A stretch of DNA of 52,414 bases, from positions 1 through 52,414 of IMG/VR virus record IMGVR_UViG_3300044957_000556, one strand, 5' to 3'. This DNA comes from a virus (taxonomy: Duplodnaviria; Caudoviricetes). The notes under the pieces are model-generated. The model had not been told where the DNA came from and did not search any database. It saw only the letters and a program-made list of their open reading frames with translations. Made by a program: the position numbers and the translations under genes. Position 1 is the first letter of the stretch, and each line of letters begins with the position of its first letter. Shown here one piece after another: positions 1 to 52,414 of the stretch.

Positions 1-1
1 G

Positions 2-181
2 GATGATGATAATTTGCCAGAATGGGTTGAATTAAAAATCACATTAGCAGCAGATTATATTGTTACCGCTGCAAATTATTTAGAAAGTGAAATGACTGAA
101 GAAGTTAAAGAAGTTGATGAATATCTTAAGGAAAAACAACAATTGATCGACCTATTGAAACGTGCTGGTATTGCCAAGTAA
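2..181 (+). CDS. 3' end of hypothetical phage protein (LPEWVxxKITLAADYI module), truncated by window edge
   Basis: Open frame DDDNLPEWVELKITLAADYIVTAANYLESEM...AK ending TAA 179-181; next gene starts 4 nt later. Confidence 0.7.
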   Translation, partial: DDDNLPEWVELKITLAADYIVTAANYLESEMTEEVKEVDEYLKEKQQLIDLLKRAGIAK

Positions 182-185
182 TTTT

Positions 186-1022
186 ATGAAAATAATTGAG
201 TTATTATCTGAGTCAGAACTCAATGAGTATAGAAGCTCATATAGTAATGGTCAAATAAATTTGAAAAAATTTAAACCTGGTGCGAGAGTAAGTCATCCTC
301 TACTAGGCTCCAGTTTGGGGACTATTGTTGATGCTATCACTATACCTATAGAAGATAGAAGAAATACCGGTGTGCCAGTCAAACCAGATAACACTAATAA
401 AATTTATTGGATGAATCCCGGAAGTTTAGAAATTTTGCCTGAAAACACACAATCTAAATACAATAAGCAAGGTGTGGCGGAAGGCAAAATCAAATTATAC
501 ACGGACCCTGATTATTATGGCGCAGAAGTAGATGATGAGGGATTTGATAGTTTACCCATTGTCAACATTCCCATAAATCGTTTGTTAGGATTTGAACCAG
601 ATTCAAAAATGCAACAGCCTGATGCCAGAAAAAACGTTAGGAAGATCCTGGCAGGATTAGAAGCAGGTGATAGTATACCTCCTATCTTGGTTCGTAAATA
701 CAAGAACGGATATCAAGTGTTAGATGGGCATCACAGATTCTATGCCTACAAAATAGCCCAGAAAAACACCGTACCAGCAAGAGTAGTTGACCCCAGGGAC
801 ATCGAGGAAATTGACAAGCAAAGTGTAGCCGAAGGCGTTTGTTCTAAGTGCGGCGGCCCAAGTTTCAGCGATCTCATCCTGGCCGAAAAGCAAGACGCAT
901 GCTATCACAAAGTAAGGAGTCGCTACAAAGTATGGCCATCAGCCTACGCATCAGGTGCCTTGGTGCAGTGTCGTAAAAAAGGTGCGGCAAACTGGGGCAC
1001 AGGTGGAAAGAAGAAAAAATGA
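186..1022 (+). CDS. Modular protein with ParB/sulfiredoxin-like N-terminal-type domain and C-terminal KVWPSAYASGALVQCRK module
   Basis: IPPILVRK...YQVLDGHHRF is the ParBc motif; start moved to ATG 186; modules are separated by GVAEG/SVAEG. Confidence 0.7.
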   Translation: MKIIELLSESELNEYRSSYSNGQINLKKFKPGARVSHPLLGSSLGTIVDAITIPIEDRRNTGVPVKPDNTNKIYWMNPGSLEILPENTQSKYNKQGVAEGKIKLYTDPDYYGAEVDDEGFDSLPIVNIPINRLLGFEPDSKMQQPDARKNVRKILAGLEAGDSIPPILVRKYKNGYQVLDGHHRFYAYKIAQKNTVPARVVDPRDIEEIDKQSVAEGVCSKCGGPSFSDLILAEKQDACYHKVRSRYKVWPSAYASGALVQCRKKGAANWGTGGKKKK

Positions 1023-1549
1023 GATATAGGGAAATTCTTGAAGCCTGTTGGAAAGGCTATCATAAAGAAGGTATGAAAACCATGTTTGGCAAACGTGTGT
1101 CCAACTGTGTGAAAAATACCAATCAAGAACTGGAAGAAGACCTGAAGAAGTGGTTCCGAGAAAAATGGGTGCGTTTTGGCCCCGACGGCAAGATACGTGG
1201 CGCCTGTGCTAGAGGTAAAAGTTCAGAAGGCAAACCTAAATGCTTGCCACAGAGTAAGGCACATGCTCTAGGCAAAAAAGGTCGTGCAAGTGCTGCGGCC
1301 AAAAAACGCAGAGAAGATCCCAATCCCAACCGCCGAGGCGCTGCCAAGAATGTGGCCACTCAAGTGCGTGAAAACGAGGTCAAAGATTTAGTAAAAGTTC
1401 TAAAAAATCCCACTGGTTACGATGCCATTGATCACATGATGCAGTCTATTGCCAAAAAATCAAAAATAACTGCTAAACAGCTACATGATCGGTTCGTAGC
1501 TAAGTACAACAAGACTCCAGATGACTGGATCAAGAACAAAGGAGCATGA
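1019..1549 (+). CDS. Basic hypothetical phage protein (putative head-internal protein)
   Basis: ATGA overlap with upstream gene; Lys/Arg-rich modules separated by xxE sites. Confidence 0.65.
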   Translation: MRYREILEACWKGYHKEGMKTMFGKRVSNCVKNTNQELEEDLKKWFREKWVRFGPDGKIRGACARGKSSEGKPKCLPQSKAHALGKKGRASAAAKKRREDPNPNRRGAAKNVATQVRENEVKDLVKVLKNPTGYDAIDHMMQSIAKKSKITAKQLHDRFVAKYNKTPDDWIKNKGA

Positions 1550-1550
1550 C

Positions 1551-1649
1551 ATGAGAACCTATAACTTTACTGTCAACGGCGTAACTTATATCATACAAGC
1601 AGACAATTTTTCGTCTGCGTTAGACAAACTACGATCTTTGATATCGTAA
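1551..1649 (+). CDS. Small hypothetical protein (32 aa)
   Basis: SD aggag upstream; MRTYNFTVNGVTYIIQADNFSSALDKLRSLIS fills the gap exactly. Confidence 0.5.
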   Translation: MRTYNFTVNGVTYIIQADNFSSALDKLRSLIS

Positions 1650-1652
1650 ATA
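1647..1652 (+). promoter_or_regulatory. T4-like late promoter core TAAATA
   Basis: TAAATA 4 nt upstream of ATG 1657; same arrangement recurs in the window. Confidence 0.55.
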
Positions 1653-1656
1653 CATC

Positions 1657-2064
1657 ATGAGAAATCTTATCAACCGCATAGAAGCTATAGAGCGCGGTTG
1701 CCCGCCAGCTACGCAAAGCATTGACCTTAATCTCAAGAATCGTCAAAAGGCCATAGATGAATATCATTATGGTCCGCTCAATCCCAACAAACCCAATGAG
1801 GAATATTGGCAGGAGTTAGCAGACGAGTGGAACACAGATGATATTGAGTCAGTTAAAAACAATCGCTGTGGCAACTGTGCGGCTTTTGACATTTCAGAAG
1901 ATATGTTAGACTGCATTGCCAAGGGCATTGGCAGTGAACCAGGTTCAGATCCGCACGACACCATAGATGCTGGCAACTTGGGCTACTGTAAGTTTTTGAA
2001 ATTCAAATGTGCGGCCAAACGTACTTGTGATGCTTGGGTCGAAGGCGGACCTGTTACAAAATGA
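1657..2064 (+). CDS. Cys-rich hypothetical phage protein
   Basis: RCGNCAAF, GYC, KCAAKRTCDAW; possible metal or Fe-S binding. Confidence 0.7.
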   Translation: MRNLINRIEAIERGCPPATQSIDLNLKNRQKAIDEYHYGPLNPNKPNEEYWQELADEWNTDDIESVKNNRCGNCAAFDISEDMLDCIAKGIGSEPGSDPHDTIDAGNLGYCKFLKFKCAAKRTCDAWVEGGPVTK

Positions 2065-2354
2065 GAGCTGAAGAAATCGTCAATGAAAAATGGAGCGCAA
2101 AGTACAAACGCTCTATCAACTGTGCTAATCCCAAAGGATTCAGTCAACGGGCACACTGTCAAGGCCGAAAAAAAAATGAAGACGTGGCAAAAGAACAGTT
2201 AGACGAACTACAGTTCAAAGGTAGCCAGTGTACTAAGGACTGTTCAGGACACCGGGCCGGTTACGAATGGAGTATTCGTAAAGCTGGTCGTGTGCCCAAC
2301 TCACACAGTCCCAGCTTCAACAAAGGCGCGGCTATCCAGCGAGCAGGCTTATGA
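2061..2354 (+). CDS. Hypothetical phage protein (KWSAKYKRSINCANPKGFSQRAHC module)
   Basis: ATGA overlap at 2061; two small Cys-containing modules separated by LDE. Confidence 0.65.
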   Translation: MRAEEIVNEKWSAKYKRSINCANPKGFSQRAHCQGRKKNEDVAKEQLDELQFKGSQCTKDCSGHRAGYEWSIRKAGRVPNSHSPSFNKGAAIQRAGL

Positions 2355-2437
2355 ATCCTTATCCAGTATATCCTGAAGATGACGGCTCGGACCGGCTTAG
2401 AAACCTCTACAGTCCGGTCATCAAGAACACACCTTAG
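2351..2437 (+). CDS. Small hypothetical peptide (28 aa)
   Basis: ATGA overlap; MNPYPVYPEDDGSDRLRNLYSPVIKNTP. Confidence 0.4.
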   Translation: MNPYPVYPEDDGSDRLRNLYSPVIKNTP

Positions 2438-2510
2438 GACCGCTATGGTGCGTGGCCGGCTGCTGGCCAGACTGACGGATTCGCTACCCCTAGGTCAAAA
2501 GTGAGCATAT
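2428..2510 (+). ncRNA. Candidate structured RNA (hairpins plus possible pseudoknot)
   Basis: GC-rich intergenic island; TGGCCGG/CTGGCCA stem; loop TTCGCT can pair with AGTGAG at 2500-2505. Confidence 0.4.
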
Positions 2511-2518
2511 ATATTGGC

Positions 2519-3610
2519 ATGAAATATTACGTTATGCCAGATCCAGTGTTTGGACCGCTCAACTTTCCGTTGGCTTGGCCCGAACTAGACTGGTTACAAG
2601 ATCTTCCACGAAAAACGTATTTTGCACTGTGGCTTAATATACCAAGCCTATCTAATGTACCTATTGATCTCCCGCAAGGCCATCCATTGTATGTAATTTC
2701 ATTTCACCAGGAAATGTTTGATGTAGATTGGGTTATGTATCAAGCCAAAAACATTGACGCTCCTATCATTGTACTCAATGACGGATCTTGCTATAACATA
2801 CCGTTGCCCAGTAATGTATTTTTTTACAACTATCACAGCTGGCACTATCATTTAGACACTATCATGCGCTGGCACCCAACTCGGCAGTGTAGAAATATCA
2901 AATACAAGGTCAGTAATATTTGTAATCGTGTTAGCCAATCAAAAATGCTGGTATTCACAGCGTTGATCAAACATCTCAATCGCAATGAGTTACTGATAAA
3001 ACTTGGCGACTGGGTAGAAGAAAAAAATGTACATCACTGGACTCCCACTGGCATGATGGAGTTGGATGAGTTAATGGATATTTTCAAAACAAAATATCTG
3101 GGGACCACTATCGTCATAGATGATTTCTGCTACGATACTGGCCGATTTCAAAGTGTAAACAGCAATCCCTGGCAGCCTACCTATCTTGAAGCCGCATTAC
3201 ATTTTACCAGTGAAAGCTATCACTACAGTCTCATGCACAATCACTATGGAAAGGTAATAATGCCAGGCCCGCAGTTCAGCGAAAAAACATGGAAATGCTT
3301 GATTGCTGGTACCCCTTTTATCCCAGTAGGACAGTTTGAATCTTACAAATCTTTGCGCGATCTAGGATTGCGTTTTGACTATGGTGACATAGACATATCT
3401 TGGGACGATGATCCTGGCAATCTTACAAGATTAGATAGTCTTGTAAAAATGATCAAATCTCTGAAAAACTACAGTATCATTGACATAGAGTCAATGACCA
3501 AAGAAAGTACCTCTCACAATACTGATTATATTTGGTCGGGAGATTTCAATCATCGCTGTCAAACACACAACCAATCTATAGTAGAAAACATACTTGATAA
3601 GTTTGCCTGA
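2519..3610 (+). CDS. Hypothetical protein, possible glycosyltransferase-like (SEKTxK...PF motif)
   Basis: Long ORF; SESY...FSEKTWKCLIAGTPFIPVG; paralogous to 32453-33436. Confidence 0.55.
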   Translation: MKYYVMPDPVFGPLNFPLAWPELDWLQDLPRKTYFALWLNIPSLSNVPIDLPQGHPLYVISFHQEMFDVDWVMYQAKNIDAPIIVLNDGSCYNIPLPSNVFFYNYHSWHYHLDTIMRWHPTRQCRNIKYKVSNICNRVSQSKMLVFTALIKHLNRNELLIKLGDWVEEKNVHHWTPTGMMELDELMDIFKTKYLGTTIVIDDFCYDTGRFQSVNSNPWQPTYLEAALHFTSESYHYSLMHNHYGKVIMPGPQFSEKTWKCLIAGTPFIPVGQFESYKSLRDLGLRFDYGDIDISWDDDPGNLTRLDSLVKMIKSLKNYSIIDIESMTKESTSHNTDYIWSGDFNHRCQTHNQSIVENILDKFA

Positions 3611-3611
3611 C

Positions 3612-4331
3612 ATGAAAAAGATATACATTTGTGGAGATAGCTTTGGGTGCCCAGACTTTGGCTGGGAGATACAGCCATGGCCTGTAATGTTGCAAAACTT
3701 GCTTGGCAACGACTATCGAGTGGTCAATCTTTCAATTTCCTGCGCATCAAACTTTTTGATACGAGTGCAAGTTGATAAAGCTATCAAGGAATCAGCAGAC
3801 TTTGTGATTTTGTTAGGAACCAGTAGCACAAGAGAACAAGGCAAAGTCAAAAATCGACCTGCGCACTACAGCGATATCTACGATAGATTTAGGAAAATAA
3901 ACCAACAAGATGCTGAACAAGACAACCGAGACCTTGCTTGTTATTCCATGGTATCTCTCAATGATACCTGTGAGTTTGAAGCCAAGGATGTCTCAGTGTT
4001 GCGAGAGTATTACAGTGTGGTGTTTGATCTTGAGTTAGAAATACAAAAAAATCAGTACATCATTGAAAGTTCGTTGTACACTCTTAGAGAGTACAATATA
4101 CCTTTCCTATTTGATCAAGGCGGATTTGAAAATCTAATATTTGGCAACGTGTGCAAGCAAGAATATTTTTCCAACTTTGAGCAATATAAAACCCAGATAA
4201 ATCAGTGGACAGTGGCCAGTAGATTGCCTAACTCTAACAGATATCATTTTCATATCATAGATCAACCCACGCATGAAGATATTGCCAACTACTATTGCCA
4301 AAATATACTTGATTTTTTTAAAAAAACGTAG
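3612..4331 (+). CDS. SGNH/GDSL-like hydrolase-fold protein
   Basis: N-terminal IYICGDSF, WP, NLSISCASN blocks. Confidence 0.55.
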   Translation: MKKIYICGDSFGCPDFGWEIQPWPVMLQNLLGNDYRVVNLSISCASNFLIRVQVDKAIKESADFVILLGTSSTREQGKVKNRPAHYSDIYDRFRKINQQDAEQDNRDLACYSMVSLNDTCEFEAKDVSVLREYYSVVFDLELEIQKNQYIIESSLYTLREYNIPFLFDQGGFENLIFGNVCKQEYFSNFEQYKTQINQWTVASRLPNSNRYHFHIIDQPTHEDIANYYCQNILDFFKKT

Positions 4332-4416
4332 TACACAATCAAGAACTTGTAGTGTCAGATGACTTTTATAATACTTGCCAAAACCTTAATCTGCAGTCTT
4401 TGGAGAGGATTCAACT

Positions 4417-4591
4417 GTGTTTAACTATGTAAATGATTTTGAAAATCAAGTGGCAGAGTTCTATGGCGCTCCGGTTGCAGTGACCACAGTCAGTTGACTC
4501 AGAACTTCGCCAATGGAGTTATCGTGATTATCCATATCTGCCAGATATGCCTGTGTTTAGCAAAGCAGGTATTGACTTTGCAACAAAATAG
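4417..4591 (+). pseudogene. Internally deleted DegT/DnrJ aminotransferase remnant
   Basis: SD then VFNYVNDFENQVAEFYGAPVAVTT (like the N-terminus of 18299-18889) joined out of frame to WSYRDYPYLPDMPVF (C-terminus-like). Confidence 0.55.
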
Positions 4592-4599
4592 TTTATAAT
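4572..4599 (+). promoter_or_regulatory. Sigma70-type promoter
   Basis: TTGACT-16 nt-TATAAT upstream of SD aaggag and ATG 4621. Confidence 0.6.
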
Positions 4600-4620
4600 C
4601 GTATATCAAAGGAGATCCAC

Positions 4621-4881
4621 ATGGAAACCAAAACTTTTAACAACGAACAAAAAATCAAACTCACCCAAATCATCAACGAAGGCATGCAGGTCATGCACGA
4701 AATTGAAACGCTTAACGGTGGCCTGTCAGACACTATCAAAGCCGTGGCCGAAGAACTGGAAATCAAACCCAGTGTGTTGAAAAAAGCAATCCGGGTAGCA
4801 CACAAAGCTGAATTTGGTAAAACACAGCAAGAACAAGAGTTGCTGGAAACTATTTTGACCACTGTTGGCAAAACCCTCTAA
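4621..4881 (+). CDS. Phage dsDNA-binding protein (T4 DsbA/DUF2312-like)
   Basis: 86-aa helical protein, IKAVAEELEIKPSVLKKAIRVAHK, directly upstream of the polymerase. Confidence 0.6.
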   Translation: METKTFNNEQKIKLTQIINEGMQVMHEIETLNGGLSDTIKAVAEELEIKPSVLKKAIRVAHKAEFGKTQQEQELLETILTTVGKTL

Positions 4882-4958
4882 ATACATGCTCACAACGAGT
4901 CGCCTACGTCACGGGCATGAATCACGGCATGAGCAAGCCATAAGTTGCCAGGAAAACA

Positions 4959-7619
4959 ATGAGTTACGTAGACGCACTTTTTGATCGTGAACACGATCGC
5001 ATACATGTGGTAGAACGTGTTGCAGGACGCAGAGAGTACAAAGAATATCCTGCTACCTACATATTTTACTACGATGATCCCAGAGGAAAGTTCCAATCAA
5101 TCTATGGAAATCCTGTCTCTAGGTTTTCTACCCGCAACAACAAGGAGTTTCGCAAAGAACTTCGTATTCAATCAGGCAAAGGCGTCTACGAGTCAGATAT
5201 AAATCCTGTGTTTCGTTGCTTTGAAGAAAACTACAAAGGTCAAGATGCTCCTAGGTTACAAACAGTATTCTTTGACATTGAAGTAGACTTTGATCCTATA
5301 CGCGGTTTCTCCAAGCCCGAGGATCCCTTTAATCCTATCACTGCCATCTCAGTGTATTTGGATTGGTTAGATCAACTGGTAACCTTGGTCATACCACCCA
5401 AACACATGAGTCGAGAATCAGCCGAAGAGATTGTCAAAGAGTTTGACAATACCTTGATCTTTGATCGCGAAGAGGACATGCTTAAAACGTTCCTTGATCT
5501 CATTGACGATGCAGATGTACTCAGTGGTTGGAACTCCGAAGGTTTTGATATTCCATATACTACCATGCGTATTACTCGTGTGCTCAGTAAGGACGACACA
5601 CGCAGACTGTGTTTGTGGGGGCAACTGCCAAAACAAAGAACATTTGAAAGATTTGGTGCAGTAAACTTGACCTTTGATCTCATTGGTCGAGTACACATGG
5701 ACTATATGCAACTGTACAGGAAGTATACCTATGAAGAACGACACTCCTACTCGTTGGATGCTATCGGCGAGTATGAACTCGGCGAACGAAAGACGCAGTT
5801 TGAAGGAACGCTTGATCAACTCTACAATCAAAACTTCAAAACGTTCATTGACTACAACCGTCAGGATACAATGCTCCTTGCAAGGTTGGACAAAAAACTC
5901 CAATTCTTAGATTTGGCCAACGAACTAGCACATGCCAACACTGTATTGCTACAGACCACAATGGGTGCTGTGGCAGTGACAGAACAGGCCATCATCAATG
6001 AAGCCCACGAACGTGGCATGGTAGTTCCTAATCGCAAAGAGAGACTCACAGATGAAGACACGCAAGCTGCAGGTGCCTATGTTGCTTATCCCAAAAAAGG
6101 CATCCACGAATGGGTCGGTGCTATCGACATCAACTCGCTGTATCCCTCGGCTATTCGTGCCCTCAACATGGCGCCAGAAAGTATTGTTGGGCAACTCCGA
6201 CCCATCATGACTGATCGTTATATCCGGGACAAAATGAACTCAGGTGCCAGCTTTGCGGCTGCCTGGGAAGGCTTGTTTGGCAGTCTTGAATATACCGCTG
6301 TAATGGAACAAAAGCCTGGCACAGAAATAACCATTGATTGGCAGGACGGTGAAGAAACAGTACACAGTGCCGCAGAAATATGGCACATGGTGTTTGATTC
6401 AAACCAGCCTTGGATCTTATCGGCCAATGGCACTATCTTCACTTATGAAAAAGAAGGAGTGATTCCCGGCTTGCTGGCACGTTGGTACAGAGAGCGTAAA
6501 GAGCTACAGGCCAAACTTAGGGAAGTCACTGGCAAACAAGACCAAGAGTTTTGGGATAAACGTCAGTTGGTCAAGAAGATTAATCTAAATAGTTTGTATG
6601 GTGCTATTCTTAACCCTGGTTGTAGATTCTTTGACAAGCGCATTGGTCAGAGTACTACTCTTACTGGTCGTGCGATCGCATTTCACATGGACAGTTTTGT
6701 AAACGAATGTATTACCGGCAAATATGATCACACAGGCGAAAGTATCATCTACGGTGATACAGATTCTGTATACTTTTCCGCTTGGCCTGTACTCAAAAAA
6801 GAAGTTGAAGAAGGTCGTATGGAGTGGAACAAACAAATCTGCGTTGAACTTTATGATTCTATTGCAGAGCAAGTAAACTTGAGTTTTCCGGGATTCATGG
6901 AACGTGCTTTTCATTGCCCACGTGACATGGGGGCAATCATCAAAGGTGGACGGGAACTGGTAGCTGATCGCAGTTTGTTCATTACCAAGAAGCGTTACGC
7001 TGTAAACATCTACGACAAAGAAGGCAAACGCAAAGACGTTGAAGGTAAGACAGGATCAATCAAGGCCATGGGGTTGGATTTGAAACGGTCAGACACACCC
7101 AAAGTTATTCAAGACTTTCTGTGGGACTTGTTAGAACGTGTTCTCACAGGCAGTCAACGAGAGGAAATCATTGAACAGATTAGAGAGTTTAAATACGAGT
7201 TCAAAGAACGACCAGGTTGGGAAAAAGGATCACCCAAGCGTGTGAACAACCTCACCATGTATGCTAAGAAAGAAGAGCGTGAAGGCAAAGCCAACATGCC
7301 TGGGCATGTGAGAGCAGCCATGAACTGGAACAACATGCGGCGAATGAACTCTGACAACTATTCTTTGCAAATAGTTGATGGCATGAAGACTATTGTGTGC
7401 AAACTGAAATCAAATGCTCTGGGGTGGACATCAATCGGTTATCCCACTGACGAGATGCATTTGCCACAGTGGTTCAAGGAACTGCCATTTGATGATGCAG
7501 AAATGGAACAGACTGTGGTAGATCAAAAGATAGAAAACTTGTTGGGTGTGTTGGGTTGGGATTTGGTCAGTGAAACCAAAACTACCAATACATTTCAATC
7601 ATTGTTTACATTTGAATGA
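4959..7619 (+). CDS. Family B DNA polymerase (T4 gp43-like)
   Basis: Exo motifs FFDIEV, GWNSEGFD, YNRQD; polymerase motifs DINSLYPS, KINLNSLYG, YGDTDS, KKRY. Confidence 0.97.
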   Translation: MSYVDALFDREHDRIHVVERVAGRREYKEYPATYIFYYDDPRGKFQSIYGNPVSRFSTRNNKEFRKELRIQSGKGVYESDINPVFRCFEENYKGQDAPRLQTVFFDIEVDFDPIRGFSKPEDPFNPITAISVYLDWLDQLVTLVIPPKHMSRESAEEIVKEFDNTLIFDREEDMLKTFLDLIDDADVLSGWNSEGFDIPYTTMRITRVLSKDDTRRLCLWGQLPKQRTFERFGAVNLTFDLIGRVHMDYMQLYRKYTYEERHSYSLDAIGEYELGERKTQFEGTLDQLYNQNFKTFIDYNRQDTMLLARLDKKLQFLDLANELAHANTVLLQTTMGAVAVTEQAIINEAHERGMVVPNRKERLTDEDTQAAGAYVAYPKKGIHEWVGAIDINSLYPSAIRALNMAPESIVGQLRPIMTDRYIRDKMNSGASFAAAWEGLFGSLEYTAVMEQKPGTEITIDWQDGEETVHSAAEIWHMVFDSNQPWILSANGTIFTYEKEGVIPGLLARWYRERKELQAKLREVTGKQDQEFWDKRQLVKKINLNSLYGAILNPGCRFFDKRIGQSTTLTGRAIAFHMDSFVNECITGKYDHTGESIIYGDTDSVYFSAWPVLKKEVEEGRMEWNKQICVELYDSIAEQVNLSFPGFMERAFHCPRDMGAIIKGGRELVADRSLFITKKRYAVNIYDKEGKRKDVEGKTGSIKAMGLDLKRSDTPKVIQDFLWDLLERVLTGSQREEIIEQIREFKYEFKERPGWEKGSPKRVNNLTMYAKKEEREGKANMPGHVRAAMNWNNMRRMNSDNYSLQIVDGMKTIVCKLKSNALGWTSIGYPTDEMHLPQWFKELPFDDAEMEQTVVDQKIENLLGVLGWDLVSETKTTNTFQSLFTFE

Positions 7620-8560
7620 AGCTCAGTAGATTAATCACATACAAGCACATGGTTGACGGATTGTCCGTCAACCATGTCCACGACGAGATAGAACGTTTGC
7701 TTCAGCATGTAGAAACCGACTTAGCCATACAAAACATAGATTTTGAAAACATCAAGCAAAAAGTCAGTGCCAACAAAAAGATTGTGTTAAACACGCTGGA
7801 TGCCATTGACACAGATTTACAAAGTTTCAAGAAAGAGCTCACTAAGTTTTTAGAGGATATCGAGCGTCCATACTATAGCAAGAGCACAGCTATGTATCAA
7901 GAAGGGATCAACGATACCGCAGATTATATCCTGGATCGGTACAGTTTTAAAAAACTGTTGTATGAATCCGAAACCTTTGATTTCTTTTGCAACAGAGTAA
8001 GAGGGCATGCCAGTTGGCAATGGCCTGCTATGGAAATCAGGCCGGCTCACTGCGATGTTACTGAATCTTTAACTGCGTGTGATCCTTTATATCTAGTTGA
8101 CTTAGATGAGAAGTTGTTCAAGATAGCCAAAACCAAATGGACTCCTGAATACCAACGCAGGTTGAGATATTATACCGTCGACAAGCAAGAGAAAAAGATA
8201 TTTCATCAGTTGCCACAAGCCCAGTTTGGATTGATAGTGGCAGTGGATTTCTTTAACTTTCGCCCATTGGAGTTGATCGAACGCTATCTCAAAGAAATAC
8301 ATGGTCTGTTGCGACCCGGAGGCATGGCCATTTTTACTTATAACAACTGCGACTTTCCAATAGGAGTTGACAACTTTGAAAATTTGTATTATTGTTATAC
8401 ACCCGGGCGGGAAGTCAAAGAAATCAGCACACGCATAGGATTCAAAATCGCATCAAGTTTTGATTTGGAGAACAACGTCAGTTGGTTAGAGCTTAGAAAA
8501 CCTGGTACACGATCTAGTCTGAGAGGCGGACAAACATTGGGCAGAGTTGAAAACATTTAA
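7616..8560 (+). CDS. Class I SAM-dependent methyltransferase-like protein
   Basis: C-terminal YLKEIHGLLRPGGMAIFTY; N-terminal coiled coil. Confidence 0.55.
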   Translation: MKLSRLITYKHMVDGLSVNHVHDEIERLLQHVETDLAIQNIDFENIKQKVSANKKIVLNTLDAIDTDLQSFKKELTKFLEDIERPYYSKSTAMYQEGINDTADYILDRYSFKKLLYESETFDFFCNRVRGHASWQWPAMEIRPAHCDVTESLTACDPLYLVDLDEKLFKIAKTKWTPEYQRRLRYYTVDKQEKKIFHQLPQAQFGLIVAVDFFNFRPLELIERYLKEIHGLLRPGGMAIFTYNNCDFPIGVDNFENLYYCYTPGREVKEISTRIGFKIASSFDLENNVSWLELRKPGTRSSLRGGQTLGRVENI

Positions 8561-8571
8561 ATGGAGAAAAT

Positions 8572-9303
8572 ATGAGAGATTACTTATTAGATTTAGTAGA
8601 ACACAGTTATGACCTAGGATGCATTGAACTGGTCAAGATCACGGGCACAGATCAAAGCACACAAGTAGATGCCATTGCCACAGACAAGAGTGTGGTGTTG
8701 CGAACCAAGTTTCACACACCAGTGGCCGAGTTTATTGGCACGTTTGGCATGCCAAACCTTAGCAAACTAAAAATCTTGCTGAACTTGCAGGAGTACAAAG
8801 AAGATGCACAAATCACTGTCACCCGACAGAACCGCAATGGTGTTGACAGTCCAGTAGGTTTGCACTTTGAAAACAAGGCCAGCGACTTTAAAAATGACTA
8901 TCGCTTCATGGTTACAGAAGTTGTTGCTGAACAACTCAAGCAGTTTAAGATGAAACCTGTTCCTTGGTCAGTTGAGTTTGAGCCCACTGTGGCTGCAATC
9001 CAGCGACTGAAGATGCAGGCACAGGCCAACGCAGAAACACCCAACTTCATGGCCAAGACAGAAAATGGTAACTTGAAATTTTTCTTTGGTGATCATTCTA
9101 CCCACGCCGGTGACTTTGTGTTCCAGGCCGGCGTAGCAGGCAAGCTCACTCGCCCATGGCTATGGCCAGTGTCACAGTTTATTTCTATCATGAATCTCAC
9201 AGGTGACAAAACTGTGCGCATCAGTGATGATGGTGCTACCATGATCACAGTAGACAGTGGCATTGCTGTGTATGAATATATCTTGCCAGCACTGAGCAAG
9301 TGA
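8572..9303 (+). CDS. Sliding clamp (gp45/PCNA-like)
   Basis: 243 aa, two-domain clamp size; position by the polymerase; C-terminal beta strand YEYILPA. Confidence 0.65.
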   Translation: MRDYLLDLVEHSYDLGCIELVKITGTDQSTQVDAIATDKSVVLRTKFHTPVAEFIGTFGMPNLSKLKILLNLQEYKEDAQITVTRQNRNGVDSPVGLHFENKASDFKNDYRFMVTEVVAEQLKQFKMKPVPWSVEFEPTVAAIQRLKMQAQANAETPNFMAKTENGNLKFFFGDHSTHAGDFVFQAGVAGKLTRPWLWPVSQFISIMNLTGDKTVRISDDGATMITVDSGIAVYEYILPALSK

Positions 9304-9309
9304 TCAGTC

Positions 9310-10833
9310 ATGGACTTTGAACAAGACAACCTGACAGCAAAACAAAGCGACTACGCTATATTCCTTCCTGCTATTTCCAGTTTCTATGCAGGATACATTG
9401 GAAGAGAACGGCACGGAGCAGAACTAGATGCTGGTAGGTTGCCTCAGGCCATTGGCGACATGGAGGCAATGAACTGGCTTAATCCTCACAAGGCCTTGTT
9501 TCCTTACCGGTGGTCACTGTACTCAGCAGGACATGCCAACTTAGATTTGTCCAAGTTTGATGCCAAGGAAGACATAATTCGAGCTAGAGATCCAGGATCT
9601 ACTATGTTGGCAGACTCGGGTGGTTTTCAAATCGCCAAAGGTGTGTGGTCAGGTCGTTGGGCAGATCTCACAGACAAAAAGTCTGAAGCACAGCGAGAAA
9701 AAGTGCTCAAGTGGCAGATGGGCATTGCCACATATGGTATGACCATGGACATACCCACATGGACATTCCGTGATCCCAAGGCCGCAGAAGTGTCAGGCAT
9801 CCACAGTTACGATGATGCTGTCACAGCCACACAATACAACAACGAGTTCTGGATTTCTAATCGCTACGGCGATACAAAGATCTTAAACGTGTTGCAAGGC
9901 GGTAATCATACCGAAGCTGATCACTGGTACGATCTCATGAAACACTACTCGGATCCCTACCGGTACCCCGACCGGCATTTCAATGGCTGGGGCATGGGTG
10001 GTCAGAACATGTGTGATGCACACTTGGTGCTCAAACGCTTGGTACATTTGATCCATGATGGCTTGTTAGAAAAGGGTGTGCATGACTGGATGCACTTCTT
10101 AGGTACTTCTAAACTAGAGTGGGCAGTGTTGCTCACAGACATCCAACGTGCCGTGCGCAAGTATCACAATGCCAACTTCACTATCAGCTTTGACTGCGCT
10201 AGTCCGTTCTTGGCCACGGCCAATGGACAGATCTACACACAGTTGAGAACAGCCAATCGTGGCAAGTGGTCGTACATGATGAGTCCCACAGCTGACGATA
10301 AAAAGTATGCCACTGACACACGCTCATTCCGTGATGCTGTATTACAAGATGGCATTCACGATGTGTTTGAAGACAGCCCCGTATCTGCAAGAATGGCTAT
10401 CAAGGACGTGTGTATCTACCGCCCAGGCGATCTCAACAAGATTGGCAAAGAAGGGCGTACCTCTTGGGACTCGTTCTCTTATGCACTAATGATGGGTCAC
10501 AATGTTTGGCATCATATCCGTGCTGTACAAGAAGCCAACAGACGCTATGATGCTGGCGAATCACCAGATATGATGGTACACCCGATCAACCCAGATTTTG
10601 ATGTACGTCCGCTGATCGATCGAGTGTTTGCCGCACAAGATCGCCAAAAGAGCTTGGCCATAACCGATGAGTATGCTACAATATGGGAAAGAGTAGTGGG
10701 CACACGTGGTTTTACCGGAAAACGTGCTACCAATGCTCATACCATGTTTAACAGTTTGTTCGAAGTTGAAGACCAAGAATCGCAGACTGAAGAGTTTGAT
10801 ACAGCCCTACTAGACCAACTTGAGGCCCAATGA
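9310..10833 (+). CDS. dpdA: Guanine transglycosylase (TGT/DpdA family)
   Basis: DSGGFQ, MTMDIP, NVLQG, HFLG, SFDCASP are TGT-fold catalytic motifs; co-occurs with folE/queD/queE. Confidence 0.8.
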   Translation: MDFEQDNLTAKQSDYAIFLPAISSFYAGYIGRERHGAELDAGRLPQAIGDMEAMNWLNPHKALFPYRWSLYSAGHANLDLSKFDAKEDIIRARDPGSTMLADSGGFQIAKGVWSGRWADLTDKKSEAQREKVLKWQMGIATYGMTMDIPTWTFRDPKAAEVSGIHSYDDAVTATQYNNEFWISNRYGDTKILNVLQGGNHTEADHWYDLMKHYSDPYRYPDRHFNGWGMGGQNMCDAHLVLKRLVHLIHDGLLEKGVHDWMHFLGTSKLEWAVLLTDIQRAVRKYHNANFTISFDCASPFLATANGQIYTQLRTANRGKWSYMMSPTADDKKYATDTRSFRDAVLQDGIHDVFEDSPVSARMAIKDVCIYRPGDLNKIGKEGRTSWDSFSYALMMGHNVWHHIRAVQEANRRYDAGESPDMMVHPINPDFDVRPLIDRVFAAQDRQKSLAITDEYATIWERVVGTRGFTGKRATNAHTMFNSLFEVEDQESQTEEFDTALLDQLEAQ

Positions 10834-11227
10834 AGTCAGAACTAGATGCACAGTTGTGCCAAAACTATTCAAGATATTTACAGATCGAAATCTGCCTATG
10901 ACTGAAACTGCCATGTGTTGGGGCTTTGAACACGGCGATGGTTGGTTCAATATCATCAACCAACTGTGCGGAAACATCCAGAATCATGCTGATTGGCCAA
11001 CCAGACAGGGGTACAATGTATCCCAGGTGGTAGCACAGCAGGTCAAAGAAAAGTTTGACACACTACGATTCTACTATCGTGGTGGCGACGATGTGATCGA
11101 TGGCATGGTTCGTATGACCGAATCTATGAGCAGTGTGACCTGCGAAGTGTGCGGGGCGCCAGGCAAAACAGACGGTCAAGGATGGATTTCTACTCGTTGT
11201 GAAACTCATAGGAAAAAACATGAATAG
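10830..11227 (+). pseudogene. Conserved phage protein with apparent 1-nt frameshift near 10870
   Basis: ATG 10830 (ATGA overlap) gives MKSELDAQLCQNY, then a different frame gives KIFTDRNLPMTETAMCWGFEHGDGW...QVKEKF..LRFY...CEVCG. Confidence 0.55.
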
Positions 11228-11735
11228 ACCCGGACACAAAGCAGTAAAAACATTCATAGGCACTGAAGTAGAACACACTCCAGCGTTTGGTCTTATAACT
11301 CTGTTTGTTGTAGGTGTGCAGGATTCTACTGTGATCGTGCAACAGGCTAAGTTCCATAAATGTTCACACATTTATTTTGGTGCCAATCAGAGCTTTCCTA
11401 GATTGGATGTCAACGACAGCGATGGTTGGAGGCCTTGGGAAACTATGATACAAGACTGTCTAGATGCAGGCTATCTGTGTACACTGGATCTGGACGTTAG
11501 CTGTGCCGAAGGTTTGCTCGAAAGCGCCTTGGTCGAGCACGATCTATTCATTCCAATGATTTCGGTAAAGTTACCGTACATTCGGCAGTTTGGGTATAAC
11601 GCTACTCTGAAGATTGATGATCGAGATTTCCAAGCAACCAATCCAGGAGTGTGGTGCCATAGTTTACATACACTGCAAAAAAGATCAGTATTTACAGACT
11701 GGTCTAAATATACCCAAGACAAGGTGCTAGATTAA
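11220..11735 (+). CDS. Conserved hypothetical protein in the deazaguanine cluster
   Basis: GTEVEHTPAFG, HIYFGANQSF, TNPGVWC; likely start ATG 11220. Confidence 0.65.
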   Translation: MNRPGHKAVKTFIGTEVEHTPAFGLITLFVVGVQDSTVIVQQAKFHKCSHIYFGANQSFPRLDVNDSDGWRPWETMIQDCLDAGYLCTLDLDVSCAEGLLESALVEHDLFIPMISVKLPYIRQFGYNATLKIDDRDFQATNPGVWCHSLHTLQKRSVFTDWSKYTQDKVLD

Positions 11736-11736
11736 A

Positions 11737-12267
11737 ATGGCTCCACTGTATCGCATCACTCCTTTGGAAAAAAAATCAGTAGAATATTTCGTAGACGTCT
11801 ACAAAAAACCGCCAGACAGCAGAATCCGTGGCTTTGATGTCACAGCAACTTGGCGGTGGGGTCAGGCTTTTAGAGAGGAAGACGAATCTCTATATGAGAA
11901 CGAAGGCACTGTATTTTGTCGTCCCGATGTGGGTTGGGGATGCGAACTAGATGATTTAGTTGCTGTACATGTGAACTTTGGTTGCTGGGACATGGACGGC
12001 AATCATTATGATGATGGATTTACCAAAGAAGAAAAAGCTCGCATCGAAGCACTGTTAAGGTGGGAAACCGAAGACGAAGATGGACGATGCGGCACAGGGT
12101 GGATCTATGATGGCGACCATAACTGGTCTGTAGAAGATGAGCATGTTGCTATCCTGGAGCCTTACAAGGTTGATCTTGTTGACGAAGATTCGTATAATGA
12201 GATCATGGAAGAAAATGTACAACCCACTAAACTAGAACCATCAACCGATTGGCCATTTAAATCATGA
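11737..12267 (+). CDS. Acidic hypothetical protein
   Basis: ORF tightly packed between neighbours. Confidence 0.6.
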   Translation: MAPLYRITPLEKKSVEYFVDVYKKPPDSRIRGFDVTATWRWGQAFREEDESLYENEGTVFCRPDVGWGCELDDLVAVHVNFGCWDMDGNHYDDGFTKEEKARIEALLRWETEDEDGRCGTGWIYDGDHNWSVEDEHVAILEPYKVDLVDEDSYNEIMEENVQPTKLEPSTDWPFKS

Positions 12268-12713
12268 ATCAAGAACAAAGAGCACAAGTAGATAGGATCA
12301 TGCAGAGTGCAGATCGTAAAATCTGGGTCACATTCCGCAAAGAAGGGATACATAAGTATCCAGCCGCTGCCACTGATCCGGCGCTGGCAACAGGAGACGA
12401 ATATGATGTATCGTTTTTGGGCTACCCTCATCGCCATATCTTTCATTTTAGGGTTTGGATTGACGTATTCCACAACGATCGAGACGTGGAATTCATTCAG
12501 TTCAAACGATGGTTGGAAAAACTGTATCATAGCGACCAAGGTGTACTGTCGCTAGATTACAAGTCTTGCGAGATGATCGCAGACGATCTATATCTACAAA
12601 TAGCAGACCGTTATCCAGGTCGTGCTGTGTGGATTGAAGTGGCCGAAGATGGTGAGAACGGCTGCCTTATTAAGTATGAAACTCATCGTCCCTATAATTC
12701 AATCGTTATCTAA
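12264..12713 (+). CDS. dpdL: QueD-paralogous T-fold protein, DpdL-like (putative CDG decarboxylase)
   Basis: LGYPHRHIF matches LxxxHRHxF; also EGIH, DRDVEFI, SCEMIA, EDGENG. Confidence 0.65.
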   Translation: MNQEQRAQVDRIMQSADRKIWVTFRKEGIHKYPAAATDPALATGDEYDVSFLGYPHRHIFHFRVWIDVFHNDRDVEFIQFKRWLEKLYHSDQGVLSLDYKSCEMIADDLYLQIADRYPGRAVWIEVAEDGENGCLIKYETHRPYNSIVI

Positions 12714-12724
12714 AGGAAATCAAA

Positions 12725-12997
12725 ATGGGTAAGCAACTATTCAAACCCAATCCCCGTAGTCGTGCTGTGTGGGAGGATTTGGATCGCTATCTCAGCTTCT
12801 GTGTGGATTATGGCTATCGCTATGATCCTGCGGATCTTTACAACAACAAAAGCTATCCCTTCCAGCAGTATCGCAAGCTAGAAGGTGGCAAAGAACCCAA
12901 GGACATGTGGGCCGAAGACACTCGTCGAATGTCAGGATGGCGTCCGGACTTCAAGCGTGATGACCGTAGACCATCACGTGGTCCACGACCATATTAA
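12725..12997 (+). CDS. Hypothetical protein
   Basis: SD aagga; 90-aa ORF. Confidence 0.65.
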   Translation: MGKQLFKPNPRSRAVWEDLDRYLSFCVDYGYRYDPADLYNNKSYPFQQYRKLEGGKEPKDMWAEDTRRMSGWRPDFKRDDRRPSRGPRPY

Positions 12998-13000
12998 TCA

Positions 13001-13666
13001 ATGAAGAATCAGCCCGCAGAAATCAAAGTCTCAGAAAACTTAACTTGGGAATCTGCTCTAGTTGATAGTTTTTTGCAAGACTTTGACTGCGGGCCTCCAA
13101 GTCCTATAAAAGAGTTTGTACCGCAATGGTATAGAGAACTCAAAGGCGATCTATGTACCTATCAAAATGATAGTTGGAGATACGATCACACTGCAAAATA
13201 TTGCAAAGGACTGCAAGGTCTACGCAACATAGGTTAGACTATACTGTTGCCAGTTGATATCACGCAGGAACAAAATGTGATCAGCCGTCGTAAAGCTGTG
13301 CCAGAAATGCTGTATAGTACACACTGGAATGATCGTGATGCCAACGGTGAACACATATGGGATCTCACTGTGATATTTTGGCCTTGGCGAGCCAGATTAT
13401 CTAAAGGATGGCAGATGATGACATCGGCATATCATCTAGATTGGAGCCCTGATTGGTTTGGTTTTGCTGGCATGCCTGCAGCAAACTACAGCATCAACCA
13501 AGATAAAAACAGTATAGATAACATGTACCAGTGGGAGAAACTACTAGACACAGATCAGTTTGACTACTATAATATAGAAACTGTGCATGCCTTTCGCCAA
13601 GGAACATGCATACCCAAGGATACCGTAACGTTTAGTTTTGTAATCATACCCAAAGGAAAACAATGA
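13001..13666 (+). pseudogene. Hypothetical gene interrupted by in-frame TAG at 13235-13237
   Basis: ORFs 13001-13237 and 13247-13666 are in the same frame; ...RNIG*TILLPVD suggests TGG to TAG. Confidence 0.55.
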
Positions 13667-14868
13667 GAAAACTTTTTTATATGGGGCTCGAAAGTTACGA
13701 AGCCCGCTATACACTACAACTCACAGAGTGGAATCGTCGTGTGTTTGACCGACGAGACCTTGATGTAGTCTATATACCAGGCAACACCATCGATAACACC
13801 AAGAGTATTTCAGTGGGGCAAGTATTGGATGCACATGGCCGTAGTTATTTTTCAATGAGCCAGTTGATGAATCTTGTGCAAATGATGAGAAACGGAGAAG
13901 TTACCAGTGAAGACGTTATCTACTTTGAAGACATGTTTCAGCCCGGTATCGAGAGCTTGCCTTATATTCTTGATCAGATTCCTGCTAGTGACCGTCCCCG
14001 TGTGTTTGTTAGGTGCCTTGCTCAATCCATTGATCCTGATGACTTTGTACATGTATGGGGTATGGGCAAATGGATGGGCCTCTACGAACACATGGTTAAT
14101 GACTTTGTGAACGGAGTTCTCGCCACCAACGAAGAAATGGTGGCTCATATGCGTATTGCTGGATGGAGTGCTCCTATCTATAATATTTCTGGCCTAGCAT
14201 TTGGCAAAGAGGAAGTGCTAGAGCGCATCGGTGGCGCACAAAACATTCGCCCGTTCAATAAACGTAAAATGCGTGTGGGCTTTGCCGCCAGATTTGACCA
14301 AGAGAAACAACCTGACTTCTACATGGATCTCATTGAGATGTATTGCAGTCAAGGTTGCCACAAGCGTACAGAGTTTGCAATCTTCCAAGGCGGCCCATTG
14401 CGTAGTAACAATACTCGATATATTGAACGTGCTCGGCAAATGGAACGAGATGGCAAGTTAAAAATCTACGAAAATCTAAACAAGAATGACTACTATGCTC
14501 TCCTTAACGATACTCGGGTGTTGTTTAACTGTGCTCTTCAAGACTGGGTCTCCAACACAGTTTCCGAGGCTGACACTCTTGGCGCTAATGTTCTTTACCC
14601 TGCCTATCGTAGTTTCCCCGAAACTTTTGCAAACGATCCAAACCGCCTTTATGTTCCATGGTCAATAGACGATGCATTTACCAAGTTAGAAATGCTGTTG
14701 ACCGAGCCGCATCACAACATGGGATTGATCAGTGATTGGAACAATGGCACTGTGGATCGTATTGTTGATATTATCACAGGAGTGGGCGAAAAATGGAATC
14801 GATCAGGCAATCGCTATCGCGACCATGTGCCACATGAAAAATATCAAGTTGTGAAAGTGGAAGGATGA
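13663..14868 (+). CDS. GT-B fold glycosyltransferase
   Basis: FAARFDQEKQP, LQDWVSNTVSEA, YRSFPE: GT4-like C-terminal sugar-nucleotide domain. Confidence 0.7.
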   Translation: MRKLFYMGLESYEARYTLQLTEWNRRVFDRRDLDVVYIPGNTIDNTKSISVGQVLDAHGRSYFSMSQLMNLVQMMRNGEVTSEDVIYFEDMFQPGIESLPYILDQIPASDRPRVFVRCLAQSIDPDDFVHVWGMGKWMGLYEHMVNDFVNGVLATNEEMVAHMRIAGWSAPIYNISGLAFGKEEVLERIGGAQNIRPFNKRKMRVGFAARFDQEKQPDFYMDLIEMYCSQGCHKRTEFAIFQGGPLRSNNTRYIERARQMERDGKLKIYENLNKNDYYALLNDTRVLFNCALQDWVSNTVSEADTLGANVLYPAYRSFPETFANDPNRLYVPWSIDDAFTKLEMLLTEPHHNMGLISDWNNGTVDRIVDIITGVGEKWNRSGNRYRDHVPHEKYQVVKVEG

Positions 14869-15482
14869 CCTTGAATGTGTTGGTGCTAGGTGCTACCGGT
14901 GGTGTTGGCTCAGCCTGCTGTAAGATATTGCGACAAGAAAAAAAATACCATGTTACTGCATGGGGATCCTGCAACCTGGACTTAGACTTTCCTGAACAGA
15001 TCTTTGTCAAAGATTTCAGCAAGTTTGACATTGTGATAAACTGTGCGGCACATAACCAAGGAACTTATAGAGGTTTTTTGCAAAATGATTGGCACAACCA
15101 ACTGAGCCAAATCATGGTTAACTATGCTGCCAACTTGTTCTTGTTCAAACATTATGCTTGCTCAAGATCTCAAGGCAAATATGTTTGGTGTAACACCGAC
15201 TTCTCAACCGGAATCACTCCTTATAAAAGTGTGTATCTGAGTACCAAGTTGGCCAGTCAATACGCTATAGATTTAGCAAAACAAGAGGTCACACACATTT
15301 CTGTGCTTGAAGCACAGTTTGGTGCAGTCAAAACCAATCTCAGATATCGTAACTTTGAAGGAACACTGACGCAGGAACAAGTCAGAGATACCTACGACAC
15401 GGACCCTATGGATCCCAGCTACGTGGCAACTTTCATGATAGAAGCCATTGACAAAAACTTAGAAAAGGTGATAATAAAATGA
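14865..15482 (+). CDS. Short-chain dehydrogenase/reductase
   Basis: LGATGGVG, INCAA, YLSTK (YxxxK). Confidence 0.8.
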   Translation: MTLNVLVLGATGGVGSACCKILRQEKKYHVTAWGSCNLDLDFPEQIFVKDFSKFDIVINCAAHNQGTYRGFLQNDWHNQLSQIMVNYAANLFLFKHYACSRSQGKYVWCNTDFSTGITPYKSVYLSTKLASQYAIDLAKQEVTHISVLEAQFGAVKTNLRYRNFEGTLTQEQVRDTYDTDPMDPSYVATFMIEAIDKNLEKVIIK

Positions 15483-16420
15483 AAGTAATAGTTACCGGTG
15501 CCGCCGGATATATTGGTGGGCAGACAGTGCTTCATCTGCTTGATCAAGGGCACGAAGTGCATGGACTAGATCGTAGGACTTTGCCTGACAATCTCAAGTC
15601 ATTGACTAACTTTCTACAAGCCGACTTTTTCAGCGATCAGGCGTTGAACTGGATGGTAAAGGTAGAGGCTGATGCCATCATACACTGTGCTGGTACCAGT
15701 CTTGTTGGCCCCAGTGTGATGAACCCATCTGAATATTACTACAACAACTTTATCAAAACCTTTCAGATGTTGACTTGGATGATCGGGCCCAAGCGTGCTC
15801 GAATCATCTTCAGTTCCAGTGCCGCAACCTACGGTGATCCTGTGATGTCTCCTTGCAGTGAACTGGATCCTCCCCTGCCAATCAGTCCCTACGGCCAGTC
15901 TAAGCTCATGGTTGAATGGATGCTGGAGGCCTATCATCATGCCTATGGACTTGATTATGTAAGTTTCCGCTATTTCAATGCCTGTGGCGCAGATCCCAAA
16001 GGTCGTCATGGTCAAGAGCCTGGTGCCACACACATCATTGCTAGGTTATTAGAAAGTGTTCGCAATGGCGAAAGTTTTACTCTGTACGGCGACAACTATC
16101 CTACTCTCGATGGAACATGTATCAGAGATTACATCCATGTAGATGACATAGCACGAGCTCACTGCATGGCCTTGGATGCCACTGTTCCTGCAGGTGTGTA
16201 CAATCTTGGTACCAGTTCAGGGCACAGCAACAGAGAGATTGTTTCAGTAGCAGAAAAAGTCACTGGTCAACAAATAGATCTTCATCATGGGCCAATACGT
16301 GCAGGAGATCCAGCTTTGCTTACTGCAACAGCTGATAAGTTTCACAGCATCACAGGCTGGGTTCCTCGTTACAACATTGAAGAAATAATAACTCACGCAT
16401 GGGCATGGTACAATAAGTAA
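15479..16420 (+). CDS. galE: UDP-glucose 4-epimerase
   Basis: TGAAGYIG, FSSSAATYG, YGQSK, RYFNACGA, DGTCIRDYIHV. Confidence 0.9.
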   Translation: MKVIVTGAAGYIGGQTVLHLLDQGHEVHGLDRRTLPDNLKSLTNFLQADFFSDQALNWMVKVEADAIIHCAGTSLVGPSVMNPSEYYYNNFIKTFQMLTWMIGPKRARIIFSSSAATYGDPVMSPCSELDPPLPISPYGQSKLMVEWMLEAYHHAYGLDYVSFRYFNACGADPKGRHGQEPGATHIIARLLESVRNGESFTLYGDNYPTLDGTCIRDYIHVDDIARAHCMALDATVPAGVYNLGTSSGHSNREIVSVAEKVTGQQIDLHHGPIRAGDPALLTATADKFHSITGWVPRYNIEEIITHAWAWYNK

Positions 16421-16423
16421 TGT

Positions 16424-17452
16424 ATGTATCATACTGCTGAACTTGTACACTGGATGCAAAATCAAGATACCAAGGCCATACTTCCGGCGCAGGTAGATAT
16501 TGATTTAACCAATATTTGTAACCAAGATTGTTATTATTGCAACAGTGCAGACCATAGGTTGGCTTCGCCTGTACAAAAAAAATACACTGAATACATTGAA
16601 CTCTTAGACAAACTGGCCACTTGGCGAGCTCATACTCCCAACAGCTATGGAACCACGCATACCATCACCTATCCAGGTGGAGGAGAACCCACTGTACTGG
16701 CAGGGTATGAGCATGTGATAGAACATACCATTGATCTTGGATTTCTTACTTCCATTACAACCAATGGGTCTAAGCTAGATAGATTGTTAGACAGCGTATC
16801 TGTAAGTAAACTACAGAAAATGGCCTGGGTAGGCATTGACATTGACGCTGGTACCGAAGATCTATATGAAAAAATTCGCAGAAGTTTGACCTCTAAAAGT
16901 CTGTTTCAAAGAGTAAAATCTAATGCCAAGGAACTTATTGCCGCAGATGTCAATGTAGATTTCAAGTGCTTGATCAATCCCTACAACGACAATCAAGAAG
17001 CCATTGATGAGTTATTTGACTATGTTAAAGAAGTACAAGGTCGTATGTTGTATTTCCGCCCCGTGATTTATAATAACAAAGCACACCCAATAACCAATGA
17101 ACTAAAATATTGGATATCTCAAGCCAGTGAACGCACAGGCGTTCCGTATTGGATCAATGAAAACAAAACACAACCAAGACAATACAAACGCTGTCATCAA
17201 ATGTATCACTTCCCTGTGTTTTGTGCCGAAGGATACATTTATGTTTGTTGTGATAACAAAGGAAACTCCCAGTTCAGTATAGGTCGTTGGGACCAGGGAG
17301 ACTTTCGAGACCTGTGGCTGAATCAGCGCCATCATGACATTTACAATAAAACCAACGTGTCATTGTGTAGACCTTGCCGACCCAACGCCACTAACAATGA
17401 TATCCAATCCATAATAGATAATCCAAAAACTATCGAACAACTATATCTATGA
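16424..17452 (+). CDS. Radical SAM protein with C-terminal SPASM/twitch Cys cluster
   Basis: CNQDCYYC, GGGEP, TTNG, C-terminal C...CC...CRPC. Confidence 0.85.
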   Translation: MYHTAELVHWMQNQDTKAILPAQVDIDLTNICNQDCYYCNSADHRLASPVQKKYTEYIELLDKLATWRAHTPNSYGTTHTITYPGGGEPTVLAGYEHVIEHTIDLGFLTSITTNGSKLDRLLDSVSVSKLQKMAWVGIDIDAGTEDLYEKIRRSLTSKSLFQRVKSNAKELIAADVNVDFKCLINPYNDNQEAIDELFDYVKEVQGRMLYFRPVIYNNKAHPITNELKYWISQASERTGVPYWINENKTQPRQYKRCHQMYHFPVFCAEGYIYVCCDNKGNSQFSIGRWDQGDFRDLWLNQRHHDIYNKTNVSLCRPCRPNATNNDIQSIIDNPKTIEQLYL

Positions 17453-17808
17453 CACCACAGTTTCCTATCATTGAACTTCTAGATCGTCTGGCAATAGCAA
17501 GAGTCAAGCACCAACGCATTGGTAATAATCAAGTTGAACTTGACTTTTATAATCAGCAGGCACAGCATCTAGATTTGTCACTGGTTCGGCAAGAACTTGA
17601 ACAACTGCAACAGATACACAATGAAATATGGGAGTTAGAAAAAGAACTTAAAAGCGGTAAAGAAAGCCAGCTACCACTGGAAGAGATTGGACGCAGAGCC
17701 ATTAAAATCAGAGATTGGAATAACAAGCGTATTGGTATTAAAAATGTCATGGCTGAGAAACTATCTTGTCCAGTTAGAGAGCTAAAAAAAGAACATCTGT
17801 CAGAATGA
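17449..17808 (+). CDS. Hypothetical coiled-coil protein (DUF6165-like)
   Basis: ELLDRLAI...IWELE...NNKR..IK pattern. Confidence 0.55.
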   Translation: MTPQFPIIELLDRLAIARVKHQRIGNNQVELDFYNQQAQHLDLSLVRQELEQLQQIHNEIWELEKELKSGKESQLPLEEIGRRAIKIRDWNNKRIGIKNVMAEKLSCPVRELKKEHLSE

Positions 17809-18302
17809 AATATAGATTAGGTCACATTGAGCCATGGTGGAATGATGATTTCAAAAGTTTTGAGTATCAGTATCTTCCACACAAAGATCAGGTTATGGTT
17901 GCAGAATGGCAAGCGCAAGGATATAGAAATCTAAATCTCAATGGAGGAATATATCACCTTAACGATACAGAGTATGCACAGCCGTTTTTCCAGCAGTTTT
18001 CGTGGACCAATCAAGGTGCTTGTTTGTTCCGTATGAACACTGGAGATATCACTCCCAATCACAAGGATCATTACATCACATACAAACGTGTATTTGATAT
18101 CAAAGATAATAGCAAAATATGGCGGGCTATTGTATTCATGGAAGACTGGAAGTCAGGCCACTACTTTGAGATAGATGGAAAACCATTGGTGAATTGGCAA
18201 CGTGGAGATTATGTTGCATGGAACTATGATGTTTGGCACATGGCGTTTAACATGGGTATTGAGCCAAGATACACCATGCAGATCACTGGAGTACAAAAAT
18301 GA
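17805..18302 (+). CDS. 2OG-Fe(II)/cupin-fold oxygenase-like protein
   Basis: HKD ... H ... RYTMQITG. Confidence 0.6.
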   Translation: MKYRLGHIEPWWNDDFKSFEYQYLPHKDQVMVAEWQAQGYRNLNLNGGIYHLNDTEYAQPFFQQFSWTNQGACLFRMNTGDITPNHKDHYITYKRVFDIKDNSKIWRAIVFMEDWKSGHYFEIDGKPLVNWQRGDYVAWNYDVWHMAFNMGIEPRYTMQITGVQK

Positions 18303-18889
18303 ACCTAAGTATCATCAGAGAGTTTGAAGAGACACTGGCCAAATACACTGGGTCACCGTATGCTATAATGACTGATTGTTGTACACATGCCATTGAACTA
18401 TGTCTGCGCTATGAGCGGGTCAAGGAATGTCAGTTTACTCCTTACACCTATATCAGCGTACCAATGACCATGCACAAACTTGATATTGAGTTCACTTATA
18501 TTGAACAAGACACCCAACAATGGGTCGGGGAATACCAGTTTATCAACACCAGAGTTTGGGACAGTGCCCGCAGATTAGAGCCCGGAATGTATCGTGCAGG
18601 GTCAATGATGTGTTTGAGTTTTGGATATTCTAAACCATTGGAGATTATGCACGGTGGAGCCATATTGCTAGATGACACAACGGCATACCAAACTATTCTA
18701 CGTCAACGCTCTGATGGCAGAGACCTATCTATCAGTCCATGGCAAGAACAGCAGGAGTTTGAAGTTGGCTACCATTACAGACCTACCATAGAAGATGCTG
18801 TCAAAGGATTGGAAATGTTGCCCACCATCAAACCTCAATCACAATATGTCGCTTATCCAGATTGCCGCAAAATCCATATAAAAACTTGA
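18299..18889 (+). CDS. DegT/DnrJ/EryC1/StrS-like aminotransferase (short form)
   Basis: FEETLAKYTG, CTHAIEL, DSA, SFGYSKPL..GGAIL. Confidence 0.75.
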   Translation: MNLSIIREFEETLAKYTGSPYAIMTDCCTHAIELCLRYERVKECQFTPYTYISVPMTMHKLDIEFTYIEQDTQQWVGEYQFINTRVWDSARRLEPGMYRAGSMMCLSFGYSKPLEIMHGGAILLDDTTAYQTILRQRSDGRDLSISPWQEQQEFEVGYHYRPTIEDAVKGLEMLPTIKPQSQYVAYPDCRKIHIKT

Positions 18890-18914
18890 CACAGGTCATA
18901 ATAACAGTTACAAT
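18886..18914 (+). promoter_or_regulatory. Sigma70 promoter of folE
   Basis: TTGACA-17 nt-TACAAT. Confidence 0.75.
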
Positions 18915-18956
18915 AACAACAAGACAGGTCATCCTCGACCCTAACTCGGAGAAACA

Positions 18957-19700
18957 ATGACAACTAAAGAAACAGCACTAGATGCCATGAATGGCAACTT
19001 CGAATACCAAGAATCATACTTAGGTGACACGATTCGATTTCAAATGAAACGTGACGGGAAACGTTTCTGGGCAGGCGATAATATTAGTGATTACTTGCAT
19101 GATGGGGACAAAGACCGTCTGATCGACGAAGCAACAGAAGCATTTGAAACAGTGCTTGACCGTTTGCTGATTGATCGTGACAACGACCCTAATTCAAAAG
19201 GCACAGCTCGCAGACTGGCCAAGATGTACTTTAACGAAATAATGGCAGGACGTTATGAACCAGCACCAGACACAACAGCATTTCCAAACGACAATGACGA
19301 CCGCTATGAAGGCATGTTGGTTGTTCGCAGTGAGCTTCGTAGCATATGTAGTCATCATCATCAGCCCGTTGCTGGTGTTGCTTACATTGGCATTATTGCG
19401 GCTAAGAAACTTATTGGCTTATCAAAGTACACAAGAATTGCTCAATGGTGTGCCCGGCGTGGTACTCTCCAGGAGGAACTTTGTAATGACATTGCTCGGG
19501 AGATCTCCAAAGCCACAGGGTCAAAGAACGTAGGTGTGTATATCCAAGCCACGCATGGTTGCTGTGAGAATCGCGGCATCATGGCACATAGCTCTTTAAC
19601 TCAGACTACTGTACTCACGGGTGCTTTCAAAACTGATTCCAGTGTTAAAAAAGAGTTCATGGACAATATCAAACTGCAACAAGAGTTTGCTCCTCGATGA
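18957..19700 (+). CDS. folE: GTP cyclohydrolase I
   Basis: CSHHHQP, IGLSKYTR, LQEEL, HGCCENRG. Confidence 0.93.
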   Translation: MTTKETALDAMNGNFEYQESYLGDTIRFQMKRDGKRFWAGDNISDYLHDGDKDRLIDEATEAFETVLDRLLIDRDNDPNSKGTARRLAKMYFNEIMAGRYEPAPDTTAFPNDNDDRYEGMLVVRSELRSICSHHHQPVAGVAYIGIIAAKKLIGLSKYTRIAQWCARRGTLQEELCNDIAREISKATGSKNVGVYIQATHGCCENRGIMAHSSLTQTTVLTGAFKTDSSVKKEFMDNIKLQQEFAPR

Positions 19701-19954
19701 CATCTTGTCTCAAGCCAATGACTGTTGATGAAATCAGAACCCTAGTTGGTCCTGGTTTTGTTAACAGCTTTCAACAGGAAATGACTACAACAGCAAAACT
19801 AGGGTAGAAATCAAGTTATAAAGCAAATGTTGGACAGACCCAAAATACCATTTACCGATCTATAAGTTCTAATAGGTAAGTGGTTACTATCCCGCTAGAC
19901 CAGAAAACCAGATGCAGTTACAATATTATCATTACAACTCTTCTAGGTTTTTTT

Positions 19955-22324
19955 ATGCAGTTCAAAAAAAATGTTTTATCAGTTTCCATAGCGGCCATAG
20001 CCTTTAACCTGTCAGGTTGTGGCGGTGGGGGCGGTGGTAGCGGGTCATCTGCTACCCTAGGCGGCTTTGTTCGAAGTGAAGTTCCTTTCCATACCCCAGT
20101 ACGCATTGCTAGCGCAGTTGATCCATTGGTCAAAACCGACGGGTCAGCACCGGTGTTTGACATATTCAACGCTAACATCACAGGCAGTGGCAATGATGTT
20201 ATTTTGGCAGGACGACAAACACAATATGCCACACCCGAAACATGGAGTAACAGCAGATTGAGTTTGTTGGCGTGGGAAGGTGGCACCTTGGTGGACCGTA
20301 CGGCGCAGTGGTTTCCTGGCGGAATCAATGAAATCTTGGGCACTGAGCCCAGTGTGAAGTTCGCTGACTTGTTTAACACAGGTCGTCAAGACATGCTGGT
20401 AGCCCCTAGCACTGATATGCAACATTATGGACCAGGCTATGTGTTTTCTAATCAAGGTACACATTTTAATCGTATATCGATACCGCTGAACAATGTATGG
20501 GCACATGACAGCGCCATAGCCGACATGGACAACGACGGTTACAAAGATCTATTGTTTGTTGACTATGGACCCAACACTACCTTGGCCATCAACAACAGAG
20601 TCAACAACTTTACTACCTATACCGATCCTAGAGGCCATGCAGGAGATTTGCGTTGGGGTGGATCCAGTGTAGTAGCTGATGATTTTTTGGGCAATGGACA
20701 AAAACAAATCATTGTCACAGACAACTCTTGTAATGTTACCAATCCGGCCTGTAGTATCGCTCGCACCACCAAGATGTATACCTATACTATCACAGGAGGT
20801 CAGCTGAACTATCATTATACAGGCGATTTGCCTGCACCACTGCTAGACCATAATGTACGTGTGGTATCGCATGATTTCAACTCAGACGGTAGACCCGACG
20901 TCATTGTGTTTAGTAGGCCAAGCAACTATACTATCAAACAAAGCGCCATACAGTTTTTGAGCAATCAAGGCGGTGGTTCATTCACTGATGTTACCTCAAC
21001 TACCTTGGTCGGCTATGATACCAACACCTACTCTACTTACAATCCTCGATTCCTGGATGTCAACGGTGACGGACGCACTGACATCTTGGTCAGCGCATGG
21101 GATTTCTCCGGCAATCACAGTAGCACACAGGTCTTATTAAAAAGCTCCGATGGAAAGTTTGTGGCGGCCCACCAAAAGATTTTCACAGACTTCTTGAAAC
21201 AAGCCGCATCAATGACCAACAGTCTCGGTGCTGGGGCCAACGAAGCCAACAGCACAGTGAACATTTTCCAGGCGCCCGATGGCAAACTATATCTGGTAAC
21301 AATGATTATGTACGAAACCAACAATGATAAGAAGATGGCTGTTTACATGAGTCAGATGGGCACACAGACCACAATGACAGCACAGGCCGCTGTGGACTTG
21401 ATCCGACAGAAATGGCCTTACATGAGTGTGCCCCAAGCCAATCGAGTGTTGGCACAAACCGCGTCTACTTATTGGAATGGTAGCGTGATAGATCTTGATG
21501 CCGCACTAAGACCAGTGGGAGCACTCAGCATTGGAGCAAAGATTTTATCGGGACATATCAGTGGGGTTGACATAGGGTCCGGACAAATGATGGCCATGGA
21601 TGCGCTACAAAGACCATTTATGGTCAATGCAAAACCAATGAATGTGTCTATGTTGAATGCTTTCCAACGCAACAACTTTGGCGGAGTAGATCACGATATG
21701 ACCTCGCCCACAGAATATTTGACCGGAGCCAGAGGTTATTTGGTTAATGGCATGCGTATCGCCAGTGATCAACAGTCAGGAGAGTACAGCATTGGTATAC
21801 CTGCGGTATGGCGCCGAAACTCATGGAGTTTCGGCACACAATACACCAGCTTAAACTTCAATCCATGGGTGTCATTCAGCGGAGTATGGGGCAACGTTCG
21901 TACCAGTTCTGTGTTTGACAATGTGTTATCTTATCAAAATAGCGGATTTGTAGCTCGAGCCAGTGTGATGTACGTGACCACTGATATTAATCCCGGACTA
22001 ATTACTCGTGTGAGCCCTATCCTAGGCACTTGGGCAGAGACCGGCTACCGCTGGGGTGACCGACGCAATGACATAGGGCTTTATTTTGGTCAGGTACCGC
22101 GTGTGCTAAGTGGTCGGATTGAGGCCAATGTGCCCACTTCGTTTGACAACGCAGGTCAGTTAGTTTACACTAAACAGAACCTTGATATCATGCAAACAGC
22201 AACGTATTATGTGCGTGGCGTATACAGCAAACGTATCGATAAGAATACCCAGTTTAGATTCAATGCCGCTGTGAGTTCGGTGGGGCAACATAGAATCATG
22301 AACGAAATACTTTGGAGTTTTTAA
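19955..22324 (+). CDS. FG-GAP/VCBS-repeat lipoprotein with possible C-terminal beta-barrel
   Basis: Signal peptide and lipobox LSGC, Gly linker, repeats DMDNDGYKDL, DFNSDGRPDV, DVNGDGRTDI; ends in WSF. Confidence 0.75.
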   Translation: MQFKKNVLSVSIAAIAFNLSGCGGGGGGSGSSATLGGFVRSEVPFHTPVRIASAVDPLVKTDGSAPVFDIFNANITGSGNDVILAGRQTQYATPETWSNSRLSLLAWEGGTLVDRTAQWFPGGINEILGTEPSVKFADLFNTGRQDMLVAPSTDMQHYGPGYVFSNQGTHFNRISIPLNNVWAHDSAIADMDNDGYKDLLFVDYGPNTTLAINNRVNNFTTYTDPRGHAGDLRWGGSSVVADDFLGNGQKQIIVTDNSCNVTNPACSIARTTKMYTYTITGGQLNYHYTGDLPAPLLDHNVRVVSHDFNSDGRPDVIVFSRPSNYTIKQSAIQFLSNQGGGSFTDVTSTTLVGYDTNTYSTYNPRFLDVNGDGRTDILVSAWDFSGNHSSTQVLLKSSDGKFVAAHQKIFTDFLKQAASMTNSLGAGANEANSTVNIFQAPDGKLYLVTMIMYETNNDKKMAVYMSQMGTQTTMTAQAAVDLIRQKWPYMSVPQANRVLAQTASTYWNGSVIDLDAALRPVGALSIGAKILSGHISGVDIGSGQMMAMDALQRPFMVNAKPMNVSMLNAFQRNNFGGVDHDMTSPTEYLTGARGYLVNGMRIASDQQSGEYSIGIPAVWRRNSWSFGTQYTSLNFNPWVSFSGVWGNVRTSSVFDNVLSYQNSGFVARASVMYVTTDINPGLITRVSPILGTWAETGYRWGDRRNDIGLYFGQVPRVLSGRIEANVPTSFDNAGQLVYTKQNLDIMQTATYYVRGVYSKRIDKNTQFRFNAAVSSVGQHRIMNEILWSF

Positions 22325-22720
22325 ATGGCAACCACACTAAAACAAGCACAACAAGCAGGAATCGCACCTTGGGATGATGTTTATTTTGAAGACAAGACTT
22401 TGTGGATTTTCAGAGACCAATATCCCGTAAGTCCCGGGCACTTATTGTTCGTTCCCAAAGTTGACAATGCCGACGGTATCATGGATTGTTTTCGTACCGC
22501 ACACAGATATGGTGAATGGGTAGTGCTCAAAGGTGATGCTGACGGTTACAACATTGGTTTAAATATAGGATCGGCAGCTGGTCAAACAGTAATGTATCCA
22601 CACATACACATGATTCCTAGAAGCACTGGAGATTGTGCCGACCCTGTGGGCGGTGTGCGTGGAGTAATCGCCGGTCAGGCCAACTACAAAACTACAGGTT
22701 ATAAAAACCCTACTAAATAA
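22325..22720 (+). CDS. HIT family nucleotide hydrolase
   Basis: PVSPGHLL, AAGQTV, HIHMIPR. Confidence 0.88.
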   Translation: MATTLKQAQQAGIAPWDDVYFEDKTLWIFRDQYPVSPGHLLFVPKVDNADGIMDCFRTAHRYGEWVVLKGDADGYNIGLNIGSAAGQTVMYPHIHMIPRSTGDCADPVGGVRGVIAGQANYKTTGYKNPTK

Positions 22721-22728
22721 TGATCTCG

Positions 22729-22797
22729 ATAGCGGCCTTCCGGCATTCATCCCGCTATACAAATTCTGCAGGCCTATGCTAAACTTTACATAGGAGA
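22729..22797 (+). promoter_or_regulatory. Structured 5' leader of queD (riboswitch/operator candidate)
   Basis: ATAGCGG/CCGCTAT stem; CCTATG/CATAGG stem covers the SD; late promoter TAAATA at 22714-22719. Confidence 0.45.
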
Positions 22798-22803
22798 ATA
22801 GTA

Positions 22804-23361
22804 ATGGCAAAATTTTACTCTACAAAAACATATGGCAACGACCGAGGGCTGAGCTGTTGTTTTAGACAATGGCGTGCCACACACAGTCATTGTTCGACCT
22901 TACACGGTTATTCCATTGGCATCAAACTTGTATTTGAATGTGACACACTAGATGACAAGAACTGGTGCATGGACTTTGGCGGTCTCAAGGAGTTCAAGGC
23001 CTGGGCTGACCACATGTTTGATCACACCCTGGTTATTGCTGAAGATGATCCAATGCTAGATCGTTTTAAACTGATGAGTGGTTGGAGTTCAAATCCAGTG
23101 TACGACGGCAGACCAGAACGTGTACAAATAGAACCATATCGTCGACAAGGCATCTGCGATCTACGTATTGTACCTGCTGTGGGCTGTGAGATGTTTGCCA
23201 AGATGTGCTACGACAAAATGACTGAACTATTAGCCGGTGGCAATATGCGTTATCCTATCAATCCCAGTGTGCGTGTAAGAAGTGTTGAAGTTTTTGAACA
23301 CGGTGCTAACTCCGCAACTTACGAAGGGGATTTTCCTGTCATGAGAAAAATAAATGGATAA
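22804..23361 (+). CDS. queD: 6-carboxy-5,6,7,8-tetrahydropterin synthase
   Basis: HCSTLHGYS, DFGGLK, FDHTL, GCEMFA, VEVFEH. Confidence 0.85.
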   Translation: MAKFYSTKTYGNDRGLSCCFRQWRATHSHCSTLHGYSIGIKLVFECDTLDDKNWCMDFGGLKEFKAWADHMFDHTLVIAEDDPMLDRFKLMSGWSSNPVYDGRPERVQIEPYRRQGICDLRIVPAVGCEMFAKMCYDKMTELLAGGNMRYPINPSVRVRSVEVFEHGANSATYEGDFPVMRKING

Positions 23362-24211
23362 AACACCACATGTTGGTCTAAACAAGATCTGGAGCCAACC
23401 GCCCAGTCATGGCCTATCAGTGCTGTTACCCACTAGAGGCCGCACTGACATGCTGAAGCGTAGTTTGTTGAGCCTGTTTGATCAGGCCAACGACCCCACT
23501 GACATTGAGTTGATGCTGGCTTTTGACAACGATGACAAACAATCGTTGAAATGGTGTCAACAAAATGTGTTTCCTGAGTTGGAACAACGTGGAGTTGATG
23601 CTATTGTAGTAGAGTTTACCCCTCTAGGCTATCTCAGACTGCATGAGTATCTCAATACATTGGCTGGGATGGCCAACGGTAACTGGTTGATGTTCTGGAA
23701 CGATGATGCTGTAATGCAGACTAAGGACTGGGATCTACGCATCAGAGAGTACGATGGCAGATTTCTGTGTTTGCGTATGCCTACACACAATCAACATCCC
23801 TATGCTATCTTTCCCATCGTACCCAGAGACTGGTTTTACTTGTTGGGGCACCTCAGCAATCATCAGCTCACAGATGCTACTATCAGTCAGATATCATATA
23901 TCTTGGGCATCATGCAGAACATTGACGTAGAAGTCTTACACGATCGTTTTGATATCACCGGCAACAATCACGATGCAACTTTTAAAGACCGTCCCATGTT
24001 GGAAGGCAATCACAATCATCCGGCTGACTTTAATCATTTCACATTCCGTAACAAAAGATTGATAGATGCCAACAAACTTGCCTGGCATCTTGATCGCATT
24101 GGTCAGCCCAGTGAATGGTTCCGTCAAGTGGTATTGGAAAACAAAGACCCGTGGGCACATATGCTCAGTAAAGAGCAAGATCCCAATAGACAGGTAAGGA
24201 TACATGAATAA
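23354..24211 (+). CDS. GT-A (family 2-like) glycosyltransferase
   Basis: SVLLPTRGR, FDNDD, WNDD. Confidence 0.75.
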   Translation: MDKTPHVGLNKIWSQPPSHGLSVLLPTRGRTDMLKRSLLSLFDQANDPTDIELMLAFDNDDKQSLKWCQQNVFPELEQRGVDAIVVEFTPLGYLRLHEYLNTLAGMANGNWLMFWNDDAVMQTKDWDLRIREYDGRFLCLRMPTHNQHPYAIFPIVPRDWFYLLGHLSNHQLTDATISQISYILGIMQNIDVEVLHDRFDITGNNHDATFKDRPMLEGNHNHPADFNHFTFRNKRLIDANKLAWHLDRIGQPSEWFRQVVLENKDPWAHMLSKEQDPNRQVRIHE

Positions 24212-24995
24212 CGCTGATCAACATCTACTTGATAAAATCAAAGCCTATTGGAACAGGCAGCCATGCAACATACTCCACGGTCGCAGTGAACTAGGAACCC
24301 CGGAGTTCTATCAAGAAGTTTCTAAACGTCGCTACAGAGTAGAACCACATATCCGCGAGTTTGCTGGCTTCCATCTCTGGGCAGGCAAGCGTGTGTTAGA
24401 GATTGGGTCAGGTATCGGCAGTGATGCCGAAGAGTTTGCCAAACGTGGTGCTGAATATGTAGGTGTAGATTATAGTGATCAAAGTGTTGAAATTGCACGT
24501 CAAAGATTTAACGTTTTCAAACTTGAAGGAGAGTTTCATAACATTGATGCCAGTGACATTGAAGCTCTCCGTGCGTTAGGACAGTTTGATCTCGTTTACA
24601 GTTACGGAGTGATACATCACTTTCCTGCCATTGACACCATCATCCGCAACGTGCATCAGGTGCTTAAACCTGATGGCGAGTTTCGCTTCATGGTCTATAC
24701 TAAAAACTCTTGGAAGTATGCCATGATTCAAAAGGGGCTGGATCAGTTTGAAGCACAAAGTGGATGCCCGTATGCGCAGGCATACACAAGAGAAGACATC
24801 TACCGCATGCTGAATGGTCAGTTCCACATTGAACGCCTGCGTCAGGATCATTGTTTCATGTACAACGTACCTGCCTACAAATCCGGACACTATGAACTAG
24901 AGCCGTGGTTTGAAAGTATGCCAGAGGATGTGCGTCAAGCTGTGCGTGAGTACCTAGGATGGCATTTATTGGTAAAGTCTAGAAAGATACAATGA
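24204..24995 (+). CDS. Class I SAM-dependent methyltransferase
   Basis: VLEIGSGIG, FDLVYSYGVIHH, LKPDG. Confidence 0.85.
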   Translation: MNNADQHLLDKIKAYWNRQPCNILHGRSELGTPEFYQEVSKRRYRVEPHIREFAGFHLWAGKRVLEIGSGIGSDAEEFAKRGAEYVGVDYSDQSVEIARQRFNVFKLEGEFHNIDASDIEALRALGQFDLVYSYGVIHHFPAIDTIIRNVHQVLKPDGEFRFMVYTKNSWKYAMIQKGLDQFEAQSGCPYAQAYTREDIYRMLNGQFHIERLRQDHCFMYNVPAYKSGHYELEPWFESMPEDVRQAVREYLGWHLLVKSRKIQ

Positions 24996-25735
24996 GAAAT
25001 CTACAACGCTATCTACAAGATGTAGCCAACGCTCGGCGTCATGAACTATTGCCCTATGTATTCTATATGACCGGAGCCAAGGTACAATCGGGCCCATTCG
25101 CTGGCACGATGTTGATTCCAAGATACATGTGGGGCGATGGAGATACTGCGGCCAAGCTCATGGGTGTTTATGAGGATGAGCTACATGATTTTGTTGAACA
25201 GGCGATTGCACAAGATCCCGACCTGGTGATCAATGTTGGCAGTGCTGAAGGATATTACAGTGTTGGATTTGCACGTAGGTTACCTAATACCAAAGTCATA
25301 GCAGTAGATGTTGATCTCCGGGCCGCGGGCATTGTAAAAGACACAGGTGCAGCCAACCAACTGTTGAATCTTGAAGCTATCACTCAACTGGTAGATCATG
25401 CATGGCTAGAACAGTATTGCCAGACGTCTGGTAACCCGCTGTTGATATTTGATTGTGAAGGTGCCGAACTAGAGCTATTGGATCCTACCAAGGTTAACGC
25501 ACTATCAAAATGTTCTGTTATAGTAGAATGTCACGACTGCATGAATCCCGTGATTACTGATACATTGGTTTATAGATTTCAATCAACACATGACATACAA
25601 CAAGTATCACAAACCTATAAAGATTCTTATCAATTTGATTTTTTACATCAACTCAGTGACTGTGACAAGTGGGCCTTGGTACATGAAGGACGTCCCAGTG
25701 CTATGAGTTGGTTATACATGATACCCAAACAATGA
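24992..25735 (+). CDS. FkbM-like methyltransferase
   Basis: NVGSAEGYY, FDCEGAE, VECH. Confidence 0.7.
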   Translation: MRNLQRYLQDVANARRHELLPYVFYMTGAKVQSGPFAGTMLIPRYMWGDGDTAAKLMGVYEDELHDFVEQAIAQDPDLVINVGSAEGYYSVGFARRLPNTKVIAVDVDLRAAGIVKDTGAANQLLNLEAITQLVDHAWLEQYCQTSGNPLLIFDCEGAELELLDPTKVNALSKCSVIVECHDCMNPVITDTLVYRFQSTHDIQQVSQTYKDSYQFDFLHQLSDCDKWALVHEGRPSAMSWLYMIPKQ

Positions 25736-26457
25736 AAAACTATCTAGTCAAAAGTCTGTTCCAAGTAAAGGATTCAAACTGGCACTTCCGAGATCGCAGT
25801 GATGAAACTGACCTGCATAAAAAATATATCGAAATGCACCAACTCAGTGTAGGTAGTTTCGGCCAGCATCTCAAAGGTGAGTGGGAGTTGAAGTTTATAC
25901 AAGGCACTGTAGACAATATTAATGATGCGTTCAAGCAAACGTTCCGGGCTATCTATGCTTTATGGCGCCAAGGCAATGTCAATATCTTCTACACTGACCC
26001 TGACACTATTGCCATCAAGAACATGAATCCATGGCAAATATCCAATCAGTTTCTGATGTTTAACTTCACCGATCCCAAGAGTTTGGAAACTGAAAATACC
26101 TATGGTCGAAAGTTTCCGCATTTTTTCAATGCCGGCGTAAGATACTTCCCAGCAGGCATGGATCAAAGAATTTGGGACATAGGACTTGGCATGCTAGACC
26201 AGTGGGAAGAAGGCACTTACAACACAGAACAAATCATACTCAATGCCATGCTATGGGATCAAGGAGTTACACTGGATCAAGTGCTACGACCCGAGTGGGC
26301 GTATCAAGCACAGTGGTTGCCAAATCAAGCACCGCTATGGTCGCAAGACATTTGGAATGGTATTGATATCAATCGAGCCATGATCCTACATCTTCATAGC
26401 AGTAGGAACATAGACGAAAAACTAGCGTTTATGAAGCAACTTTCTGGGCAAACATGA
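25732..26457 (+). CDS. Putative nucleotide-diphospho-sugar transferase (GT-A-like)
   Basis: YTDPD (DxD), FNAGV, EQIILN, HLH. Confidence 0.6.
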   Translation: MKNYLVKSLFQVKDSNWHFRDRSDETDLHKKYIEMHQLSVGSFGQHLKGEWELKFIQGTVDNINDAFKQTFRAIYALWRQGNVNIFYTDPDTIAIKNMNPWQISNQFLMFNFTDPKSLETENTYGRKFPHFFNAGVRYFPAGMDQRIWDIGLGMLDQWEEGTYNTEQIILNAMLWDQGVTLDQVLRPEWAYQAQWLPNQAPLWSQDIWNGIDINRAMILHLHSSRNIDEKLAFMKQLSGQT

Positions 26458-26642
26458 AAGACATATTCACTTACATAGTCAATCGAGGTGAATTGCGTTC
26501 GGGCAACACTGTGTGTGGCAATGGTAGCACAATGTACTACACTGACTATCTTAGAAAAAGGCTAGTCGGATTTTTAACTGCGTATTTGATCAAAAGAGAA
26601 ATCACTAATGGAAAAAATAACATATACAGAAATATTCTATAG
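26454..26642 (+). pseudogene. Probable truncated gene (methyltransferase-like N-terminus)
   Basis: CGNGST...T..LR..L motif, then runs into queE; 62 aa only. Confidence 0.3.
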
Positions 26643-27489
26643 TTTACAAGGCGAAGGCAAGTGGGCAGGTGTGTCGTCAGTGTTCTTCCGTACATATGGA
26701 TGTAACTTCCGTTGTAGAAAGTTTGGTTGGCCGCGAGACAAAGTAATCGAAGGACACAATCCTGAAGTCATTGAAATCATCAAGAACATTGACCGGTACA
26801 ACAAGTTTGAAGACTTGCCCTTGGCCAAAACAGGATGTGACAGCTATGCCAGTATCTATCCTGAATTCAAACGTTTCAACGAACAAGACTCAGTGAAAAC
26901 AATCGTAGACAAAATGCACGATTTGATCCCCAACAATCGCTGGGATCAAGACATTGGTGATGATGTACATCTCGTGATTACTGGTGGTGAACCACTGCTG
27001 GGATACCAACAACTGTATCCAGATCTGTTAGAATACTGCCGTCAACGCGGCCTACGCAATCTCACATTTGAAACCAACGGTAGCCAGCTTTTGCACCCAG
27101 AAGTTTATAAATACTTGTTTGAAGAGTTTACAAGGCACGGTCGAGATTATGAAAAACTGACATTCAGTGTTAGTCCCAAGCTGCCTTGCTCGGGCGAAGC
27201 GTGGGAGTCAGCAATCAATCCCAAGATTGTAAAATCATATGAGATGGTAGGTTATACCTATCTCAAGTTTGTGGTGGCCACTGAACAAGATGTCAAAGAT
27301 GCTGAACGTGCAGTGGAAGAATATCGTGAAGCGGGCTTTGGTGGCCCTGTATATCTCATGCCACAGGGTGGTATTCCAGATGTGTATAATCTTAATACAC
27401 AACAGGTAGCTAGTTTGGCCATGAAACGTGGCTGGAGATATAGCCCAAGACTGCAAGTGGATATCTGGCGCAACGCCTGGGGCACTTAA
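26608..27489 (+). CDS. queE: 7-carboxy-7-deazaguanine synthase (radical SAM)
   Basis: EIFYSLQGEG, FRTYGCNFRC...CDS, ITGGEP, ETNG, SVSPK, RLQV. Confidence 0.92.
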   Translation: MEKITYTEIFYSLQGEGKWAGVSSVFFRTYGCNFRCRKFGWPRDKVIEGHNPEVIEIIKNIDRYNKFEDLPLAKTGCDSYASIYPEFKRFNEQDSVKTIVDKMHDLIPNNRWDQDIGDDVHLVITGGEPLLGYQQLYPDLLEYCRQRGLRNLTFETNGSQLLHPEVYKYLFEEFTRHGRDYEKLTFSVSPKLPCSGEAWESAINPKIVKSYEMVGYTYLKFVVATEQDVKDAERAVEEYREAGFGGPVYLMPQGGIPDVYNLNTQQVASLAMKRGWRYSPRLQVDIWRNAWGT

Positions 27490-27740
27490 TGAGCTTGAGT
27501 CCTATGAGCGACGAAGTACAATGCTCACCCCCAGAAGAAGACTGCGGATTAAATAAGGTCAAACACTGGCGACTAAAACTGTGTTGGCTACGCCAGACTT
27601 GTTTCTTAACAGATAAACAACTGTGGGGGCGTCAAGCCTATTATGGTGTGCGCATAATCACAGGTCTAGGTACCCCAGTGTATGATCATTATTGGATTGA
27701 ACGCAATGAATTTTTAGTGTGGCAACTGAAACGTGGATAA
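27489..27740 (+). CDS. Hypothetical protein
   Basis: TAATG-coupled ORF. Confidence 0.5.
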   Translation: MSLSPMSDEVQCSPPEEDCGLNKVKHWRLKLCWLRQTCFLTDKQLWGRQAYYGVRIITGLGTPVYDHYWIERNEFLVWQLKRG

Positions 27741-28215
27741 TAACGGCGCCAAAGGTCGAAATAGTTTTGATGTGACCACAGGTAACGTGGTCGTTGAATT
27801 TTTCAATCGTAACATCACTTCCTACCCTACCGAAGCAGGTGGTCCCAAGTTTGAACTCATTGCCGTAGAAAAGCAAAAAGACATCATGGTCAATGTGGCC
27901 AGGATGCATGCTCAACAAGAATATGATCGTATACTTGAGCTAGTAGAAGTTTTACAACGCCAGGCAGCTGGAATCAAGCGTCGACTGGATATCACAGATA
28001 TGGTACACAGTGCGCATTATCAGTTTCAAACCTATCACGGACAGATTTACTGGTTGGTACAAGACACACAAAAAAATCGTGTGATACTTGTAAATCTAGG
28101 TCCGTCTGACTGGAGCACTGGTGCACCTGATTATTATCAGTACATCGCTAGAGTCAAGTGGATGGGCGATTATACCTGGTGTGAAATAGACGACCAAGGA
28201 AACATAGTAGAGTGA
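27733..28215 (+). CDS. Hypothetical protein (DUF2452-like)
   Basis: YPTEAGGPKF, A.Y.F...G.IYWL, D.TW. Confidence 0.55.
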   Translation: MDNNGAKGRNSFDVTTGNVVVEFFNRNITSYPTEAGGPKFELIAVEKQKDIMVNVARMHAQQEYDRILELVEVLQRQAAGIKRRLDITDMVHSAHYQFQTYHGQIYWLVQDTQKNRVILVNLGPSDWSTGAPDYYQYIARVKWMGDYTWCEIDDQGNIVE

Positions 28216-28577
28216 CCAAAGTTTATATAGAACCACCTGACACACGAGCTAAGATAGTTTATGAAATCACCGAGCCTGACGGTGGATGGCGCAGAGTGTT
28301 TGACGATGAAACCAAACAAAAACTTCGCCCCATAGCTGAAACCTTGGCCATGCTAGATGGAAATGCATTCTTTGGTATTGACCCAGATCATTATGAGGAC
28401 TATCTTACTGAGGCTGATGCTGTGTATCGTAACAATGGTGGCGATGATGGATGGGCAAGCACAGCTAGCTGGGTGCAGGACTTAAAAATCATACAAGAAG
28501 ATGCCACGCTCAAAGATGCCTACGATAAATTACAAGTGCTATTGGCATTGAAAAGGAAAGAAAATGGGAATATTTAA
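28212..28577 (+). CDS. Hypothetical protein
   Basis: GTGA-coupled ORF. Confidence 0.6.
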   Translation: MTKVYIEPPDTRAKIVYEITEPDGGWRRVFDDETKQKLRPIAETLAMLDGNAFFGIDPDHYEDYLTEADAVYRNNGGDDGWASTASWVQDLKIIQEDATLKDAYDKLQVLLALKRKENGNI

Positions 28578-28980
28578 TCTGTTTCAAAGAAAAGAAAAAG
28601 TTAACGAAACCACGGTTTCTAAAGAAAATGTCACGGAAGATAATAAAAAGTCTGCGGAGCCAGCAAAAAGTAAAAAAAAGTCTGAGAAAGAACTGGCCAC
28701 AGAACGTGGAGAGCCCTACATTGCCATACTCAGCATGGATGTAGATCTCAACGACATCAACTCGGGTGCATTTGAGTTTGATTGGAACGACAAGTTCATT
28801 GCCAACTTGTCACGTGCAGGATATCAAGGCAAGACTGATGCTGACCTAGTAGATCAATGGTTCCAAAATGTCTGCCGCAATGTAGTGTTAGAAACCTACG
28901 AACAATACGAAGCTATAAACAACGACAGTCGTTACATGCAAAGCCGCAATCTAGGCAACGGTAGGAGAGAAATAGGATGA
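28564..28980 (+). CDS. Conserved phage hypothetical protein
   Basis: ATERGEPY, FEFDWNDKF, VDQWF. Confidence 0.65.
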   Translation: MGIFNLFQRKEKVNETTVSKENVTEDNKKSAEPAKSKKKSEKELATERGEPYIAILSMDVDLNDINSGAFEFDWNDKFIANLSRAGYQGKTDADLVDQWFQNVCRNVVLETYEQYEAINNDSRYMQSRNLGNGRREIG

Positions 28981-29438
28981 TTTTTAATCACATCAAAGAA
29001 CTAAAACAACAAGGTAAAAAAGTGGGTATCACCTTTAGTACCTTTGACATGTTGCATGCCGGGCACATTGCCATGCTGAGCGAAGCCAAAAATCACTGCG
29101 ATTATCTTATCGCTGGCTTGCAGACTGATCCTACCATTGATAGACCAGACACAAAAAATCCGCCAGTGCAGAGCATCGTAGAACGACAGATACAGTTGGC
29201 AGCCTGTCGCTATGTGGACGAGGTTGTGGTATATTCTACAGAACAAGACCTACGAGATTTACTGTTGATACTACCGGTAGATGTGCGTGTGCTAGGTGTG
29301 GAGTATGTAGACAAAGAGTTCAGCGGCAAAGCAGAATGTAAAAAACGCAACATCCAAATCATATTCAACGGACGTGATCATTCTTTCAGTTCCAGCACTC
29401 TACGCAAACGTGTAGCAGAATCAGAAAACAAACGATGA
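28977..29438 (+). CDS. Cytidylyltransferase (TagD-like)
   Basis: TFDMLHAGH (HxGH), YVDEVV, SSSTLR. Confidence 0.85.
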   Translation: MIFNHIKELKQQGKKVGITFSTFDMLHAGHIAMLSEAKNHCDYLIAGLQTDPTIDRPDTKNPPVQSIVERQIQLAACRYVDEVVVYSTEQDLRDLLLILPVDVRVLGVEYVDKEFSGKAECKKRNIQIIFNGRDHSFSSSTLRKRVAESENKR

Positions 29439-30145
29439 TACTTTATATCAACGGTGACAGTCATACCGCGGCTGCCGAAGCGGTAAATTCTCATGCCTTT
29501 GCCGAAGACGATGGCAGACTAGCACATCTAGGACGATTACCACACCCAGCCAATCTTGAAGTCAGCTGGGGTCGGCAGTTGGCTGATATCCTAAAAACTA
29601 TTTTTGTGTGTGATGCAGAATCGGCCGCCAGTAACGATCGTATCCTGCGTACCACGAGATCCTGGATAGAATCCAGACCACAGAATTGGTACCGTATGTT
29701 AGTGATCATACAATGGTCGACCTGGGAACGGGAAGAATGGTTACACAATGGTATCTTTTATCAAGTAGGAAGCAGTGGACTTGATCATGTGCCCGCTGAT
29801 CTACAAGAACGCTATCGTCAATATGTGATTAATGCAGATTGGAAACACAAGACTGAACAAGCACACGATCAGATCTGGCAGTTACATCAAGAGCTTGAAG
29901 AGAAAAAGATTCGACACATATTTTTCAACGGCAATAACCATTTTGGAGAGATTGGCAAAACGCACAGACACGATTGGAATGGTAGCTATTTGGGACCATA
30001 CGACTCCGAACAAACCTTTGATAGCATAGTTAGAGCCAATGGACATGACACAGTTACACCCAAATCTTGGCATTTTGGTAAAGATGCCCATAGATTTTGG
30101 GCACGTTTTATGTTACAATACTGTATCGCCAACAAACTCTGGTAA
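29435..30145 (+). CDS. SGNH-like hypothetical protein
   Basis: YINGDSH, SWG, ASNDRI, C-terminal H..AH. Confidence 0.55.
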   Translation: MILYINGDSHTAAAEAVNSHAFAEDDGRLAHLGRLPHPANLEVSWGRQLADILKTIFVCDAESAASNDRILRTTRSWIESRPQNWYRMLVIIQWSTWEREEWLHNGIFYQVGSSGLDHVPADLQERYRQYVINADWKHKTEQAHDQIWQLHQELEEKKIRHIFFNGNNHFGEIGKTHRHDWNGSYLGPYDSEQTFDSIVRANGHDTVTPKSWHFGKDAHRFWARFMLQYCIANKLW

Positions 30146-30147
30146 CT

Positions 30148-31149
30148 ATGAAATATCTCTTGATCGACACTGCCAATATGTTTTTCCGCGCACGACACGT
30201 GGCCTTTCGTGCCAAAGATCCTTGGGAGAAAGTTGGCTATGCTCTGCACATTACACTCAGTGCTGTAAACAAAGTATTCAACAAGTTCCAAGCCGACCAC
30301 GTGGTATTCTGCTTGGAAGGTCGTAGCTGGCGCAAAGATTACTACGAACCCTACAAAAAGAATCGCGCTGTGGCCCGTGCCGCGCTGACTGAAAAAGAAC
30401 AAGAAGAAGATAAACTGTTTTGGGAAACCTTTGACTCACTCAAAGACTATCTCAATGACAAGACCAACTGTTCGGTGATTCGCGAACCCAACGCCGAAGC
30501 CGATGATATCATTGCACGTTGGATTGCCCTACATCCACAAGACGAACATGTGATTGTGAGTTCAGACACAGATTTTGTACAACTGTTGGCCGAAAATGTA
30601 CAACAGTACAATGGTATCACCGACGAGCTACTCACTGTGAACGGTATTTTTGATGCCAAAGGCAAACAGGTCATTGACAAAAAAACCAAAGAACCCAAAA
30701 CTATTCCAGACCCACAGTGGCTCTTGTTTGAAAAATGTATGCGTGGTGATACCAGTGATAATGTCTTCTCAGCGTATCCGGGTGTGCGTACTCGAGGCAC
30801 AAAAAACAAAGTGGGTCTTACAGAAACGTTCCAAGATCGTACCAGCAAAGGATTTGCGTGGAACAATCTCATGCTTCAGAGATGGACTGACCACAACGGA
30901 GTAGAGCATCGTGTTCTGGATGACTACAACCGTAATCGCAGTTTGATTGATTTAACAGCACAGCCCGATACTGTAAAGCAGGCAGTAGATTCTGCTATCC
31001 GTGGGCAAATCAGCCACAAAGACGTGGGCCAAGTTGGTAGCCACTTCATGAAATTCTGCGGTAAATATCAACTTAATCGGGCCAGCGAAAATGCCGAGCA
31101 GTTTGGGCGTTGGTTAAATAAAACATATCAGGGAGCATTGAACACATGA
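30148..31149 (+). CDS. rnh: T4-type RNase H / 5'-3' exonuclease
   Basis: LIDTAN, WRK..Y..YKKNR, EADD, SSDTDF.QL, GDTSDN. Confidence 0.9.
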   Translation: MKYLLIDTANMFFRARHVAFRAKDPWEKVGYALHITLSAVNKVFNKFQADHVVFCLEGRSWRKDYYEPYKKNRAVARAALTEKEQEEDKLFWETFDSLKDYLNDKTNCSVIREPNAEADDIIARWIALHPQDEHVIVSSDTDFVQLLAENVQQYNGITDELLTVNGIFDAKGKQVIDKKTKEPKTIPDPQWLLFEKCMRGDTSDNVFSAYPGVRTRGTKNKVGLTETFQDRTSKGFAWNNLMLQRWTDHNGVEHRVLDDYNRNRSLIDLTAQPDTVKQAVDSAIRGQISHKDVGQVGSHFMKFCGKYQLNRASENAEQFGRWLNKTYQGALNT

Positions 31150-31589
31150 TTTTAGCAAAACCTGTCATAGCAAACAAATACTGGATCTTAAAAGAAAATG
31201 ATCAAAAAATAGGTGCAGTAGAAGCCAGCGACGATGGCTTCACTGTGCGCATGTACAATGATCAGCAACAGTTCAAAACAATAAAAACATTAAAGAACGA
31301 AATAACGATCATTTTTGAAGAGCCGCCAGCTCGAAAGAAACAAAATAAAGAACATGCAGTAAATGGCTTTGCCACCACAGGCACACCTTACAATGCCATT
31401 TACGATGTACAACGACGACTGCCCATTTACACCAAGAAAAAGAAATCCAAATCATGGTTTGCGGCCGGGCATTATCAGATCAAAATCAACGGACGCTGGG
31501 AAACACATTTTTGCCCCAAGTTGATTCTGTTGCAACGATATGATTATCGTGGTCCGGTACACATGCCAGACGCATTCTCGTTCCAGTAA
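31146..31589 (+). CDS. Conserved phage hypothetical protein
   Basis: ATGA-coupled ORF; KSKSWFAAG, CPKLI. Confidence 0.65.
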   Translation: MILAKPVIANKYWILKENDQKIGAVEASDDGFTVRMYNDQQQFKTIKTLKNEITIIFEEPPARKKQNKEHAVNGFATTGTPYNAIYDVQRRLPIYTKKKKSKSWFAAGHYQIKINGRWETHFCPKLILLQRYDYRGPVHMPDAFSFQ

Positions 31590-31795
31590 TGAGCAATCTC
31601 TATATCAAAAAGTTCGTGGATCGCCTCCAGCATTTTGAGATGAGAGGCGCCAAGGACTTCTGTTGTCCTTTGCAAGACGCCAAGATGCTACACACAGAGA
31701 TCACACGTCTGTTGTTGGACATTGAGCAGTTACGTTCCCAACCTCAACCAACAGCTGATGTAGTCACTGTGGAGATGCGAGGAGGATCATTTTAG
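31589..31795 (+). CDS. Hypothetical protein
   Basis: TAATG-coupled ORF. Confidence 0.6.
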   Translation: MSNLYIKKFVDRLQHFEMRGAKDFCCPLQDAKMLHTEITRLLLDIEQLRSQPQPTADVVTVEMRGGSF

Positions 31796-31833
31796 TCTAA
31801 GTAGTTTATCATAAATAAACTGGAGAGATTATT

Positions 31834-32133
31834 ATGAGCCGACCAAAACCCCGAGTTCTCGTTGAACTCACAAACAAATCAACTTACAAGACCGAGCAAG
31901 TGCTGGCGTCGGAAGGTATCTGGGCTGTATTCTTTGACAATGCTCCTATCAACTTGAAAAACTCCAACTTCTTGGTGCAATACCCTGGCCCCAAGTACAA
32001 AAAGGCCTCGTTCTCCAATCCTGGCCATGCCATTAACTTGGCCAAGAAACTCAACTCACAGTTTAAAACAGACAAGTTCTCTGTGGTGCTACTGAAATCG
32101 GGAGATAGGATCTATCCCGATGGCAAACAATAA
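31834..32133 (+). CDS. Conserved phage hypothetical protein
   Basis: ATAAATA late promoter and SD ggag upstream; MSRPKP, PKYKK.SFSNPGHA. Confidence 0.7.
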   Translation: MSRPKPRVLVELTNKSTYKTEQVLASEGIWAVFFDNAPINLKNSNFLVQYPGPKYKKASFSNPGHAINLAKKLNSQFKTDKFSVVLLKSGDRIYPDGKQ

Positions 32134-32482
32134 GCGCGAACTCACCCAACGATTGTTGGATCTTCTAGAGGACGATCATGATCTTGATCTTTATCAAGCA
32201 CTACGTTCTTGGTATGTAAACATCCGACCCACTGGTGGGCTCAGACTCACTGGCATTGGGTACACTGTGCTGAAAACTCTAGATCTTGAAAGTTGGAGTG
32301 TGGATCTAAGTGCGAACAAGCCTATGATGAGCAAGCGCCTGCTGTTGGAGTTGGATCACAAACTGCAATGGCCTTACTATATTGATAGTAAAAAGAAACA
32401 GCTGATCTTCTTTAGCAGCCGTGAAGCCATGTTGGCCACACTGTACGGTGACTTACAGACTTTTCTCAAACAGTATTCGTAG
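32120..32482 (+). CDS. Conserved phage hypothetical protein
   Basis: GGLRLT, PYYI motifs; overlaps upstream gene. Confidence 0.65.
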   Translation: MANNKRELTQRLLDLLEDDHDLDLYQALRSWYVNIRPTGGLRLTGIGYTVLKTLDLESWSVDLSANKPMMSKRLLLELDHKLQWPYYIDSKKKQLIFFSSREAMLATLYGDLQTFLKQYS

Positions 32483-33436
32483 ATCTTGTCTGGCACGATC
32501 CTCTATGCTTTCAGCATAACCTTCTATGAGCCATTCAAAGTTTGCCTTGACTTTTTCTTCAACAGCATCTAGGTCCACTGGTTGTCTTAACCGTGAGAGA
32601 TTACGTTCAACGGCAGAATACATGCGAGTAGTACAATCTTCACCATCGTAGCTGAGATCAAACAATTCGTTGTAGTTTTGAAATCCTAGACGAACTACGT
32701 CGTCATGACAGAACCTATGTCCTATACACATAAATGGATGTCTTGCGGCAATGGCCAGCAAGGTTTTTTCTGTGACAATACCACCTACATCTTGGTATAA
32801 ACTTTCTGTGATAATGGACATTCTTGCGCTCTGATACACAGGCATGAGATGTATAAAGTTTTGTACGTTGTCAAAATCATACTGCTGGTAAGGTCTGATG
32901 CTAATAGGATTGAACACACTGTGACTCACAAAGCCCGACGGCTCATGTCGTAGCAGATTATAAACTTCTTGACGATATGCTCTTGCACGACCGTTGAGAC
33001 AGATCCAGTTGTGTTGGATGGATTTTTTATGTACATCACGCCATTCTGGCCAACGCTGTTTGAGTTGCAACATCAACTCATAACTGTGGCTGGCAAAGTT
33101 TACTATTTTGATGTTGCCTTGATATGTTTCGCCTAAACGATGATCCCAAGCCACAAAGATAATCTTGCTCTGTTGCTCAGGAGTAAACTGCTGTTCCAAC
33201 CAATGCAACTCTACACAGAGGTTGCCATAAAAATGAACAAAATCCTGGGCATGTATAACCAAGCGGAAGTTTCTATTACGCCACCGATGTTCAGGAATAT
33301 CGGGCAAAGGTATGTGCCAACGCTGTTCACGGTGCGGCTTGCCCAGAGCGCAGGGCATGAAATGGTAGTCTATGCTGTGGCTTTTAAGCAACAACTCCAT
33401 GGCACGGTTGAAGTTGGGTTCTGTATAACTGGGCAT
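32453..33436 (-). CDS. Hypothetical protein, paralogue of 2519-3610
   Basis: CLNGR, IITES, TEKTLLAIAARHPF, LSYD. Confidence 0.65.
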   Translation of the reverse strand: MPSYTEPNFNRAMELLLKSHSIDYHFMPCALGKPHREQRWHIPLPDIPEHRWRNRNFRLVIHAQDFVHFYGNLCVELHWLEQQFTPEQQSKIIFVAWDHRLGETYQGNIKIVNFASHSYELMLQLKQRWPEWRDVHKKSIQHNWICLNGRARAYRQEVYNLLRHEPSGFVSHSVFNPISIRPYQQYDFDNVQNFIHLMPVYQSARMSIITESLYQDVGGIVTEKTLLAIAARHPFMCIGHRFCHDDVVRLGFQNYNELFDLSYDGEDCTTRMYSAVERNLSRLRQPVDLDAVEEKVKANFEWLIEGYAESIEDRARQDLRILFEKSL

Positions 33437-33546
33437 TTTGGCGGTTGACCAAAAACGCCATTTCTGCTACACTTGTTTTAAAAATACAACAGCCAAATCC
33501 GCTTAAATACTAGGTAAGTTTGCACTAACTTAGTGCATCCTGCTGA

Positions 33547-33575
33547 TTGACCAGAAACGACATTTAGGTTATAAT
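33547..33575 (+). promoter_or_regulatory. Sigma70-type early promoter
   Basis: TTGACC-17 nt-TATAAT; ATG 33582 lies about at the predicted start site. Confidence 0.7.
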
Positions 33576-33581
33576 ATATGT

Positions 33582-33944
33582 ATGGAAAGTAAAAAAGCAA
33601 CCCGCAAAAAACGAGTAGATCGTACCCACATCATCTACATGCTGGAATCTGGCGATGACTTCTACATTGGAGTCACTGCAAAGACTGAACACACTGTAGA
33701 CAAGTCAGTGCTGGTGCGCTATAATAAACACGTTTATCGTAGCCGCTCTGAGAACAAGAGTTGGTTGCTGTATGAAGCCATGCGTGAGCGTGGTATGGAT
33801 GCTTTCACTGTCAGCGTCATTGACGTGGTGCGCGGTAAGGCCGAAGCCCATACTTGTGAACGAGCACTTATCCGTAAGTATCGTCCTAATCTTAACACTG
33901 ATGTTCGTGAAAGAAAACGTAATGTCCAAAGACATCAAATATGA
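33582..33944 (+). CDS. GIY-YIG nuclease family protein
   Basis: IIY...FYIGVT, R..KH, E..LI..Y.PNLN. Confidence 0.7.
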   Translation: MESKKATRKKRVDRTHIIYMLESGDDFYIGVTAKTEHTVDKSVLVRYNKHVYRSRSENKSWLLYEAMRERGMDAFTVSVIDVVRGKAEAHTCERALIRKYRPNLNTDVRERKRNVQRHQI

Positions 33945-34146
33945 CCAGAGACATTGTAGGCCATTTGATTGTGGCTCAGTAGACAGTTATTACAATCGCC
34001 CACGCTGCCCTCATATGTATGTCGGCGGAACTGGCAATAGTCCAGAACTTCTTGCAGATGTCATGAGTGACGAAGACATCTCGGCCTACCGATGGAGGCA
34101 CACGATATATTTGTCGTGGTGCTGGAGATTTAAACAACATTATTGA
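33922..34146 (+). CDS. Hypothetical protein, possibly degenerate
   Basis: PFDCGSVDSYYNRPRCPH; overlaps upstream gene. Confidence 0.35.
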   Translation: MSKDIKYDQRHCRPFDCGSVDSYYNRPRCPHMYVGGTGNSPELLADVMSDEDISAYRWRHTIYLSWCWRFKQHY

Positions 34147-34178
34147 TCTTAGTGAATACGAACTCAAGGAGCTAAACC

Positions 34179-34409
34179 ATGGAGTATAACATTGAAGGAC
34201 TTACCAAAAAACAAGTGGCCATACTAGATATCATGTGGAGCTTGGAAGATCACGATTCAGTGTTGAACTTTGTTCGTAGCTTGCCCAAAGCAGATCGGAT
34301 ACAAGCACAAGGCCTGATGACTCTTCTGTTGCACGAAGTTCTTGAAAAGTGGTTAGATGGTGTCACAGAGTTTCCTGAAGCAATGGCAGTGATTGATCGG
34401 GTACAATAA
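34179..34409 (+). CDS. Hypothetical protein
   Basis: SD aaggag. Confidence 0.65.
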   Translation: MEYNIEGLTKKQVAILDIMWSLEDHDSVLNFVRSLPKADRIQAQGLMTLLLHEVLEKWLDGVTEFPEAMAVIDRVQ

Positions 34410-35080
34410 TGCTGACCTATCAAAACATCTACGCTGTTCAATCAGCGCAAGAACGATTACGTCAAGGATATCGTTGGGGGTTTGGGCATCACACCAAAGA
34501 CAGCGATGCTCTTTTGGTGTTTACTCAAGGACAAGAAGCTAAACAAGACGCTCAACGCAATCTAGATTTTTGTTTGGACACAGGCCGTCGTTACCACGCT
34601 GACTATCTTGTGCTACACAACAACATGATACAGTTTGTTGGACAGCGTATCCGCGAGGGTGTCATGGATGCCTTGGCGCCTGGCGCTTGGCGGCAGGAAT
34701 ACATGACTTGGAGCGATAGTCGTGGCATTGACTCAAGCACTGACTATTCTGGGCGTGGCGAACTTTACAGTCTGCGTCCTTGGCGCAAGGCTTTTGCCGA
34801 TAGTTCAACCCGTGGCATATACGAAGTAGCCACAGGTAAACGAATCAAGAATCGTCAAGATATCATTGAACGTTTTTGGTCCTTGGGCTATGCTACCTGG
34901 CGTGGTCGTCCACCCAGGGTAGCTTCGGTGCGTTGGTCTGGCAATCGTGAAGAACTGGAAATGCTGACCAGCATGGCTGAAAAATATTGGTATCGTCGAC
35001 ATCAAAGTAACGTGGCCAAAAAGATGTGTTCAGCCTATACTTCTATCAACCGTTATGCGGCCTGGCCAGGAGCCTGGTAA
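34409..35080 (+). CDS. Hypothetical protein
   Basis: TAATG-coupled 223-aa ORF. Confidence 0.55.
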   Translation: MLTYQNIYAVQSAQERLRQGYRWGFGHHTKDSDALLVFTQGQEAKQDAQRNLDFCLDTGRRYHADYLVLHNNMIQFVGQRIREGVMDALAPGAWRQEYMTWSDSRGIDSSTDYSGRGELYSLRPWRKAFADSSTRGIYEVATGKRIKNRQDIIERFWSLGYATWRGRPPRVASVRWSGNREELEMLTSMAEKYWYRRHQSNVAKKMCSAYTSINRYAAWPGAW

Positions 35081-35330
35081 TGGTGAATATAGCACGAACC
35101 TTAAATCAAGAGCTGGCCGCACAAGAAAATACCATACCTGCCTGGCAGCCGGTAAGGAAATGTTGCGTGTGGGCCCAGACGGATTTTTGGGTACGTGGAA
35201 AAAAGTTTCCCCAGGATGACAGAGAGGCTGAAATCGTGTATAATAAAAGCACAGCAAATAAAAGAAATACGACAAGGTTGTTTTGTGGGACCCACAAAAC
35301 AACCTATCCCACCATTTTTAAGGATCGAAC

Positions 35331-35588
35331 ATGACATTGCCAGACGAACGATTTAGAGCAGTGATAGACGCTAAAATCTTCATGCACGATCTCTTGGATC
35401 CTAAAAAAACTTCTCGAGTACCTAAGGAGATTCGACACAGGGCATACTCTGTGCTACGGCATTATCCCAGTTACTGGGATCTAGAACGTGTAAGTGAGCG
35501 TTCGCCAGAAGTTTTTCAACCCCAGATCGAACCATTGACTCGTATGGTCATGCAGTACGATCAAGATAAGAAAGAACCTAATGTCTGA
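35331..35588 (+). CDS. Conserved phage hypothetical protein
   Basis: MTLPDERFRAV...RVPKEIR..A..VLRHYP. Confidence 0.7.
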   Translation: MTLPDERFRAVIDAKIFMHDLLDPKKTSRVPKEIRHRAYSVLRHYPSYWDLERVSERSPEVFQPQIEPLTRMVMQYDQDKKEPNV

Positions 35589-35892
35589 AGAAGATAACAA
35601 ACTCAAACTCGTTGCCACTGACAAACTTGAAGATACTAACGATGGTAAACTCAAGGTAGTATTCCAGCCCGGATGCTTTGATTACGTTGATGTAAAAAGC
35701 CAGGAAGAACTGAACGCTCTCATGGCAGAGATCACCAACATGTATGCCAATCTAACCCCGGAAGAACTGGCAGCTCAGAGTCGTCCTATCACTGATGAAA
35801 TGATTGATGAGATGGAGCCTGAAGAACGAGAGGTCTTGCTTCGAGCCCTGGAAGAATCTAACACAGATGATAGAAAGAGTCGATTGCAATGA
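35581..35892 (+). CDS. Acidic hypothetical protein
   Basis: Coupled ORF; VVFQPGCFD. Confidence 0.6.
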   Translation: MSEEDNKLKLVATDKLEDTNDGKLKVVFQPGCFDYVDVKSQEELNALMAEITNMYANLTPEELAAQSRPITDEMIDEMEPEEREVLLRALEESNTDDRKSRLQ

Positions 35893-36158
35893 GCAAACTC
35901 AGCTACTGTGGTCGCCCTTGGCTAGTATTTGATCCGTCAAACAAACAACACCGTCGTTGGTTTGCTGAATTCCAAAAAAAAAGAACCTGGGGCAACTGTC
36001 CAGTGCGATTTGTAGTCGACGAAACCGAAGGTGAGTTGATTGCTATAATGCAACGTCAGTTGGTTGATCATTACGTTAATAAAGAATTCAAGAACATAGA
36101 TGGACCAAAAAGTTCCAAAACTCAGCGTAAGCCCCAAAAGAAACACATTTCAAAGTGA
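35889..36158 (+). CDS. Hypothetical protein
   Basis: FDPSNKQHR, WGNCPVRF. Confidence 0.6.
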   Translation: MSKLSYCGRPWLVFDPSNKQHRRWFAEFQKKRTWGNCPVRFVVDETEGELIAIMQRQLVDHYVNKEFKNIDGPKSSKTQRKPQKKHISK

Positions 36159-36693
36159 TGGCTATATTCAACGTCAACTGGAAGAGGGCAAGAGTCTTGA
36201 CGACCCTGAAGTCAAAGCCATGATCGAATGGTACGATTCCTGGAGCACAGAATCTGCCAAACGTGAGGCTGATCCTAAGTGGCAGGAAAATAATCTTGAG
36301 TACGATCTTAGAAGCACAGAGTGGATTGTTGACAAGGTTCGTGCCAGTGAGTCTTATGCTCAAAATCTCTATGCGGCCATGTGCAACAATGATTTTCAAC
36401 GCATTGATGTTTGGCCTGTGCTAAAAAATGAAATCTGGTATTGCAGTTGGCGCAGTGCCGGTGGTATTGTTGCCAACATGCGAGGTGAAGGTGACTACAT
36501 TGATTGGTACTGTAGTGGCATCAAAGGTGGCACTGACAACGATGAACTATCTAAAATGACCCAAGAACAGCGCAATAGATACCAATGGCTTCAGGACAAC
36601 TTTGTCGGTGAGAGCGTGGTCACCGACGAAATCCGTGAGGATCTAAAAAGATTAGGATGGTCTGTGATCACCAATTCTGACGAGTCTTATTGA
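36100..36693 (+). CDS. Conserved phage hypothetical protein
   Basis: YAQNLYAAMCNN, SWRSAGGIVA, YIDWYCSG. Confidence 0.7.
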   Translation: MDQKVPKLSVSPKRNTFQSDGYIQRQLEEGKSLDDPEVKAMIEWYDSWSTESAKREADPKWQENNLEYDLRSTEWIVDKVRASESYAQNLYAAMCNNDFQRIDVWPVLKNEIWYCSWRSAGGIVANMRGEGDYIDWYCSGIKGGTDNDELSKMTQEQRNRYQWLQDNFVGESVVTDEIREDLKRLGWSVITNSDESY

Positions 36694-36829
36694 TTTTTTT
36701 CAATGAGCGTTATTAAAAAATATTTGCAAAAAAACTATTTAAATCGTTGATTTAGTAGATATATACTATTAAAATAACGTATCAGTACAAACACTGACAC
36801 GTTTTCTTTTTTACTTTAAGGAGATTTGC

Positions 36830-37363
36830 ATGAAAACAGTAGGACAAAAACTAGAAAAATTCGCCATCACTGGCGTGAACCCAGGTAAAGATGATTTCTT
36901 TACCATCACAAAAGAATCATTTACAGGCAAGTGGAAAGTAATCGTTTATTATCCAAAGGACTTTACATTTGTATGCCCAACAGAAATCGTTGCGTATGAC
37001 AAACTTCACAGTGATTTTGCTGACCGTGATGCAGTTTTGCTAACAGGTAGCACAGATAATGAGTTCTGTAAACTTGCATGGCAAGCCGCACACGAAGATC
37101 TCAAGAAGATCAAGCATATTCAGTTTGCTGACACACAGCGTGGTGAGTGGAGCTTGATCGAGCAGTTGGGTGTATTCTATGCTCCGGCAGGTGCCGCACT
37201 TCGTGCAACATTCATTGTTGACCCAGACAATGTTATCCAGCATGTTACCGTCAATAACTTGAACGTTGGTCGTAGCCCAGAAGAAACTCTACGAGTTCTG
37301 GACGCTCTTCAAACTGGCGAGAAGTGTGCATGTAACCGTGCTGTTGGTGGCGAGACACTCTAA
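36830..37363 (+). CDS. ahpC: 2-Cys peroxiredoxin (AhpC)
   Basis: YPKDFTFVCPTE, GRSPEETLRVLDALQ, strong SD. Confidence 0.95.
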   Translation: MKTVGQKLEKFAITGVNPGKDDFFTITKESFTGKWKVIVYYPKDFTFVCPTEIVAYDKLHSDFADRDAVLLTGSTDNEFCKLAWQAAHEDLKKIKHIQFADTQRGEWSLIEQLGVFYAPAGAALRATFIVDPDNVIQHVTVNNLNVGRSPEETLRVLDALQTGEKCACNRAVGGETL

Positions 37364-37372
37364 AAGTAGAGT

Positions 37373-37540
37373 GTGTTAGACTGCATGATCATAGGTGATA
37401 GCATTACTGTAGGGACTGCCATGGCTCGTCCTGAATGTGTAAGCTATTCCAAGGGCGGCTGGAACAGTTGGCAATGAAACAAAGATTATTTGTCCAAGGC
37501 TACTGAAAAACCCGCTCGAAATGTTATCAGAGCTGAATAA
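37373..37540 (+). pseudogene. Truncated SGNH-hydrolase-like remnant with in-frame TGA
   Basis: LDCMIIGDSITVG...KGGWNSWQ*NKDYL then early TAA. Confidence 0.5.
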
Positions 37541-37560
37541 AGTATTTAAATACACCGCTC

Positions 37561-38745
37561 ATGGAACTTCTCGAACAAAATCCCAAACTTGGTTTTTACA
37601 CAGTAAACGGTAAAAACTTCTATTCAAAACCTCAGGCTCTCTTAGAGGCCACTGCCACTGGACAGTTCCCTACCTGGAACTTCAATCGTGAAGTATTTTC
37701 TTGCATCAACACTACTATCGAGCCCCAACTCAGCTTGCGAGAGCTATATCGCATGCGAGCACAGCAGTTAAGAGATCGATACGATTACATACGCCTTGAG
37801 TTTTCTGGTGGATCTGATTCGGCCACTGTGTTGTACTCATTTATCAACAATAACATACATCTAGACGAAGTGGTGTTTCGTTATCCGGCACAGGGTGACA
37901 AAAATCTTGGCCCTGATGCCAAGAACATGAAAGCAGAGAACACATTGAGTGAATGGCATTTTGCAGCCAAACCTATTTTACAAAAACTTGCTGTTACACA
38001 TCCCACAATCAAGATCACCATGCATGACTTTTCGGACAACATCCTAAAATACACCGGTGATGAATCATGGGTCAACAATGCCAAAGATTATCTACACCCT
38101 GAGCACACATTCAAACACGATCCATTGGGCATGGACAGTCACAAGGCACTAGCTGAATCGGGCAAAAAGATCTGCATACTTTACGGCGTTGACAAGCCCA
38201 AGGTCTGTATCCAAGACGGGCGTTGGTACATGTACTTCTTAGACATTCAAGCCAACCACAGCCAAAATCAACGTGGACCTTACAACAACATCACCACAGA
38301 ATATTTTTACTGGCAGGCTGATTTGCCTGAACTCATAATCAAACAAGCACATACCATACGCAACTGGTTCATGAGCGATCATGCCAAACATTTGCAGTTT
38401 TTAGTGCGGTGGCCCAATCACAGTGTGGCACAGCGTGGTGCTTATGAGCAGTTGGCCAAGCCGCTGATCTATCCAGACTACGATCCCACCACATGGCAGA
38501 CCACCAAGTCAACCAATAACTTCTATTCGGAAATGACCTGGTGGTTCTTCAAAAACTTCAAAGATACACGATTCTACCAAGTATGGGAAGCCGGCCTGGC
38601 TCACATGGTCAACGCCATTGATCCCAAGTTCTTTACCTATGAACAAGGTCGTGCTGTGGGCTTTGTTGGGTTCATGGATCAGTTTTATGATCTGGGACCT
38701 ACCGACTACGTAAATACCGACATCATACAAGGATTACTCAAATGA
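37561..38745 (+). CDS. Adenine nucleotide alpha-hydrolase (PP-loop) superfamily protein
   Basis: FSGGSDS PP-loop; GVDKP. Confidence 0.7.
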   Translation: MELLEQNPKLGFYTVNGKNFYSKPQALLEATATGQFPTWNFNREVFSCINTTIEPQLSLRELYRMRAQQLRDRYDYIRLEFSGGSDSATVLYSFINNNIHLDEVVFRYPAQGDKNLGPDAKNMKAENTLSEWHFAAKPILQKLAVTHPTIKITMHDFSDNILKYTGDESWVNNAKDYLHPEHTFKHDPLGMDSHKALAESGKKICILYGVDKPKVCIQDGRWYMYFLDIQANHSQNQRGPYNNITTEYFYWQADLPELIIKQAHTIRNWFMSDHAKHLQFLVRWPNHSVAQRGAYEQLAKPLIYPDYDPTTWQTTKSTNNFYSEMTWWFFKNFKDTRFYQVWEAGLAHMVNAIDPKFFTYEQGRAVGFVGFMDQFYDLGPTDYVNTDIIQGLLK

Positions 38746-39641
38746 AAAAACTGCTAATGGCCGGTGCTCTTGTATTGGCATCACTATCATCACAAGCACA
38801 ACAAACTATTTCTATTGTTTGGCCATTTGGCATGGGCGATACCCAGGCTCAGTATAGCCGTAGCCTAGTTGAAGAACTCAACAAGAATCAACGAACCTAC
38901 ACTTTTATTTTAGAAAACAAACCAGGAGCAGGTGCAACCATTGGTGCCAAGCACGTGGCAGGCATGCCTAACTCTGTGTTGTCAGCATCTACTGCCTTTT
39001 TTGTGCGTCCCAACTTCTATCCCGAAGAAAGCCACAAAGTAATCGATTTCCGTCCACTAATGACACAGTGTGCCGCGCCCATGGTCATTGTGAGCAAGAA
39101 GTATCGCAACTGGAATGAAGTTGACAAGTCAAAGCCTATCAATATTGGTATTTCAGGACTGGGTGCTACATCACATCTAATGGCCATGGAGATTGTCAAA
39201 CGCTATCCCAATGCACAACCTGTGCCCTATAAAGGTACCCGCGAAGCCAGCATGGATGTGATTGCAGGAAACATTGAACTCAGCGTGGCGTTTTTAGGCG
39301 AAGTTGAAGGGTTCTTGGACAAAGGCGACTTATTTGCACTTGGTATTTCTGGACGCAAACTAGTACGTGGTGTTCCCACACTGGAAAGTCAAGGATTTGC
39401 TGGTGTTGGAGAAGTAGTAAACATGCACAGTCTGCAAGTTCCCAAGACCATGCCTGAGGCGCAATATGCAGAACTACGTGACATGGTTATGCAAGCCGCA
39501 CGAGCAGACAGTGTACAGCGGGCCTATGCAGTAGATTACTGCGAACCCAGCAACCTTGATGCCGCGGCTACACAGCGTTGGTTTGACGGGCAAGTTGCAT
39601 TGTGGAAACGACTAAGCCAAGGTGTTAAACTGGCTAAATAA
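38742..39641 (+). CDS. Tripartite tricarboxylate transporter substrate-binding protein (Bug/TctC)
   Basis: Signal peptide; VWPF..G, ENKPGAGATIG, VPYKG, VPTL.E.G. Confidence 0.88.
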   Translation: MKKLLMAGALVLASLSSQAQQTISIVWPFGMGDTQAQYSRSLVEELNKNQRTYTFILENKPGAGATIGAKHVAGMPNSVLSASTAFFVRPNFYPEESHKVIDFRPLMTQCAAPMVIVSKKYRNWNEVDKSKPINIGISGLGATSHLMAMEIVKRYPNAQPVPYKGTREASMDVIAGNIELSVAFLGEVEGFLDKGDLFALGISGRKLVRGVPTLESQGFAGVGEVVNMHSLQVPKTMPEAQYAELRDMVMQAARADSVQRAYAVDYCEPSNLDAAATQRWFDGQVALWKRLSQGVKLAK

Positions 39642-39779
39642 CAATGGCAGCGCCAACCAAGGGGTTGACGCCGGTTACAACGACGCCTAGGGTCTAGCTC
39701 TTTTACTGCTTCAAACGCAGAACGCCGAACCGTAGCGAGCAATCGCAAGCACATTGATTATCAATATTGGATATAAAAA

Positions 39780-40739
39780 ATGAAAAAAACTACTAAGATT
39801 CGTTGGGTTATTGCCCATGAGCCTTTGAACCTTTTCCTTCGTGCCGCCAAAGATTTTGAGCGTCGTGTAAACGAACAACAAAGCGAGCACATGATTGAAG
39901 TTGAAATCATGACTCTAACAGAGTACAGCCAGCGTTACAACGATGGTGTTGTTGTTACCAAGCATGATCTGCTAGATCTAATGGAAGCAGGCAAGATTGA
40001 AATGAGCCAGATGTACACAACATGGCTTGCTGAGAAGTATGAACAAGACTTCTTGGTATTTGATCTACCATTCCTGTTCAAAGACCATGAGCATGCTACC
40101 CGTGTGCTTGAAGGTGAAGTTGGCGAGACTCTGCTCTCTAAACTCACAGACAAGTCAAATGTACGTGGACTCAGCTTCACATACTCGGGCGGTTTCCGTC
40201 AGATGATTGCCAACAAGAAAGTTTCTACTCTAGAAGAACTTGTTGGCACTCCTGTGCGTTCAAACCGTAATCCTGTTGCACAAGCAACTATTTCTGCACT
40301 GGGCATGAAGCCTGTTGTGGCCGAAGTAGAAGATCTGCGCCGGGTAGTGGTAGAAGGTCAAGCCGAAGGTGGCGAAACCAACTATCCGCGTATGTACCCA
40401 CTGCGCCAAAACGAAGTTACCAAGTCAGTGATTGACACTGGTCACAGCTTGTTCTTGACAAGCATGATCATTGGTGACCAGTTCTGGAACAGCTTGAGTG
40501 CTGAAGTTCAGGCAGTTATCAAGCAAGCCGCTGTTGCTGCAGGCCGTGAAGAACGTGCTGAAACCATTCGTGACGGTGCTCGTGCCGAACAGCGTTTGGT
40601 TGCAGAAGAAGGTGCCAACATTGTCAAGTGGACACAAGAACAACGCGAAGCCGCCAAGGCCGCATTGTCAGATGTTTACAATCAGTTCCGTGATTCATTC
40701 ACACCTGGTCTGATCGAGGCAATCGAAAAGAAGGCTTGA
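39780..40739 (+). CDS. TRAP transporter substrate-binding protein (DctP-like), no obvious signal peptide
   Basis: FDLPFLF, GGFR, G..VR, TGH. Confidence 0.82.
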   Translation: MKKTTKIRWVIAHEPLNLFLRAAKDFERRVNEQQSEHMIEVEIMTLTEYSQRYNDGVVVTKHDLLDLMEAGKIEMSQMYTTWLAEKYEQDFLVFDLPFLFKDHEHATRVLEGEVGETLLSKLTDKSNVRGLSFTYSGGFRQMIANKKVSTLEELVGTPVRSNRNPVAQATISALGMKPVVAEVEDLRRVVVEGQAEGGETNYPRMYPLRQNEVTKSVIDTGHSLFLTSMIIGDQFWNSLSAEVQAVIKQAAVAAGREERAETIRDGARAEQRLVAEEGANIVKWTQEQREAAKAALSDVYNQFRDSFTPGLIEAIEKKA

Positions 40740-40759
40740 TAGGTACGCATAACCACAAG

Positions 40760-40786
40760 AAACCCTACCAAGTGTAGGGTTTTTTG
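40760..40786 (+). terminator. Rho-independent terminator
   Basis: AAACCCTAC/GTAGGGTTT stem followed by T run. Confidence 0.8.
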
Positions 40787-40868
40787 TTGACCTGTAAAAG
40801 AAAAACGCATGCAATCACTACTGAGATACAAATATCTTCACAAGATTAACTTTTTGGACTACCAGGGG

Positions 40869-40897
40869 TTGACAAAATATAAATAAACATATAAAAT
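40869..40897 (+). promoter_or_regulatory. Composite sigma70 + T4-type late promoter of the tRNA operon
   Basis: TTGACA-17 nt-TAAAAT with TATAAATA (40878-40885) nested in the spacer. Confidence 0.75.
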
Positions 40898-40937
40898 GAG
40901 TACATGTTGTAAAAAACAACAAGGATAAACAAAGCTA

Positions 40938-41075
40938 ATGAAAACGCAATCTTTACATAGACTAAACTCATACATAGCCAAACAGGCAGGCTTTATGCCT
41001 ACCTATTGGTCTGTGATTAGTCTATTTAATGATCGCACACCAGAGGGAACCAGGGTCCAGGAGACCATGACGTAA
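40938..41075 (+). CDS. Putative attenuator leader peptide (45 aa)
   Basis: SD AAGGA; MKTQSLHRLNSYIAKQAGFMPTYWSVISLFNDRTPEGTRVQETMT; 3' end overlaps the antiterminator strand. Confidence 0.6.
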   Translation: MKTQSLHRLNSYIAKQAGFMPTYWSVISLFNDRTPEGTRVQETMT

Positions 41076-41133
41076 ACAAAAGTTTAACCAAACTCCAAGG
41101 ACCCTAGGACTTAAAACCCTAGGGTTTTTTTTT
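41050..41133 (+). terminator. Attenuator: terminator with competing antiterminator
   Basis: Terminator ACCCTAGG(41101-08)/CCTAGGGT(41118-25) plus T run; antiterminator AGGGTCC-A-GGAG(41052-63)/CTCC-AA-GGACCCT(41093-105). Confidence 0.75.
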
Positions 41134-41158
41134 GCTTTAAACACAAGGAAAAAACAGA

Positions 41159-41338
41159 TTGAAAGAAAAAATAGATTACAGTACAATTGCCGATCGTATT
41201 GTTGAACAAGTAGTCGAGCATTCCAGATTCGTATTAAGAAAGGATGAGAAGCAAAAACTATTTCAAAGCAAGATAGATCAAGCTCGACAAGAGATCGAAG
41301 ACAGGGCAACATGCCCTATATGGCACACAGATCGCTAG
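41159..41338 (+). CDS. Small hypothetical protein (59 aa, TTG start)
   Basis: SD aagga; open frame KEKIDYSTIADRIVEQ... Confidence 0.45.
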   Translation: MKEKIDYSTIADRIVEQVVEHSRFVLRKDEKQKLFQSKIDQARQEIEDRATCPIWHTDR

Positions 41339-41549
41339 GTTGAGCACAGTGGACGTAGGCAACGAGGGCCATGAGACCACTATAAAAAATCTCTAGACGG
41401 GCGGACAGTAGGATGAACTCCTAGGCAATAACTAGGATTGTAAAAATACTGGGTAGGGTATAACCCTATCTACAGAGTAGCAATACTCTGTATCTTAAAA
41501 CACATTGCCGAGCAGTCAAGTTAATGAGTAGTGTGTTTTAAGATACAAT

Positions 41550-41636
41550 GGAGGTGTAGAAAAATTGTTAACCCCAGTGGACTGTAAATCCGCCGCCCGC
41601 AAGGTACTGCTGGTTCAACTCCAGCCGCCTCCACCA
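41550..41636 (+). tRNA. tRNA-Tyr(GTA)
   Basis: Acceptor GGAGGTG/CGCCTCC, loop CTGTAAA, long variable arm, CCA. Confidence 0.9.
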
Positions 41637-41642
41637 AGAATG

Positions 41643-41760
41643 CATACCGTCGCTTTACGGTGTGGCAGGACGGCTTCCCCAGTCATGACTGGATCCACGA
41701 AGTGGGCTTACGAGTGCTCCCAAACTCCGACTAGAGTTCTTCGCAAAAGAACATAGCACT
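41643..41760 (+). ncRNA. Unidentified multi-hairpin RNA inside the tRNA array
   Basis: Consecutive stems CATACCGT/ACGGTGTG, CCAGT/ACTGG, CCAC/GTGG, AGTGCT/AGCACT. Confidence 0.5.
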
Positions 41761-41766
41761 AATTTT

Positions 41767-41841
41767 GGTCTCAAAGTGTTCATGGACGCACACGAGCCTG
41801 TCACGCTCGAAGAAGGGGATCGTTACCCCTTGGGACCGCCA
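41767..41841 (+). tRNA. tRNA-Asp(GTC)
   Basis: Cloverleaf, CGAGC-CTGTCAC-GCTCG, CCA. Confidence 0.9.
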
Positions 41842-41847
41842 AATAAT

Positions 41848-41921
41848 ATTGCGTTGGATTTCTGGTAGATCCTTAGCTCTTCAAGCTAATGAGACGGGTT
41901 CGATTCCCGTACGCGATGCCA
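41848..41921 (+). tRNA. tRNA-Glu(TTC), atypical loop (C at position 33)
   Basis: ATTGCGT/ACGCGAT acceptor; TTAGC-TCTTCAA-GCTAA; canonical T arm. Confidence 0.65.
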
Positions 41922-41928
41922 AGTTTAT

Positions 41929-42003
41929 TCCAGAGTAGCACAGCGGTAGTGCAGTTGACTGTTAATCAATTGGTCGTTGGTTCGATCCCTGCCTCTGGAG
42001 CCA
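41929..42003 (+). tRNA. tRNA-Asn(GTT)
   Basis: Cloverleaf, loop CTGTTAA, CCA. Confidence 0.9.
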
Positions 42004-42008
42004 AATAT

Positions 42009-42098
42009 GCTCCTATAGTTTAATGGTAAAACGGCGGGCTTATACCCCTTAGCAACAAATAATTGGCTGATGCAGGATCGAATCCTGCTAGGGTACCA
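42009..42098 (+). tRNA. tRNA-Ile(TAT)-like with long variable arm, imperfect acceptor stem
   Basis: Loop CTTATAC; T arm GCAGG/CCTGC; extra arm; CCA. Confidence 0.55.
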
Positions 42099-42103
42099 AA
42101 CAT

Positions 42104-42180
42104 GTATCGGTAGTTCCAACTGGCAGAACGACAGTCTCCAAAACTGTATGCTGGGGGTTCGAATCCCTCCCGGTACGCCA
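42104..42180 (+). tRNA. tRNA-Trp(CCA)
   Basis: ACAGT-CTCCAAA-ACTGT. Confidence 0.9.
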
Positions 42181-42186
42181 AACAAT

Positions 42187-42264
42187 GCAACGGTGGCAGA
42201 GTGGCCCAATGCAACGGATTGCAAATCCGTAAAACCGTAGGTTCAAATCCTACCCGTTGCTCCA
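42187..42264 (+). tRNA. tRNA-Cys(GCA)
   Basis: ACGGA-TTGCAAA-TCCGT; U73 discriminator. Confidence 0.92.
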
Positions 42265-42269
42265 AATAT

Positions 42270-42359
42270 CGAAGAGTGGTAGAGCCCGGTTTAATGCACC
42301 TGTCTTGAAAACAGACGATCGGAAACGGTCTGTGAGTTCGAATCTCACCTCTTCGGCCA
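42270..42359 (+). tRNA. tRNA-Ser(TGA)
   Basis: Loop CTTGAAA, long variable arm, G73. Confidence 0.9.
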
Positions 42360-42365
42360 TATAAT

Positions 42366-42457
42366 AGTGAGTTGGATGAGAGGTTTAAATCGGCACCCTG
42401 CTAAGGTGTTGTCTTGGGAAACCAGGGCCGTGGGTTCGAATCCCACACTCACTGCCA
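42366..42457 (+). tRNA. tRNA-Ser(GCT)
   Basis: Loop CTGCTAA, long variable arm, G73. Confidence 0.9.
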
Positions 42458-42458
42458 T

Positions 42459-42535
42459 GCGCCTTTAGCTCAGTGGATTAAAGTATCACGCTACGAACGT
42501 GAGGGTCGGAGGTTCAAGTCCTTCAAGGCGTGCCA
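42459..42535 (+). tRNA. tRNA-Arg(ACG)
   Basis: TCACG-CTACGAA-CGTGA. Confidence 0.88.
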
Positions 42536-42541
42536 TTTAAT

Positions 42542-42617
42542 GGTATCCGTAGTGTAGTGGCCTGTACCCTGATCTATGAAAGCAGTAGAACCGGATCGAT
42601 ACCGGTCGGATACCCCA
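42542..42617 (+). tRNA. tRNA-His body with ATG anticodon (probably mutated GTG)
   Basis: G-1:C73 pair typical of His; loop CTATGAA; one anticodon-stem mismatch. Confidence 0.6.
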
Positions 42618-42625
42618 AAGATTTT

Positions 42626-42702
42626 GCCCCGGTGACGGAATTGGTATACGTGTTGGTCTTAGAAGCCAAATTTTAGGAGTTCGAGTCTCCTCTGGGGCAC
42701 CA
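42626..42702 (+). tRNA. tRNA-Leu(TAG), short variable loop
   Basis: TTGGT-CTTAGAA-GCCAA; A73. Confidence 0.85.
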
Positions 42703-42710
42703 AATACAAT

Positions 42711-42785
42711 GGGCTGTTAGTGATAACGGGAGCACGCTGCCTTTGCACGGCGAAGGTAAGAGTTCGATTTTCTTACGGTCCACCA
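42711..42785 (+). tRNA. tRNA-Ala(TGC)
   Basis: Loop TTTGCAC; G3:U70. Confidence 0.8.
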
Positions 42786-42793
42786 AGTCTGAT

Positions 42794-42870
42794 GCGGATG
42801 TGACGGAATAGTTATACGTATCGGACTTTAAATCCGAGTTTTGAGGGTTCGAGTCGGACCGCTACTACCA
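42794..42870 (+). pseudogene. Chimeric/degenerate tRNA (Leu-like 5' half, TTA anticodon, non-matching 3' end)
   Basis: TCGGA-CTTTAAA-TCCGA; T stem and acceptor stem do not pair after GTTCGAGTC. Confidence 0.6.
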
Positions 42871-42875
42871 ACTTT

Positions 42876-42951
42876 CCGCCTGTAGTCTAATGGATAAGGC
42901 AACGGTCTTCTACACCGTCAGATGTGGGTTCGAATCCTGCCAGGCGGGCCA
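42876..42951 (+). tRNA. tRNA-Arg(TCT)
   Basis: ACGGT-CTTCTAC-ACCGT. Confidence 0.9.
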
Positions 42952-42967
42952 AGCATTAAATAGTCAT

Positions 42968-43894
42968 ATGAAAACTATTTTAGTGACAGGTGGCGCAGGT
43001 TTTTTGGGCAGCCATCTCTGCGACAGGCTCATAAAAAACGGCAACAAGATCATATGTGTGGACAATCTCAGCACTGGATCTGCCCGCAATATTGAACATC
43101 TTCAAAATCATCCCAACTTTGTATTTGTTGAGCATGACATACGCCGTTATCAAAAATGGGCAGTGGATGAGATATATAATCTTGCTTGTCCTGCCAGCCC
43201 TGAGCAGTATCAGAAAAAACCAGCATACACTATAGAAACCTGTGTGTTGGGCATACTCAACATGCTAGAGCTCGTACGAGAAACTGGGGCTCGCATACTA
43301 CAAGCCAGTACCAGTGAAATATATGGCGATCCTTTGCAACATCCGCAAACAGAATCCTACTGGGGTAACGTGAATACGCTGGGTCCAAGAGGCTGTTACG
43401 ATGAAGGCAAACGCTGTGCCGAAAGCATGTTAATCGCCTATAGAGATCAGTATCATTGCCAGATAAAAATAGCTAGAATATTCAATACCTATGGCCCTAG
43501 AATGCAACATCATGATGGGCGTGTGGTCAGCAACTTTATCGTGCAGGCTTTGCAAGGCAGCGACATAACCTTTTACGGAACAGGTCGGCAGACCAGGAGT
43601 TTCTGTTATGTGTCAGACACTGTGGAAGCCTTGGTAAGACTAATGGCCACTGTGGATTTTGAAGGCCCTGTAAACATAGGTAATCCCGCAGAAATCACTT
43701 TGCTGGAGTTGGCTGATGTTATTTTGACCAAAACCCAAAGTTCAAGCCAAAAGATATTTCTTGCTCCGGTACGCGATGACCCTGCCAAACGCCAGCCAGA
43801 TATTACTCTGGCCAAACAGATGTTGGGCTGGAGTCCACAAGTCACTATAGATCAAGGTCTAGATCAGACCATACATTGGTTTTCCGGCTCTTAA
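42968..43894 (+). CDS. UDP-glucuronate decarboxylase (UXS-like NAD-dependent epimerase/dehydratase)
   Basis: TGGAGFLGSH, LACPASP, STSEIYG, YDEGKR, RIFNTYGP; start at ATG 42968 after the tRNA and TAAATA. Confidence 0.9.
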   Translation: MKTILVTGGAGFLGSHLCDRLIKNGNKIICVDNLSTGSARNIEHLQNHPNFVFVEHDIRRYQKWAVDEIYNLACPASPEQYQKKPAYTIETCVLGILNMLELVRETGARILQASTSEIYGDPLQHPQTESYWGNVNTLGPRGCYDEGKRCAESMLIAYRDQYHCQIKIARIFNTYGPRMQHHDGRVVSNFIVQALQGSDITFYGTGRQTRSFCYVSDTVEALVRLMATVDFEGPVNIGNPAEITLLELADVILTKTQSSSQKIFLAPVRDDPAKRQPDITLAKQMLGWSPQVTIDQGLDQTIHWFSGS

Positions 43895-43961
43895 CTCAGT
43901 TGGATAGAGTGCCAGTCTTCGAAACTGGAGGTCGTGGGTTCGAATCCTGCAGAGCCGGCCA
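43885..43961 (+). tRNA. tRNA-Arg(TCG)
   Basis: CCAGT-CTTCGAA-ACTGG; overlaps the last 10 nt of the upstream CDS. Confidence 0.88.
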
Positions 43962-43966
43962 GATTT

Positions 43967-44040
43967 TCCCGGATAGTTAAATGGTATAACGGTCGGCTGA
44001 TAACTGGCTATTACAAGTTCAATTCTTGTTCTGGAAACCA
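43967..44040 (+). tRNA. tRNA-Ile(GAT)
   Basis: GTCGG-CTGATAA-CTGGC; CCA. Confidence 0.8.
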
Positions 44041-44134
44041 TTTTTACCAAATGTTTAAACGCAAGTGTGCTGTAAGGCGTTATATAAGTAACACAGACAC
44101 ATTTCTGTGTTAGTTTCTAACCAAAGGAGAACTT

Positions 44135-44332
44135 ATGAAACTTGTAGCTACCCTAATCGCATCGTTGTTTGCAGTATCTGCTTTTGCACAGTCTCCAGCA
44201 GCCCCTACAAAGAAAGAAGAAGCCAAGCCTGCCGCTTCTGCGCCTGCTGCCATGCCAGCTGAAAAGAAAGCCGACGCTCTTAAAAGCGACGCTAAGAAAG
44301 ACGACAAAAAAGCTGAACCTGCTAAAAAGTAA
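44135..44332 (+). CDS. Small secreted Lys/Ala/Pro-rich protein
   Basis: SD aaggag; signal peptide ending AFA; low-complexity tail. Confidence 0.75.
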   Translation: MKLVATLIASLFAVSAFAQSPAAPTKKEEAKPAASAPAAMPAEKKADALKSDAKKDDKKAEPAKK

Positions 44333-44511
44333 TCCGGCGCCAACTATCGTACTCACCTTTGATGACAGTGAGTACGAAATAGAAGGAACGGATTCTTTAC
44401 ATGTAGGATATTGCAGACCTGAATTAGTACACGACACAGTTGACATAGAGCTCAGTGATTATGATAAGTTTAGGTTGTGGTTGGCCAGGCAACTGGCGCT
44501 AAAGAAGTATG

Positions 44512-44544
44512 AAGAAACCTGGGGTTGACTCAGGTTTCTTTTAT
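44512..44544. terminator. Probable bidirectional terminator
   Basis: AGAAACCTGGG/CTCAGGTTTCT stem between convergent ORFs. Confidence 0.55.
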
Positions 44545-45645
44545 TATATCCTTAGCAAGATCAGTGAGCTCCCCTAGATGCTTGGTCACAGTTTCCGCTG
44601 GTATATTGCGCAGGGTCAGTATGCTTTGCATTTTCTTTACAAAATCTTTTCGAAAATCTTGATTGTAGTTTACAGATCCCATGGTCAGCTTGAACTGAGA
44701 TAACATATTTTTTTGTGCAGTGGTAAGTTGATACTGCACACAGTGCTGGTCCAAAATATCGGCAATCACTTGTTTTTCATCAGCAGTAAGTATGCGCCAT
44801 TCTAACCAGGATGGTGCCTGAAGATTGACCAATACTGTTTGTAAACGATTTTTATTGCACCATTCCATCAAGGCAGCAATATATTGTATGTTTAAAGGCT
44901 GTACCACTGTGTTTACGTGAATGTGTTGATTGGGCAAAGTTTTTTTCAACATCACAATGTTTGCCTGCACAGTATCCCACTGCGCTGGATATCTCATAAA
45001 GTTATATGAGCTTTCGATTCCATCTAGGCTCACTTGAATGTCAACATGAGCTGCCTGTTTCAGCAAGGCCAACTGCGTTGGAAGCAAGATTGTTGCATTG
45101 GTCACAATGTTTATTTTTAGTTTTCGCTCTATGGCTTTTTCTAACAGCAAAATATTTTCCTTGGCAAAGAAAAACTCGCCGCCGATAAAACTAACTGATT
45201 CAAGATCAGACAACTGCTCCAAGGCTTCCTGCACTTGTTGGTTGTGATTGATCACAGGATAAGATTCTATCCAGCCCAATGTCCGACGTTCGCTGCCCAG
45301 AGCAGTGCTATAAGTTGGGTCGCACATGAAACATTTGAGATTGCAGGTGTTATTGACCAAGATTTCAAGATGTATTATTTTTGATCTGTTGTCAGATTGA
45401 AAAAAATGATTGTAACGTTGTCTAAAACTGGGCTGTCCTTTGAGTTCTTGATTGGCACAAAGTCTGCAACCTAAAGGCAAAGGCTTTTCAGACTGTAGAT
45501 GTTGTTTCAGTTCCTGTAACTCAGTGCTGGCTAGATACTGAGAAATTGATTGCGCAGGCATAGGCTCTTTATAATGACAACAGGGTTTGTATTCAGGGCC
45601 CGAATCAATACGAATGTTGATAAATGGTTGTATGCAATAAGGCAT
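44530..45645 (-). CDS. Radical SAM protein with N-terminal twitch/SPASM-like Cys cluster
   Basis: CNLKCFMC, GGE, VTNAT, SLDG; start moved to ATG 45645 (upstream part is antisense tRNA). Confidence 0.82.
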   Translation of the reverse strand: MPYCIQPFINIRIDSGPEYKPCCHYKEPMPAQSISQYLASTELQELKQHLQSEKPLPLGCRLCANQELKGQPSFRQRYNHFFQSDNRSKIIHLEILVNNTCNLKCFMCDPTYSTALGSERRTLGWIESYPVINHNQQVQEALEQLSDLESVSFIGGEFFFAKENILLLEKAIERKLKINIVTNATILLPTQLALLKQAAHVDIQVSLDGIESSYNFMRYPAQWDTVQANIVMLKKTLPNQHIHVNTVVQPLNIQYIAALMEWCNKNRLQTVLVNLQAPSWLEWRILTADEKQVIADILDQHCVQYQLTTAQKNMLSQFKLTMGSVNYNQDFRKDFVKKMQSILTLRNIPAETVTKHLGELTDLAKDIIKET

Positions 45646-45656
45646 AAGATATTTAA

Positions 45657-45731
45657 GGGGAGTTAGTATAGTTGGGAAAACATTGCGCTTGCACCGCAAA
45701 GTCAGGGGTTCGACTCCCCTACTCTCCACCA
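45657..45731 (+). tRNA. tRNA-Ala(TGC)
   Basis: TTGCG-CTTGCAC-CGCAA; G3:U70; CCA. Confidence 0.9.
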
Positions 45732-45769
45732 AATACAATGTTGTAAGATCATTTAGATAAGTAAAAATA

Positions 45770-46193
45770 CTATGCGAGAGTATGCACCCAGCGGCGCTCC
45801 TGGATCTGCTGGCAATGATGATAGGGTGAGAGGCCCTAGGCCACGCGAGGGCTATACATGTCTCGATAGGCTCGTGAAAGTATTGCTGTATGAAGCCGAG
45901 AGAAAAGTGTTTTGGATGCGGGTTCGATTCCCGCCAGGTCCACCATAAGAGGATTGTATGGATGACATAACTAGATTCGCTATTGGATTTATTGTAGCAA
46001 CCGTGGTCATGCTGTTAGTCCTTTTATAATGGGCCTGCATTGGATTTTGACAGGGCAAAGAGTAACAGAGTGGACAGCACGACAGGAGTAGTCGTTAAAA
46101 GCAAAACAACGTAAACGCAAACGACGAACAGTTTGTATTGGCCGCCTAAACTTGGTCTAGGGTTTGCCGGGTTCCTCGTAACAGAATACCCGG
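45770..46193 (+). ncRNA. ssrA: Circularly permuted two-piece tmRNA
   Basis: Acceptor piece ends in T arm + CAGGTCCACCA at 45945; coding piece starts GGGCCTG at 46031 (G3:U70); tag ANDEQFVLAA* at 46117-46149; outer ends approximate. Confidence 0.88.
45958..46029 (+). CDS. Putative 23-aa hydrophobic peptide in the tmRNA intervening segment
   Basis: SD gagga; MDDITRFAIGFIVATVVMLLVLL. Confidence 0.4.
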   Translation: MDDITRFAIGFIVATVVMLLVLL

Positions 46194-47090
46194 TCAAAAT
46201 TCTCGAGAATAATCAGCAGTTGAGATTTCAGCAAGATGTTGCGTTTTCCAGCGATCAATCACTGATTGTTCTATGCCATATTTTTTAAGAACTTGCTCTG
46301 TGATTTCAACTTTTTGAGGAGTCGAATCTTTTCTAGTGTGTTTCCAGATGCGCATAGAATCCCAGCAATCAAACAAACTGGCTTGTTGTTGTATCTCTTC
46401 AAGACTCAGTGTTTGCCAGATTCCGCAAAAGTTTACAAATTCGTACTCATCATCGGTCATTGGCATCACTGATTCAGCATCGCAGTAGTTGAAGATATAA
46501 AAGTTTGACCATTCTGTAGCACCCGGAAAAGTTTTCCATGTTTGATATGGGCCAAATCTTGCTTGCATATGAGTCCAAAACTTTTCAAGTTCGGCTGTGG
46601 CCCATATCCAAGGAGTGGTATTAAAAGGTGTAGGAACGCCATCTGGCACGTGGTCCAGTATGTCAAGGGCAGGCACGTATTGTTGCCGGAATGTGTTTCC
46701 ATTTTTAAAATATGCAACACGATACCTGTCACCAGGTTTGAAGAAATCAATGTCTGTTGGTTTGAGCAAAAAATCTTTACAATCAAATACTATGGTATCT
46801 TGGAATCTAGGATCTATAGAAAATCGAACTTTGTTGACTTGTTGTTCGCAGTATCCTGCCATTCCGTGCATAGCACCATCTACTACTTCTACTTGCCATG
46901 AACTATCAAAGATATCCTTTACTAGGTTTGTAAATGATCCTATGTCCGACGTCTCTGTGTGCAACGGGTTTGGTTGCCCCCAGGAAATTGTGATGGCCTG
47001 ATTTCCCAGCCAGTTCTTATTAAGACAATGGCAACACAGTTCAAACTGGGCAAGATCTCCTGAGTAAGTGGCAATAAAAAGTTTGTGCAT
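46194..47090 (-). CDS. Hypothetical protein, possible GT-A-like (DUF6492-like)
   Basis: QQVNK, VFDCKD; start ATG 47090 five nt after TAAATA. Confidence 0.6.
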   Translation of the reverse strand: MHKLFIATYSGDLAQFELCCHCLNKNWLGNQAITISWGQPNPLHTETSDIGSFTNLVKDIFDSSWQVEVVDGAMHGMAGYCEQQVNKVRFSIDPRFQDTIVFDCKDFLLKPTDIDFFKPGDRYRVAYFKNGNTFRQQYVPALDILDHVPDGVPTPFNTTPWIWATAELEKFWTHMQARFGPYQTWKTFPGATEWSNFYIFNYCDAESVMPMTDDEYEFVNFCGIWQTLSLEEIQQQASLFDCWDSMRIWKHTRKDSTPQKVEITEQVLKKYGIEQSVIDRWKTQHLAEISTADYSREF

Positions 47091-47105
47091 GGAGCTATTT
47101 ACAGG

Positions 47106-47135
47106 TTGACAACAAAGTTGTAAATATAATACAAT
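47106..47135 (+). promoter_or_regulatory. Sigma70 promoter with nested TAAATA
   Basis: TTGACA-18 nt-TACAAT upstream of tRNA-Glu. Confidence 0.55.
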
Positions 47136-47167
47136 AGCATAGTTCATTAAAAATCTATTTGGTCTGT

Positions 47168-47242
47168 GCTCGGTTTGTCTATGGGTTAGAACACACGCCT
47201 TTCACGCATGTAAGAGGGGTTCGATTCCCCTACCGAGTACCA
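47168..47242 (+). tRNA. tRNA-Glu(TTC)
   Basis: Loop CTTTCAC; GCTCGGT/ACCGAGT; CCA. Confidence 0.82.
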
Positions 47243-47399
47243 TATAAAAACATATTTTGATGCCTATTAGATTATCTAGTTGATCGCAGAAAATACGGTG
47301 CGAGATGAATATGTTTTTATATGGTAAGTAATGTGAGAGAAAGTGCCCAGTCAGCGCCCCGATTCACAGACTCCGCATAATCGTAAGCGGAACCTACAT

Positions 47400-47476
47400 G
47401 CGGGTAGATAGGACAAGGGGCGTCCAGCAGCCTTCCAAGCTGACAATGCGGAGTTCGACTCTCCCTACCCGCTCCA
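47400..47476 (+). tRNA. tRNA-Gly(TCC)
   Basis: CAGC-CTTCCAA-GCTG; U73; CCA. Confidence 0.82.
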
Positions 47477-47479
47477 GAA

Positions 47480-47715
47480 CGTTCCGGCGACGACGGATAG
47501 TGCGACCCGCACGATGAGAAGTGGTGTAACAACCACGGGTGGTCCCAGTCTTACCTAACTGGCGCTGGCAATGCGACAACGGATCCTGCGTGTAGCGGGA
47601 ACATTAACGACCTTAGATTATCCTGCTTAGGAACCGGAAGCCGATGGGTGGATGGTAGTAATAGAAACCAACCAGGATGTCGTTGTGTGGCGACCGCCGA
47701 GGGTCGCAGAGCATT
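47480..47715 (+). ncRNA. Candidate large structured ncRNA (~230 nt)
   Basis: Long-range stems TGCGACCC/GGGTCGCA and ACAACG-G-ATCCTG/CAGGAT-GT-CGTTGT plus local hairpins. Confidence 0.55.
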
Positions 47716-47736
47716 TTTTTCAACAAGGAGAATAGC

Positions 47737-47964
47737 ATGGCACAAATCACAAGTGAAAAAGCAGTAGAAGCAATAGGTAATCGTTACGATTTAGTCCTGA
47801 TCGCTAGCCGTAGAGCTCGTGAACTCACACACGGTCATGCTCCGCATATCAACACAAAAGATACTACAACGGTCAAAGCCATTCGCGAGATTGAACAAGG
47901 TCATATTGGTAGAGATTACCTTTATAAATCTCAAGACATTAACCGCAAGCGGCCAAAATCGTAG
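47737..47964 (+). CDS. rpoZ: RNA polymerase omega subunit
   Basis: IGNRYDLVLIASRRAREL, TVKAIREIEQG; SD aaggag. Confidence 0.88.
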   Translation: MAQITSEKAVEAIGNRYDLVLIASRRARELTHGHAPHINTKDTTTVKAIREIEQGHIGRDYLYKSQDINRKRPKS

Positions 47965-47995
47965 ATTTTTAACAAAAAAGATATATACACATATT

Positions 47996-48430
47996 ATGCT
48001 GTCATTCATTCGAGAACTCACCGATCCATTGCTGGAATACCTTAAAGACGATCCTGTTCGCCCAGAGATTCCTCGCGAGTTTCGTGTGAGCGGCCAGCGT
48101 TTTGTCAGCGCCTTGGTCGAAGACCAACCCAAAGCCATGGTCTGTGTGAGCTTGCATGATTTTGTTCCCGAAACTGTGGAAGATCTGGCACGTAATCCTG
48201 ACCAGCCTACCACTGCTATATTCTACACCATCTGGAGTTATGTACCTGGCGCAGCCGGTGAACTGTTGTTTGCTACAGTGAATGAAATACGCAGACAGTT
48301 TCCTACTGTCACCCGTTTTGTCACCCTGAGTCCAAAAACTGAAATGGCTCGCAAGTTCCATATCCAAAATGGTGCACAGGTATTGAGATAAAACGACAGC
48401 ACTGTGAACTACGAATATATACTTGCATGA
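47996..48430 (+). pseudogene. Conserved phage protein with premature TAA at 48389-48391
   Basis: DDPVRPEIP, FYTIWSY, VTLSPKT; frame continues *NDSTVNYEYILA to a TGA that overlaps the next ATG. Confidence 0.55.
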
Positions 48431-48594
48431 GTAAATTCACAGACACTCTAAAGGCCGCGCTAGAGAAAAAACATGCCGCGGCTCATTCTGACACCAAATG
48501 GGATGACAAAGATGAAGGTAAATCCAAATCTAAAAAACCCGTACCTGTGATCACAGGCAAACCTGTTAAAAAAGTAACAGGTCGCGGACGTTAA
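48427..48594 (+). CDS. Small basic hypothetical protein (55 aa)
   Basis: ATGA-coupled; MSKFTDTLKAALEKKH...TGRGR. Confidence 0.55.
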   Translation: MSKFTDTLKAALEKKHAAAHSDTKWDDKDEGKSKSKKPVPVITGKPVKKVTGRGR

Positions 48595-48604
48595 GGAGAA
48601 CTTT

Positions 48605-48856
48605 ATGAAACGTATGATCGAAATCCGCGCCGCAGAAGGCGGGGAAGATAGCAAACTATTTGTCAGTGACCTTGCTGACGCATATCAACGACTTGGAAAT
48701 AAACTTGGCTGAACTACCCGCCTGATAGATGTGTGTCTTGGCGAGTGTTCGATACTTGTTGAAGGCGCAGACACAGCCGAACAAGCTCGAAGGCTGCTCC
48801 AGAAACGTCATGGTCCCAGAGCAGTACCTTATATTCCACACATGATACTCAACTAG
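48605..48856 (+). pseudogene. Class I peptide-chain release factor remnant (PCRF domain start) with in-frame TGA, lacking GGQ
   Basis: SD aaggag; IEIRAAEGGEDSKLFVSDLADAY...LG*TT...ILVEG. Confidence 0.7.
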
Positions 48857-48995
48857 GTGACTGTCAGCCTTGCTCACTTGGCCAACGTCAATAAGTGCCG
48901 ATAGCAAAATGACCGGGTGACGATTATCGCGAGGTAACAAGAGCCGCAGAAACCAAATGTCTGCGCCGGACTGGGTAACCGGCATACATATTTCC

Positions 48996-50168
48996 ATGTC
49001 CAAGATTATTTCCATAGAACCTGCGATAGATCCTACAGCAAGACCAACATTTTTATTGGATTGGGAGTTAACTTTAAAATGCAATCTTGATTGTAGTTAT
49101 TGTCCTTCTGAAGGACCTTGGCGATCACACGACAACAAAAGCCCTCATCCGCCATTGGATGAATGTTTGGCTTCTATTGATTTTATGTACACATATGTTG
49201 ACTTGTACATGGCAAAGAAACCACGTTGGAGTCGTGCTGTAGTGTTAAACATCTACGGAGGCGAAAGTCTATTTCATCCTAACATAGTTGAAGTGCTGGA
49301 ACAGGTCAAAGAGCGTCACAAATCTTATCAAGATCGATGGCCTTTGACTGTAACTTGCACCACCAATGCCGTAGTGGGGCCATCATTGATGTCTCGTATA
49401 GCAGATTTCATTGATGAGTTCACAGTCAGTTATCACTGCGAAAATCTAGTAAAACAGAAACAGCAAGTTTTAAAAAATATGTTGTTGCTCAAAGAAAAAA
49501 ATCGAAGATTGAAATGCATTGTGCTCATGCACGGTAACTACGATTACTGGCCCGAGCTTGAAGAAGTAATAAGTTTTTGTCAAGCCAATGATATAAAATA
49601 TCTGCCACGGCAACTTGACGGAGATGTAAACTCAAACTATGGTCAAAAACAAATCACATGGTTTCAAAATCTCTGGCAGACTCGCAGTCCTCAAAAATCT
49701 AAACTCAGACAAACAGAACTCACAGATGGTCAAGTCACTGACAGTCAGTTAAGCCGTGTTGGTAGAGCCTGCTGTGGTGGCAGATTGATGTGTACCAACA
49801 GTGATTTTAGGCAGCCAATATTTTATGTTCCTAACAATCATTTTGAAGGATGGAGCTGTAGTGTGAACTGGTTTTTTCTAGCCATACGTCAAAGCACCGG
49901 AGAAATATTTGTAAACAAAGATTGCCGAATGAACTTTGATGGAACAATGAGTCCATTGGGGTTTCTCAAGAATTCAGCCCATTTGTTGACACAAACACAG
50001 CAACAGCTAGAACAAGGTGTTCCATTTATGATCTGTGCCAGAGAACGGTGCTATTGCGGCTTGTGCGCACCCAAGGCTCAGACCCCTGAACAACTTTTGG
50101 ATATCATGAAAAAACATGTAGCAGACGGCCATGTTGAGTCTTGTAAATCAACCAACCCTAGTGTATAA
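48996..50168 (+). CDS. Radical SAM protein
   Basis: CNLDCSYC, YGGE, TTN, SYH, C-terminal CYCGLCAPK. Confidence 0.85.
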   Translation: MSKIISIEPAIDPTARPTFLLDWELTLKCNLDCSYCPSEGPWRSHDNKSPHPPLDECLASIDFMYTYVDLYMAKKPRWSRAVVLNIYGGESLFHPNIVEVLEQVKERHKSYQDRWPLTVTCTTNAVVGPSLMSRIADFIDEFTVSYHCENLVKQKQQVLKNMLLLKEKNRRLKCIVLMHGNYDYWPELEEVISFCQANDIKYLPRQLDGDVNSNYGQKQITWFQNLWQTRSPQKSKLRQTELTDGQVTDSQLSRVGRACCGGRLMCTNSDFRQPIFYVPNNHFEGWSCSVNWFFLAIRQSTGEIFVNKDCRMNFDGTMSPLGFLKNSAHLLTQTQQQLEQGVPFMICARERCYCGLCAPKAQTPEQLLDIMKKHVADGHVESCKSTNPSV

Positions 50169-50177
50169 TCACAGTAT

Positions 50178-50252
50178 GCCGGATTAGCTCAGGGGTAGAG
50201 CAACCGCCTTGTAAGCGGTAGGTCGTCAGTTCAAATCCGACATCCGGCACCA
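50178..50252 (+). tRNA. tRNA-Thr(TGT)
   Basis: ACCGC-CTTGTAA-GCGGT; promoter TTGTAA-17-TATAAT at 50141-50169. Confidence 0.92.
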
Positions 50253-50279
50253 TCTTTTTACAACTCTACAAAGGCATCT

Positions 50280-50438
50280 ATGAAATCAGGATCCAACTAC
50301 CGAATGAGCAAGCAATCTAAACGCTATCTAGCCACTATCATTGATCCGCATCGTCGCGGCGAAATCAAACGTGGTACTGTTCAAGCCGAAATAACCAGCC
50401 AATACCAAGTTTGTCATCCTCGTGGTGATAAGAAATAA
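50280..50438 (+). CDS. Small basic hypothetical protein (52 aa)
   Basis: MKSGSNYRMSKQSKRYLATIIDPHRRGEIKR... Confidence 0.5.
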   Translation: MKSGSNYRMSKQSKRYLATIIDPHRRGEIKRGTVQAEITSQYQVCHPRGDKK

Positions 50439-50439
50439 G

Positions 50440-50982
50440 TTACTCTTGATCTAAATAAACCAACTCGCCAGATTCTGGATTATAGTAAACTGGCACAAAT
50501 CCCGGTTCAGCATGTTTGACAACCCTTAGTGGTTTGATAACTGTTGTTCCGGGATTTCTATTTTCTAGTTCTTGACCAGAAGCATTGAGAACGATAGAGT
50601 TTGGTGCTTGATTATTGCGTCCAGCTCTTCGTCCTACCGCGATAGCATGATGGCCTTGATTAAATTCTCCTGACCCTACACCAATGGCAATGGCATCTAG
50701 CTCTTGATTGTCTTGGCCCGCACGATGTCCAATAGCCACGGCATCTTTGGTCTGATTGTTCAATCCTGCATTCCACCCCATGGCCACAGCGCCCCATCCT
50801 TGTGTATTGGCTCCGGCTCCGTAGCCCACAGCCACAGCGTATTCAGATTGATTGATTATGCCCGCGGCCGGGCCTACTCGCGTGGTACCAAACGAAGGTT
50901 TGGTGTTTGATACGTCGTTGACTATGGGTATTTTTTTATATGGCGCACAGTCTCCAACCAACAGATAGAGTTTATTTTCCAT
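50440..50982 (-). CDS. Protein with YadA-head/Hep_Hag-like 16-aa repeats (adhesin or fibre-like)
   Basis: Tandem AVAVGYGAG, AVAMGWNAG, AVAIGHRAG, AIAIGVGSG, AIAVGRRAG. Confidence 0.7.
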   Translation of the reverse strand: MENKLYLLVGDCAPYKKIPIVNDVSNTKPSFGTTRVGPAAGIINQSEYAVAVGYGAGANTQGWGAVAMGWNAGLNNQTKDAVAIGHRAGQDNQELDAIAIGVGSGEFNQGHHAIAVGRRAGRNNQAPNSIVLNASGQELENRNPGTTVIKPLRVVKHAEPGFVPVYYNPESGELVYLDQE

Positions 50983-51011
50983 ACTGTTACTTAACTGATC
51001 TTAAATACTGA

Positions 51012-51584
51012 ATGTTAATTTTAGATCATGTTCAAAATCTTGGGCCGGGGCTTTGGTATCTGTCACAGGTTTTTGATGATTGTACCTATCGTGAACTGCG
51101 TCGTTGTTACAGAGAGACAGCGACTGAGTGGCAATGTCTTGTGCCCAATAGACTGATGAGCTTGCCAAATAATCCAGACTACAGCTATCTTGCTGAAGTG
51201 GCCCTGGATATCAATCTCGCTGTGAGTGAACTTACCGGACACACGTTACGTCCACTCAATCAAGAAATATTCATTGATCTGCCCGGGCATCAACTAACCT
51301 GGCATTTTGACAACAATAACTACAAAGTTCTTTTGCAAGTGTACTGTGGTGATATTGCTCAACCTAACATGGGAACAAAATGGTATGTAGGTGATAAAAA
51401 TCCTGATTTGTTCTCTCAGTATGGATCCAATGCTATTGTAGATGTCGGCGGACTAGACATCATAGAAACTGCTTATGCCCCCAACGCAGGTTATATTAAC
51501 AATAATGCTATTAAAAAAGCGCATGGTACATACCGCGTAATGGCTGGACTCAGCAGGGAGAGTGTATTGTTTACTTTTGGATAA
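51012..51584 (+). CDS. 2OG-Fe(II) oxygenase-like protein
   Basis: HFD ... HG ... R.S; TAAATA 4 nt upstream. Confidence 0.65.
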   Translation: MLILDHVQNLGPGLWYLSQVFDDCTYRELRRCYRETATEWQCLVPNRLMSLPNNPDYSYLAEVALDINLAVSELTGHTLRPLNQEIFIDLPGHQLTWHFDNNNYKVLLQVYCGDIAQPNMGTKWYVGDKNPDLFSQYGSNAIVDVGGLDIIETAYAPNAGYINNNAIKKAHGTYRVMAGLSRESVLFTFG

Positions 51585-51665
51585 ATTTTTGCAGTACCGC
51601 TTAAGTTATTTAATATCTTGCGGTTGGCAAACTCAGACAACTTTCAAAATAAAAATAAAATACGC

Positions 51666-52253
51666 ATGAATCTGTTACAAGACAAGAATCCTTATTGGGG
51701 CTACCCCCCAGACAAGAATCAAAGTTATTATGGTCTTTGGTGTCCAGTCTTCAACTGCTTTGTTTTTACACATTATAATGCCAATTTACTACAGAGAATT
51801 AGATGGATATTGACTTCAAAAATATTAACGGTGATCATTAAATTTGAAGATCATGTAGCAGAACAGAATTTAATAGATAACACATGTTGTCAAAATTGGA
51901 CTTTGGAAACTATACACAAACAACTTTTTGCTACGGCTTTCAAGACCAGTGATATAAACATTTATGCCATAAAGGCAGCGGCACCAATCTCAAACCTGGA
52001 TGATATAATCTATGTCACAAAATACTGTGATTTATGTACTGATTGGTATCAAATATTAGAAGAGGGCCCGAAACCCGACCCTATGAAAGATATGACTGAG
52101 ACTATGCTTGGCACCAATAAATTGGCACAAAAGCAATGGATTTATAAAACTCTTTGGTTGGCTAATTTTGGCACGGCCAATGACCTGGAAGCATTAAATC
52201 AAACACTATATGACTACTATACTCTTATTAAATCAAGCACTGCTCAACAATGA
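51666..52253 (+). CDS. Hypothetical protein
   Basis: Long AT-rich ORF; likely ATG 51666. Confidence 0.55.
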   Translation: MNLLQDKNPYWGYPPDKNQSYYGLWCPVFNCFVFTHYNANLLQRIRWILTSKILTVIIKFEDHVAEQNLIDNTCCQNWTLETIHKQLFATAFKTSDINIYAIKAAAPISNLDDIIYVTKYCDLCTDWYQILEEGPKPDPMKDMTETMLGTNKLAQKQWIYKTLWLANFGTANDLEALNQTLYDYYTLIKSSTAQQ

Positions 52254-52414
52254 CAAAATCAAAGATGTAGTGGGTTGTGGCCAAGATATTGATATGTTGG
52301 CTAAGTTTTCTACCACAGGTTATTTTTCTTCAAGCGCCCAGTTAGGACTCATGCCCAGACACGGAGTCAATAACTTACCATTCAGCAATCATGCTGTAGA
52401 GTCATTAAAGATAC

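What the first reader, a model, noticed from the sequence alone, without database searches (positions are those of the whole stretch)
40869..41133. Ribosome-mediated attenuator in front of the phage tRNA array: a possible general sensor of tRNA depletion
Seen in sequence, in order: a dual promoter (TTGACA-17-TAAAAT with nested TATAAATA); an SD and a 45-codon leader ORF (40938-41075); a strong intrinsic terminator (ACCCTAGG/CCTAGGGT + T9, 41101-41133); then about 15 tRNA genes from 41550. The last leader codons contain AGGGTCC-A-GGAG (41052-63), which pairs with CTCC-AA-GGACCCT (41093-105) and takes away the terminator's 5' arm. Established: this is the geometry of trp/his-type attenuators. A ribosome reaching the stop blocks the antiterminator and transcription ends; a ribosome stalled upstream allows readthrough. 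Unlike those, this leader is not enriched for one amino acid. It uses 19 of 20 amino acids (no Cys) and 34 different codons, including ATA, AGA, AGG, CTA, TTA and TGG. That count is near the uniform-random expectation, so it is only suggestive. Inference: loss of almost any host tRNA (anticodon nucleases such as PrrC, PARIS AriB, VapC or RloC, or starvation) would induce the phage's replacement tRNAs. This would be an inducible anti-defence system; I do not know of one described in phages.
Basis: partly seen in the sequence, partly recalled or inferred. Interest (0 to 1): 0.9.

Follow-up and report, generated by a model that had tools for sequence, protein, structure and literature searches.

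The report
Leader-peptide switch before phage tRNA genes
A giant lake-water phage places a tiny translated gene, wired to a stop/go RNA switch, ahead of a small protein gene, a structured RNA and its tRNA genes, so it probably transcribes them more when ribosomes read slowly, a control I found no published account of for tRNA genes.

Summary
The window's antiterminator duplex is -21.2 kcal/mol against -10.4 +/- 2.3 for shuffles, 0 of 500 as good.

It is one of 69 distinct elements in related IMG/VR giant-phage contigs. Each has a strong sigma-70-like promoter and a 32-53-codon ORF, leaderless in 58 of 69. The ORF ends 19-33 nt before a terminator whose 5' arm can instead pair with the ORF's last codons. 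Codon-position bias and dN/dS of about 0.35 indicate translation. All 53 elements with at least 1 kb downstream are followed by same-strand tRNAs.

Best reading: a ribosome-mediated attenuator that terminates when the leader is read to its end.

The "any-tRNA sensor" idea is only partly supported. Nineteen of 66 leaders hold all 20 amino acids against 1.4 expected, but the window's 19 is not significant. There is no codon-level match to phage anticodons. Promoter-like sites, including 41159-41187, often lie between terminator and tRNAs. The anti-defence role is untested.

This scan found the same family before on other DNA. My literature searches found no published account.

The parts
40869..40897 (+). 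Promoter TTGACA-17-TAAAAT with the spacer motif ATAAATAA
   Evidence: Scores 11 of 12. The same promoter with an ATAAATAA-like spacer heads the relatives' elements.
40904..40925 (+). 5' UTR: vestigial leaderless AUG-UUG-UAA mini-ORF (40904-12) inside a small hairpin, then the SD AAGGA (40921-25)
   Evidence: Sequence. The hairpin is -4.6 kcal/mol. In 58 of 69 relatives the leader ATG sits 5-10 nt after the -10. The 6 elements with a UTR of 29 nt or more all carry a GGA-containing SD-like motif.
40938..41075 (+). Leader ORF, 45 codons, MKTQSLHRLNSYIAKQAGFMPTYWSVISLFNDRTPEGTRVQETMT
   Evidence: Family coding signal: differences at codon positions 1/2/3 are 89/84/138; dN/dS is about 0.35.
40950..41035 (+). 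Long hairpin inside the ORF; CCAA 40978-81 pairs with UUGG 41006-09, which holds the Trp codon 41007-09
   Evidence: -27.8 kcal/mol, z = -5.9. In 40 of 66 leaders the UGG pairs with CCA in the MFE fold, and its two G's are the most-paired positions (0.97, 0.94).
41052..41063 (+). Antiterminator 5' strand, inside the last 8 codons
   Evidence: In 64 of 68 elements this strand lies within -30..+12 nt of the stop codon.
41093..41105 (+). Antiterminator 3' strand, overlapping the terminator 5' arm
41101..41133 (+). Intrinsic terminator: 8-bp stem (11 bp with flanking A-U/G-U pairs), 9-nt loop, T8
   Evidence: The stem is paired in 99.4% of cells of 66 aligned sequences.
41145..41338 (+). SD (AAGGA 41145-49) and a 59-codon ORF with a TTG start, the first gene behind the terminator
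   Evidence: Homologues start with ATG in L012, L015 and L042. One search's criterion (a 40-75-aa ORF starting within 100 nt) listed 45 of 62 elements, about 41 of which I judged by eye to be family members. Eleven database relatives, none with a functional name.
41159..41187 (+). Promoter-like site TTGAAA-17-TACAAT overlapping the start of the small ORF (uncertain)
   Evidence: 10 of 12. It is TTGACA-17-TAAAAT in L002, L003, L008 and L102 and absent in L012, L015 and L019.
41339..41470 (+). Conserved structured RNA of unknown family
   Evidence: z = -5.1 for 41339-41549. Eleven-sequence alignment A2: 12 of 14 predicted pairs have compensatory changes. No Rfam match at E <= 1.
41550..42951 (+). 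First block of the tRNA array (14 genes, Tyr to Arg-tct)

Best explanation
This is a ribosome-mediated (leader-peptide) transcription attenuator at the head of the phage's translation-RNA region.

Host RNA polymerase starts at the near-consensus promoter (40869-97). A ribosome translates the 45-codon leader.
- If the ribosome reaches the last 8 or so codons or the stop (41073-75) while polymerase is making 41093-41133, it covers AGGGTCCAGGAG (41052-63). The terminator (41101-33) then folds and transcription ends.
- If the ribosome lags, stalls earlier or never loads, 41052-63 pairs with 41093-105. This takes the terminator's 5' arm, and polymerase runs on into the 59-codon ORF, the structured RNA and, at least in part, the tRNA array.

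The family's leaders carry unusually many different amino acids. The quantity gauged is therefore most likely overall decoding speed or aminoacyl-tRNA supply, not one amino acid.

Shown by comparison: the element, its translation, and the two exclusive helices. Inferred: the direction of the switch, what is sensed, and how much of tRNA transcription depends on it.
For: 1. Anatomy in the window.

2. Family. I defined 69 distinct elements from 172 fetched loci plus the window. The definition was an ORF of 28-56 codons, with Trp at residues 15-30, ending 10-45 nt before the terminator motif. Features not set by that definition:
- Distance from the -10 to the ATG is 5-10 nt in 58 of 69.
- Antiterminator duplex is -16 kcal/mol or stronger in 67 of 69 (mean -20.4). 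The same terminator motif in 91 other contexts reaches that in 2 of 91 (mean -8.7). Each element's own shuffles average -11.1, and the real value is lower in 69 of 69.
- Before the 3' arm exists, the 5' arm is paired upstream with probability 0.76 (68 leaders) against 0.29 (80 control terminators).

3. Covariation on a plain MAFFT alignment of 66 sequences. Antiterminator: 88 cells changed on both sides against 37 in shuffles (0 of 500 as high); 69.1% paired against 33-54% when slid. Terminator: 26 against 7.3. The register table shows 3-6 pair types at 13 of the 16 positions upstream of the CCC.

4. Geometry. The 5' strand overlaps the stop codon in 50 of 68 elements and lies within -30..+12 nt of it in 64 of 68. 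Masking a ribosome footprint gives mean P(terminator) of 0.84 or more for the last 8 codons and 0.91 at the stop, against about 0.5 elsewhere (66 leaders). For the window: 0.08 with no ribosome, about 1.0 from codon 35 on.

5. Translation. There is a third-position excess (89/84/138, P = 2e-4, 21 nearest-neighbour pairs). dN/dS is 0.35 over 54 pairs. Elements with a UTR have an SD.

6. Context. 53 of 53 elements with at least 1 kb downstream have same-strand tRNAs (50 within 1.5 kb, none on the other strand). In a second, shorter leader class of the same phages, the first tRNA starts 37-64 nt after the start of the terminator's 5' arm.

7. Amino-acid diversity. All 20 types occur in 19 of 66 leaders against 1.4 expected. 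At least 19 types occur in 33 against 8.0. Cys is present in 55 against 23.8.

8. Cultured relatives. Two of the three I examined (Sinorhizobium phage Phosso, Agrobacterium phage Atu_ph07) show the same layout before their main tRNA arrays.

9. Weak hint. Contigs from two RNA libraries lie on 40955-41158. DNA carry-over is not excluded.
Against: - No transcript ends, ribosome footprints or mutants exist. Everything is comparative or modelled.
- Promoter-like sites scoring 10 of 12 or better between terminator and first tRNA number 19, against 5.3 +/- 2.3 in shuffles. They occur in 18 of 57 intervals, several directly before the first tRNA. The window has one at 41159-41187. tRNA transcription may therefore not depend on read-through here.
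- Leader codons are not enriched for the phage tRNAs' Watson-Crick cognates: 0.331 against 0.348 in genes, higher in 11 of 31.
- The window's 19 amino-acid types are not significant (P = 0.21). It lacks Cys although the array has tRNA-Cys.
- Asp and Glu are about 1% each in the sensing part and 7% and 12% in the last 8 codons.
- At equilibrium with the whole terminator present, the family is near balance without a ribosome: mean P(terminator) 0.56, below 0.5 in 29 of 66. The default state rests on a kinetic argument.
- A dN/dS of 0.35 also fits a peptide with a function of its own.
- The terminator motif was the search key for about two thirds of the loci, so its conservation is partly by construction.
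- The sequences are related, so the counts are not independent events.
Confidence: 0.66

Rival explanations
1. The attenuator is real but gates only the small protein gene (41159-41338) and perhaps the structured RNA. The tRNA array is transcribed mainly from its own promoter or promoters, and the link to tRNAs is synteny.
For: - A promoter-like site lies at 41159-41187. It scores 11 of 12 in four close relatives.
- Strong promoter-like sites are enriched between terminator and first tRNA (19 against 5.3 +/- 2.3). Perfect TTGACA-17-TATAAT sites sit 40-45 nt before the first tRNA in L036 and L041.
- A small ORF follows the terminator in 45 of 62 elements's criterion (about 41 family members by eye).
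Against: - 39 of 57 intervals have no site scoring 10 of 12 or better.
- In elements without the small ORF, such as L007, L040 and L085, the structured RNA and tRNAs follow the terminator directly.
- In the short-leader class the first tRNA starts 37-64 nt after the start of the terminator's 5' arm, which leaves no room for a promoter.
- The 41159 site is absent in L012, L015 and L019.
Confidence: 0.3
2. The element is centred on Trp. The single invariant UGG, held in a hairpin, is the regulatory codon, and the switch reports Trp-tRNA supply for an operon whose most constant member is tRNA-Trp.
For: - Trp sits at residues 18-27 in all 69 elements, at 20-23 in 60.
- UGG is the most strongly paired position in the leader.
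- tRNA-Trp is the most constant tRNA within 2.5 kb (35 of 42 arrays). It is the commonest tRNA type among the first three positions (21 of 126 slots over 42 arrays).
Against: - Trp within residues 15-30 was part of my class definition.
- There is one codon, not a run.
- The CCA:UGG pairing can explain the conservation at the RNA level.
- Masking the Trp position gives no family-wide dip in terminator probability.
- Short-leader classes lack Trp.
- The excess of all-20 leaders is not explained.
Confidence: 0.12
3. This is a stand-alone small gene or small RNA with its own promoter and terminator. The second pairing only shapes mRNA stability or stop-codon access, and there is no regulated read-through.
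For: - dN/dS is 0.35.
- The ORFs are annotated as hypothetical proteins in Atu_ph07 and Phosso.
- RNA-library contigs lie on the leader up to the terminator.
- Liberated attenuator RNAs and leader peptides can act in trans in Sinorhizobium (PMC6614838 and PMC7968998; search listing and start of abstract only).
Against: - The SD of the next ORF, or a tRNA, follows within a few to about 30 nt of the T-run, with no promoter between them in most relatives.
- The alternative helix specifically consumes the terminator arm and covaries.
- Peptides differ almost completely between subfamilies.
Confidence: 0.1
4. The nascent peptide arrests the ribosome, as TnaC or SecM do, in response to a small molecule or to a tunnel-binding factor.
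For: There is an invariant Trp, with recurring QP...YW and NDR-like motifs in several subfamilies.
Against: - The distance from Trp to the stop varies from 11 to 31 codons. The spacing from Trp to the D-R motif varies from 2 to 17 residues in the leaders read by eye.
- The QP and W conservation coincides with the RNA pairing CCA:UGG.
- Subfamilies share no arrest motif.
Confidence: 0.05

Closest known systems
Leader-peptide transcription attenuators of enterobacterial amino-acid operons (trpL, hisL, leuL, pheL; multivalent thrL, ilvL). Textbook knowledge, recalled.
   Same: A promoter-proximal short translated ORF. An intrinsic terminator whose 5' arm can instead pair with an upstream strand. 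That strand lies in the footprint of a ribosome at the end of the leader. A hairpin sits inside the leader.
   Different: - There is no run of codons for one amino acid; the family is enriched in amino-acid diversity instead.
- Most members are leaderless mRNAs.
- Modelling gives read-through, not super-attenuation, when the leader is untranslated (window P(terminator) 0.08).
- The genes behind it are a small protein, a structured RNA and tRNAs of a phage, not biosynthetic enzymes.
whiB7 uORF attenuator of mycobacteria (PMC10274678; abstract read)
   Same: Stalling in a uORF is believed to cause antitermination. Loss of many amino acids, tRNAs or synthetases activates it. The uORF sequence varies between species while its composition is kept.
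   Different: The whiB7 uORF is specifically enriched for alanine and controls a transcription factor in a cell. This element is in a phage, is enriched in diversity, and precedes tRNA genes. There is no sequence relation.
Inducible tRNA operon (L-array, trn) of Anabaena PCC 7120 (PMC8421152 and PMC10272220; abstracts read)
   Same: A supernumerary tRNA array whose expression rises when translation is impaired.
   Different: By those abstracts it is controlled by a protein repressor (TrcR, RHH family), not by a leader peptide and terminator. It is cellular, on a megaplasmid, not phage.
T-box riboswitches (recalled)
   Same: A terminator/antiterminator leader that reports tRNA charging.
   Different: T-boxes bind tRNA directly and need no translation. 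No T-box or any other Rfam family matches 40869-41550 at E <= 1.
toiL uORF of E. coli topAI-yjhQ (PMC12121999; search listing and start of abstract only)
   Same: A uORF that senses translation stress of several kinds.
   Different: A different operon. I did not read the mechanism beyond the abstract's first lines.

Membership tests
Ribosome-mediated (leader-peptide) transcription attenuator | Short ORF near the promoter that is translated | tested here: met
   The ORF is kept in 66 unique leaders despite divergence. Third-position excess 89/84/138. dN/dS 0.35. Leaderless ATG or an SD is present. This is comparative evidence only.
Ribosome-mediated (leader-peptide) transcription attenuator | Intrinsic terminator between the leader and the regulated genes | tested here: met
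   41101-41133, -14.9 kcal/mol plus T8. 99.4% of cells are paired, and 4 of 8 pairs have changes on both sides. This is partly by construction, because the motif was the search key.
Ribosome-mediated (leader-peptide) transcription attenuator | Mutually exclusive antiterminator sharing a strand with the terminator | tested here: met
   Window: -21.2 against -10.4 +/- 2.3 (0 of 500). Family: 67 of 69 reach -16 kcal/mol or stronger, against 2 of 91 controls. Covariation.
Ribosome-mediated (leader-peptide) transcription attenuator | Ribosome position decides which helix forms | tested here: inconclusive
   Geometry and masking models agree. No experiment exists.
Ribosome-mediated (leader-peptide) transcription attenuator | Regulated read-through into the downstream genes | not testable with these tools
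   Only contigs of RNA libraries were available. They cannot show transcript ends.
trp/his-type amino-acid attenuators | Tandem codons for the amino acid made by the operon | tested here: not met
   The window uses 34 distinct codons in 45, with no run. The family is enriched in diversity.
trp/his-type amino-acid attenuators | A 1:2 hairpin that gives termination when the leader is not translated | tested here: not met
   Window P(terminator) is 0.08 without a ribosome. The family mean is 0.56.
T-box riboswitch | Match to the T-box covariance model | tested here: not met
   No Rfam match in 40869-41550 at E <= 1.
Arrest peptides (TnaC/SecM type) | Conserved arrest motif at a fixed distance from the stall site | tested here: not met
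   Only Trp is invariant. The distance from Trp to the stop is 11-31 codons.

The most novel reading that the evidence does not exclude
The leader is a built-in test translation that samples nearly all amino acids. When any host tRNA runs short, through anticodon nucleases, phage-induced host shut-off or starvation, the ribosome lags and the phage switches on its own tRNA operon together with a small protein and a structured RNA of unknown role. That would make it an inducible, self-correcting supply of translation parts and a counter to tRNA-targeting defence.
Probability: 0.3. Interest if true: 0.9.

Novelty: new variant of a known kind. Interest (0 to 1): 0.74.

Why it matters
Phage tRNA genes have been discussed as codon-usage helpers and, more recently, as a way round tRNA-cleaving defences (PMC10264068, PMC11464382, PMC11555353; search listing and start of abstracts only). 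How phages regulate these genes is little explored.

A translated leader wired to a terminator at the head of the tRNA region would give a feedback loop between decoding capacity and tRNA supply. It would use the classic attenuation mechanism for a new purpose and with a new kind of leader, one that is diverse rather than monotonous.

It is directly testable. The promoter and terminator are of the host type, so reporter fusions should work in ordinary laboratory bacteria. Two cultured relatives, Phosso and Atu_ph07, carry look-alike elements.

It also marks a conserved small protein and a conserved structured RNA as likely members of the same response.

Tried and rejected
Searches that gave nothing:
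- Rfam (evalue mode, 39000-52414) gave nothing between 40869 and 41550. T-box and known riboswitches are therefore dropped.
- blastn of 40700-41600 against cultured phage records matched only tRNA-Tyr of Acinetobacter phage 133.
- My first promoter pattern had the wrong spacing and found nothing. A regex replaced it.
- The small ORF has no Pfam or PHROG family. It has 11 unnamed relatives, no Atlas hit and no tblastn hit in cultured phages.

Ideas tested and not upheld:
- Codon-level mirror of phage anticodons: absent.
- Amino-acid match of short leaders to the tRNAs within 1.5 kb: nominally significant in 2 of 7 (L120 P = 0.004, L142 P = 0.001), not in L022, L066, L091, L132 or L140.
- Leaders match their own proximal array slightly better than other phages' arrays (0.437 against 0.411, P = 0.0014). 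Shared ancestry can produce this.
- The window's model shows termination when a ribosome stalls at codons 3-17. This is not a family feature, so I do not build on it.
- There is no family-wide dip of terminator probability at the Trp codon.
- Distinct amino acids in the part before the last 8 codons exceed an order-permuted control only slightly (16.92 against 16.71).

Other negative results:
- E. coli phage 121Q, a relative by DNA polymerase, has promoter-like sites directly before its tRNAs and no + strand terminator-like site in 71400-75600. No attenuator was seen there.
- RNA libraries: in the four runs laid, bins 40700-40954 and 41159-41311 had no cover, while 40955-41158 and the tRNAs did. 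These are contigs of relatives, so the holes are no evidence. DNA runs X1-X3 may be the source sample.
- Supplementary files were not opened. Supplementary Table S4 of PMC6102473 (the tRNA list of Atu_ph07) was not seen.
Full report
**What is in the window**

The window is one whole IMG/VR viral contig, estimated about 15% complete. Its family-B DNA polymerase is nearest to those of giant myoviruses: Sinorhizobium phage Phosso at 50% identity and Agrobacterium phage Atu_ph07 at 46%.

Downstream of a DctP-like gene (39780-40739), which has its own terminator-like hairpin (40760-40782 + T6; sequence, scored on the opposite strand), lie in order:
- TTGACA-17-TAAAAT (40869-97, 11 of 12);
- a 40-nt 5' UTR with a small hairpin and AAGGA;
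- a 45-codon ORF (40938-41075);
- AGGGTCCAGGAG (41052-63);
- CTCCAAGGACCCT (41093-105);
- the hairpin ACCCTAGG / CCTAGGGT plus T8 (41101-33).

The whole leader folds far better than shuffles (z = -6.4), and the minimum-energy fold contains the antiterminator, not the terminator. Taken alone, the antiterminator is -20.8 kcal/mol, the terminator -14.9 kcal/mol, and a long hairpin inside the ORF (40950-41035) -27.8 kcal/mol.

**Relatives**

The DctP-like protein brought in 51 related loci. In these the promoter, the terminator and the region behind it align with the window, but the leader body does not. Even so, every one of the 17 loci holding the terminator motif has an ORF of 33-53 codons in the same place.

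The terminator motif, used as a pattern, brought in 120 more stretches.

I scanned all 172 loci and the window for the motif on both strands. I called a 'W-leader' any ORF of 28-56 codons, with Trp at residues 15-30, that ends 10-45 nt before the motif. After removing identical copies, 168 motif sites remained:
- 69 W-leaders (66 unique peptides);
- 8 short leaders of other classes;
- 91 other sites, which are gene ends or the opposite strand of two-way terminators.

The ORF and the Trp are part of the definition. The following features are not.

**Evidence for the switch**

- The ATG lies 5-10 nt after the -10 in 58 of 69 elements, so these are leaderless mRNAs. Six have a UTR of 29 nt or more with an SD, the window among them. 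In three the regex placed the -10 on the start, and in two no promoter was found.
- The stop-to-terminator distance is 24-33 nt in 67 of 69.
- The best duplex between the 60 nt before the terminator and its 5' flank and arm averages -20.4 kcal/mol. It averages -8.7 for the 91 control sites with the same terminator motif, and -11.1 for each element's own dinucleotide shuffles (real value lower in 69 of 69). It reaches -16 or stronger in 67 of 69 elements against 2 of 91 controls.
- With the 3' arm not yet made, the 5' arm is paired upstream with probability 0.76 (68 leaders) against 0.29 (80 controls).
- On a sequence-only alignment of 66 elements, 16 of which have the 5' strand in another register and so count against the model, the antiterminator has 88 cells with changes on both sides against 37 in shuffles (0 of 500 as high). 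It is 69.1% paired against 33-54% when slid.
- The terminator has 26 such cells against 7.3. Its sequence was the search key for most rows.
- A register-anchored table shows three to six pair types at 13 of the 16 positions upstream of the invariant CCC. There the partners were chosen by energy, so the energy controls are what carry the weight.

**Is the leader translated?**

Among 21 nearest-neighbour pairs of equal length, differences fall 89/84/138 on codon positions 1/2/3 (P = 2e-4). dN/dS is about 0.35 over 54 pairs. Leaders with a UTR have an SD. So the frame is read and the residues matter to some degree.

**How the ribosome would decide**

The antiterminator's 5' strand overlaps the stop codon in 50 of 68 elements and lies within -30..+12 nt of it in 64 of 68.

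I masked a 30-nt footprint at each codon and computed the probability of the terminator stem.
- In the window it is 0.08 without a ribosome, 0.08-0.2 around codons 18-29, and about 1.0 from codon 35 to the stop.
- Over 66 leaders it is about 0.5 for most codons, at least 0.84 for the last 8 codons, and 0.91 at the stop.

A ribosome that finishes the leader favours termination. One that lags leaves the antiterminator free, and that helix can form before the terminator's 3' arm exists. This direction is inferred, not shown. At equilibrium the two states are close: without a ribosome the mean is 0.56, below 0.5 in 29 of 66.

**What is sensed?**

The window's 19 amino-acid types in 45 codons are not unusual. 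Against windows of phage proteins that start with Met and hold a Trp, P = 0.21.

Across the family the picture differs. Nineteen of 66 leaders hold all 20 types against 1.4 expected. Thirty-three hold at least 19 against 8.0. Cys is present in 55 against 23.8. This supports a gauge of decoding in general.

Several results count against a simple 'mirror of the tRNA set':
- Leader codons match the phage anticodons no better than phage genes do (0.331 against 0.348; higher in 11 of 31).
- Asp and Glu sit mostly in the last 8 codons.
- The window's leader lacks Cys, though tRNA-Cys is in its array.

Two weaker signals point the other way. tRNA-Trp and tRNA-Cys are the most constant tRNAs within 2.5 kb (35 and 27 of 42). 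Leaders fit their own array slightly better than other phages' arrays (0.437 against 0.411). Shared descent may explain both.

The invariant UGG pairs with CCA in 40 of 66 minimum-energy folds and is the most strongly paired spot of the leader. Its conservation, and that of the 'QP' upstream, may be as much RNA as peptide.

**What is controlled?**

All 53 elements with at least 1 kb downstream are followed by same-strand tRNAs (median 425 nt, 50 within 1.5 kb, none on the other strand). In the short-leader classes the first tRNA begins 37-64 nt after the start of the terminator's 5' arm.

In the window's class, however, the terminator is followed first by other features:
- an SD and a small ORF (41159-41338). 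One search's criterion listed such an ORF in 45 of 62 elements, and about 41 belong to the family by my reading. It has no known family;
- a conserved structured RNA (41339 to about 41470). It has z = -5.1, and 12 of 14 predicted pairs have compensatory changes in 11 sequences. It has no Rfam match.

Promoter-like sites scoring 10 of 12 or better between terminator and first tRNA are enriched: 19 against 5.3 +/- 2.3, in 18 of 57 intervals. Some sit directly before the first tRNA or before the structured RNA. The window's own site (41159-41187, 10 of 12) overlaps the small ORF's start. It is TTGACA-17-TAAAAT in four close relatives but absent in L012, L015 and L019. The share of tRNA transcription that depends on read-through is therefore open, in this window especially.

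**Transcription data**

No run holds this phage as raw RNA reads. Contigs of two freshwater RNA libraries lie on 40955-41158; one is a 121-nt contig matching 40973-41045 with 4 differences. This is a weak hint that a relative's leader is transcribed, and DNA carry-over is not excluded.

**Cultured relatives**

- In Phosso, a promoter, a UTR with an SD, a 49-codon ORF (19 amino-acid types by my reading), a 10-bp antiterminator and a terminator lie about 400 nt before the main tRNA array.
- In Atu_ph07, a 42-codon ORF (18 types), a 10-bp antiterminator and a terminator lie about 130 nt before the array.
- Both ORFs are annotated as hypothetical proteins.
- The Atu_ph07 genome paper contains none of the words attenuat-, leader or terminator (PMC6102473, word search).
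- E. coli phage 121Q shows no such element.
- These three were read by eye and by folding, without controls.

**Comparison with what is known**

The element works like the leader-peptide attenuators of amino-acid operons (recalled textbook knowledge). It fails two of their defining features: the run of cognate codons, and termination in the absence of translation.

In logic it is nearest to the whiB7 uORF, which by its abstract is activated by loss of many amino acids, tRNAs and synthetases (PMC10274678). The nearest case of an inducible tRNA array, in Anabaena, uses a protein repressor (PMC8421152 and PMC10272220, abstracts).

Full-text searches for leader peptide, attenuation, uORF, antiterminator, and tRNA genes, operon or array with phage returned no paper describing such control of tRNA genes. 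Subscription journals are not covered.

**Earlier notes of this scan**

The same family, and like elements in other phages, have been reported several times on other DNA. Those notes prompted my amino-acid-diversity test and pointed me to the whiB7 and Anabaena papers. I repeated the tests on my own loci.

New here, as far as I can see from those notes:
- the enrichment of internal promoters;
- the lack of a codon-level match;
- the Asp/Glu placement;
- the CCA:UGG pairing;
- the RNA-library contigs;
- the two cultured phages.

**Verdict**

The structure is real and conserved. It is very probably a translation-coupled attenuator. A general decoding gauge is the best reading of what it senses. 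Its hold on the tRNA array in this window, and any role against defence systems, remain to be shown.

Noticed in passing
window 41339-41470 (alignment A2; relatives L008, L013, L019, L044, L062, L085, L088, L098, L108, L128): A conserved structured RNA lies between the attenuator or small ORF and the tRNAs. Its invariant motifs include AACGAGG in a hairpin loop and AAACGGGCGG. Twelve of 14 predicted pairs have compensatory changes. There is no Rfam match. In some relatives it has its own promoter-like site (L076, L083).
   Followed up: partly
window 41159-41338: A small conserved protein (45-67 aa in relatives) with the shared pattern ...VL(T/S)xE...L.Q.K(I/L).RA... is the first gene behind the terminator in most elements. 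It has no known family, and only unnamed relatives were found.
   Followed up: partly
window 41490-41548: A 15-bp inverted repeat (GTATCTTAAAACACA ... TGTGTTTTAAGATAC) ends 2 nt before tRNA-Tyr and is conserved in L002, L003, L008, L024, L102 and L172. It may be a processing site.
   Followed up: no
L066, L087, L091, L132, L135, L140, L142; L120; L022: The same phages have other leader classes without Trp. One is a 21-22-codon leaderless ORF (MLNTNLNLLGTTGNAAEDT...) with an antiterminator and terminator, followed within 37-64 nt by tRNA-Gly. L120's 26-codon leader has 3 Cys and is followed by Trp, Pro, Cys, Met and Thr tRNAs.
   Followed up: partly
many loci, e.g. L053, L058, L082: The terminator CCCYGGAACTAAACACTCCRGGG, loop included, recurs after ordinary genes in these phages. 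The conserved loop is therefore a feature of the phages' terminators, not of the attenuator.
   Followed up: partly
window 40904-40912: At the place where relatives start their leaderless ORF, the window has AUG-UUG-UAA (two codons). Its leader is instead translated from an SD-led ATG 34 nt further on. L060 has the nearest such leader.
   Followed up: partly
window 45839-46240: The phage encodes a circularly permuted (two-piece) tmRNA of the betaproteobacterial type, with tag ANDEQFVLAA (ARAGORN; Rfam RF01850 at 130 bits and RF04321 at 124 bits).
   Followed up: no
window 42543-42617 and 42008-42097: ARAGORN calls tRNA-His with anticodon ATG, where relatives have GTG. tRNA-Ile(TAT) is 90 nt long, as in relatives.
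   Followed up: no
PV764938.1 about 419670-419975; MF403008.1 339060-339330 (minus strand): The cultured giant phages Phosso (Sinorhizobium) and Atu_ph07 (Agrobacterium) have a leader ORF, a 10-bp antiterminator and a terminator ahead of their main tRNA arrays. The ORFs are annotated as hypothetical proteins.
   Followed up: partly
window 47106-47135 and 45546-45575: Later tRNAs of the window (Glu 47168, Ala 45657) are preceded by promoter-like sites scoring 10-11 of 12, without any leader or terminator.
   Followed up: no
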